Source: a virus
Length of the DNA stretch: 64,000 bases
Virus record (IMG/VR): IMGVR_UViG_3300019880_000001
Location: 1-64,000 of that record
Strand: one strand, 5' to 3'
Part shown: positions 1-64,000 of the stretch, piece after piece
Position numbering within the stretch: the stretch's first letter is position 1
Layout of the letters: each line of letters begins with the position of its first letter
The notes under the pieces: model-generated
Databases searched by the model: none
Told to the model about the DNA's origin: nothing
Seen by the model: only the letters and a program-made list of their open reading frames with translations
Translations under genes and position numbers: made by a program

Positions 1-269
1 GAGCTTCTCGCGATTCCCGCTGCTCTTTGGGGCCTCTACTACGTGATCGTCTGGCAGCCTCATTCGCACCAGATCGCCCAGAAGCTCACCAGGGCCCAGT
101 ACGAGCACGCCGAGTGGATCGCCCGGTGCCTCGAGTGGACCGAAGAGGGGTGGGACGCCGAAGCCAAGTTCGCCGCCGAGCAGGTCAAGGCTCTCAGGGA
201 AGAGATCAACCGCTACCGACGCATGCTCGAACGACTTCAACGCCCGCGCACCGAGAAAGCCTGAACCCG

Positions 270-1061
270 ATGCCCTCCCCTCTTCAACGTCGCGGCTCCG
301 TCGGCGAAGATCGTCGCCGGCGCAAGTACCCCGAATACGTTGCTCCGATGCGGATGCCGAGGCCGCCGGCGGCCAACTCGAACAACGGTCCCTACATCAA
401 CCCTCGGGACACGACACCTCTCACGATCGAGGAATCGAAGGAGTACGCCGCGCTCGCAGTAGCGGGCAACGTGTGCGCTCGAGATCGTATGGTTTCCTCG
501 TGCGAAGGGATGCTGATCGTCTGGGCTCGAAAGTACGCGCGTAGGGTACCGCACCTGTTCGACGATCTGCTCTCGGAGTGTCGCCTCGCGGTCGCTCAAT
601 CTGTACCTCTCTACGACTCGACACGCGGCATGAAGTTCTCGTCGTACGCGATGTTCCGTGTGAGGAACATGTGCTTCGAGCTGGTGCGGTCGCAGCGTTG
701 GACGATCAATTTGCCGATCGTCCGAAATACAGAGAAGGCGAAACAGTACGGCGGACGTCTGCGCACGAAATCGACGACCCTCGTCGGTGAAGACGGCGAA
801 GAGTTCGAGATGACGATCCCGTCGTGGGACCCGTCCCCGGACTTTCTTGAGCACGGGCGCTTGCGTGAGGCGTACCGTACGGTGCTCTCCGATCGCGAGA
901 GAGACATCATCGAATCGCGCATGTACCGCGAACAGACGTTCGAGGAGATCGGTGTTCGGTACAATTTGAGCCGAACGAGAATCCAGCAACTTGAAGCGAA
1001 GGCGTTCGAGAAGCTGCGATTGATTCTCGAGAAGAAACCGAGAATCAAGGCACGCCGATGA
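270..1061 (+). CDS. RNA polymerase sigma-70 family factor (regions 2 and 4)
   Basis: Region 2-like DLLSECRLAVAQSVPLYDSTRGMKFSSYA and region 4 HTH LSDRERDIIESRM..TFEEIGVRYNLSRTRIQQLEAKAFEKLR. Start uncertain. Confidence 0.9.
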   Translation: MPSPLQRRGSVGEDRRRRKYPEYVAPMRMPRPPAANSNNGPYINPRDTTPLTIEESKEYAALAVAGNVCARDRMVSSCEGMLIVWARKYARRVPHLFDDLLSECRLAVAQSVPLYDSTRGMKFSSYAMFRVRNMCFELVRSQRWTINLPIVRNTEKAKQYGGRLRTKSTTLVGEDGEEFEMTIPSWDPSPDFLEHGRLREAYRTVLSDRERDIIESRMYREQTFEEIGVRYNLSRTRIQQLEAKAFEKLRLILEKKPRIKARR

Positions 1062-1342
1062 ACGCCGACGTTGTGAAACTGATCAAGCACACGGGGGAGT
1101 GCAAGCATCCAGACGACACCTCGCTCCCTTTCAAGCTCCACCTCGTGATGCGCCCACCGGAGTTCATGATCGTGACCTTCGTCATGCTCTACGGAGGTTC
1201 TGAGGAGGTGGTCGTTCGCGGTCGTACGCTCGAAGCGATCTCCGGGTGGCTGGACAGGTCAGAGCTCAGGACCCACTCGAGACTTTTGAGATACACCATC
1301 ACCGACGGAAACGACGCTGTCGTCGAAGAGAAGAAACGATGA
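1058..1342 (+). CDS. hypothetical protein
   Basis: ATGA overlap with the sigma gene; 94 aa ORF. Confidence 0.65.
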   Translation: MNADVVKLIKHTGECKHPDDTSLPFKLHLVMRPPEFMIVTFVMLYGGSEEVVVRGRTLEAISGWLDRSELRTHSRLLRYTITDGNDAVVEEKKR

Positions 1343-1566
1343 TCACAGACCCGTGCAACGACCCGATGACCTACGCGCCGGTGCTCCAGCGCATGGTTGA
1401 GATCCTAGGGAGCTCGAACGAGAGAGGAACCACGTTCGGTGCCGCACTGGAGCAGGCGTCGAAAGAGAAGGGTATCCCCGTGCCGAAGCACATGTACGGG
1501 CCCCTGCTCGTGTCGGCGTTCAAGGTGATAGCGACCGGAAAGATCCCCGGCTGCCCTGACGCTTGA
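1339..1566 (+). CDS. hypothetical protein
   Basis: ATGA-coupled ORF beginning MITDPCNDP. Confidence 0.55.
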   Translation: MITDPCNDPMTYAPVLQRMVEILGSSNERGTTFGAALEQASKEKGIPVPKHMYGPLLVSAFKVIATGKIPGCPDA

Positions 1567-1618
1567 CGGAGGCTCCGCACCCGAGCTACCAACCCGCCGC
1601 CACTCGTTTCGACGAGAC

Positions 1619-1653
1619 GGGGGCACCGCGCCATGTGGGAGGTTCGGTGCCCC
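1619..1653. terminator. GC-rich hairpin between convergent genes
   Basis: ggggcaccg ... cggtgcccc inverted repeat between the stops at 1566 (+) and 1664 (-). No U-tract. Confidence 0.35.
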
Positions 1654-1663
1654 TCCCGGTCCT

Positions 1664-2464
1664 CTAGTGCTTGGTGGGTGGGTCTTCGATGAAGACCGAC
1701 ACGCCGATCTTGCCCTCGGCGTGCTTCTCGACGAGAGACACGAACACGCGGCCGTCGGGACCGTACTCCGTGCGTTTGAATCCTGGGACAATCTCAGGCT
1801 CCCTGCCGATCTCGGATGCGATGCCGCGCGCAGATGACAAGATTTTCGGTGGGATCTCTCGAGGGCCCGCCCGGCGATACCCCGGGAGCGTTTTCTTCTC
1901 GTGGTCGGGACGGCCAGCCATCATCTTCAACCACAGGTCTGCGCGCTGCCAGTCGCGGTCTGAGGGCACGCACTTGCCACCGCTCGCGTAGCTCGCGAAC
2001 GTCTTCGCGACGCGATCACGGTTCGCCCGGAAGCCGATGAACACCCCGCACTGCCGTGCCTGCGCCACGACGACGCGGAGGCCGTACTGAGCGCACAGGT
2101 GGATGGGGTCGATGCCGGGGCCCGCCAGGCGCTCCCACACGTCCTGCGGCACGAGCCCGGACACGTGGAGCTGCATGCCGCACCGCGCGAGGCCGTGATC
2201 CTGGGTCCACACCGGGTGCTGCTCGCCAACCTGAATGCGCTTGTCGAGTAGGGTCTCGCTGTACCAGATGATGGCGCCGGCGGCGGCTAGCTCGGTGGAT
2301 GTCCAGCCGGTCCCGTTGGCGTACGGAGTGGCCTCTTCGGCGAGGGCCGTAGCCACCTCCTTGGACCGATCGATGTACTCCTCGCGCGTCTCTCCAGGCG
2401 CATGAGATCCGGGCAACTTGGCCAGCTCGGTGGCGAGCCACGCCGCAACTACTATGGTTTTCAC
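1664..2464 (-). CDS. lysozyme/transglycosylase-like N-terminal domain plus C-terminal 'PG(Y/W)RR' domain
   Basis: IIWYSET..DHGLARCGMQLH resembles the SLT E-S/T and G-x-x-Q motifs. The C-terminus resembles 22377-22796 and 48010-48459. Confidence 0.5.
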   Translation of the reverse strand: MKTIVVAAWLATELAKLPGSHAPGETREEYIDRSKEVATALAEEATPYANGTGWTSTELAAAGAIIWYSETLLDKRIQVGEQHPVWTQDHGLARCGMQLHVSGLVPQDVWERLAGPGIDPIHLCAQYGLRVVVAQARQCGVFIGFRANRDRVAKTFASYASGGKCVPSDRDWQRADLWLKMMAGRPDHEKKTLPGYRRAGPREIPPKILSSARGIASEIGREPEIVPGFKRTEYGPDGRVFVSLVEKHAEGKIGVSVFIEDPPTKH

Positions 2465-2565
2465 GTGGATCCCCCATCGCGCCCGAAGGCGTGTGTGTTC
2501 GACATGTTGGAACCGTAATCCAGTGGCACGGACCTTGACAACCCCCTTCGTGTTACAGTGACGCG

Positions 2566-2937
2566 GTGGCGACCGATAGGGCGGCGTTAGATGCGGTGTT
2601 GAGACTAGCCGACAAAGCGCTCGGTGAGTTCCAGGCTCTTTTGACGATCTTGGATCGAGCGTCGGTGGTGAAAAAATTACGCGACATCGCCGACGTGTTC
2701 GACAGGCTTCCGATGCTCGAGAACGACGTCACAACGCTACGCAACAGGCTACGGGGGATGATGCAATCGGATCCGGACCGAACGCCGGTGACAGGAATCT
2801 CTACTGAGATGGCGGCGGTGCGCGCGCAGTCTCGTGGACTCACCGCTCCAGGCGGGTTCGTGCCGCCCATTGTACGAGATACCAAGATGACGCCGGCGCC
2901 GACGATCCCGCTACCGGGCAAGAAAGATACTCGTTAG
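2566..2937 (+). CDS. hypothetical coiled-coil protein
   Basis: 123 aa ORF; TACAGT box 6 nt upstream of the GTG start. Confidence 0.55.
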   Translation: MATDRAALDAVLRLADKALGEFQALLTILDRASVVKKLRDIADVFDRLPMLENDVTTLRNRLRGMMQSDPDRTPVTGISTEMAAVRAQSRGLTAPGGFVPPIVRDTKMTPAPTIPLPGKKDTR

Positions 2938-3617
2938 AGCGCGGGCACAGAGAGCGCGCTTATCGTCTCGAGGAACCGTTGCCCTTCACGAATCACGTGC
3001 TCGGCGAGCACCGGGTGAATGACAGACTTTCCACTCGAGGCCGACACCGGCTGCGTACGGAAGTACGTATCGAGGCGCGTGCCCGCCTTGAGACCGAGGT
3101 TGATGTAGTCCTGCGTGAGCGCGTGACATCCGCCTTTCAGGTTGTAGAACTCACTGACGATCCCTTGGGCATCGGCGACGAGAGCGGTCGCAGATGGATC
3201 GATGAGGTGTGCCGCGAACTCGGCGTGTTCACGCATGAACGTGATGTTCTGACAGTACGTGAGCTCGGTGGGGAGCCCGCCCTCCCAAACACGAGCGACG
3301 AAGTAGATGAGCTCTCGCAGCGTGTGATCGACGAACAACGGGAAGAGCCACCCCATCCACTTGCCGGATTTTTGAAGATCGAGCACCTCTTGTGTGAAGG
3401 AGGCCAGGTTCTTCGTAGGCTCCGAAACGATCGCCTTCGCCGCATCGAGTCCTTGCGATTTCGTGAGCCACGCCCGTGCGTGTTCCCAGTCCTCATGAAG
3501 TGCTGCGGCTTGCGCCTTGTACGGTTCGACCTCTAGCCCGAGGTTCAAGAACAGCGCGTGCTCGGAGAGCTGGCGCGACCAAAAGATGATGTCTCCTAGC
3601 GGGTCCAACGACGGCAT
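2934..3617 (-). CDS. DUF2935-like helical-bundle protein
   Basis: Repeated FW.RQL.EHALF / FMREHAEF and IHPVLAEHVIRE motifs typical of DUF2935. Confidence 0.8.
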   Translation of the reverse strand: MPSLDPLGDIIFWSRQLSEHALFLNLGLEVEPYKAQAAALHEDWEHARAWLTKSQGLDAAKAIVSEPTKNLASFTQEVLDLQKSGKWMGWLFPLFVDHTLRELIYFVARVWEGGLPTELTYCQNITFMREHAEFAAHLIDPSATALVADAQGIVSEFYNLKGGCHALTQDYINLGLKAGTRLDTYFRTQPVSASSGKSVIHPVLAEHVIREGQRFLETISALSVPAL

Positions 3618-3625
3618 GGGGTCTC

Positions 3626-4630
3626 CTATTCACGCCCGACCACAACGATGGCAGGGAACTCTTTCACTTTCAAGTTGTAGAGCGCGACGAAGCGGTGGGC
3701 TCCCTCGATGATGAAAGGGCCCTTCTCGTCGACGCCGATGATCAGCGGGTTGATCTCTTGCGACTCTTCGATCGCCCCCGCGAGTCGCTCACTCCGCGCG
3801 AAGTCGTCCGCAGCGTAGAACACGGATCTCGGGCTGCCGAGGTCAGACATAGGCACGACGCGCACCCCGGGGAGCGTTTCCGACTCGGCCATGTACCCGT
3901 CGATCGAACTGAGATTCGGTACGTGATCTCGAACCGTTAGGCCGCCAACTTCTTTGCCGGCGATCGGGTACCGTGCGCTTGTGTTTTCGATCAGGCCCTC
4001 GAGCGATGGCGCCGACGGCTCTTTCAAAGCCTCCGGATCGTTGAAACGAGGGTCTCGTTTTGCGCACACCGGGCATGTCGCCGGAGCGTCTTCATCGGCT
4101 ACCGCGTACGGGTCGTCGAGTATGTTCTCCGGCTTCACGCGCTCGCAGAGGGGTTTCTCGGTCGTCTGATCGACGGCGTGCGTGAGCGTCGAGCGGATGT
4201 CGTTTTGTTTGTAGGCTGCGCCGGCTACGGCGCGGGTTTTGATGTTGGTGGGATCGGCGTGTCGAGGCGGCAAGTGCGCGAACGCGATTTGACGAAGCGC
4301 AGCGAAGTCGCATGTGCCCGCCTCGTGCAAGAGCTTGCGCATGACGGCCTGGCGCTTCTTGCCGGAGATGACGATGATCTCCTCGCCGGTGTCGCGAAGG
4401 AAGAAGGAGATCGAGTTGCGGCCTACTGCGGCTTCGTCGATGCACGGCGGTATCGTGCGAAGAAACGACGCCCGTTCTGCGAGGAGCGCGTCGGCTATCT
4501 CCTGTCTATGCCGATCGAAGGTGTCTTGGTCGAGAATCTGGGGTTCGCCGCCTCCAGAAGCAATCTGATCGGCACGTAGAAGTAGCGCGTCGGGCACGTC
4601 TCGCTCGCGTTGCGACGACCAAACTGCCAT
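3626..4630 (-). CDS. protein with C-terminal ParB/Srx-like domain
   Basis: C-terminal INPLIIGVDEKGPFIIEGAHRFVAL...FPAIVV matches the ParB N-terminal G-x-H-R motif; central CPVC. Confidence 0.7.
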   Translation of the reverse strand: MAVWSSQRERDVPDALLLRADQIASGGGEPQILDQDTFDRHRQEIADALLAERASFLRTIPPCIDEAAVGRNSISFFLRDTGEEIIVISGKKRQAVMRKLLHEAGTCDFAALRQIAFAHLPPRHADPTNIKTRAVAGAAYKQNDIRSTLTHAVDQTTEKPLCERVKPENILDDPYAVADEDAPATCPVCAKRDPRFNDPEALKEPSAPSLEGLIENTSARYPIAGKEVGGLTVRDHVPNLSSIDGYMAESETLPGVRVVPMSDLGSPRSVFYAADDFARSERLAGAIEESQEINPLIIGVDEKGPFIIEGAHRFVALYNLKVKEFPAIVVVGRE

Positions 4631-4665
4631 TTTCTGTAGTTCGATCTCGTTCGCGATCGGGTCGG

Positions 4666-5622
4666 TCAGCGCCGTCGCCGCACCGACCTTTTGGCTTTTG
4701 GGGAGCGTGTCTGACGCGCTTCGCGCGCACCGGTCCCGTTACGCGCCGCTGCGACGCGCTCGGCGATCTCTCGGTCTCGAGCGCGTGTGAAATTGCCAGT
4801 CCACGCCGCCCAAGGGCGTCCCTGCGGCTTGAAGATGTCTACTTGCAGCACCGAGTTGCCGGGGTCTCCCGGACGGTGAACGACCCAAGTTTCGGTCGAT
4901 GCCTTCAACGTCTTACTAGGCACGCCAACTCTCAAGCGTCGTGCCTCCAAGCCGTCGTCGATGGTGAGCGTTGTCGGTCCCGAGTCCGGCGTACTACGAC
5001 GCGCTTCGCTCACGCGAGACGAGCGCATCTCCTGTTTGATCTGCAAGAGCTCGTCCGCGAGCCAATCGCGTGAGGCATCGAGCGTTTTCTTGAACCCTTC
5101 GTAGAAAGCGGTAGCGGTCTCGTCGGACCCTTGAACGCCTACGGCCCCGAGCAAGTCATCCATTTCCCGTTTCTCCAAACCTCGCTGTGTGTCCCACAAG
5201 AGTTGCTGGAGCATGTTCTTGGCGATCACGAGCGCGTCGGACTTCGTCTCGAGCGGGAGCATCTCGGAAGGTTTCGCACGGCTCGCTTCGAGCATTTGTT
5301 CTCGAACCCAGTCCATGAAGTAGTCGCCTTGGAGTTGGTCGCTGGCGTACTGCTCACCGGCGGCTTCGGCTCCTTCCGATGCATTCGATTGAGGCGCGAA
5401 AGAAGGAGCCCTCACAACGCCCCGAACTCTCCGCCCTCTACCTGCAACCTTGGTGTTTTGCTTCTTGCGCGTCATCGTGGTCTCCTTCTCGTGTCCTTGA
5501 TACCCATGCGAGTAGGCCGCTCGTCCCTGCTTCTCGGCCTTCCGGCGAGCCCCACGGCCGCAGTAAATCTTCCCGTGGGAACCCCACTGGTAGCAACCGC
5601 GGCCTCTAGAGCGAACGGGCAT
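4666..5622 (-). CDS. multi-domain protein with basic N- and C-terminal tails
   Basis: N-terminal MPV..YQWGSHGKIY..AEKQGRAAYSHGY resembles a small conserved phage protein; acidic core; C-terminal KAKRSVRRRR. Confidence 0.65.
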   Translation of the reverse strand: MPVRSRGRGCYQWGSHGKIYCGRGARRKAEKQGRAAYSHGYQGHEKETTMTRKKQNTKVAGRGRRVRGVVRAPSFAPQSNASEGAEAAGEQYASDQLQGDYFMDWVREQMLEASRAKPSEMLPLETKSDALVIAKNMLQQLLWDTQRGLEKREMDDLLGAVGVQGSDETATAFYEGFKKTLDASRDWLADELLQIKQEMRSSRVSEARRSTPDSGPTTLTIDDGLEARRLRVGVPSKTLKASTETWVVHRPGDPGNSVLQVDIFKPQGRPWAAWTGNFTRARDREIAERVAAARNGTGAREARQTRSPKAKRSVRRRR

Positions 5623-5625
5623 CGT

Positions 5626-6318
5626 TTACCGTCTTCGAGTCGATCTCCGTTGAACGCCAGGATTGTGAGCGCTGCGAGTCGGGCGCGGCGCCTCATCCAT
5701 GCGGGCTCCTTTGATACGAGAGCCGCGCGGGTACCAACCCGCGTTCTTGCCGCGAGCGAGGTCGGTTTGAGCTCGCTCGATCGTCGGGGCCGTGATGTGC
5801 GAAATCACGCGGCCTTCCGGATTCACGACCTCGAACTCTTGGCCCCCCGCCTCGCGCGCCCCCGGAGGCGCCTGACGGCCGCCAGCGGGCACGAACCGGA
5901 CGACCCCCCTGACGCGCTCGGCCTCGCTCTTCGCGTCACCGTAGCTCTTGAAAGGGCCAGCGATGACGCGGTCGCGATTGTCGACGGCCTCGTAGTCACG
6001 GACGGAATGGCGCCGGGGGGCGCCTCGTCGGGCGTCGGTGTCGCCGGGGAGGTACATGGCGTTCCGGGGAAGCTGGGTGATGATACCGCGCGCACCGGGC
6101 CCCTGCGCGTGCCAGTAGCCCTCCTTGCGCCAGACGGTCGCCTCCTCGTACTTGTACTGCCCGCCGCGTGGAAAGTAGAGCTTCGTCTGTGCGCCGTCTC
6201 CGCTCGCGTGCGTAGCGCCGAGATCGTTCGCCGCGTGGCGGATGAGGTCGTCGAGCGAATTGAAGTCGGCGACGCGGTGACCGGCCGCGCGTGTGCGAAG
6301 GGTGCCTCGTGTTTTCAT
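5626..6318 (-). CDS. hypothetical protein with Arg-rich linkers
   Basis: ATGA-coupled in the minus-strand operon; ends QRRSTRRR. Confidence 0.65.
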   Translation of the reverse strand: MKTRGTLRTRAAGHRVADFNSLDDLIRHAANDLGATHASGDGAQTKLYFPRGGQYKYEEATVWRKEGYWHAQGPGARGIITQLPRNAMYLPGDTDARRGAPRRHSVRDYEAVDNRDRVIAGPFKSYGDAKSEAERVRGVVRFVPAGGRQAPPGAREAGGQEFEVVNPEGRVISHITAPTIERAQTDLARGKNAGWYPRGSRIKGARMDEAPRPTRSAHNPGVQRRSTRRR

Positions 6319-6956
6319 CGGCGTTTCCTTGGATGCCCCATGTGCTTCGCGTAGATGGTGTCTGGGGTGACCCCGTTTTTGTTGAAGAGTTCGGCGATTA
6401 GCTGCACCGCTCCGTCTGCCTCTACCGGCCTCGTGTCGGTGCCTTCCTTGTCGAGATGAACGAAGGGGCGACCGTTGAAGACGAGGTACCGACCCGCTTC
6501 GACGGTCCACTGCGCAGATGCTCGCGGCGCTCTGACGACACCACGGCGCCCTTCACCCGCTTTGGGGTCGTCCAACGGTGACCCGTGAATTGAACCGTCG
6601 TCACCTACGTAGAGGTAGAATTCACCGTACCCCTCCGCTGCGGTTTGCAGCTCGTCGAGATCGTCGTCGAAGAATCCCGCCCCGTGCCCGTTTCGACTAA
6701 GCCAAAAGTAGTGGCCGGCTTTCTCGTCGTCGAGTCCGCTAGATTCGAGCAGCCCCGCGAAACGTGTTTGGAAGTCTTTACAGTCAGCGACCATCTTGTC
6801 GCGTGTTTCAGGCGCGAAGTCGTCGATGCTGTAGTTTTTGTCCAGCGGCTCGCCTCCGCTGTCGTCGCTCTCGTCGTTGCTCGACCAAAGCGCTGTCTCG
6901 AAATACGAGCGAGTGAACGTACCTATTCGCGCGATCCAAGGACGCGGCGTGGGCAT
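6315..6956 (-). CDS. conserved phage protein (GHxFWLxRNGHGAGF motif) with basic C-tail
   Basis: YFETALWSS...AGHYFWLSRNGHGAGFFD, a motif I recognise from uncharacterised phage proteins; ends HPRKRR. Confidence 0.75.
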   Translation of the reverse strand: MPTPRPWIARIGTFTRSYFETALWSSNDESDDSGGEPLDKNYSIDDFAPETRDKMVADCKDFQTRFAGLLESSGLDDEKAGHYFWLSRNGHGAGFFDDDLDELQTAAEGYGEFYLYVGDDGSIHGSPLDDPKAGEGRRGVVRAPRASAQWTVEAGRYLVFNGRPFVHLDKEGTDTRPVEADGAVQLIAELFNKNGVTPDTIYAKHMGHPRKRR

Positions 6957-7477
6957 TATCGTCTCCGTTGGGGGCGAGGCCCACTGCGCAACCCGCGTGT
7001 GGGCGAATGAGGCCCCCGTCGAGGAGCCTCGTCTAGGTCTCCGCTCTCGGCACCGACCTGATCGCTGACGTCGCGCGCCATCGTGGCGTACGCGAGGGCG
7101 GCCCAGTTGATCGAATCTCCGGAGACGGCCGGCTCTCCGAACTCTTCGCTGTAGGCGTCGTGGTGGTCCGAGCACATGAGAACCTGAAAGTTCGCATGCG
7201 TGTAGATGACCCAGTACGAGCCGTCGACCACCTCGTGGATCACGTCGTTCTGGTCTTCGCCGTCGTCCTTGACGCGCTTGGCGACTTCTTGCGCCAGGCT
7301 ACGAACGCCCTGGTAGTACTCCGCTCGAAGCACGCGCATCGCGTCGTCGTGTTGCGCTTCGGTGATCCGGCCGTCGTTGCGAGGGTTGGCTCCCCCCGAG
7401 CTCCCGCCGCGTCCCTTGGCGGGAGCACTGCGCTTCTTGGGGGCCATCATGGTCTTGCTCTGAAAATGCCGGTTCAT
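6956..7477 (-). CDS. Ocr (T7 gp0.3)-like acidic domain flanked by basic tails
   Basis: DQNDVIHEVVDGSYWVIYTHANFQVLMCSD aligns by eye with Ocr [28 protein letters not shown]. Confidence 0.55.
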   Translation of the reverse strand: MNRHFQSKTMMAPKKRSAPAKGRGGSSGGANPRNDGRITEAQHDDAMRVLRAEYYQGVRSLAQEVAKRVKDDGEDQNDVIHEVVDGSYWVIYTHANFQVLMCSDHHDAYSEEFGEPAVSGDSINWAALAYATMARDVSDQVGAESGDLDEAPRRGPHSPTRGLRSGPRPQRRR

Positions 7478-7749
7478 GGAACTCTCCCTACTGCGTTGAC
7501 TCTGATCTCGAAGCGTTCGAAGACGCTCGCCTCGGGATCTTCTTTGTACTGAGCGACGGCGTCGCTGCCGCCGTAGAACTTCGCGCCGAACGTGCTGTAG
7601 ATGAGCACGTCGAGGTTGGCCTCGCCGCGTGAGGCGGCCATGCCGAGCGCGAACTCGGCGGCCTCGCCCCAGGTCTTGAAGGTGCGTTCCTTGCCGCTAC
7701 CGTCTTCAACCGCGTATTCAACGTCCTTGTGCTTTTTGCCGGCCATCAC
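7474..7749 (-). CDS. hypothetical protein
   Basis: 91 aa ORF overlapping both neighbours by 4 nt. Confidence 0.7.
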   Translation of the reverse strand: MMAGKKHKDVEYAVEDGSGKERTFKTWGEAAEFALGMAASRGEANLDVLIYSTFGAKFYGGSDAVAQYKEDPEASVFERFEIRVNAVGRVP

Positions 7750-8576
7750 TCGTCTCCTTCATCTTCGTCTTCTTCGTCCTCGTCGTCTTCGTTTTCCTGC
7801 TCCGCCTCGTACGCCTCGTACCAGTCGCCCCAACTGGTCACGTGAAACGTGTGTTCTCTGACGTCGTAAAGCAGCGTTGTCTCGTACGTGTCGCCCATGT
7901 TGACGTACGTGGCGATGGTGTCGCCGTAGTAGCTGTCCTGTGCGTTCTCGTCGCGGAGGGCTTCGACTCCGTGCCCGTCAATAAGCTTGTTTACCTCTTC
8001 GAGCACCGCCTCAGCCTTTCGGCCACTACGGCCGGCAGAAGCGATCATTCGAGCGATACGCGCTGATTCACGCGGGGCGTCGTGACCCTCATGTTTCAGG
8101 TACGGTCCGAGCCCTTCGAGGACGTCTCTCGCGTCGTTGGGCTCCGAGGCGCGCGGGCTTTCTTCGAGCACGCCTTCGTCTTCTTCGCCGTCGTCTTCGT
8201 CTTCCTCGGTCGTCTCGATGTACTTCGTCGCAGCGGTGCCTTCGATGGCGTCGGCGAAGTCTTCGGGGGAGAGTGTCCAAGAGAACCCGTCGAACGTTTC
8301 CGTGAAATGGTCTGGGTCGCTGTCGGGGTAGTGATCGAGTGTCCACTCTTCGAGCAATGTGTCGGCTTCTTCGAGGGCCCCGTCGACGTGACCGCGTTGC
8401 ATCGCGTAGATCGCGCCGACGTGTGGCCCAAAGCCGTTCACGTCGAACATGATCGCGACACGGACCGGTTCTGGATCATCGAGATCAATCACGTCGCCTT
8501 CGCCGGCTACGAGGATGACCCCCTTGTCCAAAATCTCTTTGAAATGCTTCGGGTCTTTTGAAACGCCTCTGGGCAT
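7746..8576 (-). CDS. very acidic phage protein (YxNxGDTY domain)
   Basis: GHGVEAL...YVNMGDTYETTLLYD...SWGDWYE; poly-D/E tracts; start at a TGATG overlap. Confidence 0.7.
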   Translation of the reverse strand: MPRGVSKDPKHFKEILDKGVILVAGEGDVIDLDDPEPVRVAIMFDVNGFGPHVGAIYAMQRGHVDGALEEADTLLEEWTLDHYPDSDPDHFTETFDGFSWTLSPEDFADAIEGTAATKYIETTEEDEDDGEEDEGVLEESPRASEPNDARDVLEGLGPYLKHEGHDAPRESARIARMIASAGRSGRKAEAVLEEVNKLIDGHGVEALRDENAQDSYYGDTIATYVNMGDTYETTLLYDVREHTFHVTSWGDWYEAYEAEQENEDDEDEEDEDEGDE

Positions 8577-8917
8577 CACTTTCTCCATTCGATCCACGCG
8601 CGGTCGACCGCGAGCGGTAGTTGTTCGGTGGGCACCCCCACCGTCTTGAGTACGGCGCGGAGTGCGCCCCACTCCCCATCGATAATCTCGTCGAGGTACT
8701 CGTCTTCCGCATCGCCCTCGACGCCAGCGATGCCGGCGCTTGTGAGTCTCTGAGGGACCCCCTCGATCGCGACTTCAGCCTCGGCGAACACGTGCATGTA
8801 ATCGGGCCCCGGGCCTGACTCGTGATCGGGCTCGAAGATCACACGCACCGCGTGGAGCTCCGCACGTGGCCTACGTGAGGCAGCCTCGACGACGCGGCGC
8901 CGCGGGGGAGAGCTCAT
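8576..8917 (-). CDS. hypothetical protein, first gene of the leftward operon
   Basis: Basic N-terminus MSSPPRRRVVEAASRRPR followed by an acidic domain. Confidence 0.65.
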   Translation of the reverse strand: MSSPPRRRVVEAASRRPRAELHAVRVIFEPDHESGPGPDYMHVFAEAEVAIEGVPQRLTSAGIAGVEGDAEDEYLDEIIDGEWGALRAVLKTVGVPTEQLPLAVDRAWIEWRK

Positions 8918-9029
8918 CTTGTAGTTCAAAGTGTCTTCGGAAGGCCCCGAGACGTCAAGCGGTACGAATGAAGGGGAGAAAAGACGGTTGCAGAAGTAAA
9001 ACGGAAGGTATACGAAAGGTGAATAGACA
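8918..9029. promoter_or_regulatory. divergent intergenic control region
   Basis: A-rich non-coding gap between divergently transcribed operons. Confidence 0.45.
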
Positions 9030-9548
9030 GTGAACCTCTCCGTCGAACAGATCGTGCAAAAGAACCTACCTTTTACAGCCGAGACGGACGAAGCAGGCCC
9101 CCGCGCCGAGCTGCGCGGTCCGGCTGCCACGGTAGCTTTCATGCTCGCCGGGAACGCCCACGTGACTTTCCAGAGCCGGCGCACGGACACCCGGTTCACC
9201 TACCGGATCCGGGCCGTCAAGCCTCGGGTGGAGGCCACCTTCGCCTCCGAAGGTCGCGCGTCACACTTCGTGTACGTCTTGGTCGGGCCCGACAACGACA
9301 GCAGCTACCAGTACCTCGGGTGCATCTACCGTCGAACCAACTACGCCCACGGTCGAAAGAGCCTCATCGCGACGAACGCGCAGAGCGAGACCGCGTTCGC
9401 GTGGGTGTGGCGGTACCTCGTCTCGGGGCGCATGCACCCGGACCTCGCCACCTATCACGAAGGGCGTTGCGGGAAGTGTGGACGCCGCCTCACGGACCCG
9501 ACGTCGATCGAGACGGGCTTGGGCCCGAAGTGCCGAGGTGAGCGATGA
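9030..9548 (+). CDS. DUF6011-domain phage protein
   Basis: C-terminal HEGRCGKCGRRLTDPTSIETGLGPKC. Confidence 0.8.
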   Translation: MNLSVEQIVQKNLPFTAETDEAGPRAELRGPAATVAFMLAGNAHVTFQSRRTDTRFTYRIRAVKPRVEATFASEGRASHFVYVLVGPDNDSSYQYLGCIYRRTNYAHGRKSLIATNAQSETAFAWVWRYLVSGRMHPDLATYHEGRCGKCGRRLTDPTSIETGLGPKCRGER

Positions 9549-9820
9549 GCGTTTACTACCCGCTTGGGCGCGGCGAAGACATGAGCGAAGGCGAGTACCA
9601 GTACCAGGTGGCGTTGTGCGAAAGCGCCGGCCTAGAGGACATCGAACCCGTTCCGCCGCCCGCCCCTGTAGGTTACTGGCGCGTTCGTGGAGGCGCGTTG
9701 CTCGAGATCGTGAAGATGTCGACGGAGCACCTCAAGAACGCGATCAATTACTCCGAGCGAAACCGCAGCGTCAGCGCGAAGATCGATGAGCTCCGAGAAG
9801 AGCTGGGGCGACGAGCGTGA
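9545..9820 (+). CDS. hypothetical protein
   Basis: ATGA-coupled; MSTEHLKNAINY motif. Confidence 0.6.
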   Translation: MSVYYPLGRGEDMSEGEYQYQVALCESAGLEDIEPVPPPAPVGYWRVRGGALLEIVKMSTEHLKNAINYSERNRSVSAKIDELREELGRRA

Positions 9821-10263
9821 TGCCGTTGCCGAAACTAGATGCGTTAGAACACGCCGTAGCGCGAGCTCTTCTAGACGGTAAAGAGCCCGGCGCGTATCTG
9901 CGCCATCACCGATCCGCCCGATTGTTAGGCAGAGTGATCGAAGAACTGCACGCCAAAGGTGTTGTCCGTTACGAGAAAAACGAAGGCATCACGACCCCTA
10001 TCGTTACAGCCGCCAGGCTCGTCGAGTTGACTTTAGGGCCGGAGCGCAGTTCGACTTTTACGGTCGAACAAGTACAGCGCGCCATGAACTACTCGGCGTG
10101 TAACCACTACGTGGGATACCGCGGCGCTGCGGCTGCGGTGTTGACGATTCCACTCTCACACGGATCACGAGTATTCACGTGGCGGGGCGAGGTCCGACTG
10201 CTCACCCCGAATGTGCCCCGTCATCCAAGAATCCGGGGAAGGTTGCCCCAGTCCGATACGTAG
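9817..10263 (+). CDS. hypothetical protein
   Basis: Coupled ORF of 148 aa. Confidence 0.5.
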   Translation: MMPLPKLDALEHAVARALLDGKEPGAYLRHHRSARLLGRVIEELHAKGVVRYEKNEGITTPIVTAARLVELTLGPERSSTFTVEQVQRAMNYSACNHYVGYRGAAAAVLTIPLSHGSRVFTWRGEVRLLTPNVPRHPRIRGRLPQSDT

Positions 10264-10309
10264 AACTCTCAGACTCTCAGAAAATCGTCGAAAGGCCCGG
10301 CATCTTCCC

Positions 10310-11800
10310 ATGACCGTTACCGTCAAAGATCTCTCCGCCGACCAGCTCAGTGCGTACAACACAATCGTCGGTTGGATGCGTGGCCAGTCGGGACAACCGC
10401 TACTGTCGCTCGGCGGGTACGCCGGGAGCGGAAAGAGCACCCTCGTCTCTCTTGTCGCCGAGAAGGTCGACCTTCCCGCGTTCTGTGCGTACACGGGCAA
10501 GGCCACGAGCGTGCTCAGGCGCAAGCTGCGCGCGGCCGGCACCGAGACCGTCGGCACGCAGAGGACGAGCCGCGACGGAGAGATGTCGCGCGAGGCGCGC
10601 CCCTACTGCGGGACGATCCATTCGCTCATCTACCGGCCGTGCGATTGCCGCGAGCCAAAGACGGTCGAGATTCAGAAGCCGTGCCTCGACAAGGACTGCG
10701 TCGCCGAGATGGCTTGGGCGGAAGGTACCGCGGTCTGTACCGGTGGGCACTACTACGATATGGCGGGCGCTGCGTTCGCCGCGCTCAAACCGAAGACCAA
10801 GTTCGCGCCGGCGCCGAAACACGCGGACGGTGCTTGCGCGCTCTGCGGCGGCAAGGAGTGGCTTCGCCGGGAATCTCTCGATCGCAACTACGGCCTTATC
10901 ATCGTCGACGAGGCTTCGATGGTCGACGACTCGATGCTCCGGGACCTCCGCGGCTACGGTGTGCCGATCTTGGCGGTCGGCGACCACGGGCAGCTCCCGC
11001 CGGTCGGCGGCGTCGGCAGCCTCATGAAGGAGCCTCACCTCCGCCTCGAGAAGATCCACCGTCAGGCCGAAGGCAACCCCATCATCGCGCTCTCGAAGAT
11101 CATCCGTGAGACGGGGCGTATCCCCCTAGACATGGCCGACAGCGAAGCCGTCACGTTCGGCAAGCTCCGGTTTCTGGATCAAACCATCGAGGGGCGGTAC
11201 GAAGATGTTTCGGCGGCACGGCTGCTCGAGATGGGCATCGCGTGCTACACAAATCGCCGGCGTGTCGGGCTCAATGTCGCCGTCCGTCGAGCGCGCGGCA
11301 TCGCGCGCAACGGCCGCGAGCTCCCCCGCAACGGCGAGCACGTGATCTGCCTTCGCAACATGAAGGCCGAGGGCGGACGCCCGCCGGTGGCGAACGGGAT
11401 GCGCGGCGTGCTCCAGAGCGACGTCGAGTTCAGGCCGATCGTGAACAATAGGGGCGAGAAGCACGGCGTGAGCGAGACGCAGGTCACCGGCTCGATCGCG
11501 TTCCCTGAGGACGACATCGTCTCGCACCCGTACACGATGCTCGCGGCTCAATTCGGTCGAGAGAAGACGTTCTCCGATCCGGCAGAGCTTGCGGAAGAGA
11601 CGGGCTTCCACACGTTCTCGGCAGCCGGGAGTCTGTTTGATTTCGGCTATGCGATGACCGTACACAAGATGCAGGGGTCGAGCTTCGACGATCTGGTCGT
11701 CGTTGCGGAGCGCCCGGGGCCGGTCGGCGCAGAAGACTGGAAGAAGTGGTGCTACACGGCGGTAACGCGTGCGGCGAAGAAGCTGACGGTGCTTCGATGA
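10310..11800 (+). CDS. RecD/Dda-like SF1B helicase with Cys-rich insertion
   Basis: Walker A GYAGSGKS, TIHSLIY, IIVDEASM, GDHGQLPPV, HRQA, YAMTVHKMQGS, YTAVTRA. Confidence 0.93.
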   Translation: MTVTVKDLSADQLSAYNTIVGWMRGQSGQPLLSLGGYAGSGKSTLVSLVAEKVDLPAFCAYTGKATSVLRRKLRAAGTETVGTQRTSRDGEMSREARPYCGTIHSLIYRPCDCREPKTVEIQKPCLDKDCVAEMAWAEGTAVCTGGHYYDMAGAAFAALKPKTKFAPAPKHADGACALCGGKEWLRRESLDRNYGLIIVDEASMVDDSMLRDLRGYGVPILAVGDHGQLPPVGGVGSLMKEPHLRLEKIHRQAEGNPIIALSKIIRETGRIPLDMADSEAVTFGKLRFLDQTIEGRYEDVSAARLLEMGIACYTNRRRVGLNVAVRRARGIARNGRELPRNGEHVICLRNMKAEGGRPPVANGMRGVLQSDVEFRPIVNNRGEKHGVSETQVTGSIAFPEDDIVSHPYTMLAAQFGREKTFSDPAELAEETGFHTFSAAGSLFDFGYAMTVHKMQGSSFDDLVVVAERPGPVGAEDWKKWCYTAVTRAAKKLTVLR

Positions 11801-12042
11801 GCGACAGTTGCCGTTGCGTTTCTGTGGCGGGCGACATCACGAGTATCGTATGTCCCATCCACGGCGTAGGCCGCGAAGAGACCGTACCGTGTGCCACGTG
11901 CGGTACGGCTACGACCAAAGGCGGCACCGAACGGTGCGACTGGTGTTGGGAGGTTGAAAGTCGCCTTAGGGGGTATTTGGATCGCGGCGGCAACAACGCC
12001 CGCCTCTTCGTGGTCGAAGTGTTGGAGGCGTCTAAGTCATGA
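11797..12042 (+). CDS. small Cys-rich (Zn-finger-like) protein
   Basis: CRC..CPIH..CATC..CDWC. Confidence 0.55.
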   Translation: MSDSCRCVSVAGDITSIVCPIHGVGREETVPCATCGTATTKGGTERCDWCWEVESRLRGYLDRGGNNARLFVVEVLEASKS

Positions 12043-12205
12043 GGCCCTCTCTACTCGCCGAACTCTCCGACCTCTTCGTGCGCGAAGCAAGCCGAGCGCT
12101 CAAGCGCGACAACTTCGACGAGGCCGATCGTCTCTGGGATATCGCCGACGAGATTCACGCGCGCAAAGTGCGAACCGAACTCGCCGAAGCGAAAAGGCCG
12201 ATTCG

Positions 12206-12631
12206 ATGATGGCCGAGCGAAAGGAACAAGTAGTAGGTGCCTGGTACGAATCGAGAGAAGAGGTTCTCCGAGGCAAGACCGGACTCCAGATCGTGTGGCG
12301 CGACGGGTTCGGCGTAGCGCACGCCGGCGACCTTCGAAAGCCGTGGCGAGTTCCGGACGAGATGCGCCCGATGGCGTCACCGTCGATCTCGGTCGTGTAC
12401 CCGGCACCCACTCCGAAGCGCCATCCGCTTTTGAGTTGCGACGACAAGGAGCTCGCCGAAGCGTTCGAGCGACTCGCTAAGGAACCAGCCTTCACGAAGA
12501 TTCCGCTCACGGATTGGGAGTTCAAGCTCGCAGCGGACGCGCCTACTGTCTTCCTCAAATGGGGACAGTTTACTTGGAAGCAACGTAAATACCTTCGGCA
12601 GATCGTGAAGAAGATCATGGGGGGCGAATGA
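12206..12631 (+). CDS. hypothetical protein (WE..F...KQ..L..I C-terminal domain)
   Basis: Overlaps the SNF2 start; LTDWEFKL...FTWKQRKYLRQI. Confidence 0.6.
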   Translation: MMAERKEQVVGAWYESREEVLRGKTGLQIVWRDGFGVAHAGDLRKPWRVPDEMRPMASPSISVVYPAPTPKRHPLLSCDDKELAEAFERLAKEPAFTKIPLTDWEFKLAADAPTVFLKWGQFTWKQRKYLRQIVKKIMGGE

Positions 12632-14271
12632 GCGGCTTTCGCATCCGCAAGCTCGAGGGCTCGCCGCTTTGGGCGATCGGCGCAGGCTACTACAGCCCCA
12701 AGCTCAACGCCGTAGCGCGCGCCGTCCCGGGCATGCGCTTCGACTCGAAACTGAAAGCGCACGTCGGGTACATCGACGCTGTCGAGTTGGTCGTCGATCA
12801 GTTACGCGAACTCGGGCTGAACGCGGACGACCCGCCCGAGAACAAGCGAACGTGGCCGCACAACCTGCTCGTCTCGTACGGCAGCGCGCGTGAGTACCAA
12901 AAAGAGGGGATCGACTTTCTGATCAATCAGGCCGGATCGGGCGCGCTGCTGTGCGACGACATGGGCCTCGGCAAGTCGTTGCAGACCGCCAAGGCGGTGC
13001 GCGCGCTTCGGCGGAAGACGATCATCGTGTGCGAGGCCCACGTTCGGGGCGTGTGGGAGCGCGAGCCCGAGCTCGACGACAAGGGCGGAGAGCTCGCCAA
13101 GTGGTGGCCGAAGGCGAACGTCTTCAAGCCGTACGGGATCAAGCCGGAGCCCGTGCCGGCGAAGACCGACGTCGTCGTGATTCACTACGACATCATCTAT
13201 GCGTGGGTGGATGTGCTCCTCGCGTGGGCCTCGGAGGACATGACGATCGTCTTCGACGAGTTTCAGGTCCTCCTCAACCCGACCAGCCGGCGCTCCGAGG
13301 CGTGTCGAGCGTTGGCGCGCGTGGCGAGGGGACGGATCGGCCTCAGCGGAACGCCGCCGGTCGACAAGGTGAAAGATCTCCACAACGCCGTCGACACGAT
13401 CTGCCCCGGGCGCTTCGGCGAGTTCTTCCCGTTCGTCATGCGCTACGCAAACGCCGTGCAAAAAGAGGTCGACGGCCCCGAGAAGACGAAGAAGACCGTG
13501 TGGGACTTCTCCGGCAAGTCGAACATCAAAGAGCTTCGCCAGAGACTCAACTGGTTCAGCCTCCGCCGCACGAAACGGGAGGTGATGAAGGAGCTCCCCG
13601 CACTCCAGCGCCAGATCGTCGACGTGACGGTCCCGCCAAAGCATCGCATCGCGATGAACGCCCGTTTGGTTGGCGACAAGAGCGCGATGCGCAAGGCCCT
13701 CGACAACGCCGCGGACGGCAAGCTCAAGAGCGTCCTCGAGCTGGTGCGCGGGCACTTGGAGTCTGGGCAGCGCGTAGTCGTAGGCACCCACCGACGCGCC
13801 GTCTGCGAGAAGATCGCAGACGTCATCGGTGAGTACGCCCCGACAAGGTTCATCCACGGCGGCGTGTCGCTCACGCGGCGGCACAAGATCGTCTCCGAGC
13901 TCCAACGCACCGAAGGGCCCGTGTGCCTCGTAGCCAACATCGACAGCACCAAGACCGGCATCGACTTCACGTTCGCGAACGTAGGCGTGATCGCCGAGCT
14001 CGTGTGGGAGCCTCACGAGCTGGCGCAGTGGGAGTCACGCGCGCACCGGTTCGGCGCTTCGACCGAAGAGCCCGTGCTCATGCAGTACGTCATCGCGCGC
14101 GGCACAGGCGACGAGCTCATCCTCCATGCCGTCATCAACAAGATCGACAACTACCTCGACCTGATCGAAACAGACGGCGGAGATGGGTTCAAGGAGGCGC
14201 TCACCGGGCCGAAGGACGAGGGCCTCTCGAGGCTCGCCGCCGCGCTCAAGAAGATAGGGAAACGGAAATGA
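12628..14271 (+). CDS. SNF2-family (SF2) helicase
   Basis: REYQKEGI, LLCDDMGLGKS, VFDEFQ, LSGTP, LRRTKREV, GIDFT, QWESRAHRFG. Confidence 0.92.
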   Translation: MSGFRIRKLEGSPLWAIGAGYYSPKLNAVARAVPGMRFDSKLKAHVGYIDAVELVVDQLRELGLNADDPPENKRTWPHNLLVSYGSAREYQKEGIDFLINQAGSGALLCDDMGLGKSLQTAKAVRALRRKTIIVCEAHVRGVWEREPELDDKGGELAKWWPKANVFKPYGIKPEPVPAKTDVVVIHYDIIYAWVDVLLAWASEDMTIVFDEFQVLLNPTSRRSEACRALARVARGRIGLSGTPPVDKVKDLHNAVDTICPGRFGEFFPFVMRYANAVQKEVDGPEKTKKTVWDFSGKSNIKELRQRLNWFSLRRTKREVMKELPALQRQIVDVTVPPKHRIAMNARLVGDKSAMRKALDNAADGKLKSVLELVRGHLESGQRVVVGTHRRAVCEKIADVIGEYAPTRFIHGGVSLTRRHKIVSELQRTEGPVCLVANIDSTKTGIDFTFANVGVIAELVWEPHELAQWESRAHRFGASTEEPVLMQYVIARGTGDELILHAVINKIDNYLDLIETDGGDGFKEALTGPKDEGLSRLAAALKKIGKRK

Positions 14272-14507
14272 GATTTCGAGACAAGACGATGGGTGAGTTG
14301 TTCCCGAACGCGACTAGGCGTTGGCCGCGGACGTTCATGTTCGCGGGGATCTGTCTCATCATGGTGGCTACGATCGGGATGCTCATCCTCGCCGTGATCC
14401 TCTTCGGCATCAGCGCTCCCGTGTACCTCGCCGTCTTCGGCTTGATCTTGAGCATCGTCTCTGCGGTGCGCGGCGACATCGAAGACCAGAAATGGAGAAA
14501 ACCGTGA
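14268..14507 (+). CDS. small membrane protein
   Basis: Two hydrophobic segments. Confidence 0.6.
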   Translation: MRFRDKTMGELFPNATRRWPRTFMFAGICLIMVATIGMLILAVILFGISAPVYLAVFGLILSIVSAVRGDIEDQKWRKP

Positions 14508-14725
14508 GTGTCATCGACTGGTCGATCTTCGACAAGTACCCAGAGAACACTGTCTACTGTCGTTGCGAAGCCGTCTACCGCTCGCACACGAAGGTGACGA
14601 TCGGAGACGATGGGAAAATGCGAATCCATTGCCGCAAACCCTGTCCGGCGTGCGAGTCATCCGTCGATCCGTGGAAGGTGTCATCCGACGTCGAAGAGAT
14701 GACTCTCGGAAAGAAGAACACATGA
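14504..14725 (+). CDS. small Zn-ribbon-like protein
   Basis: CRC...CPAC; GTGA overlap. Confidence 0.55.
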   Translation: MSVIDWSIFDKYPENTVYCRCEAVYRSHTKVTIGDDGKMRIHCRKPCPACESSVDPWKVSSDVEEMTLGKKNT

Positions 14726-14946
14726 ACCCCTACGTGATTCGCGTGAATATGACCCCGATGGAAGCAACCACGCTCATCAACGTGGAAGGCTCGACGATCA
14801 GAAGCTACTACTCGAATGGGGTAGCGGAGGAAGAGGCCGTGATTGCCGCTTTGGGCGTCGTAGCCCAGCGCGTCGCGCGTCGAGAGATCTACGCTGGCGA
14901 CGGGTTCACCGTCAAAGTGGAGTTCGTGAAGAAGGAGCCTGGGTGA
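14722..14946 (+). CDS. hypothetical protein
   Basis: ATGA-coupled ORF. Confidence 0.55.
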   Translation: MNPYVIRVNMTPMEATTLINVEGSTIRSYYSNGVAEEEAVIAALGVVAQRVARREIYAGDGFTVKVEFVKKEPG

Positions 14947-15245
14947 CGAAACGTCTCGCATTGATCCAAGGCGGTCGTACCGAGAAACGATCCTTTCGAA
15001 GGTTCGTGACGCGGCTCGACGCGATCGATCTGCGTACCGAGATCGAAGCGCACTCGCTCGCGCTGCACGTCACGTTGCGCGATCTCTACGAGGGCCAGGG
15101 GCGTGCGACGTCGATCGCCAACGCCAGACGGTTCGTCTACATGTGGCTCATCGAGGAGGGGAAGAGCCTCAACGAGATCGCGCGGCTATTCGACCGCGCG
15201 CCGAGCGGCGTGTTGAAGCTGACGCGAGAGAAAGAGACTACGTGA
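14943..15245 (+). CDS. DnaA C-terminal/TrpR-like HTH protein
   Basis: GRATSIANARRFVYMWL..GKSLNEIARLFDRAPSGV resembles DnaA domain IV. Confidence 0.7.
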   Translation: MTKRLALIQGGRTEKRSFRRFVTRLDAIDLRTEIEAHSLALHVTLRDLYEGQGRATSIANARRFVYMWLIEEGKSLNEIARLFDRAPSGVLKLTREKETT

Positions 15246-15426
15246 AGCCAGGGCGATTCCTGACGTACGACGAGGTTGTCAGGGCGCTCCGGGATGCCAA
15301 ACGACCGGGAGACTGCGCGCCGAAAGACCTCAAAGAAACGGCGCGAGCCATCATCGCCAAGCGAGTCCGACAGCAACCTCACGTTGAGATCCGTACGACG
15401 TCCGAACCCCCAGAAGAGAAAAAACC

Positions 15427-15801
15427 GTGAGCCACACCTGTCACGCACCAGACTGCAAGGAACTCGTCCCGCCGCGCATGTTCGCTTGTCGCTGGCACTG
15501 GAGCCAACTCCCGAGCAAGGTCATGGACGCGATCTGGCGCGAGTACCGCGAAGGGCAAGAGATCGACAAGCGGGCGAGCAGGCGATACATCGCCGTGCAG
15601 CAACTCGCGTGCGCCTACCTCGTGTTCAAGCCGAACAGCGAGAAGGCGGTGCTCAAGGCGCTCCCGTACATCGGCGCGGCGCTGGAGCACGGCAAGAAGT
15701 GCGTCGAGGAGGGGCTTGGTGATCCGCTCGAGGGGCTCATCCCGAAGGAGTGGCCGACGAAACCGCCGAAGAAGGCACGAACGAAAGCGAAGACACTGTG
15801 A
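15427..15801 (+). CDS. phage protein with CxxxxC...CxxHW motif
   Basis: HTCHAPDC...MFACRWHW. Confidence 0.65.
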   Translation: MSHTCHAPDCKELVPPRMFACRWHWSQLPSKVMDAIWREYREGQEIDKRASRRYIAVQQLACAYLVFKPNSEKAVLKALPYIGAALEHGKKCVEEGLGDPLEGLIPKEWPTKPPKKARTKAKTL

Positions 15802-15952
15802 ATGAGGAACTCTGTGAGTGCGGGTTGCCGTGGCAACTCTGTTGCGTTGCGTGCTCGATCGAACTCATGTGCCAGGCGGCATTTCTCGGTGAGGTCTACA
15901 TCTCGCAGGTGAACGCGGCCTTGATTTGGGATGTGCTTCGAGGTGTCGAACT

Positions 15953-16777
15953 GTGACCGCTCATCCTTTCTTGAAGTACGTGGGCGGGAAGACCGCTCTC
16001 CTTCCCGAGATCCTCGCTCGTCTCCCGAAGAAGATTGGGGCCTACTACGAGCCGTTCATCGGCGGAGGCGCTGTCTTCTTCGCGCTCGCGGTCGAGAGCC
16101 GGTTCAAGCGGGCCGTCCTCGGGGACGCGAACGAGGAGCTCATGAACGTCTACGCGATGATCCGAAAGAACCCGACGCTTCTGATGCGTTTCCTCGGATT
16201 GAGGCACGAGCAAGACGAGGAGTCGTACTACAAGATCCGCGCGCAAGACCCGAACAAGCTGAGGCCGCTCGCCCGAGCAGCGCGCACGCTCTACCTCAAC
16301 AAGGTCGGTTTCAACGGGCTCTACCGGGTGAATCGGAAGGGCGTGTTCAACGTGCCGTGGGGTCGGCAAGAGGGGCGGGCGATCTTCGACGAGGAGAACA
16401 TCCTCGCGTGCTCGAAGGCCCTGGCCGAAGTGAAGTTTGCGGCGTGCGATTTCGAGAGGACCGTCGAGGGGGTGCGCCCCGGAGACGCGGTCTACCTCGA
16501 CCCGCCGTACATTCCTGTCTCGGCCACAGCCAACTTCACGGCCTACGGCGCCGGCGGCTTCGGTCTGGCGGAGCAAGAGCGGCTTCGGGACGTCGCGAAG
16601 AAACTAGACACGCGAGGCGTGCACGTCTTGCTCTCGAACAGCGACACGCCTCTCACTCGCAAGCTCTATCGAGGTTTCAAGATCGAAGAGGTCCAAGCGC
16701 CTCGTCGAGTGAACTCGAAAGCGAGCAAGCGAGGGAACGTGGGCGAGCTCCTCATCTCGGGGAAAAACGCAAAGTGA
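15953..16777 (+). CDS. dam: Dam/D12-family DNA adenine methyltransferase
   Basis: FLKYVGGK, YYEPFIGGGAVF, FNGLYRVNRKGVFNVPWG, VYLDPPY, LLSNS. Confidence 0.93.
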   Translation: MTAHPFLKYVGGKTALLPEILARLPKKIGAYYEPFIGGGAVFFALAVESRFKRAVLGDANEELMNVYAMIRKNPTLLMRFLGLRHEQDEESYYKIRAQDPNKLRPLARAARTLYLNKVGFNGLYRVNRKGVFNVPWGRQEGRAIFDEENILACSKALAEVKFAACDFERTVEGVRPGDAVYLDPPYIPVSATANFTAYGAGGFGLAEQERLRDVAKKLDTRGVHVLLSNSDTPLTRKLYRGFKIEEVQAPRRVNSKASKRGNVGELLISGKNAK

Positions 16778-17122
16778 TCCGCGCTGTCGTGATAGTCGGC
16801 GGCTTCTTGCTCGCAGGATGGCTTGAACGTTGGTTCGAGCGGCGCGCGCGGGCACGCGCGAGACTCAAGGCACGTCTACCCAGGAGAGTCGGATGATCGA
16901 GAAACTAGATACGCCCACGTCTTTGGCCGCCGAACTCCGTGAGGTCGCGAAGGAGCTAGCGGAGTCGGACTTGATCGCCGAACGGAAGATGCGTCTTCAC
17001 GATAAGGCGGAGTCGATACGCATGCGGTACGAAGCTCTCACGTGGGAGCGCACTACGCCGGAGAGCTAGTGCTCACCGGGTTCGTGTAAACCGACTGAAT
17101 AGAAAAAGGATCGAGGACTCTC

Positions 17123-17710
17123 ATGGAAACAAATAGGCGCAACACTCTACTCAAAGTTGCTTTGTTGATGCTCGTGTTCGTGGTCGCGTTCGTAGCGCAC
17201 ACGGTGAAGGCGAACGGAAACTCGTTGACCGTGAACGGTCGGTGGGCAGGTACGGGGTTCGCCGATCCATCTTTCGACTTCAACAACGATGGCATCGCAG
17301 CTCGCATATTCGATGTGAAAGCGTACGACCAACTCCCGTTCGCTGGACTAGAAGGCGTCGCGGATACTGGGCTGATCAGTGTGGGAACTTGCGGCAGTGC
17401 GAATTCGTTCGAGCTACAACCCTTCGGCAAGATCACGTTCCGAGGCCGTCTGGGCGAAGCGCTTTACGCAGAGGTGGATCCTGCTGCGCCGAATCTCTGC
17501 TTCGAACCAGCCAACCCGAGCGAGGTTCTGACGATTCGTTTCGTCGGCGGCACCGGCATCTACCTCCACGCGACCGGGACGGGAACGATGACGTTCCACG
17601 ACTTCGCTCGGATAGAGAAACCGGTCATGCTCCCCGGTTTTCCGTTTCTAGTTCCAGCCCCGCTCATGATCGACTCCCACGGGGAGTTCGTGCTGCACAT
17701 CAACTTGTAG
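17123..17710 (+). CDS. secreted beta-barrel-like protein (moron)
   Basis: Signal peptide; FVGGTGIYLHATGTG motif reminiscent of dirigent/allene-oxide-cyclase-like barrels. Confidence 0.6.
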   Translation: METNRRNTLLKVALLMLVFVVAFVAHTVKANGNSLTVNGRWAGTGFADPSFDFNNDGIAARIFDVKAYDQLPFAGLEGVADTGLISVGTCGSANSFELQPFGKITFRGRLGEALYAEVDPAAPNLCFEPANPSEVLTIRFVGGTGIYLHATGTGTMTFHDFARIEKPVMLPGFPFLVPAPLMIDSHGEFVLHINL

Positions 17711-18017
17711 TAGACGAACGACGATGAAACCCTCGGTGGCCGCTGCGTTATTTTTCTTCGGGTGCGTGCCGCAGGCGCGTTCAGAGGAAGATTCCCGGCG
17801 TCTCTTCGTAAGAGACGTCAGCGTGGCGGTCGCCGATTGCGTGCGACGTGGCGCCCCGAAAACGTGCTCGAAGGCCGACCAACTAGCCGCAGCGTACTAC
17901 TCGAAGAGATTCCCATGAAAAGAGTTCCGACTTCCGCCCTCGTAGTAATCACCACCGTCGTCTTCGTCGCGATCGGCTACTGCGCCGCCTTTTTGATCCA
18001 GCTCTAGAGGCCGGCCG

Positions 18018-18221
18018 TTGAAGATTCGACGCGACACCGACTCCGACGCCATCTGCATCGAACTTTCGGGCGCTGAGGCCCGCGTGTTGCTCGATGAGCT
18101 CTCGGACGTGCGCGGAGGGGCTCGCTTACCGAAGTTGAAACAGGTGTGCCTGGGGCTTGCTACGCTGTTGGTGCCCTTCGAGCCTCAGCGGAAACTGTCG
18201 GTGGTAGGGAAGAAGCTCTAG
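18018..18221 (+). CDS. hypothetical protein
   Basis: 67 aa ORF. Confidence 0.45.
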   Translation: MKIRRDTDSDAICIELSGAEARVLLDELSDVRGGARLPKLKQVCLGLATLLVPFEPQRKLSVVGKKL

Positions 18222-18258
18222 CCGTCCGACGTACCAGAGAGACAGGAGACACGTTCCC

Positions 18259-18852
18259 ATGAAGACCACCCTTTCGGCTCTCGTAACCCTTGTACTGTTC
18301 GGTTGCGGCGGAGAGTCGTTCACTGGGTTCACCCACGGCGATCCAACGACAGCGGACGCCGATTCGACAACCCCGGCGGACGGCGGGTTCGACGTGAAGG
18401 CCGCTGGCGGGAGCGCAGGGCAGCCCGAAGAGGATGATGGGGGGCTACCGAACGGATCAGGTGGCGCGGGAGGCACCGTCTCGACTGGCGGCTCCACGTC
18501 GGCCGGTTCAGGTGGAGTGCTCGGCACGGGCGGAGCCACGACGTGCGCGCTCGTCACACACACCAACGGCATCGGACAGACCTGGCAGGACTGCGTGCCG
18601 ATCAACACCTACGATCTGAACCAAGCGATGCGGGCGTGCGAGAAGTCCGGCGCGGCGCACTGCACCAACAATGGTTCAATTTGCGGTGGCACGTACGTGG
18701 TGTGCGGGTACGACGAGCCTCGGCAGAGCATTTACGGTGGCTGTTGGGGCTACTACGGCGCCTACATCGCCGGCTTCGTCAGTTCCGTGGCACTCAACGG
18801 CGGCGGTTCGTGCCCCAACGCCAACAGTGAAACCAGCCGACCGTGGGGGTGA
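18259..18852 (+). CDS. myxobacterial-type lipoprotein (Gly-rich linker, Cys-rich domain)
   Basis: AGGAG RBS; lipobox LVLFGC; GGSAG/TGG linker; multi-Cys C-terminal domain. Confidence 0.8.
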   Translation: MKTTLSALVTLVLFGCGGESFTGFTHGDPTTADADSTTPADGGFDVKAAGGSAGQPEEDDGGLPNGSGGAGGTVSTGGSTSAGSGGVLGTGGATTCALVTHTNGIGQTWQDCVPINTYDLNQAMRACEKSGAAHCTNNGSICGGTYVVCGYDEPRQSIYGGCWGYYGAYIAGFVSSVALNGGGSCPNANSETSRPWG

Positions 18853-18915
18853 CTTCCACCCTCGAAACACGCGAAAAACGACTGGGGCGGAAACCAATGT
18901 TGCTCGTCGCGGCGT

Positions 18916-19335
18916 GTGCGTGGCAACATGTGGAACATGCTCGCAACAGGCTTGGAGTTCGCGCCCGGAACGACCGACGAATGCAAGAAGCTGGTCACAA
19001 GGCTCGTTCAACCAGGTGAGATCTTCGGGGCGTACCGTCACGCGCGGAATCAGTTCCGAAGCGGCGACATCGTGCTCACGATCTCGGAGCAAGACCCATC
19101 TGGGTTCCAAGCGGAGCCACGCACCGCATACGTCAAGCGAATCCGTGACGTGAACACGAAAGTGCCGCTGCTCATGCGTGGGCTCGCAGAGAAATCGGCG
19201 CACAGCATCTCCAAACTCCCGTTCGAATCGGACGCGCTGTGGCTCATCATCGCGCGCGGGCCGCAGGCAGTGCCGGTCATGTGCGTGATTTTCGCGGTGC
19301 CGTACGAGACGACCGCCGTCGCGTCACCGAACTGA
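18916..19335 (+). CDS. hypothetical protein
   Basis: 139 aa ORF with plausible composition. Confidence 0.6.
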   Translation: MRGNMWNMLATGLEFAPGTTDECKKLVTRLVQPGEIFGAYRHARNQFRSGDIVLTISEQDPSGFQAEPRTAYVKRIRDVNTKVPLLMRGLAEKSAHSISKLPFESDALWLIIARGPQAVPVMCVIFAVPYETTAVASPN

Positions 19336-19357
19336 GTCTGGAAAAGGACGGAAGACG

Positions 19358-19612
19358 ATGTCGAACGCAAAAACTGGAGTCTGGAGCGCCATCGGCGCGG
19401 TACTCGGTGGGGCTGCGGGCGTGGCGGCGGGCAACTACGCCGCGCAAATGCGTCCTCGAGTTCGGTACGCGAACGCAGGCCGGAAGCGCAGTCGAGGCCA
19501 GGCCGTCGAAGACGCGATGGTGATGGGCGGCGCCGCTGGCGCTGCGGTCGGCGCGTTCCTCGGTGGGACCATCGCCGGCGAAGACCCCCCTCCGCCGCAG
19601 CTCAAGCGATGA
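19358..19612 (+). CDS. glycine-zipper membrane protein
   Basis: Two GxxxGxxxG hydrophobic segments. Confidence 0.7.
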   Translation: MSNAKTGVWSAIGAVLGGAAGVAAGNYAAQMRPRVRYANAGRKRSRGQAVEDAMVMGGAAGAAVGAFLGGTIAGEDPPPPQLKR

Positions 19613-19696
19613 ACTGGCTGCTCGGGGCGCTTCGAGGCGTCTCGATCTCAGGGTTCCGGTCGAGTCACCACTGGACGGCGCTCGCTTGGGCGGAGC

Positions 19697-20185
19697 TCAA
19701 CGCGGCAAGCGCGGCGGGCGCTTCGGTGGCGGCGGCAAGCTCGGGTCGCGGCGGGAATCGTTAGGGCCCAAGCCCGGAACAACCAGTTCCAGCAACTCAC
19801 GAACCCCCGTCGGAGCCTCGTCCCACTCTATAGGACGATCCGAGCGGCCTCGGTTGATGTGCCCGCGCAGTAGCAAGCTTGCAGTCCGACGCGCGTCTTC
19901 GATTCGAGCTATTCGTTCGTCGCTGAGTTCGCCCTCGAACCTCTCTCGTTGCTTGTCGAGCTTGTCACCGAGGCTTGCGGTTACAGCTTCTTTGGAGGCT
20001 TGCAGCGCTTCGTACTGCTTCTTCTGTTCTTCGATGCGAGCCTCGAGCGCGCCGACTAGCTTCGCGTCTTTCCCGCGCATCATGCCCCACACCGCGCCGA
20101 CGCCGGCGACCGCCATCGTGAGCAAGTATGGCCCTATTCCATGGGTCAGGTCTTGCGCCACGTTCGGTGGAGGCGTGTCGATCAC
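19697..20185 (-). CDS. membrane-anchored coiled-coil protein
   Basis: N-terminal TM followed by a heptad-rich region. Confidence 0.65.
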   Translation of the reverse strand: MIDTPPPNVAQDLTHGIGPYLLTMAVAGVGAVWGMMRGKDAKLVGALEARIEEQKKQYEALQASKEAVTASLGDKLDKQRERFEGELSDERIARIEDARRTASLLLRGHINRGRSDRPIEWDEAPTGVRELLELVVPGLGPNDSRRDPSLPPPPKRPPRLPR

Positions 20186-20655
20186 TCCGGTTCAGGCTCC
20201 GGTAACGTTGCTGGGGGGATGGCTGGAGCGCTGATCCCAAGGTGCTGCTCGATCATGGCGAGCCTGATGCTTAGCGCTTGCTGCTCTGTCGAAAGCTTGT
20301 GCGAGCGGTTCCGAAGCTGACGAAGCCACTTGGCGTGTTCGTCGCCGCGTTTCGCCTCGTCACGAATCAGTTTGGCGTGCTCGTCTCCACGTTGTGTTTC
20401 TCGTTGGTAGTGCTCCGCGATCATGCTTCTGATGTCGTGCACCGCCAACAAGATGCGCTCGTCTCGCTTGTCGATCTGTCCGATCAAGTCCTGACGAAAG
20501 TGACCGAAAACTTCGAGTACGTCTTCCACGCTGGGGGATTTGATCGGTTGGGTCTTCCCGAAACTTTCGGGAGCAGGAACTCCGGCCTCAGTTGTGCGCT
20601 CCCACGGCGGCGGAACCATCTCTTCGATCGAGTCGGGGACGTGTTCGTCGCTCAT
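20182..20655 (-). CDS. coiled-coil protein
   Basis: Begins MSDEHVPDS; duplicated RGDEHAK; coupled to neighbours. Confidence 0.6.
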   Translation of the reverse strand: MSDEHVPDSIEEMVPPPWERTTEAGVPAPESFGKTQPIKSPSVEDVLEVFGHFRQDLIGQIDKRDERILLAVHDIRSMIAEHYQRETQRGDEHAKLIRDEAKRGDEHAKWLRQLRNRSHKLSTEQQALSIRLAMIEQHLGISAPAIPPATLPEPEPE

Positions 20656-21488
20656 GTGTGGCTCGGCTCGATCTGCTGCTTGCGGGGTACGTAATAGACG
20701 ATGAGCGCGCCAACAACCAGCGCGGCCGTGCCTGCGGCGGCGATCCCAGCCCAGTGGAGCGTTTTGGGTAACCCCTTCGCGGTTTCGGTGAGCCCTACGG
20801 TAGTGGCTTCTACCATATCGTGTACTTCTCCGAGCAGCTCGCCTGCGGAGTAGCCGATGAGTTCGATGACACCCTTCGTGGAGATGTAGGACCCCTCGAT
20901 GCGCGCGCGGATCTCCTGTTGGAGGCTGAACGATGGCACGTCCGGGAGATGCAACGGGATGTTCCAGAGCTTCGAGAGCGCGATCAGCTCTTGCGTGTAG
21001 GGGCCGCCGACGCGCATGACGACGTCTTGGTGCCACTTGAGCATCGACGACGCGCCGGCAAGGAGATCGGCGCTCGACTTGTCCTTCCAGGCATTCCACT
21101 GCGTCAGGATGCCGCCCGGGTCCGTGTTGCTCGTACGAATGCGCGCGAGCGACAACGAGGAGCAAAACTCCTGGTTCGCGCTCGGGGGGATCTGAGCTTT
21201 GGTGAAGATGCCCGGCGGACACTGTTTCGTGTCCGGTAGGCTCTCGAGGAGGTCGGCCAAGTTCCGCCAGAGCGCGAGCTGCGCTCCGATGTACGGGTCC
21301 CACTCTTGCCGGTACGCGAGCAAATCTCCGACGTCGCCGACCCCGACGCCACTCAGCCCCGAGTTGAGCGACGGATCGAGCGCGATGACGCGACGGCCGC
21401 CGTAGTAGATCCCCTCTGGTCGGATGATGGGGCACTCTCCGAGCCCCAACACCGGACGGCCACCGAAGGAAACGGTTTCGTTGATCAT
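20652..21488 (-). CDS. putative virion membrane protein (C-terminal TM)
   Basis: N-terminal FGGRPVLGLGE; C-terminal TM followed by PRK. Confidence 0.7.
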   Translation of the reverse strand: MINETVSFGGRPVLGLGECPIIRPEGIYYGGRRVIALDPSLNSGLSGVGVGDVGDLLAYRQEWDPYIGAQLALWRNLADLLESLPDTKQCPPGIFTKAQIPPSANQEFCSSLSLARIRTSNTDPGGILTQWNAWKDKSSADLLAGASSMLKWHQDVVMRVGGPYTQELIALSKLWNIPLHLPDVPSFSLQQEIRARIEGSYISTKGVIELIGYSAGELLGEVHDMVEATTVGLTETAKGLPKTLHWAGIAAAGTAALVVGALIVYYVPRKQQIEPSHT

Positions 21489-21667
21489 CGTTTTTTCTTC
21501 TTTCGAACCTTGTGCGCGACCTCTTCGATGGCCCATCCGGCTGCCGCGCTCACAACGCTCGATGCGATCAACATCGGCCACGGTGACGCCGTCTTCGTGG
21601 TCGGCGGTGAAGGATCGGAGCTTTCACCGAAACCGACTACGGGATGGCCGCCGTAGTGGACGATCAT
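21485..21667 (-). CDS. small membrane protein
   Basis: YGGHPVVGFGE, TM, RKKKKR tail. Confidence 0.65.
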   Translation of the reverse strand: MIVHYGGHPVVGFGESSDPSPPTTKTASPWPMLIASSVVSAAAGWAIEEVAHKVRKKKKR

Positions 21668-22380
21668 GACTTGTCTCGCGCCCACGCCTTGAACATCATG
21701 AGCACACCCATCTCTGGGATGCCTGCGGTTGGTATTTCGGCCACGGACGTCAACGGTGCGGTTACGGGCGCGTCGACCATGTAGCGGTACGCACCAGGAC
21801 CGAGATCATCGTCTTCTGGCCAGTTGGGTGGAAGCAAAGATCCTGGCGGGTACGCGACGGCGTTCAGCTCCGGCTTCGTCGCTGCCGCCGCCTCGAACAT
21901 GCGACTGCCTTGGGCGATGAACTCCGGCGGGAGCGGTATGCCGCTCATCCCTGCGACTGCGACGGCGATCCGTTGTCCGGCTTTGACGGTGCTGTTCGCT
22001 TGGACTGGCTTCCACCCCGACGCCGCCGGCGACGGTGCCGGTGTCGGCACTGGTGTTATCGGTACGGGTGACGGAGAGACTGTCGCCGCCGGCGTCGTCG
22101 ATGTGGGGTTGGCTGCGCGCTCTTTCTTCGCAGCGGTGTTGACGATGTGCATGCCGACAGCGGCTCCGGCTATTACGCCCCCGAAGCCGCCTACGATCGC
22201 GCCGGCAGCCGTTCCGACGCCCGCTTTGATCATTTGCCCGACAACGGTTCCGCCGATCACACCCACGACGAGTCCGACAGCCGGCGCGACGATTATCCCC
22301 TCGAGCAGCGCCTTCTCTCCTTCTTCGTCGCCGAAACCGACAACCGACACACCGTTGAGAGAAATTCGTTCGTGCATCAT
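21664..22380 (-). CDS. glycine-zipper membrane protein with Pro/Thr linker
   Basis: LNGVSVVGFGD, two glycine-zipper TMs, PT-rich linker. Confidence 0.7.
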   Translation of the reverse strand: MMHERISLNGVSVVGFGDEEGEKALLEGIIVAPAVGLVVGVIGGTVVGQMIKAGVGTAAGAIVGGFGGVIAGAAVGMHIVNTAAKKERAANPTSTTPAATVSPSPVPITPVPTPAPSPAASGWKPVQANSTVKAGQRIAVAVAGMSGIPLPPEFIAQGSRMFEAAAATKPELNAVAYPPGSLLPPNWPEDDDLGPGAYRYMVDAPVTAPLTSVAEIPTAGIPEMGVLMMFKAWARDKS

Positions 22381-22796
22381 GACGCGCGTCTCCAGTGAAC
22401 CAATGTGGCAGTGGTCCCTACGGCGAGGCTGATCACCGTGAGGACACCGATCGTGCGGTCCAAACCCGAGCCGGACGGCGGAGCGATACCAGCCCCCTCC
22501 GACGTCCCGCCCGGGAGGTAGATGCCTGCGCTTCGGAAGCAACCCTGCACGAAGTCATTCTTCTCGTCGCGGCCCCAAGCGCGCGGCTCGACACGAATGA
22601 GCGTCGTGACGCCGGGGAGCGGGTAGCTCTCGGTCGCTCCGAGCGGCACGGAAGGATCGGCGACGATGGCTTTCGCGCGCTGCGCTAGAGCGTCCGGAAT
22701 CGGACCGTCTGCGTCAGACCACGTGCGCCACCCATCCGGGGTCGGTACGACCGGACACTGAGCTGCAAGCTGGGATCCGGCGCCGAATTGGGCCAT
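22377..22796 (-). CDS. 'PxGWR' domain protein with C-terminal TM
   Basis: PTPDGWRTW...; C-terminal TM followed by WRRAS. Confidence 0.65.
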   Translation of the reverse strand: MAQFGAGSQLAAQCPVVPTPDGWRTWSDADGPIPDALAQRAKAIVADPSVPLGATESYPLPGVTTLIRVEPRAWGRDEKNDFVQGCFRSAGIYLPGGTSEGAGIAPPSGSGLDRTIGVLTVISLAVGTTATLVHWRRAS

Positions 22797-22879
22797 CCCA
22801 GGTTAGAGTACGCGCAACGCCTTGACACGTCTACTCGCAGGGGCGTAAGTATACCCAAGGGTAAACGACGGCGAAACGG

Positions 22880-23083
22880 ATGGTAACCCCTGTGAAGATT
22901 CCGACGAAAACCAGATTCGTAGGACTCAAATTTACCCCCGAGCAGCACCGCGAAATAGCGGAACGTGCTGGTCATTCTGGGATTCACTTGAGCGCTTGGA
23001 TGCGATCGATTTTAGTCCAGGCTGCCAACCAGAAGCCACGCAAGGGGTATCTTCGTATTCGCGAGCCAGACGGAGCGACCTGA
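22880..23083 (+). CDS. ribbon-helix-helix DNA-binding protein
   Basis: FVGLKFTPEQHREIAERAGHSGIHLSAWMRSIL (MobC/CopG-like pattern). Confidence 0.75.
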   Translation: MVTPVKIPTKTRFVGLKFTPEQHREIAERAGHSGIHLSAWMRSILVQAANQKPRKGYLRIREPDGAT

Positions 23084-23674
23084 ATGGATCCTCGCAAACT
23101 GATGGGTTTCCAAGTTCCTGGGGACCAGAAGGTGCCCATTCCGGTCCGTGACTGGAATGGGATGAAGCTCGCGCTGTGGCGCAGCAAGACGGCGTGGGAG
23201 ATCGCGGCGCGAGAGGCCGCTACGATCTTGAACCAGTGCGCGCACGCGGACGGCTGCGAAGCCGTGCGGGACGAGACGAGGCCGTGCCGGTCAGACGTCT
23301 ACGCAAGGGACCCTCAGGGTCCCGACGAGACGGATGAGGCGTACGCGCAGCGTCCCGGTGTTCTCGTCCAAAGCGGGTGCCCCGATCGTGAGCGCCGGAT
23401 GAGCGCGCTCGTCATCCTCAACGCCGCGCGCATGTTCGCGCCGGTCGACGTCCGGCGTCCTTCCAGCGAACCGTACTTCGCCCCGAGCCGCGAATACTTC
23501 AGTGAAGTGCTCGCAGAGCTTAGTGCCGCACAGATCGAGCTAGAGGCCCTCCGCGAAGCGCTGCGCGCAGCAGACGTGCCGGTACCCTCACCGCCCGAGC
23601 TCGCGCCGTCTACTCTCACCGAACGCGCACCGCCCCCACAACTACCGCCCGCACCACTCGAGGAGTCACAGTGA
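23084..23674 (+). CDS. hypothetical protein
   Basis: 196 aa ORF abutting the RHH gene. Confidence 0.65.
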   Translation: MDPRKLMGFQVPGDQKVPIPVRDWNGMKLALWRSKTAWEIAAREAATILNQCAHADGCEAVRDETRPCRSDVYARDPQGPDETDEAYAQRPGVLVQSGCPDRERRMSALVILNAARMFAPVDVRRPSSEPYFAPSREYFSEVLAELSAAQIELEALREALRAADVPVPSPPELAPSTLTERAPPPQLPPAPLEESQ

Positions 23675-24042
23675 AATTCGTACCCAGGCGCAACCAAGTC
23701 ATCGGCCGTGTGGTCATCAGACGAACCCTGACGTCGATCGTTTTGGTCGACGAGTCGAAGGTCACGAAGTTCATCTTGATCGACGCGGTCGGCGAGGAAG
23801 CCGCCGCGAACGGAGTCAAGGTCGGTGACGTGATCGTGCCGTTGACGATCAACAACATCATGCTCAACAACGGCTTCCGGCCTGTGCTCGACGAGAAGAA
23901 CATCGCGTTCTTCGTGACGGACATCGCGCCGGGCGAGCTCATGGTTCAGACGGACAGCGGCAGCAAGTACGTCCCACTCGATGCGGAGGACGCGGCGCAA
24001 TCTCTCGGCGCGCCCAGTGTCGACCAAGAAGAGGCAGCTTGA
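23671..24042 (+). CDS. GroES/Cpn10-like co-chaperonin
   Basis: MKFVPRRNQVI..SIVL..IDAVGE..GVKVGDVIV parallels GroES (RPLHDRVI..GIVL..VLAVG..VKVGDIV). Confidence 0.6.
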   Translation: MKFVPRRNQVIGRVVIRRTLTSIVLVDESKVTKFILIDAVGEEAAANGVKVGDVIVPLTINNIMLNNGFRPVLDEKNIAFFVTDIAPGELMVQTDSGSKYVPLDAEDAAQSLGAPSVDQEEAA

Positions 24043-24716
24043 CGTACGGCGCTCGTGACATCATTCGGCGTCAACGCGCCGATTGCGCGTGCGAGACACC
24101 CGCACGCGCACCCGCTCGTGCGTTCGTTCGCGAAAGCGGCGGACGGATCGTACGTCCGCGCGCGTTCATGCGCGCAGAGGTCTTCGAGCGCGCCAAGACT
24201 CACCGGCCGCGCGACGCCGAGCCGATCGTGCTCGCAGGCAAGCCCGGCTCGAAGTGTCGGCCGTTCCTCAAGGTCGAGAAGGACGCCGAGAAGTTCGCAG
24301 CGTGCAACGCGCTCGCCGACGAGCTCGGGCCCCTCAACGAGCCCGAGAAGATGTACCAGATCATCGAAGACGCCATCGGAGATGAGGTCAACGAAGTCTT
24401 CGGCGTTCTGATGCTCGACATCCACTTGCGTTTCAAGGGTCTCGCCGAGACCGGGCGCGGAGAGCCGTCGAGCGTGATGGCGCCTTTGAAGCCGACGCTT
24501 CAGATGGCGCTCATCTCCGGTGCAGATTCGATCGTGTTGTGGCACGTGCACCCCTCCGGGATCGAAGCCGAGCCCAGCGACGCGGACAAGGAAACCACAG
24601 AAGCGTTCGCCGAAGCGTGCGAGGCCATCGACCTGCCGCTACTGGATCACTTGATCATCGGCGGTGACATTCGGAACCGTAGCTACTTCAGTTTCGCAGA
24701 GGACGGCTTACTATGA
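24039..24716 (+). CDS. RadC-like JAB/MPN domain protein with basic N-terminal extension
   Basis: EVFGVLMLD...HVHPSG...PSDAD...LLDHLIIG. Confidence 0.88.
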   Translation: MTYGARDIIRRQRADCACETPARAPARAFVRESGGRIVRPRAFMRAEVFERAKTHRPRDAEPIVLAGKPGSKCRPFLKVEKDAEKFAACNALADELGPLNEPEKMYQIIEDAIGDEVNEVFGVLMLDIHLRFKGLAETGRGEPSSVMAPLKPTLQMALISGADSIVLWHVHPSGIEAEPSDADKETTEAFAEACEAIDLPLLDHLIIGGDIRNRSYFSFAEDGLL

Positions 24717-25123
24717 ACGCGCCCGCCAACAATCAGAGGCGCTTGCCGGCGCCGAACCCGAACTCACCCGTGCTCACTCGGATGATTTCCGATCCGTTCT
24801 TCAACGAGCAGCCCGAAGCGATCACCTGGACGCTCTATGCAGATCACCCGCTCGCGACGGGCATGAAGGTGGTACGGATGTTCGTCAATCACGACGGTGT
24901 CGAAGTGTATTCGGCGCCCGCAGATCCGTCGAGACCATGCCTGCGCAACATCATTCCGATCTCGAAGGTGCGTCTCACCGAAGAATCGATGCCGTTCACC
25001 CTCTTCGCCGAAGAGCTGACCGACGCCGAAACAGAAGAAGACGATGACGACGACGACGAAGATGATCCGGAACCGGAGCCCGGTGAGAGCTCAACGGTCA
25101 CGTCGGGTACCACGTCGTCTTGA
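24713..25123 (+). CDS. hypothetical protein with acidic tail
   Basis: ATGA-coupled; poly-D/E C-terminus. Confidence 0.65.
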   Translation: MNAPANNQRRLPAPNPNSPVLTRMISDPFFNEQPEAITWTLYADHPLATGMKVVRMFVNHDGVEVYSAPADPSRPCLRNIIPISKVRLTEESMPFTLFAEELTDAETEEDDDDDDEDDPEPEPGESSTVTSGTTSS

Positions 25124-25140
25124 AAGCAGGACTTGTCAGA

Positions 25141-26760
25141 ATGTCTCGCGGCAGTAGAAAACGCGAGCAGGACGCAAGCGAGCGCCACTCGGGTGCAGCC
25201 GGCATACCCGCTCAAGAAGACGAAGCCGACATCTTGGAAGAGGTGGGCGGCGAACGCGACGAAGGCGGAGAGCTCATGGTAGACGAGGCGTCTGTCGTGG
25301 CCGTAGGCGCGGTCGACGCCGACAGCGTGCGCACCAATCGGCGCATGGACGCTGTCGTGAAGAAGAAGCGTGGAGGCGAGAAGCACGTCACGTTCAACAC
25401 CGACGACTTGCTCACCATGTACGAGAGCTTGATCAAGGTGTGGGCTCCGAACACGCTCGACATCAGTGTCAGGCGCATGACCGGCTCCGCAGTCACGCGG
25501 GTGATCACCAGCCGTCCTCGATCTGGGGTGGAGCTCTACGAAGCGATCAGGGCCATGCACGGCCTGTGCGAGGAGTCCGAGTACGAGGTCAAGTTCCTCG
25601 ACACCAACCGCAAAATGTATCGCGGCACCGGCCGAATCACGATGCCGGACACGCGCGTTACATCGCCGCAAGGACAATCGCCCATGTACCCGCCGAACGG
25701 TGCGCCTCTAGGATACCCTCCGCCGCAAACGTACCCGCCTCAGCAGGTGCCTCAAGCGGCCCCCGTAGGCGCTCCGCCCGGATCTGATCCGATGGCGATG
25801 ATGCACCAGATGTTTCAACTGTTCCAACAGATGCAAGCGTCGGTGCAACCGCAGTCGCCGTTCCAAGCACCGCAAATGCCGGCAACCGCGCCGGTGTCTT
25901 CACCGCAAGTCGGACCCATGGATCCGATGGCGATGATGAATCAGATGTTTCAGATGTTCCAGCAAATGCAGGGGCAGCAACCCGTGCACGCAGCTCCTCA
26001 GCCCGTAGCGGCGCCGGCGCCTGCTCCGTCGCCGCCAGGAGGGATCGATCAGTTGGCGATGCTGGAGCGGTGCTTCGAGCTCTTCCAGAAAATGCAGCCA
26101 CCGCCGGCGCCGGTTAGCCGTGGGCCGTTCCAGCGCGACCCACGGGCTCCTTACTACCCGCAAGGAGAACGGGCGGGTGGCCCAGAGCGTACCGGCGCAC
26201 CGCAGCAACACCAACCGCCCCAGCGCCCTCCGTCGATGGTCGAGCAGTTCCGCGAATCGATCGGCATCGTGCGTACAGCACGGAGCATGCTCGACGAAAT
26301 GGAAGGGCTGATGCCCGGAAGCTCCCAAGAGGCACCTACGGTGTCGGGCTTGGGCGACGACGATGAGGATAGCCCGATCAAGATCATCGACACCGGCGCC
26401 GGAAAGATCGTCGTCAACAAGCACGACGGCGGCATGCGCCTCTGGGAATCCGGCTTCGCGAACCTGCCCGACATCCTCAAGTGGGGTGGCGAGCAGATCC
26501 AGAAGATCAACAAGACGAACTCCGAGCGCCAACTGCAACAGCAGCAGCCACGACAGCAACTCCCGCCCGGCTACGTCGAGGTGCACCCCGGATACCGCCC
26601 ACCGCCCGGGTACGTGGCGGTCGCAGTCGATCAAGAGCAACCGCAGCAAGAGGAGAGGCTTCCTCCGCCGCCCACGAACTTGCCTCCGCCGATCCATTCG
26701 TCGCCATCGAGGGAAGCGTGGGGCGAGCCAGTGATCACCGATCAAGTCGAGAACGAGTAG
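25141..26760 (+). CDS. Pro/Gln-rich low-complexity protein with three amphipathic repeats
   Basis: DPMAMMHQMFQLFQQMQ, DPMAMMNQMFQMFQQMQ, DQLAMLERCFELFQKMQ. Start uncertain. Confidence 0.75.
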   Translation: MSRGSRKREQDASERHSGAAGIPAQEDEADILEEVGGERDEGGELMVDEASVVAVGAVDADSVRTNRRMDAVVKKKRGGEKHVTFNTDDLLTMYESLIKVWAPNTLDISVRRMTGSAVTRVITSRPRSGVELYEAIRAMHGLCEESEYEVKFLDTNRKMYRGTGRITMPDTRVTSPQGQSPMYPPNGAPLGYPPPQTYPPQQVPQAAPVGAPPGSDPMAMMHQMFQLFQQMQASVQPQSPFQAPQMPATAPVSSPQVGPMDPMAMMNQMFQMFQQMQGQQPVHAAPQPVAAPAPAPSPPGGIDQLAMLERCFELFQKMQPPPAPVSRGPFQRDPRAPYYPQGERAGGPERTGAPQQHQPPQRPPSMVEQFRESIGIVRTARSMLDEMEGLMPGSSQEAPTVSGLGDDDEDSPIKIIDTGAGKIVVNKHDGGMRLWESGFANLPDILKWGGEQIQKINKTNSERQLQQQQPRQQLPPGYVEVHPGYRPPPGYVAVAVDQEQPQQEERLPPPPTNLPPPIHSSPSREAWGEPVITDQVENE

Positions 26761-26768
26761 AGGCCGTC

Positions 26769-26951
26769 GTGCGATACCGCATCATGATGGGCATCACGGT
26801 AGAAGCCGGCGGCGAACGCCAAGCCTACGATCAAGCCAAGAAGCTAGAGGAGCTCCTCAAGGGACCCCTGGTGAAAATGGCGGTCATGGGCGAAGGAATT
26901 CAACTTTCCGGCGACGGGCGTCCGGTCGTACATCACCCGCAACGCGAATAG
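26769..26951 (+). CDS. small hypothetical protein
   Basis: GAGG RBS followed by GTG; begins MRYRIMMGITVEA. Confidence 0.5.
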   Translation: MRYRIMMGITVEAGGERQAYDQAKKLEELLKGPLVKMAVMGEGIQLSGDGRPVVHHPQRE

Positions 26952-27020
26952 TCGAGCCGAAAAAGCAGACATTGACAACTCGTCTGGACTAGTCCCCGGC
27001 GACGCGCGTACCCTTTGGGG

Positions 27021-28247
27021 ATGCGGGAGTACGTAGTTCAGGCCGGCGACAGTCCCGCGAGCATCGCCGCGAAAGACGAGATGGCCGGTTGCCCCAAGTG
27101 TGCGATCGATCTCGTCCGCGCGAATCCCCACAAGAAACCTGTCGTTCACCCGAACGGATTCGCCTCGTTCGAGAGCTTGAGGGCCGGTGAGAAGCTCAGG
27201 TTGCCCGAGAAGTGGTTCAACGGCGATTTGGAGTCTAGACCGCGCGCTTACTTCGCAGCGCTCCCCCACTACGATGGGGTGACCCCCGGCGTCGGCGCAC
27301 CCAACGTGCTCAACGATTACGCCGCGCTCGACGCCGCCGCTGCGAGAGTAGGATCTCTCGCCGCTCTCGGTGATCGAGAGTTCGCTGCCGCCGTCAACAG
27401 CGCCGCTGACGCTGTGGATGCGTCCGTTCGAGAGATAGGCGAAGCGGAAACCGTACCTACCGTCTACGCCGCCCCGTACGCGAGAGATGTGCGCGCAGCG
27501 ACAGCTCAGGCGAGGCAGTACAACAACATGGTGCTCGACTCGGCTATCGCCGCCGGCGACACACAAGAGGCGTTCCAAGCACGTACCGAAATCTTGAAGA
27601 AGCTCTCGGGCGCGCTCGGGTCGGCACGCCTCGCGTTGCAATCGTTCTACGGAGACGCCGGGGCGGGCGGCGCCGAGCGACCGGCACCGCCACCGCCTGT
27701 ACCTGAGATACAAGTGGATATCGGTCCGGCGACGATCGATCCGAAGCCGGTACCGCCGGCCACCGTCGTCACTTCGGCGCAAGCCGCAGCAGCCGCCATG
27801 AGCGCGGACGCCAACTACTGCGCGTCGGTTTCTCGGCCTGGGAGCGCAGTCAATTCGGCCGTTCATGCGTTCAAAACGGCTTGGAACTCCTCGAATCCGA
27901 GCTCGCCGGTGCCCATCAACACCAGCACCTACGAGCAGGCAACGGCCGATGCGATCAGGCTCGCGATCGGAGCCGCTCCTACCGCGTGCGGCGCCGGCGC
28001 GGCGACTGCGGTCCCGTCCCCCGCCGCGCCTCCTCTAGTAGTGCCGCCACAGCCGCAAGCGGCGCGTGGGATCGGCTTTGCCGGCATCCTGGGGCTTGGG
28101 TTGCTCGGCGCCGGCGCTGTCGGCGGCGCGATCTACTACGCCACCAAAGCGAAGCCCTCTACTCGTCGTCGTGTGCGCCGAGTAAGCCCACGACGACGAT
28201 CTGGACAACGCGACACCATTGGCCCCTGGAAGAAGGATCCGTCGTGA
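27021..28247 (+). CDS. LysM-like and PG-binding-like protein with C-terminal TM and basic tail
   Basis: YVVQAGDSPASIA..LVRANP..LRAGEKLRLP; NYC..VN.AVH.FK.AWN domain shared with 35655; TM followed by RRRVRRVSPRRR. Confidence 0.75.
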   Translation: MREYVVQAGDSPASIAAKDEMAGCPKCAIDLVRANPHKKPVVHPNGFASFESLRAGEKLRLPEKWFNGDLESRPRAYFAALPHYDGVTPGVGAPNVLNDYAALDAAAARVGSLAALGDREFAAAVNSAADAVDASVREIGEAETVPTVYAAPYARDVRAATAQARQYNNMVLDSAIAAGDTQEAFQARTEILKKLSGALGSARLALQSFYGDAGAGGAERPAPPPPVPEIQVDIGPATIDPKPVPPATVVTSAQAAAAAMSADANYCASVSRPGSAVNSAVHAFKTAWNSSNPSSPVPINTSTYEQATADAIRLAIGAAPTACGAGAATAVPSPAAPPLVVPPQPQAARGIGFAGILGLGLLGAGAVGGAIYYATKAKPSTRRRVRRVSPRRRSGQRDTIGPWKKDPS

Positions 28248-28900
28248 TCGATAAGCCTGTAGTGGGCGTGCAGACTGACGCGAGACCGCACCCGGCTGGA
28301 GGAAAAGGAGCTCGGCTCTCGTTGAACGAGGTCGCCGAGCGCGCGTGGAAAGCGCGGATGAGCCCGCGCCTCCGAGCGTGGGTCACGCAGGTGCTCGACA
28401 AGGCCGGCGTGTCGACCGGCGGGCGCCGTCAGAAGGCACAGGCAGTACTGGATGCCTTCCGAAAAAAGGTGCCGTACATCGCCGATCCTGTGATGGGGGA
28501 GTTCATGGCGACGCCGGAGCAGTCGCTTTGCTTGGACGAAGGTGGACTCTGTTTCGTGGGCGGTGATTGCGACGACCACTCGATCGGTCTCGCCGCCGCG
28601 ATGATGTCGATCGGCATCCCCGCCATGATCATCGGCGCGAGCTACAGAGATCCGATCGATGTTCCGACGCACGTGTTCATGGCGTTCCAGGACGACTTCA
28701 AGGACTGGGTGCGCATGGACGGTACGACGAAGCAGGCGGTGGGCCGCGTGTCTCCGAGCCGAAAAGAGTTCTGGGTCGAGCCCGGAGCCACGGCGAAGGA
28801 TAGTGGCGAAGGCGACTTCGTGGGCATGAGCGGAGCGTCGTCAGGAATGCTCGCGGCGCCGGTATCTCTGTCCGATCTGCGCTACCCGGGCATACGTTAG
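28244..28900 (+). CDS. transglutaminase-like cysteine protease-fold protein
   Basis: GGDCDDHS (Cys), THVF (His), WVRMDGT (Asp) catalytic triad pattern. Confidence 0.85.
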   Translation: MIDKPVVGVQTDARPHPAGGKGARLSLNEVAERAWKARMSPRLRAWVTQVLDKAGVSTGGRRQKAQAVLDAFRKKVPYIADPVMGEFMATPEQSLCLDEGGLCFVGGDCDDHSIGLAAAMMSIGIPAMIIGASYRDPIDVPTHVFMAFQDDFKDWVRMDGTTKQAVGRVSPSRKEFWVEPGATAKDSGEGDFVGMSGASSGMLAAPVSLSDLRYPGIR

Positions 28901-29147
28901 TAAAACGCGCGTATCCCGATCGTTTAACACGCGCAGATTATTTTCAATCGCGCACTCGCGTTGATCCGACGCCGATCTCCGGATCGACGCACACACGCAA
29001 CCGTTCGTTCCTGTTGGCGTTTTATCCTTACGTGCGATCGGCGCACGAAGAGAGATCGCCTCTGTAACCACGACCGCAGTTCACCGCAATGCGTGTATTG
29101 CTGGACGCTTTGATCTCGTGTTGCGATTCTTATGGACGAACCGTGAC

Positions 29148-30641
29148 ATGGGTCTTTACGACGATCGACTGTCTCAGCTCAGCGAACCGCGGCGTAGCCG
29201 ACGTCTCGCTCAGCGACGTCCCCCATTGTCACAACCCACGCGGCGCAACCCGATGTTGCGCTCAAGCCCCGCGCCGATAGCTGAAGCGCGCCGGCCGTCG
29301 GCCGTTGCACGCGAATCCAAGGAAGAGAAGATGGCAAAAGCACGCAAGCGCCGCTCGAAGAAGAAGACCGCAGCACCCAAGCGTCGTCGTCGGCGCGTGC
29401 GTGCGGTCGCAGCCCCGCGTCGTCGGCGCGCCAAGAAGAAGGCAGCCGTGACTCGTCGGCGTCGTCGGCGAACCGTGCGCGTGGAAGCCAAGAGGTCTCG
29501 TCGGCGTCGTCGTGCGGCTCCCGCAGCGGCCCCGCGTCGTCGTCGGCGTCGTCGGGTGCATGCGTGGAAGGGCAACTCCGCCGGCCATGCAACGGCCGCT
29601 CGCAAGGGCCATCGGCGTCGGAAGGCACGGAAGGGCGCGAAGCGCGGTCGTCGTCGGAGTCGCAAGACTCGCGAGACCATGTACGCGGCGGCCCCGAAGC
29701 GTCGTCGTCGTTCGCGGCGGTCGTCTCACGTCATGGAGGCGAGTCGCCCTCGTCGACGTCGGCACAGCATGCACGCCTCGCGCGGCGGCATGGGCATCGG
29801 TGGGATCCTCCTCGCGACCGGGTCGGCAGGTTTCGGTTTCGTGCTGGCCGACGGTGTCGATCGATACCTAGCCACGTACTGCCCGACCGACGCGACCAAG
29901 CCGACGGACAAGTTCACGTCGGACGGTGCTGGGACTCTCGCGAACGTGCTCAACATCGCCTCGATGCCGAGCTGGAAGCGAATCGCGGCGGGTGTCGGTG
30001 TGGCAGCGGTTCCCGCTGTCGGATCGATGTTCGTCAAGAACCAGTACGGAAAGGGCGCGCTCGAAGGTCTCGCACTCGGTGCAGGCATCTCGGCGTTCAA
30101 GACGTTCTGGAACACCGTCCTCATGCCGATGATGGTCGGCAAGGACACGTCGGTACCGGCGCTCCAGAAGAGCTACATCGCGCGGCTCTACCCGTCCGAG
30201 GTCGCTGCTTCGATCAACAGAGCACAGAAGCCGGCTGCTTCTGGCGCGCTGTCCGGTGCTCCGGATGTGGGCCCGTTCGCCCTCTCCGGCGACTCGCCGT
30301 ACCCCGACGCGGGGCAGGCGCTTCGAAACGCCACGGGAGTTCATGGCGACTCGCCCTATCCGGATGCCGCTCAGGCACTTAGGACGGGCGTGAGCGATGA
30401 CAGCCCGTACGCGGACGCGGCGCAGGCTCTTCGGCGACAGGCCGGCATGGGTGCCGGCCCCACTCCGACGGGTGGTCCGGACTCTTCGTGGAACCCGGGA
30501 CCTCCCGCGGGTTTCGGTCCCGGACCTCAGGCGCGTCCTCACAAGGACTGTGGCTGCGTCGGTGACGAGAATCCGTTTCTCGGAATCGTCGGTGGCGCTC
30601 CTCTAGAGGAACCGCTGTTCGCTACGGGTACCCCCTCGTAA
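29148..30641 (+). CDS. Arg-rich protamine-like core protein with hydrophobic central segments and DSPY repeats
   Basis: About 150 aa of R/K/A runs, then Gly-rich hydrophobic helices, then 3x (G/D)DSPY.DA.QALR. Alternative start at 29331. Confidence 0.8.
   Translation: MGLYDDRLSQLSEPRRSRRLAQRRPPLSQPTRRNPMLRSSPAPIAEARRPSAVARESKEEKMAKARKRRSKKKTAAPKRRRRRVRAVAAPRRRRAKKKAAVTRRRRRRTVRVEAKRSRRRRRAAPAAAPRRRRRRRVHAWKGNSAGHATAARKGHRRRKARKGAKRGRRRSRKTRETMYAAAPKRRRRSRRSSHVMEASRPRRRRHSMHASRGGMGIGGILLATGSAGFGFVLADGVDRYLATYCPTDATKPTDKFTSDGAGTLANVLNIASMPSWKRIAAGVGVAAVPAVGSMFVKNQYGKGALEGLALGAGISAFKTFWNTVLMPMMVGKDTSVPALQKSYIARLYPSEVAASINRAQKPAASGALSGAPDVGPFALSGDSPYPDAGQALRNATGVHGDSPYPDAAQALRTGVSDDSPYADAAQALRRQAGMGAGPTPTGGPDSSWNPGPPAGFGPGPQARPHKDCGCVGDENPFLGIVGGAPLEEPLFATGTPS
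30288..30434 (+). repeat. three in-frame repeats encoding (G/D)DSPY(P/A)DA(G/A)QALR
   Basis: Seen directly in the translation. Confidence 0.85.
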
Positions 30642-30643
30642 GA

Positions 30644-30760
30644 GACACCTCGCGAAACACCCCCGCCCCGGTAGGCCGAAAGAGCCCCGGGGTTGAGGTG
30701 TCGAAGGGCCCTGAGTAGCCCCTAAGACAACCGCTCGCGTCGGCCCAGGAAACGGCGAGC
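30644..30760 (+). promoter_or_regulatory. structured 5' leader of the putative capsid gene
   Basis: gacacctc/gaggtgtc stem enclosing ccccgg/ccgggg with a GAAA-containing loop, followed by gggc/gccc and gctcgc/gcgagc hairpins just before the AGGAG RBS. Confidence 0.45.
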
Positions 30761-30778
30761 ATCAGGAGAAGAGAAGTC

Positions 30779-32095
30779 ATGTCCAAGAGCATCGTCGGTA
30801 GGCCCATGAAGAAGTTCGGTCAGGATCAGGAGCGCCCGAAGCGCGTTCCGTTCGGTCTCGGCGTCCCCGCAACGGACGGTACGCTGGCGGCCGATGCCGC
30901 TCAGAAGTGCCTTCGGTGCTCCTTCGGCAACATCCCCGTGATCGAGGAGGTCGTCTGGACGATCCCGCTCCCCCTCACGTCCGAGGAGGCGCTCTCGACG
31001 CTCGGTGACACGGTGAACCTGCTCTCGGGCAGCTCCAGCGTGCCTGGCGTTGCGTCGATCGACTCGACGTTCCTCATCAACGGCATTCTCCAGACGGACA
31101 TTCTGGCGCAGGGCATCGGCGTCCACGTGTTCTGCGAGCCGATGAGCTTCTCGACCATCGGCAACTCTTTCGTTGCGCCGGCGACGACGGTCAACCCGCC
31201 CCCCTCGCCCGACGTGTTCACCACGAACGATCTGACGAACCGTGCGATGAGCACGTCCGTCACGGCGACTGGCGACAACTTCGGCCCGGCCGTGTTCGAG
31301 TTCGGTGCCGACGTCTGGCGCGCAGGCTGGAACTTCATCAACGCCTACCAGTTTCAGTGGAAGACCTCGCAGCGCGAGCTCGTCCTCAATGAGCTGGCGG
31401 CCGACGTGTCGTACTTCGGGTCCTTCGCGGATGCCGAGGCGAGCGGCACGAGCGAAGTGGCCATCATCGAGTTCGTCGCCGCGGTCAACGCGACGTACCG
31501 CTCGAAGGGCTCGTCAACGATCTTCCTGCCGGTCAACTTCCGTCGGGTCGGTTCCGTCAACAGCACGAGCGCGACCAACAACGTTGGCGTGTTCCACCCG
31601 ACGCGCGACTTCGATCTCGCGCCGGTCACCTGGGGCGGTCTCCGATGGCAGGGGTACGGCTGCAAAGGCCAGATGTACCGCCCGATCGAGAGCCCGTGCT
31701 TCCTCGAGCGCGGTATCCCCATCGGGATGCTCTTCGTCGTGCAGGACGCCGTGCACCAGGCGCTCATGCTCCAGGCCGTCACGCTCAACAACGAGCCCTT
31801 CGGCGTGAACGTCAGCGTCGACGAGAACCTCGTCGATGCAACGGCGCCCACCGCGGCGTCCGGCGTTCCCACCGCAGGCGCCATCGTCGTCGGCGGCGCG
31901 AACACCATGCTGGAGCAGACGCTCGACGCGACCCCCGTGCTCGTTCCGCAGCAAGTCAACACCTCCCGCCAGATCTTCAAGGGCGGCATCCTGAAGCTCG
32001 CGATCAAGATCAAGGGCTGGGAAATGCCCGGTGGCTGGAAGGCGTACTGCCAGTCCAACCTGCCCCAGATCATGACGGGATCTGCGTCGGTCTGA
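30779..32095 (+). CDS. putative major capsid protein (beta-rich, possibly jelly-roll)
   Basis: Strong RBS, strongly biased codons, downstream terminator, beta-strand pattern, position after the core protein. Fold is inferred. Confidence 0.55.
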   Translation: MSKSIVGRPMKKFGQDQERPKRVPFGLGVPATDGTLAADAAQKCLRCSFGNIPVIEEVVWTIPLPLTSEEALSTLGDTVNLLSGSSSVPGVASIDSTFLINGILQTDILAQGIGVHVFCEPMSFSTIGNSFVAPATTVNPPPSPDVFTTNDLTNRAMSTSVTATGDNFGPAVFEFGADVWRAGWNFINAYQFQWKTSQRELVLNELAADVSYFGSFADAEASGTSEVAIIEFVAAVNATYRSKGSSTIFLPVNFRRVGSVNSTSATNNVGVFHPTRDFDLAPVTWGGLRWQGYGCKGQMYRPIESPCFLERGIPIGMLFVVQDAVHQALMLQAVTLNNEPFGVNVSVDENLVDATAPTAASGVPTAGAIVVGGANTMLEQTLDATPVLVPQQVNTSRQIFKGGILKLAIKIKGWEMPGGWKAYCQSNLPQIMTGSASV

Positions 32096-32112
32096 ACAAC
32101 GGACCGAGTACG

Positions 32113-32162
32113 ACGTTATGCGGGCGGACGTGGGGTCTCTCGCGTCCGCCCGTAACGTTTTT
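32113..32162 (+). terminator. rho-independent terminator
   Basis: cgggcggacg...cgtccgcccg stem followed by taacgttttt. Confidence 0.7.
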
Positions 32163-32173
32163 AGGCCCAAGAA

Positions 32174-32773
32174 ATGACGCAGGACGCGCTTCAACTCAGA
32201 CGAGATCGTGATCGCAAATATGCGAGCGAGAAGCGCGCTTCTATGTCGAAGTTGGACAAGAAGGCGTACCTAGCCAAAGAGCGAGAACGGGGTCGCCGTC
32301 GTTATTTGGACCCCGATAAGAAGTCCGGGCGAGTGCGCACGAAAAAGAGAATCGAACAACGGAAGCTCGCAGAGGGGATCTGCGTGTCTTGTACGGAGCT
32401 AGCCACGTGCGCGCGGTTCTGCTTCTACCACTGGCTGGTGAACATCGGCGGCAAGTACGGGTTGAGGGTCAAAAACGGAGGGGTCGAGACTTTGAAAGCG
32501 CTTTGGGGCGAGCAAAACGGCCTGTGCGCGCTCACCGGAGAACTACTAGTTCCGGGGCAAAATGCTTCCGTCGATCACATTCTTCCTCGCTGCCGTAACG
32601 GCCGTAACGAAAAAAGCAATCTCCAGTGGGTGACAAAAGAGGTCAACTACTTCAAGCGCACACGAACCAGCTCGGAGCTTGTTAGAATGTCCTTGAAAGT
32701 CGCTCATCACGCCGAACGTGACGTCAGATCGAACGTCCTTCAGTTCAAGAAGACGTCAGAAGGAAAGGGTTGA
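32174..32773 (+). CDS. HNH endonuclease (free-standing, homing-like)
   Basis: QNGLCALTG...SVDHILPR..GRNEKSNLQWV..VNYFK; lower GC than its flanks. Confidence 0.85.
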   Translation: MTQDALQLRRDRDRKYASEKRASMSKLDKKAYLAKERERGRRRYLDPDKKSGRVRTKKRIEQRKLAEGICVSCTELATCARFCFYHWLVNIGGKYGLRVKNGGVETLKALWGEQNGLCALTGELLVPGQNASVDHILPRCRNGRNEKSNLQWVTKEVNYFKRTRTSSELVRMSLKVAHHAERDVRSNVLQFKKTSEGKG

Positions 32774-33384
32774 GTCACATGCAGCCGCACGACCACCAAA
32801 TTCGCAATCTTGCTTTGTACGCTCCGAAGATCGCCTTCGGGATGATGGCCGGCGTCCCCCGCGTGCCGTTCATCGCAGACATTCCGATCCAGTTCTCCTC
32901 GTCGACGGTCAACGCGCCGCCGGTCGTTCAGAACTTCCAGAACAACCTGACGCAAGACACGGTCATCGAGCGGATTGCGTACAACCTCGGTCAGCCGAAC
33001 AGCTTCCCCGGGAGCCCGTTCCAGTCGACGTACTTCAACCAGCTCAAGCAGAGCGGGCAGATCGGCGTCGGCGTGCAAATGGCCGTGTACGGCGGTCCCA
33101 AGTACAACGTCAACGACACCTTCACCGATCTCGGCACCCTCGCAGACGTGTTCGCGGTGACGTGGCCCAACGGGTGGCCGCTCCAGAAGCAGAGCAACGT
33201 GAAGGTGAGCGCAATCCTCACGCAGACGCCGGTGAGCGTACCGTTCAACATCACCATGACGTTCCTCGGGTGGCAGTTCCTCTCGAAGGAGCTCGACGAT
33301 CTTTCAGACGAGGAAGCGCGCGCGCGGTTGCGCAAGCTCGGCGTCGAAACTCCCGACCTGAAGATTCTGCTGTCCAACGGCTGA
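32770..33384 (+). CDS. putative second (small) capsid protein
   Basis: Beta-rich 204 aa protein; C-terminal NITMTFLGWQF parallels KLAIKIKGWEM of 30779. Confidence 0.5.
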   Translation: MSHMQPHDHQIRNLALYAPKIAFGMMAGVPRVPFIADIPIQFSSSTVNAPPVVQNFQNNLTQDTVIERIAYNLGQPNSFPGSPFQSTYFNQLKQSGQIGVGVQMAVYGGPKYNVNDTFTDLGTLADVFAVTWPNGWPLQKQSNVKVSAILTQTPVSVPFNITMTFLGWQFLSKELDDLSDEEARARLRKLGVETPDLKILLSNG

Positions 33385-33385
33385 A

Positions 33386-34276
33386 ATGAACGAGCGCATC
33401 GACAACGTGATTCGATTGCAGGCACGCCCAGACGGCGTGGCGCCATCGATCCGTTCGATCCTCCACAACGGCCGAAACGAGATCGTCACCAACGGCCCGA
33501 ACTCGGAGTTCGGGTTCATCGGAAGCGATCCGTACAACACGAACGCCTACACCGGCCTCGTCGTTCCGGCGGTACCCAGTGGGACGATCGGAAACGCGCG
33601 CTACCTCTTCGTGCTCGCGCGTCAGAGTTTCAGCACTGGAGAGCAGAGCTCGGAACACCGCGGCGTGCGCCTCGTCGGAATTCGGCAGTACGCCGAGCTC
33701 ATCGCGCGTCTTCCGGCTCGTGTCGCGCCGCTTGCCGCCAGCGGCCCTCCCGCCGGCAGCACCGTCACGTTCCGCAAGGAGATCACGAGCCCGCTCTGGC
33801 ACCCGCAGGACGGCAACATCTCCTGGCACGTGATGATCATCAACAAGGTGCAGCGCGATACGCGCAACCCCGCCAACACGGACGGGATCATCTACCAGGA
33901 CGCGTTATCGCCCGCGCTCATCTACCAGACTTTGGCGCCGTACACGCCTCCGAACGGCGGACGCCCGTGGGGCACTCCGCTCGGCGCGAGCCTCGGCAAC
34001 ATCCACGAGCTTCGATACCCCTGGCGCACCGAACGGAGCGAGCGCGTGCTCGACATTCCGATTCCGGTGCCGTGCGACGTCGTGCTCTTCGCGAGCGTTC
34101 GTCAAAACGACCCGACACTCAACCCGGTCTTCACCGAGGCGACTGTTGTCACGAGGCAGTTCGCCGCGTTGTCTCCCGAAGACCAGTTCATCGCCGCGTA
34201 CCCCGCGTCTGCTCAATACGGCGCCATCGCCGGCTCGCTCGTGTTCGATCAGAACCTCGGAGCGTGCGTCCCATGA
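33386..34276 (+). CDS. putative virion structural protein
   Basis: Beta-rich 296 aa protein co-transcribed with the capsid candidates. Confidence 0.55.
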   Translation: MNERIDNVIRLQARPDGVAPSIRSILHNGRNEIVTNGPNSEFGFIGSDPYNTNAYTGLVVPAVPSGTIGNARYLFVLARQSFSTGEQSSEHRGVRLVGIRQYAELIARLPARVAPLAASGPPAGSTVTFRKEITSPLWHPQDGNISWHVMIINKVQRDTRNPANTDGIIYQDALSPALIYQTLAPYTPPNGGRPWGTPLGASLGNIHELRYPWRTERSERVLDIPIPVPCDVVLFASVRQNDPTLNPVFTEATVVTRQFAALSPEDQFIAAYPASAQYGAIAGSLVFDQNLGACVP

Positions 34277-34500
34277 TCAACGGAGGCGCGTACGTACTCT
34301 CGAGCGCGATCGGAGGCTTGGTCTCTGGCGCTATCGGTGCGTCCGTCGCCGAGTCTTCTGATTCGCATCCGGTGCTCAAGGGAGCTCTCGTTGTTGCGGC
34401 TCTCGATGCGCTTCTGGCGACCGCCATCTACGCTGCCATCTCGCAGCCCATACTCCCGCAAGCCGGCGTGAGTGGACTGCACAACCCGAGGTTCCCGTGA
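34273..34500 (+). CDS. glycine-zipper membrane protein 1 (ends NPRFP)
   Basis: Two hydrophobic segments; ATGA-coupled. Confidence 0.7.
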   Translation: MINGGAYVLSSAIGGLVSGAIGASVAESSDSHPVLKGALVVAALDALLATAIYAAISQPILPQAGVSGLHNPRFP

Positions 34501-34730
34501 GCCGCGCCGGAGCTGCGTTCGGAAGTGCAGTCGGGCTCGCGCTCGGCGGCGCGTTTGGTGGGTACACCGTCCTCAGCCTCAAGCAAGGACGCGTTACCGA
34601 CAAGACACTGTTCGACGGCGCCGTTGTAGGCGCTTTCGTCGGGACCATCATCGGTGCCGCACTCGGCGCCGGACCCAAAGAGCCAGCTCAGGTCGGAACG
34701 GGACACCCTCTTACTCCGAGGTTCCCATGA
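34497..34730 (+). CDS. glycine-zipper membrane protein 2 (ends TPRFP)
   Basis: Two glycine-zipper segments. Confidence 0.7.
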   Translation: MSRAGAAFGSAVGLALGGAFGGYTVLSLKQGRVTDKTLFDGAVVGAFVGTIIGAALGAGPKEPAQVGTGHPLTPRFP

Positions 34731-34945
34731 ACCGCACGGGAGCCGCTTTGCTCGGTCTCGCAATAGGAGGCGTCATCGGTGAAATCGCCGGGCGCTCCCT
34801 CGAGAAAGGGCACGGAGAGGATGCCGAGCTCGAAGGCGCCCTTGGCGGCGGTGTGCTCGGTGCGGCGCTCGGTTCCGTTCTCTTCGCCACTGTGGCATCT
34901 CCTCCGCAACAGCAGACGCATGTCTCGCAGGCAGGGTTTCCATGA
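34727..34945 (+). CDS. glycine-zipper membrane protein 3 (ends AGFP)
   Basis: Two glycine-zipper segments. Confidence 0.7.
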   Translation: MNRTGAALLGLAIGGVIGEIAGRSLEKGHGEDAELEGALGGGVLGAALGSVLFATVASPPQQQTHVSQAGFP

Positions 34946-35655
34946 CAACGCCGGCGCAAGCGTACGGGCATCCGACTCTCGACGACGTCCCCGTTTCCGG
35001 ACCGACCGATCCGGGGATCCTCAAAGCGGACTGCTGGTTCGCTCAACACGTTTTACCGACACCGCAACAGGCCGCGTGCGTCGACTGTAAAGGACCAATT
35101 CCAATGTGGGCAAAAACCTCGGGCGTGGGTGAGCAGATTTCGTTCGGCGGAGCGCGCGCTCGCGGCTTCTCGCTCGCCGCACCAGGCGACCCGGACGCTT
35201 GGGTTCAACTCACGCCGGCGCAGCAGACGTGGGTCGTGAACTCGATCCGAACGCTCGACTCGAAGATCCGAGAGCAGACGCACACCACGTGCCCTGGCAT
35301 GCAGACGCCGAGCATCACGGGCATGGCGGGGTGTTTTCAGAACTGGTTCAACGGCGCGCACCTCGGGCTGACGAACCGCGCCGGCGCCCCCGTCGTGCTC
35401 CGCACCGACGGCGTCTTCGATCAGGACACGCTCGACGCGCTTCGCACCGTCACTTCGCTCGACGCGAAGAACTACCCCACCCCGTTCCCGGGTACGGAAG
35501 CGGCGGGCATCGCCCCCGCATCCAAGAAGCTTTCCACCGGCGCCATGGTCGGTATCGCCGCTGCTGGCGCGACCGTTCTCGGTGGGATCGCCTACGTCGC
35601 CATGCACGGCAAGAGCAAACGCAAGGGTCGTCGGACTCGAAGGAGCAAGCGGTAA
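34942..35655 (+). CDS. PG-binding-like protein with C-terminal TM and basic tail
   Basis: FQNWFN..LRTDGVFDQDTLDAL; PASKKLSTGA followed by TM and KSKRKGRRTRRSKR. Confidence 0.7.
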   Translation: MTTPAQAYGHPTLDDVPVSGPTDPGILKADCWFAQHVLPTPQQAACVDCKGPIPMWAKTSGVGEQISFGGARARGFSLAAPGDPDAWVQLTPAQQTWVVNSIRTLDSKIREQTHTTCPGMQTPSITGMAGCFQNWFNGAHLGLTNRAGAPVVLRTDGVFDQDTLDALRTVTSLDAKNYPTPFPGTEAAGIAPASKKLSTGAMVGIAAAGATVLGGIAYVAMHGKSKRKGRRTRRSKR

Positions 35656-37133
35656 TGTCGTTCTACAGAGTCACGCCGGGGGAGTCCCCGGCCATGATCG
35701 CACGCAAGCTCGGCACGTCGGTGTCGGCCCTCATCGGCGCCAACGGCCACAAGCCGACAACGGTCGTCGCCGGCAAGCGCACGTTCCAAGCGCTGCGCTT
35801 CAACGAGCTCTTGCACAAGCCTCGTGCAGGCGTCGGAGCGCTCGGTGAGCCCGGCACGCTCGGAGTCACGCCGGCGGATCCGGCAGCTCCGCACGCGCTG
35901 ATCGCGCAAGGAAGCAGCGGCTCGGACGTCGCGCTCTGGCAGAAGATCATCGGCGTCACGGCCGATGGTTCGTTCGGATCGGGAACTGCCGCAGCAACCA
36001 AGTCGTGGCAGACCGCTCACGGGCTCAACCCAGACGGCGTCGTCGGCCCCAACACGTGGGCGAAAGCGCTCGGCAACGCCTCGAGCGCACCGGTGCCTGC
36101 TCCCGTCGCATCCGGCGCGAGCCTCGCAATGGCGGCCGGCGCCGCGTACTCGGCTCTGAACCTGGATCCGAACTACTGCACGAACGTCGCTCGCGCAGGC
36201 ACTCCGGTGAACACGGCCGTCCACAACTTCAAGGCAGCGTGGAACGCCGCCAACCCGAGCCGCGCAGTGCCCATCGGCACCGGCAAGTACGAGCCAGTCG
36301 TGGCTTCTGCGCTCTCGTCGGCGCTCGGCGGAGTGACCGTACCTGCCGGTTGCGGCGCCGGGGCGGCGCAGCCTGCCCCCGCGGCCCCCTCGACGCCGGC
36401 GGCTCCGGTCCCCATGCCGGAACCGACCGTCACCCCCGCCCCCACACCGGCTCCGACGGCCTCGAGCGCCTACAGCGGCGCACAGATCGCCGCTGCCACG
36501 GCGATGAACTCGGCGCTCTCAGCGCACGGCTACAAGCAGGCCGATCAAGGGCTGTACGCGGCGTTCCAGCGCTCGATGGGGATCACGGCCGACGGGTACC
36601 CCGGAACCGGCACGATGGGGAAGCTCAAGGCGGTGCTCGCCTCCGCCGGCATCCCCATGGCCGCGGTACCCGTGTACCCGTGGCGCGCGGGCGCCTACGA
36701 TGGCGTGAACGCTCCCACGCAGAGCTCGTGGTCGGGAGCGTCCGCAACGCCCGCGCCCCCCGCCGTCGCTCCGCCCCCGCCTCCCTCGAGCGGCGGTATC
36801 GCCCCTCCCCCTCCGGCACCTTCTGGCGGCGGCACGGCCCCTGCGGCTTCTGCCCCCGCAGCAGGAGGAAGCACGGCTCCCGTGCCCGTTGCCGCCGGCG
36901 GCGGCGCCATCGTGTCTCCCGCGGCGCCTGCATCGAAGAAGTTGAGCACCGGCGCGATCGTGGTCGGCGCGATCGGCGCGGCGGCACTCGTCGGGCTGAT
37001 CGCCATGGCGGCGACCGGTAAGAAGGGGCACCGCGGAGCTCGAGGCGCGCGAGGGCCGTCTCGTCGCAGCAAGCACAAGAAGCCCGCGCATCACGCGCAC
37101 AAGCCGAAGCGCAAGAGGAAGTCGAAGCGGTAA
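35655..37133 (+). CDS. LysM plus peptidoglycan-binding domain membrane protein
   Basis: YRVTPGESPAMIARK..LIGAN (LysM); GSSGSDVALWQ..ADGSFGSGT..WQTAHGLNPDGVVGPNTW (PG_binding_1); TM followed by a basic tail. Confidence 0.85.
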   Translation: MSFYRVTPGESPAMIARKLGTSVSALIGANGHKPTTVVAGKRTFQALRFNELLHKPRAGVGALGEPGTLGVTPADPAAPHALIAQGSSGSDVALWQKIIGVTADGSFGSGTAAATKSWQTAHGLNPDGVVGPNTWAKALGNASSAPVPAPVASGASLAMAAGAAYSALNLDPNYCTNVARAGTPVNTAVHNFKAAWNAANPSRAVPIGTGKYEPVVASALSSALGGVTVPAGCGAGAAQPAPAAPSTPAAPVPMPEPTVTPAPTPAPTASSAYSGAQIAAATAMNSALSAHGYKQADQGLYAAFQRSMGITADGYPGTGTMGKLKAVLASAGIPMAAVPVYPWRAGAYDGVNAPTQSSWSGASATPAPPAVAPPPPPSSGGIAPPPPAPSGGGTAPAASAPAAGGSTAPVPVAAGGGAIVSPAAPASKKLSTGAIVVGAIGAAALVGLIAMAATGKKGHRGARGARGPSRRSKHKKPAHHAHKPKRKRKSKR

Positions 37134-37139
37134 TCCCCC

Positions 37140-37388
37140 ATGCGAGTCGTGATCGACAACGCGGCGCTCAGGAGGAACCGTTCCTGTAAGGGCGCCTACA
37201 CCAACCGGGAATGGGATCCTGCATTGCAGGCGCTCGTGTTCCCGAATTGGGAAGAGTCGGTCAAAGAGCTGCTGTCGACTCCGAAGGGGCTCGCTCGTCT
37301 CGAATGGTACGTCCGGCACAATCTCGTGCCGATGACGATGTCTGAATTCATCGCGGCGAAAGCCGCACGTGGAGGCTCCAGTGAGTGA
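37140..37388 (+). CDS. hypothetical protein
   Basis: 82 aa ORF within the operon. Confidence 0.55.
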   Translation: MRVVIDNAALRRNRSCKGAYTNREWDPALQALVFPNWEESVKELLSTPKGLARLEWYVRHNLVPMTMSEFIAAKAARGGSSE

Positions 37389-37887
37389 GTTCGTCGGACG
37401 TACAGGATCGATGCGTGTTTACTCGTACCCGGAAACTCGACGCAGCGGCAGCGATCCGCTGACGGCGTTCGCGCGGAACTTCGCGACGGGCACGAAGGGC
37501 AGCAATACGGTCGGGCCTGACGGCCTGGATATCGTGTGGAACGCGATCGACGTCGGAGTCGATCCTGACAACGACGTCCCGATCACTCCAAAAGCCACCG
37601 GGCAGTTGCTCATCACCGGCGTCATCACGCTCACCAACGGAACCGGCGCGCCGATAGACGCCGTCGTTACGGTGCATCTCGACGGTGTCGCCGCCGGACC
37701 GTCTTTCGCTACGATGACGATCCCCGCAGGCGCTACGGCCGCCATTCCTTTCATGGCAGAGACCGAAGTCATCTCGCCGCTCAACGAGGAGCACTTGATC
37801 CAAGTTTTCGTCGACGGCGACGGTTTGACCACCGTATCCGACGGCTCGGTGATCAACGTTCAAGAGGTCGTACTCTCGACCGGTTGA
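37381..37887 (+). CDS. beta-rich structural protein with a degenerate N-terminal tag
   Basis: GGAGG RBS; N-terminus MSEFVGRTGSMRVYSYP. Confidence 0.65.
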   Translation: MSEFVGRTGSMRVYSYPETRRSGSDPLTAFARNFATGTKGSNTVGPDGLDIVWNAIDVGVDPDNDVPITPKATGQLLITGVITLTNGTGAPIDAVVTVHLDGVAAGPSFATMTIPAGATAAIPFMAETEVISPLNEEHLIQVFVDGDGLTTVSDGSVINVQEVVLSTG

Positions 37888-37898
37888 AGGAGACGCGC

Positions 37899-38081
37899 AT
37901 GCCCAAGCTGATTCACCAGGAGACGATGTGCTGCGGGTACAAGAAGTGCCCGGAGCTCAAGATCTTCGAAGACGGCTCCGTCGAACTCAGCGACAACGAC
38001 GAGGAGATCGGTTCGGTCGGAACCCTCAAGCTTCGTCCCGAAGTGATGTCTCGCCTCGTCGAGATCTACTCGAAAATCTGA
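37899..38081 (+). CDS. small hypothetical protein (CC..CP)
   Basis: AAGGAG RBS; MPKLIHQETMCCGYKKCP. Confidence 0.6.
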   Translation: MPKLIHQETMCCGYKKCPELKIFEDGSVELSDNDEEIGSVGTLKLRPEVMSRLVEIYSKI

Positions 38082-38084
38082 ACC

Positions 38085-39260
38085 ATGACCCGCATCATCG
38101 GTAGGGGCAGGTACGCCACGAGCGTATACCCGAGCAGTCCAAGCGGCGGCTCGGGCGCTGGCGGCGAAGTACTGCCCTTCTCGAATTTGCGCTACCTCGA
38201 TCCGGCAACGACACACGCGGCGCCGCACACGGGATCGGTCAGTAACCCGTGCGTGACGGTCGCCGAGATCGCCGCGCTGACCCCCGGGTTCATGGTGATC
38301 CAGGTCGCCGGAAGCCCAACGGACGACCCGGCGCTGATCCCCGCCGGAACGTTGTGCGGCATCACGGGAATGCCGCAGGTCGGTTTCTTCTTTCCGTCGA
38401 TGACGCTCGAAGCGAGCGCGAATGTTTCGATGCGTGACGTGTACTTCGTCAACATCGGCGAGCAAGAGGGCGGCGGAGCGGCGCAGCTCAATGTCGTGCT
38501 CGCCCTCGACCCGTCGGAATCGACCTCGTTCGCGAATCAGATTCGCCAGATAGATCTCCCGAACTCTCAGGTCTCGCTGACTCGTTGCAACGTCTACTCG
38601 TCGACTAGCGCGACGTTCTTGACGCTCTACCAGTGTCGTATTTCGAATCTCGGTGGAAACCCCGCGCCTGACATCACGATGAACAACGGCGGGTTTTTCT
38701 ACGCCGAAGGCACCGTGTTCAGTTCTTCTGTGCCGTCCACCATCACGCTCGACACGAGCGGAGGACGATTCGTCGAATGCACGTTCACCGGAGCCGTGAC
38801 GATCGACAATGCGACTGGGATCGCGACGTTCGATCAAATTTCGTTGGATAGCCTCAACGCGGCGGGGGGTACTATCACTACTCCCGAGAACCTGGCTCTG
38901 TCTCCGGCGTCGTTGATCGTTCCTATGATCGGAACGCAGACCGTCGCGGCCAGCGCCGTTCTCACGATCGGAGCTAACGCTTCTGCCGTACCTCAGTACG
39001 CATCCAAAGCGACCGCATTCATCCCGCAGGCCGCCGCCGTCGGAGAGTCATTGGCGATCACGCTCGTCATCGCGGGAGGCGCCGTGATCGGGTCAGTGAC
39101 CGTAGACGATACGACTCCCGCCGGCGCCGTAGACATTCCGCTCATAACGCCGAAAGTTCCGATTCCGTCGGCCGGGGTGCTCCTTGCCGATCTCAACTAC
39201 ACGGCCGGAGGCGGCCCAACGCCACTTGCCGCAACCGTTGTCCGCGTCGATTTGATTTGA
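38085..39260 (+). CDS. spike-like protein A (IGRGRY tag, beta-helix-like body)
   Basis: [16 protein letters not shown], Gly linker, beta-solenoid-like sequence. Confidence 0.7.
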   Translation: MTRIIGRGRYATSVYPSSPSGGSGAGGEVLPFSNLRYLDPATTHAAPHTGSVSNPCVTVAEIAALTPGFMVIQVAGSPTDDPALIPAGTLCGITGMPQVGFFFPSMTLEASANVSMRDVYFVNIGEQEGGGAAQLNVVLALDPSESTSFANQIRQIDLPNSQVSLTRCNVYSSTSATFLTLYQCRISNLGGNPAPDITMNNGGFFYAEGTVFSSSVPSTITLDTSGGRFVECTFTGAVTIDNATGIATFDQISLDSLNAAGGTITTPENLALSPASLIVPMIGTQTVAASAVLTIGANASAVPQYASKATAFIPQAAAVGESLAITLVIAGGAVIGSVTVDDTTPAGAVDIPLITPKVPIPSAGVLLADLNYTAGGGPTPLAATVVRVDLI

Positions 39261-39273
39261 AAGAGGTATTCCA

Positions 39274-40503
39274 ATGAGCCGAGTCATAGGTCGAGGTCGC
39301 TACGCCACCGAAACGTACCCGTCAGGCCCCGGAGGCGGAGGCGGCGCCGGCGGCGCGAGCGTTCCGTTCGCTCGGCAGCGTTTCATCGACGGGGATACGG
39401 CGCAGACCGGATTGAACGGATCGGCCGCGGAACCGTACGAGACCATCGAGCAGTTCATGACTGCGCGGGACAACACCATCTCGGCGGCTGATTCTGCGGC
39501 GAACTTCGTCGGGTGGCTCATGCCGGCGCTCGCCGGGTACGTGGAAGACGTTGCATTCCGCGCTCGGTGCTCGACGGAGCTCCGAGCCGATTCCATGTCG
39601 GTGCCTGGTACCGGCGGCGTGACCATCGACGGTGATATTTCGTGGACCAACACGTCAGGTACCGCGGCGGCGCCGGCGGCCATTGCTTCGCTTCACAACA
39701 TCAACGTGACGGGCACCATTACGGTGACCGACAACGCCGAGTCTCCCGAATTGCTATTCTCCATCAGCGGAGACGAAGAGCCTGGAGGATCCTCTGCGGT
39801 CATAGGCGGGTTCGATTCCAGCACGACCACGACGTTGGCGTCGATATCGCTCAACAACGCGCAGTGCACCGGCGATCTCACCGCAGGGGTCGCGGCCGAC
39901 AGCGCTGTGGTGATCCTCACAGGCGGATCTATAATTACCGGAGACATCACCGCAAAAGCACTTCAATGCAACAACGCGGTCATCGACGGAGCCGTTACGG
40001 TAAACGCGGCTGGATTTGCGATTTTCCGCGCTTCTGCTTTCGCAGGGGCATGTGCGCTCACGGCTGCCACCTCATCGTTCGATGGGGACTCCTGGCTTAG
40101 CTTCTTGGCAAACGGCGGAACTCGTGTTGCAGGAACGACTGTGCTCGTCACAGGAGGCGCCAGTACCGCTCTCGTAGAAGGTGCGGCTCTGACAGGCGCG
40201 TCTACGAACGTGTCTCTGAACGGCACGGGAGCAACGGCTGGTTTCACTGGCGCTAACTCCGGCAACCACTACACGACGTCGAACGGGACCCCGACCACCG
40301 TCACACTCAAAACCGGCGGCGGAGAGTTGGTGGGCGACACGATGCTCATCACGAAGACGGATCTCGGCGCGAACGTTGTAGCGGTCAAGAACAACGCCGG
40401 AGCGCAGATCGCATCGATCCCAACGCTCGCCAAAGGGTTCGTGCTCGCACGATTCAATGGCTCCGACTGGGTCTTCGTGTCGGGAGGTTCGATGCTGGCA
40501 TGA
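39274..40503 (+). CDS. spike-like protein B (IGRGRY tag)
   Basis: [16 protein letters not shown], Gly linker, FIDG..GS.AEPY.TI motif; C-terminal FNGSDW. Confidence 0.7.
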   Translation: MSRVIGRGRYATETYPSGPGGGGGAGGASVPFARQRFIDGDTAQTGLNGSAAEPYETIEQFMTARDNTISAADSAANFVGWLMPALAGYVEDVAFRARCSTELRADSMSVPGTGGVTIDGDISWTNTSGTAAAPAAIASLHNINVTGTITVTDNAESPELLFSISGDEEPGGSSAVIGGFDSSTTTTLASISLNNAQCTGDLTAGVAADSAVVILTGGSIITGDITAKALQCNNAVIDGAVTVNAAGFAIFRASAFAGACALTAATSSFDGDSWLSFLANGGTRVAGTTVLVTGGASTALVEGAALTGASTNVSLNGTGATAGFTGANSGNHYTTSNGTPTTVTLKTGGGELVGDTMLITKTDLGANVVAVKNNAGAQIASIPTLAKGFVLARFNGSDWVFVSGGSMLA

Positions 40504-40835
40504 GCGGATTCCTGCTCATCTCAGCGCTCGTCGGCGCAACTCTTCTCGTCGTACGCAGCACCCTCTTTGATCCGATTCGTCGGATTTGGCCCGCGCTCTT
40601 GCGATGCTCCCAGTGTTTCGGCACGTGGGTAGGCATCGCCGCGAGCGCGAGTGGCGTCGTGCCGGTAGGGCACGGGCGGATTCTTGACGCGCTCATCGTC
40701 GGAGCGGCGACAAGCTTCTTGTCGCTGCTAGCCGATGCTGTACTCTTGTATTTGCTCGGCGATCCGAGCGAGGAGCCCGAATCCCATGCGCCGAAAACTG
40801 ACGACTCTGAAAGCAAAGATGGGGCACAGCCATAA
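40500..40835 (+). CDS. DUF1360-like membrane protein
   Basis: LFDPIRR..LLRCSQCFGTWVG plus TMs. Confidence 0.65.
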   Translation: MSGFLLISALVGATLLVVRSTLFDPIRRIWPALLRCSQCFGTWVGIAASASGVVPVGHGRILDALIVGAATSFLSLLADAVLLYLLGDPSEEPESHAPKTDDSESKDGAQP

Positions 40836-41081
40836 CGGTTGCGCTCGCGCGCTCGCGGACATCTCGCTCTACCGAGAGCACCGAAACAACCACAACGTGC
40901 ACGCCAACGTCGGCGGTGCGGTTTCGCCTCACTACGACACTGGTTTTAGCGGATGGTCGAACGCCTCTCGCCCGAGAGACAGCGCCATCTCTTTGCGATC
41001 CGTTACGGCACTCAGCTAGTTCGATCGGAGTAAGCCGAAAAATATTCAGTCGGCGATTTTTCGTCGAATCGAAAGCCTGAA

Positions 41082-42202
<1,121 letters not shown>

Positions 42203-42206
<4 letters not shown>

Positions 42207-42934
42207 GCACCGCGGGCAACGGAAACAACACCAAGTACCTTCAAGACAACGCGAACCTAGGCACTTTCAACGGCGCGTGCTCGGTGTGTTTTTGGGTATG
42301 CCCCTCCGGCAACACATTCGGCCCCGGCACGGACGGGTTCGTCACCGTTCTCGATCTCGGCGTGAACGGCGGCGGCGGCAACTTCGACTGGCAATTCTAC
42401 TTTGACATTTCTCCGAACAACCTCACGCTGCACTACACGAACTACACAAGCGGGACGCCGACCGTCGATCAAGTAGTAGGCACACTCAGCGCGACAGTGA
42501 TGTCCTTCGTCGCACTGACACACGACCCGGCTGCCGCCGGTGGCACCACGAAATTGTACCTAGGAACCGGACCAGGATCCGCCTTGTCGTTGGTTGCTAC
42601 GCTTACCGGCGATGTGTGGACCGGCACCATGGGGAACCTCACGCTCTTCAACTGGTTCGGAGACACCGAACCGCTGAACGGCGAAATGACGGGCTGGCGC
42701 CAATGGTCCGTAGTGCTCACGCAGACGGAGCTCGAGAACGAGTACTCCTCGATCAAACCGAAGAGCCGAATATCGAATCTCGTACGGTTCTACCCGTGGC
42801 TCAACGAGCCGCAGGACAACATCGACCAGTCGGGGAGCGGCTTCAACATGACGAAGACGGGCACGCTCGCCACCGCACGCCGTATGCCGTCGGTCCCGTG
42901 GGGTTCGCCTCCGGTCGCGATGGGCTACGGTTAA
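42203..42934 (+). CDS. LamG/concanavalin-like lectin domain protein
   Basis: [44 protein letters not shown]. Confidence 0.75.
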
Positions 42935-44010
42935 CGCGTTATCCCCGCGTACCAACTCGGACTAGAGATCATGTCGAAATATTGCTCGTACAGCGGGGCC
43001 ACGTTGCCCATCGTGTAGATCTGAGCGTTCTCTAGACACCGCTCAGGAGATATTTGATCTACGTGCATCGCGGCGTTCAAGAACTGCTTGAAGCTCCGAC
43101 ATCGAAATCCGGTGATTCCGTGCGCGACCGTTTCTGGGAACGCACCCCAATCGCTTGTGATGACCGGGGTTCCGGAAAAACCAGCCTCGACAACGACACC
43201 GCCGAACGGCTCGAGGTAGTGTGTTGGCACGAAGAGAGCCTTGGCACCCGCTAGCAGCTCGCGCCGCTTCGCGACGTCTGCGATGCCGGCGTACTCGACG
43301 TGATCGTCTTTTGACGGTTTCTCACCGGGGGCACCGGCGATGACGAGTTTCGCCCCGAGCTCGCGCGTGACGTCGACGGCGATCTGATACCCCTTTTGGT
43401 GCGTCATTCGCCCTAAAAACAGAAAGTAGTCGCTCTTCTTCGCGCGAAACTCGAAATCGCCGGGGTCGAAGTAGTTGGGGACGACCGCGTCGTACCAAAT
43501 ACCGGTGCGCTGCGCTTGAAGACCGTACACGTGATGCATCCAAGCGTACGACTCGAAGCACCGTCGTTGCGTAAACACACCCTCGTAGCCCACACCGAAC
43601 TCGACGGCGGCGGTACCGTTCAAAGCGTGCGCGATACTCTCTTGCCCGCGTCCCATGATCAAACAGAGAAATTCGTCTGGACGCCCGACGATGCGTTTCC
43701 GAGCTCGCCGGACGGCCTTGTTATTCCAAAGATTGACGTGATGTCCGCTCAACGGAGCGGCGTGCCAGATCTTCTTCTCGTACCACTCTTGGCCGCCGAA
43801 GAGCCTGTCCTGATCTTCTACCGAGAACACCTCGACGTGTTCCGTCAGCTCGCCGAGATCGTCCGAGCCCTCGTTACCGTAGTGGATCACTTCGTGGCCA
43901 CGCTCACTCATCATTTTGCAGAAACGCTGCACTTTGCCGGTGTACGCACATAGACCGTACTTCTTGTTCGACACGGTGTGCGCGAGAGCAAAAACGTGCA
44001 GCCTGGCCAT
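42931..44010 (-). CDS. GT-B (GT4-like) glycosyltransferase
   Basis: FLFLGRMTHQKG, EPFGGVVVEAGFSGTPVITSDWGAFPETV. Confidence 0.92.
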   Translation of the reverse strand: MARLHVFALAHTVSNKKYGLCAYTGKVQRFCKMMSERGHEVIHYGNEGSDDLGELTEHVEVFSVEDQDRLFGGQEWYEKKIWHAAPLSGHHVNLWNNKAVRRARKRIVGRPDEFLCLIMGRGQESIAHALNGTAAVEFGVGYEGVFTQRRCFESYAWMHHVYGLQAQRTGIWYDAVVPNYFDPGDFEFRAKKSDYFLFLGRMTHQKGYQIAVDVTRELGAKLVIAGAPGEKPSKDDHVEYAGIADVAKRRELLAGAKALFVPTHYLEPFGGVVVEAGFSGTPVITSDWGAFPETVAHGITGFRCRSFKQFLNAAMHVDQISPERCLENAQIYTMGNVAPLYEQYFDMISSPSWYAGITR

Positions 44011-44627
44011 CAGAGAACCCCCCGCACGGCACTGTATGCACGCCCAAAGCACCCGTCATGCGAGAGCACGGTGACGTCGCCCCCGGACCAGTTCTCGTTG
44101 CTCCCCTCGTCCAGCCACTCGTCCAAGCTAGACGCGGTGAGCATATGTGGGTGGCCGTCGTGAGGCGGAAGATCAATCCACTCGAAGATGCGAACTCGTC
44201 GCCCGAGCGTCATCGCGTTTCGAATGATCAGCTTCGGGTCTTCGACGTGCTGGAGGCAATTGTAGATCCACACCTCATCGAAAGGCTTGTGCCCCCCATC
44301 GAGAACGTTCTGGAAACGCTCGATCACGGTCTCGCCTGGGTCGTGCAGAGCCTCGATACCGGTCATGGCGTACCGCAAGTAGACCCACGCCGGATACTGC
44401 AACGGGTCGGTCACGACACGCCTCTTGGCCCCTCGAGTCTTCAAGAGCATCGAGGCGGGCCCCGCGCCGATGTCCAAGATGTGAGAGTGCTCCGGTACCA
44501 CGAAATCCCAGTGCTGGCGCTTGATCCCCATGAGAGAAGCGTACACGTAGTGCTTGCGCTCCTCGTAGAAGGTGTTGCTGCAATCCCCCCAAAAAGCCGC
44601 CTCAAAGTCCTGCGCCGGGTTTCCCAT
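44010..44627 (-). CDS. class I SAM-dependent methyltransferase
   Basis: ILDIGAGP, FDEVWIYNCLQHVEDP. Confidence 0.85.
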   Translation of the reverse strand: MGNPAQDFEAAFWGDCSNTFYEERKHYVYASLMGIKRQHWDFVVPEHSHILDIGAGPASMLLKTRGAKRRVVTDPLQYPAWVYLRYAMTGIEALHDPGETVIERFQNVLDGGHKPFDEVWIYNCLQHVEDPKLIIRNAMTLGRRVRIFEWIDLPPHDGHPHMLTASSLDEWLDEGSNENWSGGDVTVLSHDGCFGRAYSAVRGVL

Positions 44628-44703
44628 TGTTTTACGTTCGTATACTCCACGATCGCCGAACGAGTGTCCAGATCAGGTGTCGTGGTACCCTTCCGGACGA
44701 GCC

Positions 44704-45258
44704 ATGGCGCGTCGAATCCCCTGGAAAGCCATTGCGATAGGCGGTGCCGTCGCTGGGGGTGTCAGCGCTATTGTACTTGCCAGCCGCAAAAAGCTTCCCT
44801 CGTCTTTGCCGGCCCGGCGCGTGGCGCTCATCGGAGACTCGTACGCGGTAGGGCTCGGGCCGGAGCTCCAAAAGCTCCTCCCCGACTTCAAATATGAGGG
44901 GCACGTTGGGAACACCACTGCGGCGTGGGCTGCGCACAGCGCAAGCTGCGGCACGTGCGGCGACTGGCTCACGACGTTCAAGCCCGACGTCGTGCTCGTG
45001 TCTCTCGGAGTCAACGACGGCGTCTCGCCGAACCGAAAGAACTACAACGACATCGTGAGCGCGCTGCACGGCATCGGTGCTCGAGTTGTTTGGATCGAAC
45101 CTCCGGCAGGTGTCATCATCCCGGCGATACGCGCCGCTATCACCTCGCTCGGCGTGACGACGGTGCCTCCCACTCAAACACCTCTCGCCGGCGACGGACT
45201 GCATCCGCAAAGCTACGGACCGTGGGCTCAAGAAGTCTTCCAGGCGGTGCGCCAATGA
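44704..45258 (+). CDS. membrane-anchored SGNH/GDSL hydrolase
   Basis: N-terminal TM; LIGDSY, SLGVND, DGLHP. Confidence 0.88.
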   Translation: MARRIPWKAIAIGGAVAGGVSAIVLASRKKLPSSLPARRVALIGDSYAVGLGPELQKLLPDFKYEGHVGNTTAAWAAHSASCGTCGDWLTTFKPDVVLVSLGVNDGVSPNRKNYNDIVSALHGIGARVVWIEPPAGVIIPAIRAAITSLGVTTVPPTQTPLAGDGLHPQSYGPWAQEVFQAVRQ

Positions 45259-45488
45259 TGCTCAACGGACGCCCGACGATCGGGTTCGGAGACGAGCACA
45301 CCGTCCCGCCGCTAGAGCTCCGTACGGCCTACACCGTGAAGGGGCTCGGCATCGGCGCCGGGGGACTCATCGGTTACCTCACCTTCGGGCCCTTGGGGAT
45401 GGTTCTCCTTGGAGGCGCCGGCTGGTACGTGGGCAACCGCGTCGCCGTCAACGCCGAGAAGAAATTCGTAGAAGGACAACACACATGA
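45255..45488 (+). CDS. small glycine-rich membrane protein
   Basis: LNGRPTIGFGD followed by TM segments. Confidence 0.65.
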   Translation: MMLNGRPTIGFGDEHTVPPLELRTAYTVKGLGIGAGGLIGYLTFGPLGMVLLGGAGWYVGNRVAVNAEKKFVEGQHT

Positions 45489-47305
45489 GGATCATCGGCA
45501 GAGGACGTTACGTCTACGGAACGTACCCAACGACAAGCGCGTCGGCAACGAGCGGGCCCCCCAGCGGCCCCGCCGGCGGAGACCTGGGGGCTACGTACCC
45601 AGACCCAACCGTCGTGGCGCTCGAGGAAACGAGCACGCCGGCGAGGCTCGCGATCGGCGCAATCCCAGACGGCGAATTGCTCATGCGTTCGGGGCTGGCG
45701 GTCATCGGCGCAGGCGCCGCCATGGGAGCCGCCATCACAGTGCGTCGGATCAGCGACAGCAACCTTGGCGGCACGAAGCTGGTCGACATAGCGACCACCA
45801 GCCTACGCGACGGCACGATCTCGTGGGTCTACAGCGTCGGAGCCCTCTTTCAGCTCGTGAAAGCGCCGAGCGCGGCACTTCTCGCGGCGGTCGACGGGAT
45901 CACCGTCGTCGCGTCTACCGCAACCGCAGGATCCGTGTGGGTACGTCTCGAGGCCACGGCAAACCAGCGGTTTGGGGTCGAGCCGCCGCTCTTCATCGAT
46001 CCTTCCGCCGGCAGCGACGACAACGACGGACTCCTCGTCGGAAACCCACTCAAGAGCGCCGACGAATGGTCCCGCCGAACCAACGGCGTCACCATGCTCG
46101 CGTCTTTCACGGTCACCTGCGCCGCCGGCGACGTCGGTAGCTTCTTCGGCAAACAATACTTCGACAACCGCAGCACAGCGGTCACGATCAGCATCGTCGG
46201 CACGAAGAGCCTCAGCGCTACCATGACGGTCTCTTCGATCACGCCGGAGAACAGCGCACCCGGAGTACAACAAGAATTCTGGATGGTAAAAACCGGAGGT
46301 CCGGTGCTCACCGGCGCGGAGCGACTTCGGATACTTACGAGTTCTATTCCGGCGAACGTCGGAGCCACAGGATGCGTGCGGGGGTTCGAGGGAAGCGATC
46401 CGACGCATCCGTATACCTCCACGTGGAGCAACGGCGCGACCTCACTGGCAAACCTCTTCCCCGCTGCGGGCGACACGTTCGCGGTCGAGACACTGCTCAC
46501 CACGTTCCGCGCGGACGACATGGACACGCGCAACATCGGCCAAGGTTGCATCCTGTCGTTCATCGACATGGTTCATCCGGCGACCACCAGCGTACCTGGC
46601 ATCTCCCCAAGCTCCAACAACGCGCGCGTTACCCCGTCGGGGGACCACCTGTTCATCTCGTGCATCTTCGGCACCACAGGGGGCGGGATCGTTCGTATCG
46701 ACAACGATCAGCTCTGGTTCCGCGGATGCGAGTTCAAGTCGCAAGTCCATTTCGTTGGCGGCGGCCCCTCAGGAATCGTGGCCTATCAATGCACGTTCCG
46801 TGTAGGCGCGGTCATAAATTGTTCGTTCTCTCAAACAGGATGCGTATTCGAAGGTGTCACCTCGACCGCCACTTTCTGGTCCAACACCGGAGACGCCCTG
46901 TTCTCGCGCATCACAGGCACCGCGTTCGGGGTGGGAGGCGTGTTTGCAACTGTCCTAGGCAGAGTTTGGACGCCGCTCGCCGGAGCTCGCAGCGCGGTGA
47001 CGATTGGAATCAGCGTCTCCACCGGCGGTACCCTGAACTCCCAAACGTTCGCGCAGATCAACGATAGTATTTCAGCATCAACGGGCGCCATAGTCATGAA
47101 CGGGATCGTCGTACACGGGTACACCGTCGATCCGAACGCGAATTCTCGCGTGCAGTCGGTCAACACCACGATAGGTGCGCTGATCTACATTCACGACATC
47201 GCTGGAGATCCGGTGAACCCACCCGTGTCGGGGTGCTTCCAATACTCAGTCGCCGGGCAAATGCGTCTGATGAATCCCGCCGGGGTTGTCACACCACTCA
47301 ACTGA
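45485..47305 (+). CDS. spike-like protein C (IGRGRY tag, pectin-lyase-like beta-helix)
   Basis: MRIIGRGRYVYGTYP; AGGDLGATYPDPTV; FIDPSAGSDDNDGL...PLKS; repeated C-x-F turns. Confidence 0.75.
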   Translation: MRIIGRGRYVYGTYPTTSASATSGPPSGPAGGDLGATYPDPTVVALEETSTPARLAIGAIPDGELLMRSGLAVIGAGAAMGAAITVRRISDSNLGGTKLVDIATTSLRDGTISWVYSVGALFQLVKAPSAALLAAVDGITVVASTATAGSVWVRLEATANQRFGVEPPLFIDPSAGSDDNDGLLVGNPLKSADEWSRRTNGVTMLASFTVTCAAGDVGSFFGKQYFDNRSTAVTISIVGTKSLSATMTVSSITPENSAPGVQQEFWMVKTGGPVLTGAERLRILTSSIPANVGATGCVRGFEGSDPTHPYTSTWSNGATSLANLFPAAGDTFAVETLLTTFRADDMDTRNIGQGCILSFIDMVHPATTSVPGISPSSNNARVTPSGDHLFISCIFGTTGGGIVRIDNDQLWFRGCEFKSQVHFVGGGPSGIVAYQCTFRVGAVINCSFSQTGCVFEGVTSTATFWSNTGDALFSRITGTAFGVGGVFATVLGRVWTPLAGARSAVTIGISVSTGGTLNSQTFAQINDSISASTGAIVMNGIVVHGYTVDPNANSRVQSVNTTIGALIYIHDIAGDPVNPPVSGCFQYSVAGQMRLMNPAGVVTPLN

Positions 47306-47308
47306 AAA

Positions 47309-48013
47309 ATGCAGATCGAAACCTCACTGCTCGCGCTCCCTGGAATCGGCACCGTCACGCCGACGTTCCTGTGCTCGCTCGTGGGCATGGCCGTGCGCCA
47401 CGGTTGGGATCCGAACGGCATCGCGCTCGTCATCAGCGAAGAGAGCCTCTTCAACCCCTCCGCGAAGAACCCCCACAGCTCGGCCAGCGGCCTGATCCAG
47501 TTCATCGATTCGACGGCAGCGTCCCTCGGGACTACGACCGCCCAGATCCGCGCCATGAGTGCCGAAGAGCAACTCCCGCTCGTGGAACGCTTCTTCCAGA
47601 CGAGCCTCAACGGGAAAATCCCCGCTCGCATCGAAGACTATTTTCTCTCGGTGCTCGGGCGCCCCGATCTCATCGGGAAACCAGACGACACGCCGGTCTT
47701 CGTCAGAGGTTCGGGCGGCTACGCCGGCAACCCACAGATCGACATCGGCGGGGACGGCGTCATCACGGTCGGCGACACGCGCGCGTACATGCAGCGAGTG
47801 CTCCAACGGGCGAAAGGCACGGTCGGCACTTACCCCGCGATCTGTTACGAGAACGTCACGGCGCCTTCGACGCGAAGCAACGGCACGCTTGCTGCTTTTG
47901 CGCTCGGTACGATCATGGCCGCTGTGGGGTACGGCACCTACAAGGTGTTGAGCGCGTTGAGCCCGAGACCAGAATCCACGGCTCTACCGCCGCCGGCTTT
48001 CAGGCGCACATGA
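47309..48013 (+). CDS. lytic transglycosylase (SLT-like) with C-terminal TM
   Basis: ISEESLFNPSAKNP.SSASGLIQF; D.GGDGVITVGD; TM near the C-terminus. Confidence 0.85.
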   Translation: MQIETSLLALPGIGTVTPTFLCSLVGMAVRHGWDPNGIALVISEESLFNPSAKNPHSSASGLIQFIDSTAASLGTTTAQIRAMSAEEQLPLVERFFQTSLNGKIPARIEDYFLSVLGRPDLIGKPDDTPVFVRGSGGYAGNPQIDIGGDGVITVGDTRAYMQRVLQRAKGTVGTYPAICYENVTAPSTRSNGTLAAFALGTIMAAVGYGTYKVLSALSPRPESTALPPPAFRRT

Positions 48014-48459
48014 CGAACAAGACGCTCCTCTGGCTCTCGGCAGGCGGAGCCGCCGCGGGGGCCGCCATCCTCCTCTGGAAAAGGACGGGAGTGGATGTAC
48101 CCACAACTCCGTCCATTCCTGTGGCAGCGCCCGGCGAGGCCACGAAAGTCACGCTCGCGGTACCCGCAGGTTGGCGTCGCGTCACCGGATCCGAAGTGTC
48201 CGCGCTCCCCGAGCTCGCATCGCAAGCGAACTCGCTCATGAACACGCCGGGTTTCACGTCGATGCGGTACGGAACGCTCGCCCCGTTCGTAGCTTCCGAT
48301 GGCAACACGTACGCGACGTGGATCGAACAGCACTACCATGAGCCGGGTGGCTCTACGAAGCTGTGGGGGCTACACCATGGGGTGACGGTACTAGCCCAAG
48401 CGAGCGCGCCCTCGGTTCTCGCCGACGAGTGGCCCGGCGTCAGACGTGGAAGCACATGA
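48010..48459 (+). CDS. membrane-anchored 'PAGWRR' domain protein
   Basis: N-terminal TM; VPAGWRRV...DGNTY..IEQH...HHGVTVL. Confidence 0.7.
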   Translation: MTNKTLLWLSAGGAAAGAAILLWKRTGVDVPTTPSIPVAAPGEATKVTLAVPAGWRRVTGSEVSALPELASQANSLMNTPGFTSMRYGTLAPFVASDGNTYATWIEQHYHEPGGSTKLWGLHHGVTVLAQASAPSVLADEWPGVRRGST

Positions 48460-49040
48460 TCCTCCGCCCCAATATTCTCACCAAGCACACTTCGTTCGAG
48501 GTACTGCGCGCCTACAGCATCGCGCACGTTCGCGTGTTCACAACGCCCATCACCGGCACGCTCGCCGAGATGCTCACCGCGTGGAGTGCGTTCGAGACCT
48601 GGTTTTGGAAACTCTGTCACGACGACAATCTCACGAACATGCGCGGCACGTGGCGAGGCAACGGTACGACGTTCAAAGCGAGCGAGATCGACGCGCACGG
48701 CAAGGAGATCTTCTTGCCCCCGAGCGCGACGAACGTCTTTCGCGCCTACACGGACTCCCCCGGAGTGCCGGCAATAGTCGCCTCCGCTGAGGACAACATC
48801 CGTTTCGTCGGTACGGCGAGCAACCCCAGCGTGCGCCCGAATCGTTACCAAGAAGCGTGGGATGCGGCCCAGCGAGGCGACGTCGAAGGCTTCGTGATGG
48901 GGCTCGCGGAACCGAAGCTCCCCGGCGTCGAACACGTGCCCGGCTTCTTCACCGCGAACCCGCGCGTGTACCTAGCGGGGGTGCAGCATTGCCTCGACAC
49001 GCTCAGGCCCGACTTCGATACGTACGAAAGAGCACCGTGA
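48456..49040 (+). CDS. glucosaminidase/FlgJ-like muramidase
   Basis: AFETWF..DNLTNMRG..FRAYTD..RYQEA..FFTANPRVY resembles GH73 motifs. Confidence 0.6.
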   Translation: MILRPNILTKHTSFEVLRAYSIAHVRVFTTPITGTLAEMLTAWSAFETWFWKLCHDDNLTNMRGTWRGNGTTFKASEIDAHGKEIFLPPSATNVFRAYTDSPGVPAIVASAEDNIRFVGTASNPSVRPNRYQEAWDAAQRGDVEGFVMGLAEPKLPGVEHVPGFFTANPRVYLAGVQHCLDTLRPDFDTYERAP

Positions 49041-49243
49041 TCGCGCGATTGATCTGCTTGCTCCTCGGGCATTCACTCGATGAGCTCGCGGTGCTCGAGG
49101 GAGCCCAACCCCCTATCTACGTGACGCACGGCAGGTGCGCTCGGTGCAAGACGCCCGTCATCACGGTGCGTGATCTTCGCGACGAAAAAGACCAGCAAGC
49201 GGACGTCGATACGGTCGACGAGCGCTCAGACCGGTTGAAGTAG
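49037..49243 (+). CDS. small protein (LICLLLGH..CARC)
   Basis: Resembles DUF1660-like prophage Zn-binding peptides. Confidence 0.5.
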   Translation: MIARLICLLLGHSLDELAVLEGAQPPIYVTHGRCARCKTPVITVRDLRDEKDQQADVDTVDERSDRLK

Positions 49244-49786
49244 GCTCGTGAGCGGCTGAACGAGCCCGGCGCCGCTGAGACGTCTGCACTGTAGGGCGTT
49301 CGGCGCCGGAAGATCGTTCACCAAGTCGGCTTGGCTGAGGTAGGTCAACCGCACTACCGGAACGGACGGCAGTGCCACAGAGAATACGGTAGCCGCGCTG
49401 AAAACCTCAGCGGCGCCTGCGGGGTTGCTGTTGAAAACACACGAGACCGGCGGTCCGGAGCCGCCGTCAATGTAGTTCCAAGTTGTGCCGCCGTCCAAAC
49501 TCACTTCGACACGTATTACGAGATTGATCGAGCCTGCTTGTGAGCTCGCTATCGTGAACACGAGAGCTCCGTCTAGAACATCGTCCGCTTCCCAGTCGGT
49601 GAACGTGATGACGACGTTTCCGCCCACACCCGGCACCGGTGTGAAGTCGCCCACCGGATCCAAGTTGCCTGAAGCGGTGTAGGCCGTTCCGTACTGCAAC
49701 AGCAACGGGTCACTGCCGCCTGCCGCAGCGGGCTTCTCTGGGTACGTTTCGGTCGCGTACCGGCCTCTGCCCATGAGCCTGCTCAT
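49226..49786 (-). CDS. spike-like protein D (GRGRY tag), inverted orientation
   Basis: [16 protein letters not shown] followed by a beta-rich domain (VEVSLDGGTTW). Confidence 0.75.
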   Translation of the reverse strand: MSRLMGRGRYATETYPEKPAAAGGSDPLLLQYGTAYTASGNLDPVGDFTPVPGVGGNVVITFTDWEADDVLDGALVFTIASSQAGSINLVIRVEVSLDGGTTWNYIDGGSGPPVSCVFNSNPAGAAEVFSAATVFSVALPSVPVVRLTYLSQADLVNDLPAPNALQCRRLSGAGLVQPLTSLLQPV

Positions 49787-49895
49787 GGGTACCGAGTGTA
49801 TCAGAGCCGTCGGGCATTCCGCAAAAACCAGCAGAATTCACGTACTTACTCGATCGTTTCCGAGCGCGTTGTTGGGTCTGATAGGCTCTTGACCC

Positions 49896-51245
49896 ATGAC
49901 CCTGTCCTATGCGCCGTACCCGCAGGCAGTAGCCGGATCACTCGGAGACGTGGGGCTCGGCGTGTTGACGTACCCGTCGTGGATCCCGCAGACCTGCAAA
50001 AACTGTAGCGACTCCACGCTGGCGCGTTGGAAGGCCCAGATAGCTTTCGCGATGGGCTGGTACGACATTTTTCGCAACCTAGAGAAGTTTCCGACCCCCG
50101 CTCAAGCGGAACGTTTCAAACGGTTCGGTACGTACGGGAAACCCGAGTTCGCCATGGACCCGAACAACGCGTTCTGGGCTTCAACTCCTGAGCGCGTCGC
50201 AGACCACGCAGACATCGTGAGGCAAGCTCTGCGTCACGGCTCTTTTCACTCGAGCACGTCGTTCGATCCCGGCGGGGCTATCAAGAGCGCCATCAACACG
50301 GTCACGCACATCCCCGTCATGTCGTTGGTGAACCCCATCGACGCCGTCGTGCACAAGATCGTCGGGGACAAGGTGTACTACGCCGTCGCGAAAGCCATCG
50401 GTGGCGACAAGGTCGAAGCCGCATTGAAAGCCGGCAACCATTCGCTCTCCGATCTCTCGAAAGGATCGACGCGCGCCGAGCTCATAAATCAAGGTGTAGC
50501 GGTCGCCAAGACGGCGGTTCAGGAGAAACTCACCCCCGATCAGGTGAAGGCGGTGCTCGATTCGTTGCCTCCGGAGACCGCTCAGGCGGCTCGAGACGCA
50601 CTCGCCGGCAAGAACCCCGCGAGCGCGCCGGCGGCCCCCGCAGCCGCCCCCGCGCCGGCTCAACTACGGACGCTCGACCCGCCCAAGCGGCCCGCGGCGG
50701 CGCCTGCGCCCGCTCCCTTGAAGACGCTCGACCCCCCGAAGAGGCCAGCAGCCGCAGCGGCACCGGCCCCTTTGAAGACGCTCGATCCTCCCAAGAAGGC
50801 GCCGGTGGCTCCGGCGAAGACGGTTTCGGCAACCGTGGTCGCGCCTGCCGCGCCGGGCGCTTTCGTGTACGCCCCCTACCCGAAAAACGGCGCTCTCGGG
50901 GCGCCTCCGCCGCACGGAGGGCACGGACACGGCGGGGGAGGTCATCACGGGGGAGGCCACGGAGGAGGGCACGTACACCCCTTCGCTCGAGGCGGCGGCG
51001 GAGGCCGAGGGTGGCGCGGCGGTCCGTGGGACTACGAGGTCATCACGACGGTCGAGACCTGCCGCACGTGGGGCGATCCGATCGACATGATGCCGGTGGA
51101 GATGTTGACCGCGGTGCGGACGGTGCTCGGCACCTCCGGCGGACGCCCGACGACCATTCGCGGGCCAGACGGTGTTCTTTACCTGATCGCGATCGAAGGC
51201 AAAGCCGTTACGGCTCGGCCGTGCATCGCTGTCGCCGCAAGCTAG
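49896..51245 (+). CDS. putative virion protein with Pro/Ala repeats and a Gly/His tract
   Basis: 3x APA(P/Q)L(K/R)TLDPPK; GGHGHGGGGHHGG; YAPYP occurs twice. Confidence 0.7.
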   Translation: MTLSYAPYPQAVAGSLGDVGLGVLTYPSWIPQTCKNCSDSTLARWKAQIAFAMGWYDIFRNLEKFPTPAQAERFKRFGTYGKPEFAMDPNNAFWASTPERVADHADIVRQALRHGSFHSSTSFDPGGAIKSAINTVTHIPVMSLVNPIDAVVHKIVGDKVYYAVAKAIGGDKVEAALKAGNHSLSDLSKGSTRAELINQGVAVAKTAVQEKLTPDQVKAVLDSLPPETAQAARDALAGKNPASAPAAPAAAPAPAQLRTLDPPKRPAAAPAPAPLKTLDPPKRPAAAAAPAPLKTLDPPKKAPVAPAKTVSATVVAPAAPGAFVYAPYPKNGALGAPPPHGGHGHGGGGHHGGGHGGGHVHPFARGGGGGRGWRGGPWDYEVITTVETCRTWGDPIDMMPVEMLTAVRTVLGTSGGRPTTIRGPDGVLYLIAIEGKAVTARPCIAVAAS

Positions 51246-51273
51246 TCGCCGACACGAAAGAAGAAAGAAGCAT

Positions 51274-51867
51274 ATGAAGAAGTGGTTCTCGTTTGTCGCA
51301 TTTGCCCTCGCCATCGTGGCTATTTCCTCGATCGCAACCGCGGACGGACCCCCGTTCACGATCACGACATTCCACTCCTTCGCGACGCTCACGCCGACCA
51401 GTGTGACGCCGACTGTATGCAAACACTCGGATGGTACGTACACGAACGTACACATTTTGAGTCAGGGGCCGATCACTTCAAACGATCAGCGAATGGTCGG
51501 AACGTTTCACGGCGATGCGATGATCTTGACGAACGCTCAGGGAATCGGCGTGTCACGAGATAAGTGGACCATCACCGACACGGCCACCGGTGCCGTCAAA
51601 GTAACGGGGGTGGCGCAGGCTCTCGACGCGGACGCAACAGGCCCGATCCACTCGGTGGTCACCGCGCGTTTTTCAGACGGCAGTTTCATGTCGACCATGG
51701 CCGTCGTTAGATTGCCTCCTCCCGGCGTTCCAGGCGCGATCACTGTGGAGTACGGCGGCGCTGTACCGTCCGATCCCGGACGCGGTGTCGTGATCAGTCG
51801 AGACTGCGGCGGGTACTTCGAAGCTGACGCGCGTGGGTACAAGATTCGCGGCGCCGGCGGCGATTGA
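51274..51867 (+). CDS. secreted beta-rich protein
   Basis: Signal peptide MKKWFSFVAFALAIVAISSIATA. Confidence 0.7.
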   Translation: MKKWFSFVAFALAIVAISSIATADGPPFTITTFHSFATLTPTSVTPTVCKHSDGTYTNVHILSQGPITSNDQRMVGTFHGDAMILTNAQGIGVSRDKWTITDTATGAVKVTGVAQALDADATGPIHSVVTARFSDGSFMSTMAVVRLPPPGVPGAITVEYGGAVPSDPGRGVVISRDCGGYFEADARGYKIRGAGGD

Positions 51868-51877
51868 ATCGACTCCA

Positions 51878-52324
51878 ATGGCCCAAAAAACAGATCTTCC
51901 AGGCTGGTTCCCGTTCGCCGTCGTGGCCTCATTCCTCGTGATGGTCGGCGCCGGCATGAAATCGGGCTGGAAGATCTCCGGCAACGAGCCCCCGCCCCCT
52001 CCCCCTCCGATACCACCGGGAACGCCGCAAGTGAAGCAGGCGGGCGCTCTGCAAGACTGGGGGCTCGGTTCGTCGGGCAGGTGGTTCTTCTGGTACGTGC
52101 TCCCCGTCGGAGCGACCGCGTACGGTGCGAAGGGCCCCGAGTACCTGACCGATCAAGGCGCGTTTCAGCTCGAGTTCGACACGCGCTCCGCATCGCTCGG
52201 AGTGCAGCTCTACCGTTACGTGTGGATTCCAGCGCTAGGAGTATGGGTCTACGACTCGCGCAACGAGCCTTCGCTCCTAGCATCGCGTGAAATACGCGAT
52301 CAGCAGGGCGCCGTAGTCGGATAA
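51878..52324 (+). CDS. membrane-anchored protein
   Basis: N-terminal TM and poly-Pro linker. Confidence 0.6.
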   Translation: MAQKTDLPGWFPFAVVASFLVMVGAGMKSGWKISGNEPPPPPPPIPPGTPQVKQAGALQDWGLGSSGRWFFWYVLPVGATAYGAKGPEYLTDQGAFQLEFDTRSASLGVQLYRYVWIPALGVWVYDSRNEPSLLASREIRDQQGAVVG

Positions 52325-52375
52325 CGGGGCAATTCGCCTCGCCCTCTCAGGCCGGAGCGAGGCTACGCTTCGAAG

Positions 52376-52588
52376 ATGCTCGCACTCCTTTTCAGCCTGC
52401 TCGTGCTCGCCATTCTGATTTGGGGTGGCGATCGACTGCTCGCGCTCGCGCCAGGTTCTCCGAAGCTCATAGCGGCAATCCGCATCATCGCGATCGTGTG
52501 TGTTGCGCTCTACGTGCTCTCGCTGATCGCCGGCTTCTTCGGCGTAGCGGTGCCTCTGTTTCCTACCGTCGTCCGTAGTCGGCATTGA
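52376..52588 (+). CDS. small two-TM protein (holin-like candidate)
   Basis: 70 aa and almost entirely hydrophobic. Confidence 0.6.
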   Translation: MLALLFSLLVLAILIWGGDRLLALAPGSPKLIAAIRIIAIVCVALYVLSLIAGFFGVAVPLFPTVVRSRH

Positions 52589-52686
52589 GCGATCCCGCCG
52601 CGAGTACGGACAACGTCATCAGCATGCCTCGGGCTCGGCGGAAGCGAGCGACGGGGTCGTAGCGCGACCAGAACTTGGGGTGCATT

Positions 52687-52932
52687 TCACCGGCAGGCTT
52701 GACGCTCTTCGAGCCAGCGAAGCGTAGCCGCGTCTGCGTCGGGGCAATCCTCAGCGTTGCCGGCCTGCACGCATGCGAGGACGGCGGGGATGACCTGAGA
52801 CGTCATCTCGGCGCGCTGGAGCTCGACCTGCGCTGCGGAACAGTGCCCGATGCCAAAGCGGGGCGGGGGCGTTCCTTTGGAGCAAGCCGAAATCGCGAGA
52901 GCCCAAATACCGATGCCGATCAGGTGTTTCAT
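52687..52932 (-). CDS. small lipoprotein
   Basis: MKHLIGIGIWALAISAC lipobox. Confidence 0.6.
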   Translation of the reverse strand: MKHLIGIGIWALAISACSKGTPPPRFGIGHCSAAQVELQRAEMTSQVIPAVLACVQAGNAEDCPDADAATLRWLEERQACR

Positions 52933-52958
52933 GTTCTTCCTTTTTACCACGGATGCTC

Positions 52959-53318
52959 TCACCGTTCCCACGGCAACTTGACCTTCGCAGCTCGCGCGCG
53001 TTGTTCCGCCTGACGTTCGGGCGAAAGATTCGAGAACAGGTTCGCCGGCTTCTCGTCAGGCGCCCCGCGCTTTCGAAGATCAGCCAGATGCCAAATCTCT
53101 GCTATCTTGTCGCGTTGCGCTTGCGAAAAAACGGGAGGGGAGATGTCGTCCATGCTCGCGATGAATCGACGCTCCCACCCAGAGAAGTGAGTGCCGCCGC
53201 GTTCAGGCGAGACGTTCGCGAGCACCACTAGATCTTCGAGTTGCTTCAGAGCGGCCGTGTCGTTGCGGAGCTCGAGGATGGTAGGGCAGTCTTCGGTTGT
53301 CGGTTTTCGCTTGTTCAC
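52959..53318 (-). CDS. hypothetical protein (WE..F...Q..I domain)
   Basis: FSGWERRFIASM..FSQAQRDKIAEIW; GGAGG RBS before GTG. Confidence 0.6.
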   Translation of the reverse strand: MNKRKPTTEDCPTILELRNDTAALKQLEDLVVLANVSPERGGTHFSGWERRFIASMDDISPPVFSQAQRDKIAEIWHLADLRKRGAPDEKPANLFSNLSPERQAEQRARAAKVKLPWER

Positions 53319-53599
53319 GAAGCCTCCTTCTTGAAGTGATCCTCGCAGATGTTGAGGAGATGATCCTTCTTTCCGTGTTGAATCACCTGTCTCGTCGCCA
53401 TGTTCGGGCATGCACGCCACCGTTTCGTACCATCCGAGTCGATGTGCGGTTTGTCGGGCGGATCGAGGCACAACTCGCAAAAGTTGATGTCCCACCAGCG
53501 GGATTCTCCTCGATCTAGACGATCCTCGCATTTGTGACAGCCCCAGCTCGCACCGGCTTTGGCGTCGAGCCTACCGCACGCAGGACACCGCTCTGTCAC
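53315..53599 (-). CDS. Cys-rich Zn-binding protein
   Basis: CPAC, CHKC, CELC, CEDH. Confidence 0.55.
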   Translation of the reverse strand: MTERCPACGRLDAKAGASWGCHKCEDRLDRGESRWWDINFCELCLDPPDKPHIDSDGTKRWRACPNMATRQVIQHGKKDHLLNICEDHFKKEAS

Positions 53600-53979
53600 G
53601 GCGGTGGGGCTATCCTGATCGCAGCAGACCCATCTTTTCGGAGCTCCACGTCGCAGCGTACGACTTCGGTGAGCTCGATCATCCCACCGCGTTGAGCCCA
53701 CACGATGAGGGCCTCTTTCACCTGCAATGGCGTCAGCAGTGCTGTTTTCTTCATTTTTCGACTTTCGTTTCTTCGCGAGTCATCGCCGGTCCGTCGCCCC
53801 ACTTCGGAAGCGTTGGATGAACCAATCGATCGACCATTGTGGTGGAAGAACCCCATCGTTCACTGCGGCAAGAATGTTCGCAGCGGCTTGTGCCGCGAAC
53901 GGCGCCCACCCTAATGCGATGCACTCCAACTCCGCGCGCTCTTCGGGCGTGATGATGTCGAGCCCGGTACCGCAGGGGA

Positions 53980-55728
53980 TCATCCGAGCTCCTCGGGCAA
54001 TCGAAGCTCTCCGCGCCCTTCGACCAGCTCCAGCGTTCGCATTCGAGACAGGTAGGTCGAGAACGTTCCACTGCGATGAGAGATACCCGCCGCTTCGCCG
54101 AGTTGTTCGTTCGTCAGGCTTCTTGGGTAGACTTCGGCGAGCGCCGCCAGCATTCGACTAGCCCCGCCGCCGAGCTCGTGAAGCCAATACCGCAACAACT
54201 CGCGGCCTTCCGGTAGCGGCTCGAAGTTTCCCAGTGCCTCGCGTCCAAGTGCCGTCAGCGAGCGCGTGTCTCCTTGATCGGCGATCCAACCCTCCGAGCG
54301 CCCGCGCGAGAGATACGTTGAGAAAGTCCCTGAGCGTGACGAGAGCCCTGCTCGAACGCCGAGTTGACGGTTCGTCAGACCCGGCCGTTGAGCGAGAGCG
54401 ATCATCATACGCCTCAGGCCGCCGCCAACGGTAGACGCACCGGAGTACGGTTTCGCTGCACTGCCGTTCGTTTTCGTCACGAGGTTCTTTGCGGCTTCGT
54501 GTTCCACGCGCGCAGTGACCGGCGGAGGTTGTGCCTTCGCGAGTTGACTGGAGTTTCTCGGCAACGCCCTACGGGCTTTGGCCTCGGCTGTTTTCACCAG
54601 CGCGTTCGCGCCGGAGATCGCACCGGACAAACTGCTCAACACCATACGGGCCTGGTCGAGCGCCGGCATGATAGCCACGATCGCCGCGACCGTTTCTGCG
54701 TCCGTAGTCGGAACTTGAATGATCTTCGCGGGACCCGACGGGCCGGGCGATGGCGTCTTCTTCAGTGTTTTTTCGTACTCTACGATCTGTTTGCCCAACT
54801 CGATGATCCGCCTGCGAAGCTCCTTCGGGTCTTCGGCCTTCGCCCGCTCGACGACGTCGGCCATCGCCGCGGTGAGCCCCTTCAAGTCGATCGGCGTCAG
54901 CTTCTTTTGCTTGAATGCTTTCCCGCCGACCTTCGGCGTCGCCGACGTATCGAGCGTCTCGATCGGAAGGATGCGTACGATCTTCGAGATCTTGAGCCAC
55001 TGCGGGCTCCACACATACGGGGCTCCTACCTCGAGCGTCGGGAGGACGTCCGCCAGCTTTCCCTCGAACCCCTTGTCGCTCAACCAGTACTGGAGCGCTT
55101 TTCGTTCGTGAGGACCGTTCATTTGAAATGCGAACACGCACTCGGCCTGGTTGAGCGCTTTCTTAGAGATCTCCTGAGGCCGCTGCGAGATGAAGCTGAT
55201 CCCAACACCGTGCGGGCGCCCCTGCTTCGCGAGCCGTTGAAACTCGTGAAGCATTTGCTCTTCTCCGCGTTGGCAATTCTCTGGAACGAAATCTTGGCAC
55301 TCCTCGAGCACCAGATGTACGGCGCCGGGCGCCGCCTTCTTTCGTTGGAAAAAGCGACGAGCGAAAGCCGTCGCGAACCGGGTGCGTTCGGCGTCGAGCA
55401 TTTGGCTCACGTCGAGCACTACGCTGATGCCGCGATCGACGATCAAGTTGGCTACGAGCTCGCCAGCGGCGGGCTCTAGCGGAATGTCCCCGTGCAGGCC
55501 GCCGAACACTGGGATCTTGAATGCCTTCGGACCGAGACGGAGGCCCGCCCATCCACCGGACCCGTCCAAGACCACGACCTGCGCCTTGGCACGCAGCATT
55601 TGCTCGACCATGCGCTTGCACCCGAACGTCTTCCCCGATCCGGTTCTGCCGAGGTACGCGAGCTTTTGCGTGACCGCATCGAGCGGAAGCGCGAGTGTAC
55701 TGGAGATTCGAAGCGTGCTTGCTCTCAT
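53980..55728 (-). CDS. HerA/FtsK-superfamily (DUF87-like) P-loop ATPase with tandem C-terminal wHTH domains
   Basis: LGRTGSGKT, LVLEECQ, KQGRPHGVG..ISQRPQ; two LTN.QLG..AG.S.RSGTFSTYLSR repeats. Confidence 0.85.
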   Translation of the reverse strand: MRASTLRISSTLALPLDAVTQKLAYLGRTGSGKTFGCKRMVEQMLRAKAQVVVLDGSGGWAGLRLGPKAFKIPVFGGLHGDIPLEPAAGELVANLIVDRGISVVLDVSQMLDAERTRFATAFARRFFQRKKAAPGAVHLVLEECQDFVPENCQRGEEQMLHEFQRLAKQGRPHGVGISFISQRPQEISKKALNQAECVFAFQMNGPHERKALQYWLSDKGFEGKLADVLPTLEVGAPYVWSPQWLKISKIVRILPIETLDTSATPKVGGKAFKQKKLTPIDLKGLTAAMADVVERAKAEDPKELRRRIIELGKQIVEYEKTLKKTPSPGPSGPAKIIQVPTTDAETVAAIVAIMPALDQARMVLSSLSGAISGANALVKTAEAKARRALPRNSSQLAKAQPPPVTARVEHEAAKNLVTKTNGSAAKPYSGASTVGGGLRRMMIALAQRPGLTNRQLGVRAGLSSRSGTFSTYLSRGRSEGWIADQGDTRSLTALGREALGNFEPLPEGRELLRYWLHELGGGASRMLAALAEVYPRSLTNEQLGEAAGISHRSGTFSTYLSRMRTLELVEGRGELRLPEELG

Positions 55729-56114
55729 CAACGACTCCTTCACGTCACAGGTTCTTCGCGCGTGCGATCCACGACCCATCGCACATCGGCTACGCTGACG
55801 CCGGCGAGCGCGATCAGCGACGGTGAGTAGAGATCGCCACCGACGAGCTGCCAGATCCGACGCTCTTGGTAGAGCACCGTGCCGTACTGCGAATGCTCGC
55901 CGGTATCCCAACCCTTCGCGAAGAAGAGCCGCATGGCCCACTTGAACGCGGTGCTCACCGGGAAGCCTCGAGCATGTACCAGATCAACTGGACGCTGCCG
56001 ACAGCACCGGACTTCGTCGAGAATTCAATGTACGGCGCGCCGTTAGCTCCCGCCACGACGTAGGCGACGATGACACCGTCGTCTTGCAGGCGCTTCAGGA
56101 TTCGTTCGAAGATC

Positions 56115-56402
56115 TCAATCATCGTCGAGCTCCGGTTCGTAGAAGATCTTCGTGACGGGACACTTCGCTGCGCGCGCGCGAGCCTTGTGGAATTGAACGC
56201 CACACTTCTTCGACGTCGCCTCCTTAGGCGCGCAAGGTTGCCCCGGAAGCGCGAGACACGTCTTGCACGAGTAGGACATCACGCGAACGACGTACTGCGC
56301 GAAAGTCTCCTTGTTCTTGTCGAGCCTCCGCTTCATTTCTTGCGAGGGTTCGAACGTCACTGCACGTTCGACGCAGCGGAGGAAGACGGAAGTGTCGTTC
56401 AT
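56115..56402 (-). CDS. small Zn-finger protein
   Basis: CKTCLALPGQPC...FHKAR. Confidence 0.55.
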   Translation of the reverse strand: MNDTSVFLRCVERAVTFEPSQEMKRRLDKNKETFAQYVVRVMSYSCKTCLALPGQPCAPKEATSKKCGVQFHKARARAAKCPVTKIFYEPELDDD

Positions 56403-57469
56403 CGTTTCGGCCCCCGAGCAATAGCCTCGTCGATCAGCCCGCGCGCAGCAGACTCTTCGATGAGGCCGGCACGGCGGATGTACCCGCGCATTTGTTTCAC
56501 CGACTGGTGCCCCGTCGCTTCCATGATGTCTGCCTCGGGGCGCCCCATCCTGTGCGCTGTGGAGATGAACCCGCTGCGCAGCGAGTGGCCTCCAAAGTCG
56601 GCCGGATCGAGCCCGAGCCGTTTCACGTAGTGCTGCACGCGTTTCGCGACACCTTCGGGGGCGAGGCCGGCTTCCGAGACCTTTCCGGTGTTGATGTCAA
56701 CCCCCCTGAACATTGGCCCCGTTTCGATCTTCGAAAGGTCGAGCCAACGCCGTAGAGCGCGCACGGCGCAGTACCGCTCGTCGGCGGCGGGCGTCAGCGC
56801 AACGACGAGCCCCTTGCCGGTCTGATCGGCCTTGCTGCGGGGGATGCGCCACCGAATGCCCCCCTCGACGTCCTCGAAGTGCTCGACGCGCGCGGCGGTG
56901 ATCTCGCTCCGCCGCCGACCGCCGCCCTGCCAACCGACGAGTAGCATCGCGCGATCTCTAACGCCGCGAAGGTCGTCGCTTATCAAGTCGCACACCCGAA
57001 GCAGCAACGCCTCTCCGTGTGCGCCTAGATCGCGCTTCTGCTTTTTCGGCGCGGTTCCCTTCGTTCGCGCCAGCGTGTCACGTGTCGACTCGATAAGTGG
57101 GTGCTTCCAGATACTTGCGTGCCCGGCTTTCTGATTGCTCCGGCAGATCGCTGCGAGGGCACGCATCAACGCACTGTGGCCGAGCGGCCCCTTCACCTTG
57201 CCGCTCGGTACGTCCTCGGGGGAACGCCCACGCTCGGCGAGCTCTTGCAGGTAGATCCGAACGACGCGGGGCTCGGCCGGCGTCGGGCGAAGGCCGTGGC
57301 GAGCGCACCAGGAGGCAAAGCAGGCCAGATCGAGCTCGTAGGCTCTCCTGGTGTTCGCGGGGACCGCGGCATCGGCCGCCTCCTCCGCTCGCGCGTCGAG
57401 CGCGAGAAGCTCGCTTTGCGCTTCTGTGAGCTCGTGCTCGGTAGTTTTGGTTATCTGGTTATCAGCCAC
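56399..57469 (-). CDS. tyrosine recombinase, Cre-like
   Basis: NTRRAY..D...F..WC; RDRAMLLVG..RRSEI; SKADQ; GHSLRSGF; TGH.S..M..Y (R-K-H-R-H-Y). Confidence 0.93.
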   Translation of the reverse strand: MADNQITKTTEHELTEAQSELLALDARAEEAADAAVPANTRRAYELDLACFASWCARHGLRPTPAEPRVVRIYLQELAERGRSPEDVPSGKVKGPLGHSALMRALAAICRSNQKAGHASIWKHPLIESTRDTLARTKGTAPKKQKRDLGAHGEALLLRVCDLISDDLRGVRDRAMLLVGWQGGGRRRSEITAARVEHFEDVEGGIRWRIPRSKADQTGKGLVVALTPAADERYCAVRALRRWLDLSKIETGPMFRGVDINTGKVSEAGLAPEGVAKRVQHYVKRLGLDPADFGGHSLRSGFISTAHRMGRPEADIMEATGHQSVKQMRGYIRRAGLIEESAARGLIDEAIARGPKR

Positions 57470-57476
57470 GCGAAGC

Positions 57477-57510
57477 CCCGTACGTGAGAACCAGGCTTAT
57501 CACGTACGGG
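57477..57510. promoter_or_regulatory. lox/dif-like recombination site (14-6-14 or 13-8-13 inverted repeat)
   Basis: cccgtacgtgagaa-ccaggc-ttatcacgtacggg, arms 13/14 complementary, 7 nt upstream of the recombinase start. Confidence 0.7.
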
Positions 57511-57691
57511 TTTCGGACGTCCAGCGTCCTCCAAATCGGGCCCATACAGGCCGATTACACACGCGCGTCGCGCAGGGACCCCGGTTCTTCACACGGCCCG
57601 GACATGGCGTTTACGTGGCGTCGACACGGTGTTTTACACGGACCGTCCGGTGTCACCCCCTAGGACACGTCCCCCGGTGTACCCTCTGGGC

Positions 57692-59182
57692 ATGGCCGAT
57701 CAGCTCGTGCTCGCGTGGACCGTCGACGTCACTAACACCACTCTCGGCCCCGCGGCGGCTGCGACAGCGCTCGGAGCGGTGCCTCTCTACCTGAACGCGA
57801 CCACCGACCCGGTGCTCGGGCAAATGTTCGGCCTCACCGTCGCCAGCGACGTCGTCAGTACGCCCGGAGGGGCCATCGCGAAGCGCACGCTGACGCTAAA
57901 CATGACGCACGCACACACGCCGACTGCACCGCCCCCATTCCCGTGCAGCCCACGCACCACGACGCCGCCCGTACTCCCGTACCCGCTGCGCTCGACGAAG
58001 ACGCTCCCCGGTTCGTTCTTCGTCACGCAGGGATCGACGGCCGTTCCGACGACGATGACGCAGCTTCCTTCGCTCTCCACCGGCGACAGCATCCAGTTTC
58101 TCTCTCAGCCAGGCGTCTTCTACACGGTCGCAGGCGGATCGACGGCGACTGCGATCAACATCACGGCGCCGTACACCGGCACGACAGGCAACACCGGCGC
58201 CTTCAAAGAAATCTCAGACCCCGTTTCGATCGCGGCGATCTATTCGACCTCGGATCTCGACACCGCCGGCGTCGCGACCGTCCCTGCAATCCCAGCGGGC
58301 TCTGGAGCCCGAACGGTAGCCATCACGTACACGGACTCGACCGGAGCCACAGGCCGAGCCGCGACTGCTTCGCTCACCGGCAGACGCCCGGCCGCTATCG
58401 CGTTCACGAACGGGAACGGCATCATCAGCGCGATCGAAAACATCGCCATCGCAACCACCGGCGCGTTCCACAACAACATCGGCGAGATCACGATCGTCGA
58501 ACTCTCGAGCGCGCTCCCCGCAATCCCCGCGAACGCAACGCCCGGCACCGGTGTCGGCGCGGGGCAAGGGGATCGCACGTTCTTCGTGCTCACCGACGAG
58601 GCGCAGATGCTCATCACGCGCTCGCTCGCGTACTTGCCTCCGAGCTACTTTGCGCTCGCACAGCAAGGGGCGAGCAACCCGCAACGTCGGGGCGACTTCA
58701 TCGTCACGACGGGCTCGAAGAACGTACCCACGACGATCGATCAGACGGACGCGCTAGGTGTCAGCGCCGTCATTCGATTCGCCTCTCAGCCGGACAAGGA
58801 CTACACGGTCGCGCAAGTAACCGCGAAGATCGTGACGCTCACCGAAGAGTACACGGGCATCGACGACAACTTCACGGGCCCCAAGAACGTCGGAACGAAC
58901 AGCAACAACGGGACGATGGGCAACATTGGGACCGAGGTCATCAACAAGAAGACCGGCGCGATCCTTATCACCCCGTCAGCGGCGGCAGAACCGACGCACG
59001 ATCAACTCGCGGGGCTGATGGCACAGTTCGTCCAAACCGCGACCGCCGCGCCCCCGTTGAACCCGCCGCTCACCCCCTCGACGATCCCAGCGCCCACATT
59101 CTTGAGCGGGCTCTTCACGCGCCAGCTCCAGCTCGCGATTGCCGGAGTGCCGGTCGTACCCCAAACGATCACGTTCCTCTAA
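57692..59182 (+). CDS. Thr-rich beta-structured virion/adhesin-like protein with internal duplication
   Basis: F.VT.GS..VPTT..Q...L.....I.F.SQP...YTVA......I....YTG occurs twice. Confidence 0.7.
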   Translation: MADQLVLAWTVDVTNTTLGPAAAATALGAVPLYLNATTDPVLGQMFGLTVASDVVSTPGGAIAKRTLTLNMTHAHTPTAPPPFPCSPRTTTPPVLPYPLRSTKTLPGSFFVTQGSTAVPTTMTQLPSLSTGDSIQFLSQPGVFYTVAGGSTATAINITAPYTGTTGNTGAFKEISDPVSIAAIYSTSDLDTAGVATVPAIPAGSGARTVAITYTDSTGATGRAATASLTGRRPAAIAFTNGNGIISAIENIAIATTGAFHNNIGEITIVELSSALPAIPANATPGTGVGAGQGDRTFFVLTDEAQMLITRSLAYLPPSYFALAQQGASNPQRRGDFIVTTGSKNVPTTIDQTDALGVSAVIRFASQPDKDYTVAQVTAKIVTLTEEYTGIDDNFTGPKNVGTNSNNGTMGNIGTEVINKKTGAILITPSAAAEPTHDQLAGLMAQFVQTATAAPPLNPPLTPSTIPAPTFLSGLFTRQLQLAIAGVPVVPQTITFL

Positions 59183-59459
59183 ACGACTTCGAGCGCCCCG
59201 CCGACTCGTCGGATCTGCACACGAAAGATCCGCTCTCCCCCGAGGACGGCCCAAGAAACATGGGGCTGCGCGTCCTTCTCTCCTTGCCGCCAAAGCTCGA
59301 CGAGCCGTTTGGCGACCGCATGTTCCTGATCGACCGGTTCAGGAAGATCGCTCGAAGGGACGGGTTTACCGCTCGCGAGCGCATGCACCCGCGTCAGAAG
59401 CTTCGATGCGATGCGAAGAGGGTGGCCTTCTTTGATTGAAATCACGGTTGTCGCCTCCA

Positions 59460-59645
59460 CTACGCTTTTAGCACACGCCGTCGGAGAGAAGCTCGGACTT
59501 GTGCGACGGCCTTTTCCATGCGGCGCATATCGACGTCGTCGTCGCACTCGTCCTCGAGCACCCCTAGGTCTACGTTGTGCTCGAGTTCGGCAAGAAGGCG
59601 CTCCCAGATCGCACGGCGCGCATCGACGACTTTGCAGAACTTCAT
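59460..59645 (-). CDS. hypothetical protein
   Basis: ORF beginning MKFCKVVDARR in the minus-strand operon. Confidence 0.45.
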   Translation of the reverse strand: MKFCKVVDARRAIWERLLAELEHNVDLGVLEDECDDDVDMRRMEKAVAQVRASLRRRVLKA

Positions 59646-59850
59646 AGCTCGCGCTTCGCGGTCCAGTAGATCTCGAGCTCCGCTCGGCACTTGTCACACC
59701 GCGGACCACCGGTGGATCTGTTAGAGCACTTTTTGCCGTGGGGGCACACGTGCTCTTCCAACTTACCGTCGTGAGTGCGCACGTCGCGTGTGAGGCAACG
59801 CATGCACTGACGACGAGAGTCAGTTTTCGACGACTTTTTACGCGACACGG

Positions 59851-60393
59851 TCACCGAATGCCTCGAAGAAGCGAAGCCAGTTCTTCGCGTGCGCGCTTGC
59901 GTGTTTCTCCTTCCGCTCTCGGCGGCTCGCGTTCGATGATGCACGCTAGGTTCGGAGCGCAAACGGAAAGCATCGTGAGCTCTTCTTCGGTGAGCTCAGG
60001 CGGTCTGATCGGCGCCGTGAAAAACGGATCGTTCGGCGGCAGCGTGCGCTCCTCGTAAGGAATCCCCTCATTCGAGTACCGCGTCTCCGCGAACGCCATA
60101 CCGTCAGAGATCCCAAGGTCCACGTAGAAAACGTGGTGCACCATCGTAGAAATGCCGTGAATGCGAGCACCATTTCTAAAGACCGGCTGCGTCACGTTCC
60201 GCCACGCAAGCCCCGCCTCGATACCAAGTGTGCGTTCGATAGGATCATTGTCGTCGAGCGCGTCGGTGAGCATTCGATGCGAAGCATATGGGCTCTCGCC
60301 CCGGTTGATGCAATCTCGGATGCAGCTCCGGAGGTAGCGCTTGTTGCGCTCGACGTCGCCCTTGAACGGACTCTCGATAATGACGAGCTTCAT
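59851..60393 (-). CDS. conserved phage protein (nucleoside deoxyribosyltransferase-like fold family)
   Basis: VIIESPFKGDVERNKRY...RGESPYASH..LDD..ER..GI.AG.AW...YVDLGISDGM. Confidence 0.7.
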   Translation of the reverse strand: MKLVIIESPFKGDVERNKRYLRSCIRDCINRGESPYASHRMLTDALDDNDPIERTLGIEAGLAWRNVTQPVFRNGARIHGISTMVHHVFYVDLGISDGMAFAETRYSNEGIPYEERTLPPNDPFFTAPIRPPELTEEELTMLSVCAPNLACIIEREPPRAEGETRKRAREELASLLRGIR

Positions 60394-60395
60394 GT

Positions 60396-61301
60396 TCACG
60401 CCCCCCTGTAGATGTCTTCGCCTGGAATCAGTTTTCGGTATTGAACCCACCCCTCAACGTTCCCGAGGAAGTGACGGTATCTCCCCGTCGACACGAACTC
60501 CGATTTGTCCCACACGAACTCCGGATGCCCGAAGAGCGCGAGCTCCCGCTGACTCATCGGACGGAGCGCGTGCTCTAGCGGCGACATGTGCCCGTTCGCG
60601 ACGAGGCCATCGCAACGGGTCGCGGCTTTCTCCAAATCTGACTTCGACGATTGCCGTTCGTAGCTGACGGCGGCGCAACGACCGACCGAGACCTTCACGG
60701 GATCGATACCGTTTACGCGCATGTTATGCTCGGCCGCAAACGGCGGCTCGTCACCGACGCCGCGCACGTACGGCAAGTGCCAATCCCCGTAAGAGACAAC
60801 CAGCGGAGCGCTAGCAAGGCGCACCTCGCGCGCCATGCCGGCGATCTTGTACATCTCGGGCTGGGCCATCTTGCTAACGCGAAGCGCATCCCAATTGTCC
60901 CACTCGGTCGCCGTGACGACCGCCGTGTGCCACGTGAATGGCTCCAGAATGCGGTTCGCGTGCTGCTTGTGAACTTCTAGCTTCGAGCAGAGCTCGGCGG
61001 TCATTGCCGACTGTTCCGCTATGTCCAACCACAGTTGGCGCGCCTCATCTTGCTCTAAAAGCTCTTCGGAGTGCTGCATACCGCTTTGGTTTTTGCCGAA
61101 TGACTCGGGTACGAACGGGGTTTCCCGAACTTGCGCGATCCTCTTCGAGACGGGTATGGCCCGACTCGAAGCGCTGTTCCTCGAGAGCACGCGGTGCGTG
61201 TTGGCTTCCGCGAGAATGAACCGCGGGAACGTCCACTCCATGGACGTGACACGGTACCCGTCTGGGGAAATAGAATCTGCAAGAATTTTCGCGTCGTACA
61301 T
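60396..61301 (-). CDS. thyX: FAD-dependent thymidylate synthase (phage type)
   Basis: PRFILAEANTHRVLSRNSASSRAIP, HKQHANRILEPF, AQPE, HMSPLEH. Confidence 0.85.
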   Translation of the reverse strand: MYDAKILADSISPDGYRVTSMEWTFPRFILAEANTHRVLSRNSASSRAIPVSKRIAQVRETPFVPESFGKNQSGMQHSEELLEQDEARQLWLDIAEQSAMTAELCSKLEVHKQHANRILEPFTWHTAVVTATEWDNWDALRVSKMAQPEMYKIAGMAREVRLASAPLVVSYGDWHLPYVRGVGDEPPFAAEHNMRVNGIDPVKVSVGRCAAVSYERQSSKSDLEKAATRCDGLVANGHMSPLEHALRPMSQRELALFGHPEFVWDKSEFVSTGRYRHFLGNVEGWVQYRKLIPGEDIYRGA

Positions 61302-61309
61302 TCTGTCTC

Positions 61310-61603
61310 CTATCGATTGAATTCGCAGTCACAGAAACACCAGCCACTACAATCTACGTGAGCGCCTCGACCGCACGCGCCGCAAAGACGGCGTTTGCTC
61401 GCCGACGTCGAGAACGCTCCCTCGAGCCCCACGCAACGACTGTGACAACCGAACTGGATCACGCCGTTGATCAGCAGCGAGTTGTGGTACCTGTACGGCG
61501 CGCCGGGCAGACAAGTTCCGCCTCTAGAGGGCCAAAAGTGATCGTACTTCGAGCAGCGCCACACGACGCTGTCGCACGAAGTGAAAACCACTCTGATCTT
61601 CAT
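61310..61603 (-). CDS. Cys-rich hypothetical protein
   Basis: Several C-x-x-C/H pairs; coupled ORF. Confidence 0.45.
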   Translation of the reverse strand: MKIRVVFTSCDSVVWRCSKYDHFWPSRGGTCLPGAPYRYHNSLLINGVIQFGCHSRCVGLEGAFSTSASKRRLCGACGRGAHVDCSGWCFCDCEFNR

Positions 61604-62154
61604 TTGCTATCGCGCCCCATCGTCATGCGCGCCTCTTCGACGCGACGATCGAGCTCTTCTTCGCGCAGTTGAGCTTCGGTTTTCTCTTCGGGGCGCCGTT
61701 CGGGGTACGTGAAGATCGCGCCACGATTGTCGTCTTCGAACCGCCTACGCTGCTCTTCGTCCCACACTCGGCGAGCAGCCACCGCAGCGGCATTGGATCT
61801 GTCAAGCGCCGATCGTCGTTCGTATTCCTTGTGCACGACGTACCACTCTTCGTTACCCAAAGGCGTACCTTCCGGATAATACAGCCACCCAACCGAAGCC
61901 TGACAATACGCGGGGCTCCCGTAATCCACACACCTACGATATCGTCTCCCCCCAAAAACAATCTCATCCCACCCGTCGAGGTGGAGTACCGACATCACGG
62001 CCGGGTCGACCTCCTTTTCTTCTTCCGGCGGCCCCTCAACTTCTAACCGATCGCCTACGGCCCCCTCCGCTGCGAACTTGAGCGCCCAGCGCGTCACCAA
62101 CGTCCCACAGACGATCAAGACGACCAGAACAGCAGCAACGATCGCGGCGGTCAT
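61600..62154 (-). CDS. membrane-anchored hypothetical protein
   Basis: N-terminal TM MTAAIVAAVLVVLIV. Confidence 0.55.
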   Translation of the reverse strand: MTAAIVAAVLVVLIVCGTLVTRWALKFAAEGAVGDRLEVEGPPEEEKEVDPAVMSVLHLDGWDEIVFGGRRYRRCVDYGSPAYCQASVGWLYYPEGTPLGNEEWYVVHKEYERRSALDRSNAAAVAARRVWDEEQRRRFEDDNRGAIFTYPERRPEEKTEAQLREEELDRRVEEARMTMGRDSK

Positions 62155-62573
62155 CGAACCCTCACGAGCCACGCGCCACAGTCGAGAGTGAGGTTTTCCA
62201 TATCGGCAGTCCCGTCGTCTCCGAGGAACGCGACGGTGCCGTCGGGCTCGAAGCTTGCGAACATTCTACGGTTGCGATTCTTCCCCGCTTCGCCTTTCTC
62301 GGTTTCCCAAAGCGCCTTGAACTTGGAGCAAGAGACACCTCGAGACTCGGCCCACTCGCGCGCGAGGAGATCGGCGCCGGGGGCTTCGCCTTCGGCGATC
62401 TCGCTCGGCCGAAGGAGATCGAGAGCCTCGAAGAGACGGGCTCGTTCGGCGGCCACTCGCAACCCGTCCTTTTCCTGGTTGGCCCCCTCGTTCGGGCGCC
62501 CGTACCATCGCCCACCGCAAACGATGATGCGTTTGCCCTTCGGCGCCTGCTCGAGTTTCAATAAACCTTTCAT
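62151..62573 (-). CDS. YspA/DUF2493-like SLOG protein
   Basis: RIIVCGGR, EGEAPGADLLAREWA, AG.NRN..M, PD..VAF.G..GT..M. Confidence 0.8.
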   Translation of the reverse strand: MKGLLKLEQAPKGKRIIVCGGRWYGRPNEGANQEKDGLRVAAERARLFEALDLLRPSEIAEGEAPGADLLAREWAESRGVSCSKFKALWETEKGEAGKNRNRRMFASFEPDGTVAFLGDDGTADMENLTLDCGAWLVRVR

Positions 62574-64000
62574 CCGAAATCGCTCCAGCGTTGGCCGATC
62601 TTGAGATCGATTGGCATGACGAACTTTCTCGCGCCGTCTTCGACACGCAACGAAGAACCGTACCCGTTCGCCGGAATGATCACCGGCTCCTCCCACGTCG
62701 TCTTGACGAGCGCGCTGACGTGTTCGACGTGACGCTCAGGTACCTCCAGGATCGCAGCGTCGTGAATCTGCGCAACAACGCAGGCGCCCCGGGGCAGTTG
62801 ACTGGAAATGGACGGGAGGCGTACGTTCATCAACGAGGCGATACCGCCCTGGATCGGTCGGTTCGCTACGTCGCTGATCCCGGCGTGCCACCCGAGCCAC
62901 GAGATGCGCCCCGACAGTGCGCACCGCATGTGCCCGACCTTGTCGACGATGCGCTTGTTCATCTCCACGTGCCTGAAGTAGACCGAGAACGTCTGCCTGA
63001 GCATGTCATGCACGTACACGACGTCGCGCATCTCGACGGGAAGGCCCTTGCTGCGAACGAACCCGAAGATGGTCGCGGGCTCGGCCCAGTAGATGGCTCC
63101 GAAGATGCTGTTCTTCTCGACGTCCCGGAACGGCTTTCCGGCACCTTTGGGATCTTGTCGGATTAGCTCCGCCTCGCTGGGGAAGAGCTTCATCGCCGTT
63201 GTCGTGTGCACGTCACCGGACTCGCACGCCTCGATGAAGTTCGGGTCGCCGGAGAGGTAAGCCGCGAATCGGAGCTCTGCCTGAGAGAGATCGAAGTACA
63301 CGAGCTTGCAGCCTGGCTTCGCGACGTAGAACTCGCGAACGCGCGTCTCGAGCACGATCGACTTGTCTTTCAAGTACTCAGCTCTAGGCGCCGATTGCAA
63401 ACGACAGGAGTAACGGCCGCTGCCTGCCCCGTAGCTTCGCCAGTTGACGTGCGTTCTCGCGACGGTCGGGTGCTTCTTCGAGGGCTTGTCGATGGTCTGC
63501 GTTTTCACGTAGACGTAAGTGCCGTCGATCTTCGCAGCGCCGCGCCATTGCAACAGCAGGTCGGCGAAACGCCCCGCGCGCGTCGGGCTGCTCTTGAGCC
63601 GTTCGAGCGTGGTCTGACTCGTGGAGGGCAACCCCGACGAAGTCGGATCGGAAGCCGACATCGGCGCCCGGAGCGTCGTGAAGAGCGCTTTTCGGACCGC
63701 TGCGAGCTGCATCGGGTGAAAGTTCGGGCGCTTGAGTAGCGCGCGCATCTTCTCGAGAAGCACGACCTGCTTCTTCAAGATCTCTTCGTGCAACCAGGTA
63801 CGCCGCTCGAGGTCGACGCCGATACCGTCGATGATCATGCCTCGGCAAAGACGCGCGTTCTCCTTGTCGACCGTGTAGACCGCAAGCTCGTCTGCGAGAT
63901 CGCCCTTCATCCCCTTGCGTGTGCGCGCTTGAATTCGCGCGTCGGCAGCGTTGTACTTGCAAAGATCTTCGCCGCTCAACTTCTCGGGCGGGAGCCCCTT
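62570..64000 (-). CDS. polA: family A DNA polymerase (5' part outside the window)
   Basis: ExoIII-like YNAADA; SGRYS; motif A DLSQAELR; motif B R..EK..IFG.IY; NRPIQG; motif C QIHDA. Confidence 0.93.
   Translation of the reverse strand, partial: KGLPPEKLSGEDLCKYNAADARIQARTRKGMKGDLADELAVYTVDKENARLCRGMIIDGIGVDLERRTWLHEEILKKQVVLLEKMRALLKRPNFHPMQLAAVRKALFTTLRAPMSASDPTSSGLPSTSQTTLERLKSSPTRAGRFADLLLQWRGAAKIDGTYVYVKTQTIDKPSKKHPTVARTHVNWRSYGAGSGRYSCRLQSAPRAEYLKDKSIVLETRVREFYVAKPGCKLVYFDLSQAELRFAAYLSGDPNFIEACESGDVHTTTAMKLFPSEAELIRQDPKGAGKPFRDVEKNSIFGAIYWAEPATIFGFVRSKGLPVEMRDVVYVHDMLRQTFSVYFRHVEMNKRIVDKVGHMRCALSGRISWLGWHAGISDVANRPIQGGIASLMNVRLPSISSQLPRGACVVAQIHDAAILEVPERHVEHVSALVKTTWEEPVIIPANGYGSSLRVEDGARKFVMPIDLKIGQRWSDFG

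Follow-up and report, generated by a model that had tools for sequence, protein, structure and literature searches.

The window analysed here comprises the first 64,000 nucleotides of IMG/VR record IMGVR_UViG_3300019880_000001 (83.9 kb; 83,913 bases), from an uncultivated bacterial virus in which six fibre- or spike-like proteins have a 16-residue N-terminal peptide, hereafter the tag, in common. A six-frame scan of the whole 83.9-kb record returned GRGRY five times, in the open reading frames at 38085, 39274, 41082 and 45485 (plus strand) and at 49786 (minus strand), and the pattern GRGR[YFW] gave exactly five matches in the full 83,913 bases, each 4-5 codons past an ATG and all confined to 38.0-49.8 kb. 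These five clear copies are where the initial annotation had placed them, and its proposed sixth, degenerate copy at 37381 was borne out by comparison with a related virus. The sixth gene (37381..37887, plus strand) encodes 168 aa from the GTG at 37381, within a longer ORF that opens at 37369, and its tag reads VSEFVGRTGSMRVYSYPE. From residue 1 the product (GTG start, containing FVGRTGSMRVYSYPE) aligns with a protein of the related virus G026 that begins MAHRMGRNFARETYPERP (E = 3e-12), and its AFARNFATG motif recurs in the canonically tagged proteins P0155, P0178, and P0254. Because the G026 homologue bears a proper tag, sequence comparison identifies 37381 as a true member of the set whose tag has degenerated.

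The bodies behind the five clear tags differ in architecture. The 391-aa protein at 38085..39260 (plus strand) continues from a Ser/Gly linker into a beta-rich body of no known family; in the related virus L002, an orthologue with 85% identity bears the variant tag IGKGRYASEVYP. The next gene (39274..40503, plus strand; 409 aa) has a Gly linker and a tailspike-like body that is predicted to be a right-handed parallel beta-helix: its Atlas model matches five Beta_helix-bearing clusters (Beta_helix, NosD, DUF1565) over residues 27 to ~400 with TM-scores of 0.58-0.61 by query, placing it in that clan at the level of fold only, and Pfam gave no significant match. At 41082..42206 (plus strand; 374 aa), a collagen-like Gly-X-Y stalk of ~190 residues precedes a C-terminal head of ~160 aa; the stalk matches Pfam Collagen (PF01391; E = 2.7e-16, 59.5 bits against a gathering cut-off of 27.2), the collagen repeats also draw matches to PHROG tail-fibre families, and NCBIfam models of collagen-like adhesins match with scores below their cut-offs. 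The largest product (45485..47305, plus strand; 606 aa) bears the tag MRIIGRGRYVYGTYP, a Ser/Thr/Pro/Gly linker, and a body without known family, whereas the smallest of the five (49226..49786; 186 aa) lies on the opposite (minus) strand and joins a Pro/Ala/Gly linker to a small beta-rich body.

Several untagged genes are interspersed with these. A conserved Cys-containing protein of 65 aa (37884..38081, plus strand), directly upstream of the tagged array, is found at 50-65% identity in seven related genomes, always inside the fibre module; it matched no Pfam, PHROG, or NCBIfam family, and that it is an adaptor or regulator is a guess. A conserved basic protein of ~77 aa (MRRKLTTLKAK...SGWSNASRPRD.AISLR; 40786..41019, plus strand) directly precedes the collagen-stalked gene. 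Homologues in G002, G020, G023 (three copies), and G026 likewise stand just 5' of a tagged gene, in most cases one of collagen type, and further homologues occur within the fibre modules of G012, G013, and L103. Among the tagged genes, Pfam also identified a ConA-like lectin (42200-42934, plus), a GT4 glycosyltransferase (42931-44052, minus), a methyltransferase-like protein (44010-44627, minus), and an SGNH/GDSL hydrolase (44572-45258, plus).

Upstream lies a conserved capsid-module trio (30779..34276, plus strand) of 438 aa (30779-32095), 204 aa (32770-33384), and 296 aa (33386-34276), with an HNH gene inserted at 32174-32773. All related genomes examined encode the trio, at identities of 44-86%, 37-90%, and 32-83%, respectively, and its GC3 of 0.83-0.90 is the highest in the window. 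No family or solved relative was found for 32770 and 33386 in Pfam, PHROG, or NCBIfam. The model of 30779 is a beta-sandwich, not HK97-like, of moderate confidence (pLDDT 63.5); it aligns in VIA with the jelly-roll proteins of SPV1, HCIV-1, HHIV-2, P23-77 VP16, and PRD1 P3 at Z-scores of 4.7-5.5, which are interspersed with those of unrelated beta-sandwiches and so do not discriminate, and Foldseek searches of PDB and BFVD returned nothing at E <= 1e-3. In Atlas features it neighbours viral jelly-roll coats at 0.85-0.86, under the 0.9 lead threshold; the jelly-roll-like character of the predicted capsid fold is weak. Scans of ~80 ORFs against Pfam and PHROGs (one scan covering 25 of 37 matched families) detected no portal, tail, baseplate, HK97-capsid, or T4gp10-like family; a HerA/FtsK-type ATPase (53980-55983) matches one PHROG labelled 'terminase large subunit'. 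The host is probably bacterial, since peptidoglycan-binding and lytic transglycosylase genes are present and MAG bins point the same way.

We searched a tag profile against 1.84 billion proteins, which gave 233 representatives, and read tag position and bodies in the best 150. In every one of these 150 proteins (33-1476 aa) the tag sits at residue 1, and in 17 related genomes every tag begins 4-5 codons past the start codon. The consensus over these 150 proteins is IGRGRYARETYP: G6, G8, R9, Y15, and P16 are each kept in 149-150 of the 150, and conservation spans all 16 residues, including the terminal ETYP. The Arg and Gly codons differ among the five clear copies in the window, and at the conserved Gly6, Arg7, Gly8, and Arg9 the 39 distinct tags between them use every one of the six Arg and four Gly codons; selection therefore acts on the peptide. 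Residues 17-30 contain 61% G+A+S+P compared with 38% in the remainder of the same 150 proteins. Both the Gly/Ser/Pro/Ala linker and the protein-level selection read by the initial annotation from the window thus hold across the lineage, and its claim that the bodies are unrelated survives in part. Lineage-wide, 174 tagged bodies fall into 75 BLAST clusters (~75 sequence-unrelated groups), 47 of them singletons, but 38085 and 39274 have their first ~60 residues in common, including a (V/L)PFxxxR(F/Y)(I/L)D motif, and form one cluster. The cluster containing 39274 is the largest, with 26 members; that of 45485 has six tagged members, and the body of 49786 is a singleton. Collagen repeats occur in seven of the 150 by Pfam and in 13 by Gly-X-Y repeat, and the tagged bodies of relatives include pectate-lyase-like and ice-binding-like beta-solenoids. 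Lengths of only 33-80 aa occur among the tagged proteins, and some of these very short ones are perhaps fragments.

The tag is conserved over a family of uncultivated viruses of 60-125 kb and is confined to that one lineage. Its canonical DNA pattern occurs in 11 contigs among 2.9 million in IMG/VR; ten of the 11 encode a 30779-type capsid protein, and the eleventh is a 65%-complete fragment with homologues of the same fibre module. No relative of this virus was found among 50,697 GenBank phage records. Tags on non-homologous bodies vary in concert within a genome, with an identity at variable positions of 0.592 within genomes versus 0.504 between them (permutation p = 2e-4), and in G023 Tyr10 is replaced by Thr or Arg in all four tags. 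Such concerted variation would be expected from a shared, genome-specific partner, though recombination among tags, as an alternative to coevolution with a socket, could also produce it. Exchange of tags between bodies is supported by sequence comparison, because the L002 orthologue of 39274 is 72% identical and yet carries the VYGTYP tag variant, which in the window heads 45485. In G020 a 39274-type head stands behind a long collagen stalk that replaces the short Gly linker, a modular arrangement of tag, stalk, and head.

We propose, as the reading we favour and hold to be reasonably probable, that the tag is a common plug anchoring swappable fibre and spike proteins at one conserved site on the particle. 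Selection on the peptide, its strict N-terminal position, the linker that follows, the fibre- and spike-like bodies, their shuffling, and the restriction to one lineage are what a plug-in docking peptide predicts. The peptide would be inserted at a single conserved site of the particle and tethered to its distal body by either a collagen stalk or a flexible Gly/Ala/Ser/Pro linker. The body itself would be interchangeable (for example a beta-helix spike, a small beta domain, or a collagen fibre with a head), and recombination behind the tag would bring in new ones. One socket could in this way mount all five or six fibre and spike proteins of this virus. The reading has precedents in adenovirus, in Klebsiella podophages, and in the exosporium protein BclA, where short N-terminal peptides do the docking. 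We infer that the tag binds a virion protein, for which 30779, 32770, and 33386 are the candidate sockets, and that the bodies bind host receptors. The very short tagged proteins (33-80 aa) fit poorly with a fibre role.

An alternative, which we consider unlikely, is that the tag is not the final anchor but a signal recognised by a factor of assembly or processing, such as a virus-encoded chaperone, a modifying enzyme, or a protease, and is perhaps then trimmed. Candidate factors would be the neighbouring glycosyltransferase or methyltransferase, or a transglutaminase-like (papain-fold) protein at 27881-28900 that is conserved in the structural module at 59-71% identity. The first two do sit among the tagged genes, but they are not kept in relatives that keep the tag. 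The adenovirus protease cleaves at the consensus (M/I/L)-X-G-X↓G, which tag residues 4-8 ([IVL]-I-G-R-G) fit; however, the proteome contains 47 motifs of this type where shuffles predict 40.7, which is no enrichment, and conservation covers all 16 residues, with ETYP lying far past any such cleavage site.

Also improbable, and decidedly so, is that the tag docks on another fibre or a small adaptor to build a branched receptor-binding complex of Klebsiella KP32 type or CBA120 type, possibly on a tail beyond sequence recognition. Systems of this kind with a conserved docking peptide are established: in KP32/K11/KP34-type podophages, a conserved N-terminal peptide docks RBP2 on RBP1, at the T4gp10-like branching domain of the latter (PMC6872550), and this interaction has been validated experimentally (PMC13352976). 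As with our tag, the RBP2 peptide is short, precedes a beta-helix depolymerase-type body, and remains in place while bodies are exchanged behind it, giving modular host range; the small conserved proteins at 37884-38081 and 40786-41019, syntenic with tagged genes in seven relatives, could be adaptors in such a complex, and the terminase label on the PHROG matched by the ATPase would suit a tailed particle. The sequence of the RBP2 peptide, however, differs from that of the tag, and the Klebsiella phages are tailed and have, besides one RBP that bears the peptide, one primary RBP equipped with a large anchor domain, whereas here all five or six fibres carry the peptide and none is distinct as the primary anchor-bearing protein. 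The tail-related families listed above went unmatched, and neither Pfam nor PHROG matched a T4gp10-like or anchor domain in the tagged or neighbouring proteins, although divergent domains could escape such scans.

Very improbable is a third possibility, that the tag targets its proteins to the capsid and loads them as interior cargo, in the manner of the targeting sequence of T4 internal proteins or of encapsulin cargo peptides. In T4, the N-terminal capsid-targeting sequence routes internal proteins to the inside of the head and is removed by cleavage. The tag resembles it as a short N-terminal peptide common to many otherwise unrelated proteins of widely differing size, and its basic and aromatic character (GRGRY) could allow binding to DNA or scaffold, but the T4 sequence is directed to the interior, while the identifiable bodies here are of the extended, external type (collagen triple helix, beta-helix spike, pectate-lyase-like) rather than enzymes or DNA-binding proteins. 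That the tag instead serves the cell as a signal for export or sorting (by a Sec, Tat, lipoprotein, or prepilin-like pathway, or by a new route), with the proteins secreted or placed on the host surface, is scarcely credible. It is N-terminal and has a flexible linker next to it, but it lacks a hydrophobic core: over residues 1-30, uninterrupted hydrophobic stretches reach a maximum length of 2-4 in 147 of 150 proteins, and none exceeds 6. It also has no Cys or lipobox, no twin-arginine context, and no match to an NCBIfam signal model, and is found only in this virus lineage. Known Sec, Tat, lipoprotein, and prepilin signals place a basic N-region before a hydrophobic core of >=7 residues, to which Tat signals add RRxFLK, lipoprotein signals a lipobox Cys, and prepilins G↓F-hydrophobic, features that the tag does not display; a known export signal, which the initial annotation had named as grounds for abandoning the docking idea, is on this sequence evidence unlikely.

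Attachment of receptor-binding proteins by a short N-terminal peptide is already known from adenovirus and some Klebsiella podophages, and we regard the adenovirus comparison as a functional analogy only. In the adenovirus fibre, the conserved FNPVYPY of the N-terminal tail docks into the penton base (PMC3457955), and some adenoviruses have two different fibres with the same tail (PMC4335501). Both peptides are short, conserved, lie within ~20 residues of the N-terminus, can serve more than one fibre type, and are aromatic and Pro-containing (YP). The tag nonetheless shows no sequence relation to FNPVYPY, shares Tyr-Pro alone with it, and lacks a motif of that type. Where the adenovirus peptide is followed by a trimeric shaft and a distal knob, sequence and model give 41082 a collagen-like (obligate trimer) stalk plus head and 39274 a tailspike-type beta-helix. 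Adenoviruses have 1-3 fibres, compared with five or six tagged proteins here and hundreds of bodies lineage-wide, and the host here is probably bacterial; no counterpart of their pentameric jelly-roll penton base, which takes up the peptide in a groove, was recognised in this virus. Within the Bacillus anthracis exosporium, BclA residues 20-38 dock onto trimeric BxpB, and the BclA peptide alone forms a stable complex with this trimeric beta-sandwich base protein (PMC10470788). BclA has the architecture of 41082, with an N-terminal attachment peptide, a collagen-like stalk, and a globular C-terminal head, but it belongs to a cellular spore structure, uses a different motif, and has its N-terminal domain cleaved before attachment; the tag has no exosporium leader motif, no NCBIfam model matched it or the first 40 residues, and the sequences differ.

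The system described here differs from those known in that every fibre of the virus carries the peptide and in that, lineage-wide, at least 75 sequence-unrelated bodies stand behind one peptide of 16 residues. A third difference is that no member of the lineage has been cultured or described and that it lacks recognisable structural genes of tailed phages. In its boldest form, which we think possible but on balance doubtful, the docking reading would have the tag plug trimeric fibres and spikes into the capsomers or a vertex protein of undescribed large (60-125 kb) tailless bacterial viruses with a non-HK97 capsid, each particle being covered by a mixture of five or six exchangeable host-binding proteins that all use one universal socket. 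If so, this would be an independently evolved bacterial-virus counterpart of the adenovirus fibre and penton, with hundreds of natural heads and a 16-residue peptide usable as a display tag. Identification of the socket would open a large natural library of host-range reassortment by recombination behind a fixed plug and provide a minimal tag to mount foreign domains on the particle. The tag is also a precise sequence marker for the adsorption proteins and genomes of this lineage in metagenomes. A degenerate DNA pattern for it gave 35 matches in 27 related virus records and the reversed-pattern control gave 0.

Within the window, a 16-residue N-terminal peptide (the tag) of the form M-x-x-[IVL]-[IM]-G-R-G-R-Y-x-x-x-x-Y-P opens five ORFs, named here by coordinate: 38085-39260, 39274-40503, 41082-42206 and 45485-47305 on the plus strand and 49226-49786 on the minus strand. 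The initial annotation had counted five clear copies, and scanning the full 83,913-base record, of which the window is bases 1-64000, in all six frames found GRGR[YFW] exactly five times, every match lying 4-5 codons past an ATG and all five inside 12 kb. The degenerate sixth copy that it had listed, with tag VSEFVGRTGSMRVYSYPE behind a GTG start at 37381 (plus strand), proved to be a true member of the group: it aligned from residue 1 to a protein of the related virus record G026 that starts MAHRMGRNFARETYPERP (E = 3e-12), and its AFARNFATG motif also occurs in canonically tagged metagenome proteins. The reported divergence of codons between copies was confirmed, with the five window tags differing in both Arg and Gly codons, and the claim that the proteins behind the tags (the bodies) are unrelated held for most of them, the exception being 38085 and 39274, which have their first ~60 residues in common.

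A profile search with the tag, suggested at that earlier stage and run here with 30 columns against 1.84 billion representative proteins (E <= 1e-3), returned 233 matches. Among the best 150 of these, proteins of 33 to 1476 aa, the tag stood at residue 1 in every case, with the consensus M-S-[HRY]-[IVL]-I-G-R-G-R-Y-A-[RT]-E-T-Y-P and with little or no variation at G6, G8, R9, Y15 and P16 (149-150 of 150). The Gly/Ser/Pro/Ala linker noted behind the window copies is likewise general, as G+A+S+P make up 61% of residues 17-30 vs 38% elsewhere in these 150 proteins.

The tag travels with the putative major capsid protein of the window (30779; 438 aa, highest GC3 in the window), which has 31 relatives in IMG/VR, mostly on contigs of 60-125 kb, and >400 relatives in a metagenome protein collection, all unnamed. 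Only 11 IMG/VR contigs out of 2.9 million contained the canonical tag DNA pattern; 10 of them encode the capsid protein, and the remaining contig, a fragment that is 65% complete, carries homologues of the same fibre module. A degenerate DNA pattern gave 35 matches in 27 related records and none when reversed, and the exact pattern was missing from 12 of the 27. Seven pattern-negative relatives were taken whole for a looser scan, which recovered variant tags in five and a doubtful remnant only in G012; true absence of the tag from pattern-negative relatives was therefore rejected for most. Variants among related records include GRRGRYHGETYP in G002, GRGR[T/R]A[R/S]ETYP in each of the four tagged genes of G023, LIGRPGQRSRETYP, ITGPRGGKSREAYP, LAGHRRGGRSPESYP and RMGRNFARETYP in G026, and IAGSRGRVVHGETYP and IAGYRGSRETYP in G020, and in G024, where the capsid protein is just 44% identical, ITGRHGRFEAYP precedes a collagen stalk. 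In 50,697 GenBank phage records there was no match to the capsid protein or to the tag. No description of the tag was found in the literature searched ('GRGRY' gives coincidental strings only), and this virus lineage was not found in the literature on large tailless soil viruses. Host clues are limited to three weak MAG matches (Binatia, Polyangiaceae). Myxococcota and Acidobacteriota are candidate hosts.

Behind the tag, 174 bodies fell into 75 BLAST clusters, 47 of them singletons, and those that can be identified are of fibre or spike type. ORF 41082 combines a Gly-X-Y collagen repeat of ~190 residues (Pfam E = 2.7e-16) with a 160-aa head, and 39274 is a right-handed parallel beta-helix, its Atlas model reaching TM 0.58-0.61 to Beta_helix, NosD and DUF1565 clusters and its Atlas feature neighbours being pectate-lyase-like tailspikes of phages. 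Among the 150 tagged relatives, Pfam recognized collagen in 7, ice-binding-like beta-solenoids in 2 and pectate-lyase-like/beta-helix domains in 2. No Pfam, PHROGs or NCBIfam family matched the tag itself or the bodies of 38085, 45485, 49226 and 37381, and phmmer against PDB sequences gave no match for 45485, 39274 or the head of 41082. Tagged proteins are built of a tag, a linker or stalk, and a head, in that order, because in G020 a long collagen stalk replaces the short Gly linker ahead of a 39274-type head. One tagged G020 ORF (28109-33734, L085/L086; 1875 aa) bears two such beta-helix heads in tandem and in frame behind a long collagen stalk, reflecting either head duplication inside one polypeptide or else internal starts, and two more copies of the 39274-type head follow at 33885-36242.

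Across 39 distinct tags, the invariant positions use all four Gly and all six Arg codons, so selection, as judged from sequence, acts on the tag peptide. As a separate observation, AGA and CGA together account for codon 7 in 22 of the 35 tags that have Arg there, when a GC3 of 75-90% would lead one to expect G/C-ending codons; this preference may reflect a 5' translational ramp.

What the conserved peptide does is best explained by docking, as the initial annotation had proposed for interchangeable spikes, and we regard this reading as reasonably probable. A known export signal had been named as an outcome that would contradict it, and the tag has no feature of a cellular export signal: the longest hydrophobic run within the first 30 residues was <=4 in all but 3 of 150 proteins (147 of 150), and the NCBIfam signal models gave no match. 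At the variable positions, tags on non-homologous bodies within a genome were more alike than tags from different genomes (identity 0.592 vs 0.504; permutation p = 2e-4). Thr12 is favoured in the window and Arg12 in most relatives, and Tyr10 is lost from all four tags of G023. Tag variation is thus genome-specific and concerted, as would be produced by one partner, encoded by the same genome and common to all tags; recombination among tags is the alternative source of such concerted change. Tags and bodies also re-assort, since in L002, the closest relative of the window, the orthologue of 39274 (72% identical) bears the VYGTYP tag variant that heads 45485 in the window. A role as an adenain-type cleavage site is a minor alternative to docking, as the corresponding motif is not enriched genome-wide.

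If the tag is a docking peptide, its candidate sockets in the virion include 30779 and its neighbours 32770 and 33386, three mutually adjacent, beta-rich proteins conserved in every relative examined; the product of 34942-35655, another conserved protein counted as structural, is a further candidate. Folded as a single sequence, 30779 reached a pLDDT of 28; from a 34-row alignment it gave a beta-sandwich (pLDDT 63.5), for which VIA matches included the single or double jelly-roll capsid proteins of SPV1, HCIV-1 and HHIV-2, P23-77 VP16 and PRD1 P3, but at a non-discriminating Z of ~5, amid unrelated sandwiches. Foldseek of this model against PDB and BFVD returned no match, and a profile search of PDB with 30779 found nothing. 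Joint complex prediction of the tag (30 aa, alignment A4) with all three proteins, run without controls, scored 0.00 (mark 0.32) and speaks neither for nor against binding. A tailless particle is plausible, because scanning ~80 ORFs gave no match to a portal, tail, baseplate or HK97-capsid family, and the only packaging-type match, a HerA/FtsK-type ATPase (53980-55983, minus strand; DUF87; PHROG 2666, which bears the label terminase large subunit), lacks a clear homologue in six of the seven relatives compared. Just 5' of the capsid genes lie two plus-strand genes conserved throughout the lineage, encoding a RadC-like JAB domain protein (24039-24716) and a transglutaminase-like, papain-fold protein (27881-28900), both candidates for a maturation protease.

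The products of two small plus-strand genes that accompany tagged genes in seven relatives are alternative candidates, as adaptors. The conserved 65-aa product of 37884-38081, whose homologue stands first in the fibre module of every relative examined, has a CCGxKxCP motif followed by DGSVE...DDD...GSVGxIKL, a pattern that may resemble DUF397-type small proteins. The conserved basic protein of 40786-41019 (~77 aa; MRRKLxTLKxKxGHSxNG...YSGWSNASRPRDxAISLR; no known family) overlaps the 3' end of membrane-protein ORF 40500-40835 and has homologues in G002, G012, G013, G020, G023 (three copies), G026 and L103, lying in G002, G020, G023 and G026 immediately 5' of a tagged, often collagen-like, gene. 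Interspersed among the tagged genes of the window are a ConA-like lectin, a GT4 glycosyltransferase, an SGNH hydrolase and a lytic transglycosylase, which together are the gene content of a module for adsorption and entry. The lectin is untagged (42200-42934, plus strand; Laminin_G_3, E = 4e-6), its start overlaps the stop of 41082-42206, and it may serve that collagen fibre as a distal head with a gene of its own, or as a partner.

The closest functional analogues would be three peptide-anchored systems. The adenovirus fibre tail has been seen in crystals with its FNPVYPY peptide bound in the penton base (PMC3457955), and some adenovirus types carry two fibres (PMC4335501). In Klebsiella podophages, the second receptor-binding protein attaches through a conserved peptide at its N-terminus to the first, which offers a T4gp10-like branching domain as the docking site (PMC6872550), as validated experimentally (PMC13352976), and an N-terminal peptide of BclA fixes a collagen-like filament onto trimeric BxpB (PMC10470788). 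By analogy, the tag would work like these systems, but it is a member of none: it has no sequence in common with any of them, serves far more bodies, and belongs to an undescribed virus lineage; moreover, the Klebsiella peptide serves a secondary protein, whereas the tag serves all fibres of the virus.

The record probably covers the complete virus genome, in circular or terminally redundant form, because a 126-base exact repeat (window 7-132, identical to 83788-83913 of the full record, L102:19788-19913) joins its end to its start. Despite this repeat, the IMG/VR entry for the record is linear.

Follow-up and report, generated by a model that had tools for sequence, protein, structure and literature searches.

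The locus described here lies on an uncultivated soil virus, in a single record of 83,913 bp with a G+C content of about 62%; the window – that is, the whole stretch of DNA that was analysed – comprises its first 64 kb. Towards the end of the window, a gene for a tyrosine recombinase of the Cre type and a conserved gene of no known family point away from each other, and the space between them holds a 34-bp palindrome, accompanied on one side by a promoter-like box and on the other by a tandem motif that reaches into the recombinase reading frame. In order along the window, the features are the following.

56399 to 57469, minus strand: gene for the Cre-type tyrosine recombinase (an open reading frame of 356 aa with a GTG start).
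57450 to 57463, minus strand: tandem motif GATAACCAGATAAC, overlapping codons 3–7 of the gene (D-N-Q-I-T); possible accessory half-sites.
57477 to 57510, not assigned to a strand: 34-bp lox/dif-like core site, reading CCCGTACGTGAGAA CCAGGC TTATCACGTACGGG on the plus strand and CCCGTACGTGATAA GCCTGG TTCTCACGTACGGG in the sense of the gene.
57477 to 57490, minus strand: gene-proximal arm of the site, in gene sense TTCTCACGTACGGG, with a conserved asymmetry (GAGAA as against GATAA).
57491 to 57496, minus strand: asymmetric 6-bp centre, in gene sense GCCTGG, the presumed region of strand exchange.
57497 to 57510, minus strand: gene-distal arm of the site, in gene sense CCCGTACGTGATAA, whose GATAAG (57496–57501) forms a -10-like element.
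57518 to 57524, minus strand: CTGGAC/TTGAC box at a conserved spacing, the putative -35 element of a recombinase promoter.
57692 to 59182, plus strand: divergent neighbour gene, conserved, 496–517 aa, of no known family.

The GTG start of the recombinase is backed by homologues beginning MSDNQITK or VADNQITK. Pfam recognises the protein only narrowly: the phage-integrase catalytic domain (PF00589) scores 33.3 bits against a cut-off of 27.1, just over the threshold, and the only other Pfam hit is a weak SAM-like match at the N terminus. Integrase families of PHROG match at about 2e-15. Among solved structures, the single sequence already ranks Cre first (E 0.01, residues 50–334), and a profile made from 28 homologues has Cre as its best match at E 3e-14, with positions 50–342 aligned to Cre 50–334, whereas the same profile matches XerD over the C-terminal 70 residues only (E 5.6e-12). 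An AlphaFold (AF2) model, built on the alignment of the 28 homologues and reaching a mean pLDDT of 78, leads to much the same neighbours: Cre or Tre chains fill the first 31 Foldseek ranks (E 4e-11, TM 0.46–0.52), followed by XerA, XerH and IntI at about 1e-5 and, at rank 50, by lambda Int (E 2e-3).

The catalytic residues can be followed individually. R186, K213, H295, R298, H321 and Y330 align with R173, K201, H289, R292, W315 and Y324 of Cre, and all are invariant among the 28 homologues save H321, which is nearly so; together they make up, in the C-terminal domain, the R-K-H-R-(H/W)-Y set by which the tyrosine recombinase superfamily is recognised. Although recombinase and Cre are only about 20% identical, the likeness in sequence and modelled fold runs over the full length of the protein and takes in the helical N-terminal domain with which Cre-type enzymes clamp DNA. 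The description 'Cre-like', which an earlier sequence-only reading of the window had given to the protein, is thus justified at the level of sequence likeness and predicted structure. Two other assignments fit poorly. By the equivalogue models of NCBIfam, the protein is not an orthologue of XerC (25.8 bits against 335.15) or XerD (21.7 against 329.6), and the subfamily model PRK00283 yields 29.7 bits against a cut-off of 279. Nor is it an integrase of the lambda type, a class marked by an arm-type N-terminal domain and a complex attP: Pfam finds no arm-binding N-terminal domain in the recombinase, and the site beside it is a simple palindrome.

This palindrome can be read in two ways, as 14-6-14 with a single mismatch or as 13-8-13 with one asymmetry. 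A repeat finder reports 14-nt arms, 93% complementary and 6 nt apart, of which the inner 11 nt are perfectly complementary, the sole mismatch (G/T) falling at arm position 12; the gap between palindrome and start codon is exactly 7 nt (57470–57476). Position, single mismatch and distance to the GTG are therefore as the sequence-only reading had reported them. Two inverted half-sites of about 13 bp flanking an asymmetric spacer (of 8 bp in known members) close to the recombinase gene are also what one looks for in a Cre-type site, and within the window the exact arm, CCCGTACGTGA, is found in this site only. Taken alone, the palindrome stands out only moderately. The 83.9-kb genome has about eight tight hairpins whose perfect arms measure at least 10 nt, against a mean of 3.8 in a first-order Markov simulation (counted with overlaps), and the appearance of hairpins with perfect arms of 10–11 nt a few times per 84 kb in such a simulation would speak for a chance inverted repeat devoid of function. 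It is conservation that settles the matter.

Relatives were not to be had from a single-sequence search of IMG/VR, which returned nothing close to the recombinase, but an alignment-based search of the same collection did retrieve them, and more than 100 metagenome proteins, many of them on contigs of 60–137 kb, are 60–78% identical to it. From 17 IMG/VR and 80 metagenome loci, 31 distinct ones were kept after deduplication, the window included; the recombinases of the distinct relatives are 52–78% identical, with one more at 36%. Every one of the 31 loci has, upstream of the gene and in unchanged orientation, one site of a common build, in which a 12-nt arm ending in (T)GATAA is followed by 6 or 7 nt and then by an arm starting TT(A/C)TC. 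The site lies directly upstream of the gene, at a distance of about 0–18 nt, in 24 loci and 189–261 nt away in the other seven, so that the linkage is kept across the relatives. The sequence-only reading had named in advance, as its own test, whether the palindrome is retained beside homologous recombinases; it is, at 31 of 31 distinct loci, and with covarying arms.

The site is, moreover, confined to this place. When 363 kb of related DNA (the whole 84-kb genome included) was scored at each position, 40 matches reached a score of at least 19 and all of them lie here: 37 are the sites themselves, and in one trio of near-identical loci an arm-like sequence at the start of the gene accounts for the remaining three. 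Five whole virus records, of which four are rated 100% complete, were searched by pattern, and each has exactly one site. Orphan sites elsewhere were also considered, but a search of IMG/VR with GTGATAAGCCTNGTTCTC produced seven matches, with true palindromic sites only at two loci already known, and the remaining ones are chance matches in low-GC phages.

The arms themselves bear the mark of a shared binding partner. Their outer bases agree at 4.94 of 7 positions within a site, as compared with 3.73 for pairs of arms taken from different sites. Agreement as high as this did not arise in any of 10,000 permutations (p<1e-4), and positions 2, 5 and 6 contribute most strongly. Symmetry of this degree is beyond the reach of descent alone and argues for selection for two like arms, as would be expected if one protein binds both. 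One departure from symmetry is itself maintained: at arm position 10, the left, gene-distal arm has T in 30 of the 31 sites, its TGATAA being nearly invariant, and at the same position of the right, gene-proximal arm 14 sites have G (giving GAGAA) and 17 have T. It is this difference that the sequence-only reading had recorded as an arm mismatch. The centres, for their part, follow the recombinase tree. GCCTGG, GCCTCG or GCCTTG is common to one supported clade of recombinases, and its sister clade has the 7-bp GGTATNG, in sites that parse as 12-7-12 and so have an odd total length, unlike known Cre-type members. Sites with 6-nt and with 7-nt centres group on the tree, with 4 changes of class against 10.1 in shuffles, which is to be expected of linked traits and is no proof of co-adaptation. 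Further afield, among homologues of 32–36% identity, similar sites are found upstream of the gene in Xanthomonas chromosomes (CGCGATAA-N7-TTATCG), and a distant homologue in a MAG has GACGCGAGAA-N6-TTATCGCGTC in the same place. With position, build and orientation kept in 31 distinct relatives and with arms that covary, the idea of a functionless chance repeat is already refuted, and its remaining probability is negligible.

We take the palindrome to be the cognate recombination site of the adjacent recombinase, with a probability of roughly 0.8 as judged from its geometry and conservation. A different kind of function has to be weighed against this reading, given where the palindrome lies. 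In nearly all of the 31 loci, a TTGAC/TGGAC box stands at a fixed 16 nt upstream of the GATAAG of the distal arm, and it is this conserved box by itself that suggests a promoter. The site probably overlaps the promoter of the recombinase gene: the distal arm would supply the -10-like GATAAG, and the site as a whole would span the -10 element, the expected transcription start and a short leader. A strict sigma-70 scan of 57300–57800 calls no promoter, because the -10 element is without its final T. Lying across the expected start of transcription, a site occupied by recombinase should repress the enzyme's own gene. The sequence-only reading had thought autoregulation possible, and the conserved -35-like box lends support to that idea. 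The authors of the XerS/difSL work have likewise speculated that difSL may lie in the promoter or beside it (PMC1914069).

Would regulation, then, account for the palindrome entirely, as an operator or as a leader hairpin of RNA or DNA that controls expression? Apart from its overlap with the putative promoter and its 7-nt distance from the start codon, the 91-nt RNA of the region folds better than shuffled versions (z -2.33; 5 of 200 shuffles fold equally well), and base pairing between the right arm and the GATAAC repeats downstream is conceivable if the transcript, as may be, starts inside the site. Several features of the site are nevertheless difficult to reconcile with such a role. An asymmetric centre of 6 or 7 nt in a fixed orientation is the geometry of a tyrosine-recombinase core rather than that of a typical operator. 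Arm mismatches compatible with G:U pairing amount to 19 of 85 in the sense and 11 of 85 in the antisense direction, i.e. they are not enriched, which argues against an RNA stem; the left arm would not even be transcribed if the conserved box is the -35 element, and there is no T-run 3' of the palindrome. Among relatives, the distance to the start codon varies between about 0 and 261 nt, and a recombinase with a conserved active site needs a DNA target, for which the genome offers no other candidate. A purely regulatory palindrome is, on balance, improbable. As for the pairing of the GATAAC repeats with the right arm in the mRNA, the flanking bases are without consistent covariation, and we retain it as a minor alternative only.

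The reading of the palindrome as a recombination site also makes the tandem motif at the start of the gene worth a closer look. GATAAS-CA-GATAAS is unique in the genome, the next best match having 3 mismatches, and with up to 2 mismatches it occurs 5–24 nt past the right arm in 16 of the 31 loci. The Ile codon 6 that it contains is ATA in 16 of 16 genes, as against 25 of 230 Ile codons elsewhere in the same genes, and ATA makes up 5.8% of Ile codons genome-wide. Where the site lies 189–261 nt from the gene, a copy of the motif stays beside the site in five of seven loci; the site-linked copy of one (L106) contains a stop codon, and in at least two of the seven a small ribbon-helix-helix-like reading frame is inserted between site and gene. 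Codon bias and site-linked copies together indicate a constraint on the motif at the level of DNA or RNA. GATAA is common to the motif and the arms of the site, and the motif may, by analogy with a transposon system discussed below, be a candidate pair of accessory half-sites, albeit one that the clade with 7-nt centres does without. The probable promoter overlap and the tandem motif are the newly described features of this locus.

Among characterised systems, Cre/loxP of the phage-plasmid P1 is the closest in kind. Besides being the best match of the recombinase by profile and fold, with aligned catalytic residues, it has a site of 34 bp that parses as 13-8-13, lies beside its gene and is present in a single copy. 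The resemblance to other Cre-type pairs is equally concrete: the site of Vika/vox has one asymmetry, as here (PMC3553980), and the GATA that adjoins the spacer here is in line with the finding by Jelicic et al. (2023), to whom the YR series of pairs is due, that active Cre-type sites share a G(T)-A-T(G)-A motif near the spacer (PMC10250229). The differences from Cre lie in the low identity already mentioned, in H321 taking the place of W315 and in the carrier, an uncultivated and apparently tailless 84-kb soil virus rather than a tailed phage-plasmid. In contrast to loxP, the present site lies right against the start codon, seems to share sequence with the promoter and is followed by the tandem GATAAS motif, and the odd 7-nt centre of the sister clade departs from the known Cre-type pairs.

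Two further systems are similar in layout. In streptococci and lactococci, XerS/difSL combines a single tyrosine recombinase, likewise of 356 aa, with an imperfect inverted-repeat site of about 31 bp directly upstream of it, forming one module with a proposed function in dimer resolution (PMC1914069). XerS is, however, chromosomal and FtsK-dependent and its site has clearly unequal arms, whereas the module described here is viral and its arms are near-symmetric; no Xer model of NCBIfam comes near its cut-off, and Cre outscores the Xer proteins by profile as well as by fold. The second is TnpI/IRS of Tn4430, in which two inverted core motifs precede two direct motifs in tandem that have the core sequence in common with them, all beside the recombinase gene, and in which the accessory motifs bind extra subunits and impose selectivity for resolution (PMC2847244). 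The likeness is one of arrangement: the repeats here are only 8 nt apart, overlap the start of the coding sequence and are missing from the clade with 7-nt centres. XerC/XerD-dif, finally, shares an 11-6-11 type of geometry and inner ATAA/TTAT ends, and the C-terminal domain of XerD matches the family profile, but here a single recombinase, encoded on a virus beside its site, faces symmetric arms.

What the recombination would be for depends on the genome that carries the module. An immediate question concerns its topology, as the sequence-only reading had proposed checking the contig for circularity. The final 126 nt of the record are identical to nt 7–132, an end overlap offset by 6 nt that fits a circular or terminally redundant genome. 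On the other side, this record and those of four relatives are listed as linear in IMG/VR, and three related complete records have no terminal repeats, direct or inverted. The position and orientation of the recombinase gene vary among relatives of similar size, and these differing contig start points, together with the 126-nt overlap of this contig, suggest that genomes of the lineage are probably circular or circularly permuted. The ends of this contig are thus in keeping with a circular or terminally redundant genome, with the database class and the relatives' ends pointing the other way. Contigs from Logan, for the two probable source runs, bridge 57477–57510 without joints or loose ends; as assemblies would not reveal integrated or recombined forms that are rare, this weighs on neither side.

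About 76 predicted proteins of the genome were scanned. They include a PolA fused to a UDG-like domain, an exonuclease, a VapE-like protein, an AAA_24 protein, a PD-(D/E)XK nuclease, helicases, a methyltransferase, ThyX and a dCMP deaminase; a HerA/FtsK-type ATPase is encoded at 53980–55941. Proteins of the structural region have no tailed-phage matches in these scans, and no repressor, excisionase or partition gene was recognised in the same set, most of whose genes are without a recognisable family. A functional tie between the recombinase and the ATPase, in the manner of FtsK activating Xer, was considered and set aside, as only four of about 38 loci have the ATPase within 3 kb and the linkage is not conserved. 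The divergent neighbour of 517 aa matches nothing in Pfam, PHROG or NCBIfam, and its Atlas scores stay below 0.9. Its Atlas record begins at residue 22. The protein does not resemble a replication initiator.

It is on this neighbour, among other things, that the choice between resolution and integration turns. The site could be an attP at which the recombinase integrates the genome of a temperate virus into a matching lox/dif-like site of the host chromosome, excision following by the same simple reaction. An attP adjoining int is the commonest arrangement in phages, integrase genes usually having their attachment site next to them; the PHROG families that match the recombinase are labelled integrase; and the inner ATAA/TTAT ends of the site resemble dif, which serves other mobile elements as an attachment site. 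Simple sites served by one recombinase can integrate as well, as illustrated by difSL plasmids, which enter a chromosomal site (PMC1914069). In about 38 related loci, however, no host junction is seen. A homologue of the 517-aa gene (41–71% identity) lies upstream and divergent, across the site from the recombinase, in about 30 of them – in keeping with the earlier remark that viral-type genes flank the site on both sides – and one long locus without this gene has only unknown or virus-like neighbours. Chromosomes, too, have little to show: 185,579 GTDB species genomes (one per species, many of them soil MAGs) contain no homologue above 41% identity, the best match, at 41%, being in Myxococcota MAGs, and the nearest named relatives are recombinases of 35–39% identity on 2,342 plasmid records. 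The recombinase has no arm-binding domain, as noted above, and near-identical, covarying arms point to one viral protein rather than to mimicry of a host XerC/XerD site; that neither repressor nor excisionase was recognised weighs less heavily, given how few of the genes have a recognisable family. A role as attP is therefore unlikely in our estimate.

Because every site has viral genes around it and the 185,579 prokaryote genomes have yielded no close homologue, we favour resolution over integration, and the single-copy site, the probably circular or permuted genome and the virus's own recombination proteins lead us, with somewhat better than even confidence, to a role in multimer resolution or circularisation. 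The recombinase and its core site would, with the same degree of confidence, form a self-contained single-recombinase module that is likelier to act in this way than as an integration system. In such a module, one recombinase monomer would bind each of the near-identical arms, two sites would synapse as a tetramer, and strands would be exchanged across the asymmetric 6-bp centre GCCTGG (or across 7 bp in the sister clade). Genome multimers would thereby be reduced to circles of unit length ahead of packaging or segregation, or incoming DNA would be circularised. P1 Cre/loxP and XerS/difSL do the same job, converting multimers to unit circles or circularising DNA.

A more elaborate version can be put together from the same parts, although we regard it as speculative and rather doubtful. 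The core site would be fused to the promoter and joined to two tandem accessory half-sites in the first seven codons, and additional recombinase subunits on these half-sites would both shut off expression and act as a TnpI-like topological filter, by which only multimers are resolved. Monomerisation would then be an obligatory step before an FtsK/HerA-type ATPase packages the circular genome, in a hitherto undescribed lineage of bacterial viruses that are very large and have no tails, and the roughly 30 recombinase–site pairs would serve as orthogonal Cre-type tools.

As a recombinase/target pair, the module is real but of a familiar kind, and the conceptual gain is modest. The sequence-only reading had presented it as new, and its novelty is smaller than was implied, since the pipeline is published and searching for lox-like palindromes beside Cre-type genes is an established route of discovery (PMC10250229, PMC3553980). 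Of the Cre-type sites predicted by that pipeline, only about half proved active, and the conservation described here should raise the odds above that success rate of about 50% (PMC10250229). Some 30 natural, diverged recombinase–site pairs, with covarying arms and two centre lengths, offer raw material for orthogonal Cre-type systems and would be useful for studying half-site and spacer specificity.

For the viruses themselves, the finding means that a module of the Cre type has been kept across a lineage of uncultivated soil and freshwater viruses with genomes of 60–137 kb. Its conservation suggests that these genomes pass through circular or multimeric forms that need to be resolved, and it may thereby provide a handle on how the lineage replicates and packages its DNA.

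Downstream of the recombinase gene, which is itself on the minus strand, the window encodes two proteins that bear on its genomic setting:

56115-56402, minus strand: zinc-finger protein of 95 aa (Phage_zn_bind_8)
53980-55941, minus strand: HerA/FtsK-type ATPase of 653 aa (DUF87, TrwB-like P-loop; PHROG 2666, 'terminase large subunit')

The zinc-finger gene overlaps the stop codon of the recombinase by 4 nt – an arrangement that suggests translational coupling of the two – and its homologues also come after the recombinase in four related loci (L011, L100, L104 and L106). The ATPase gene, two genes downstream of the recombinase, likely encodes the packaging ATPase of a tailless virus; such an ATPase is found near the recombinase in only four of approximately 38 related loci.

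On the other side of the gene, a short palindrome, GGACGTCC, is present around the -35-like box (region 57511-57530). In several relatives, the stretch from this box to the left arm of the site instead carries other short GGAC repeats, either inverted or direct. In relatives whose site lies further away, ~190-260 nt from the recombinase, the gap contains a small ORF of ~62 aa:

L011, 3820-4008: small ORF between site and recombinase
L103, ~1620-1830: small ORF between site and recombinase

Its product looks like a ribbon-helix-helix protein, with a weak NikA-like match (E 3e-4, under the cut-off). The ORF begins with the peptide MADKQIT or SDNQIS and with GATAAS-CA-GATAAS DNA, both as at the start of the recombinase.

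Further along the 83,913-bp record (G000), the virus encodes two other proteins:

62570-65200 (L018, 570-3200), minus strand: 876-aa fusion of uracil-DNA-glycosylase-superfamily (residues 48-218) and family A DNA polymerase (483-838) domains
82768-83379 (L019, 2768-3379), minus strand: intramembrane protease domain of the rhomboid family (PF01694, E 1.4e-22)

IMG/VR classes this record as linear. Its last 126 nt (83788-83913) exactly copy nt 7-132, nt 1-6 being different, and this repeat has the look of an overlap left by the assembly of a genome that is circular or terminally redundant.

Recombinase homologues with 31-34% identity are also present in many Xanthomonadaceae chromosomes. In two Xanthomonas loci (L027 and L028), a site identical in type of build to the viral one, TACTCGCGATAA GTGATGA TTATCGTGGCTA, lies ~20 nt upstream of the match. 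Because these homologues, too, have a similarly built site just upstream, the comparison suggests that the site-plus-gene module is a general trait of this Cre-like clade.
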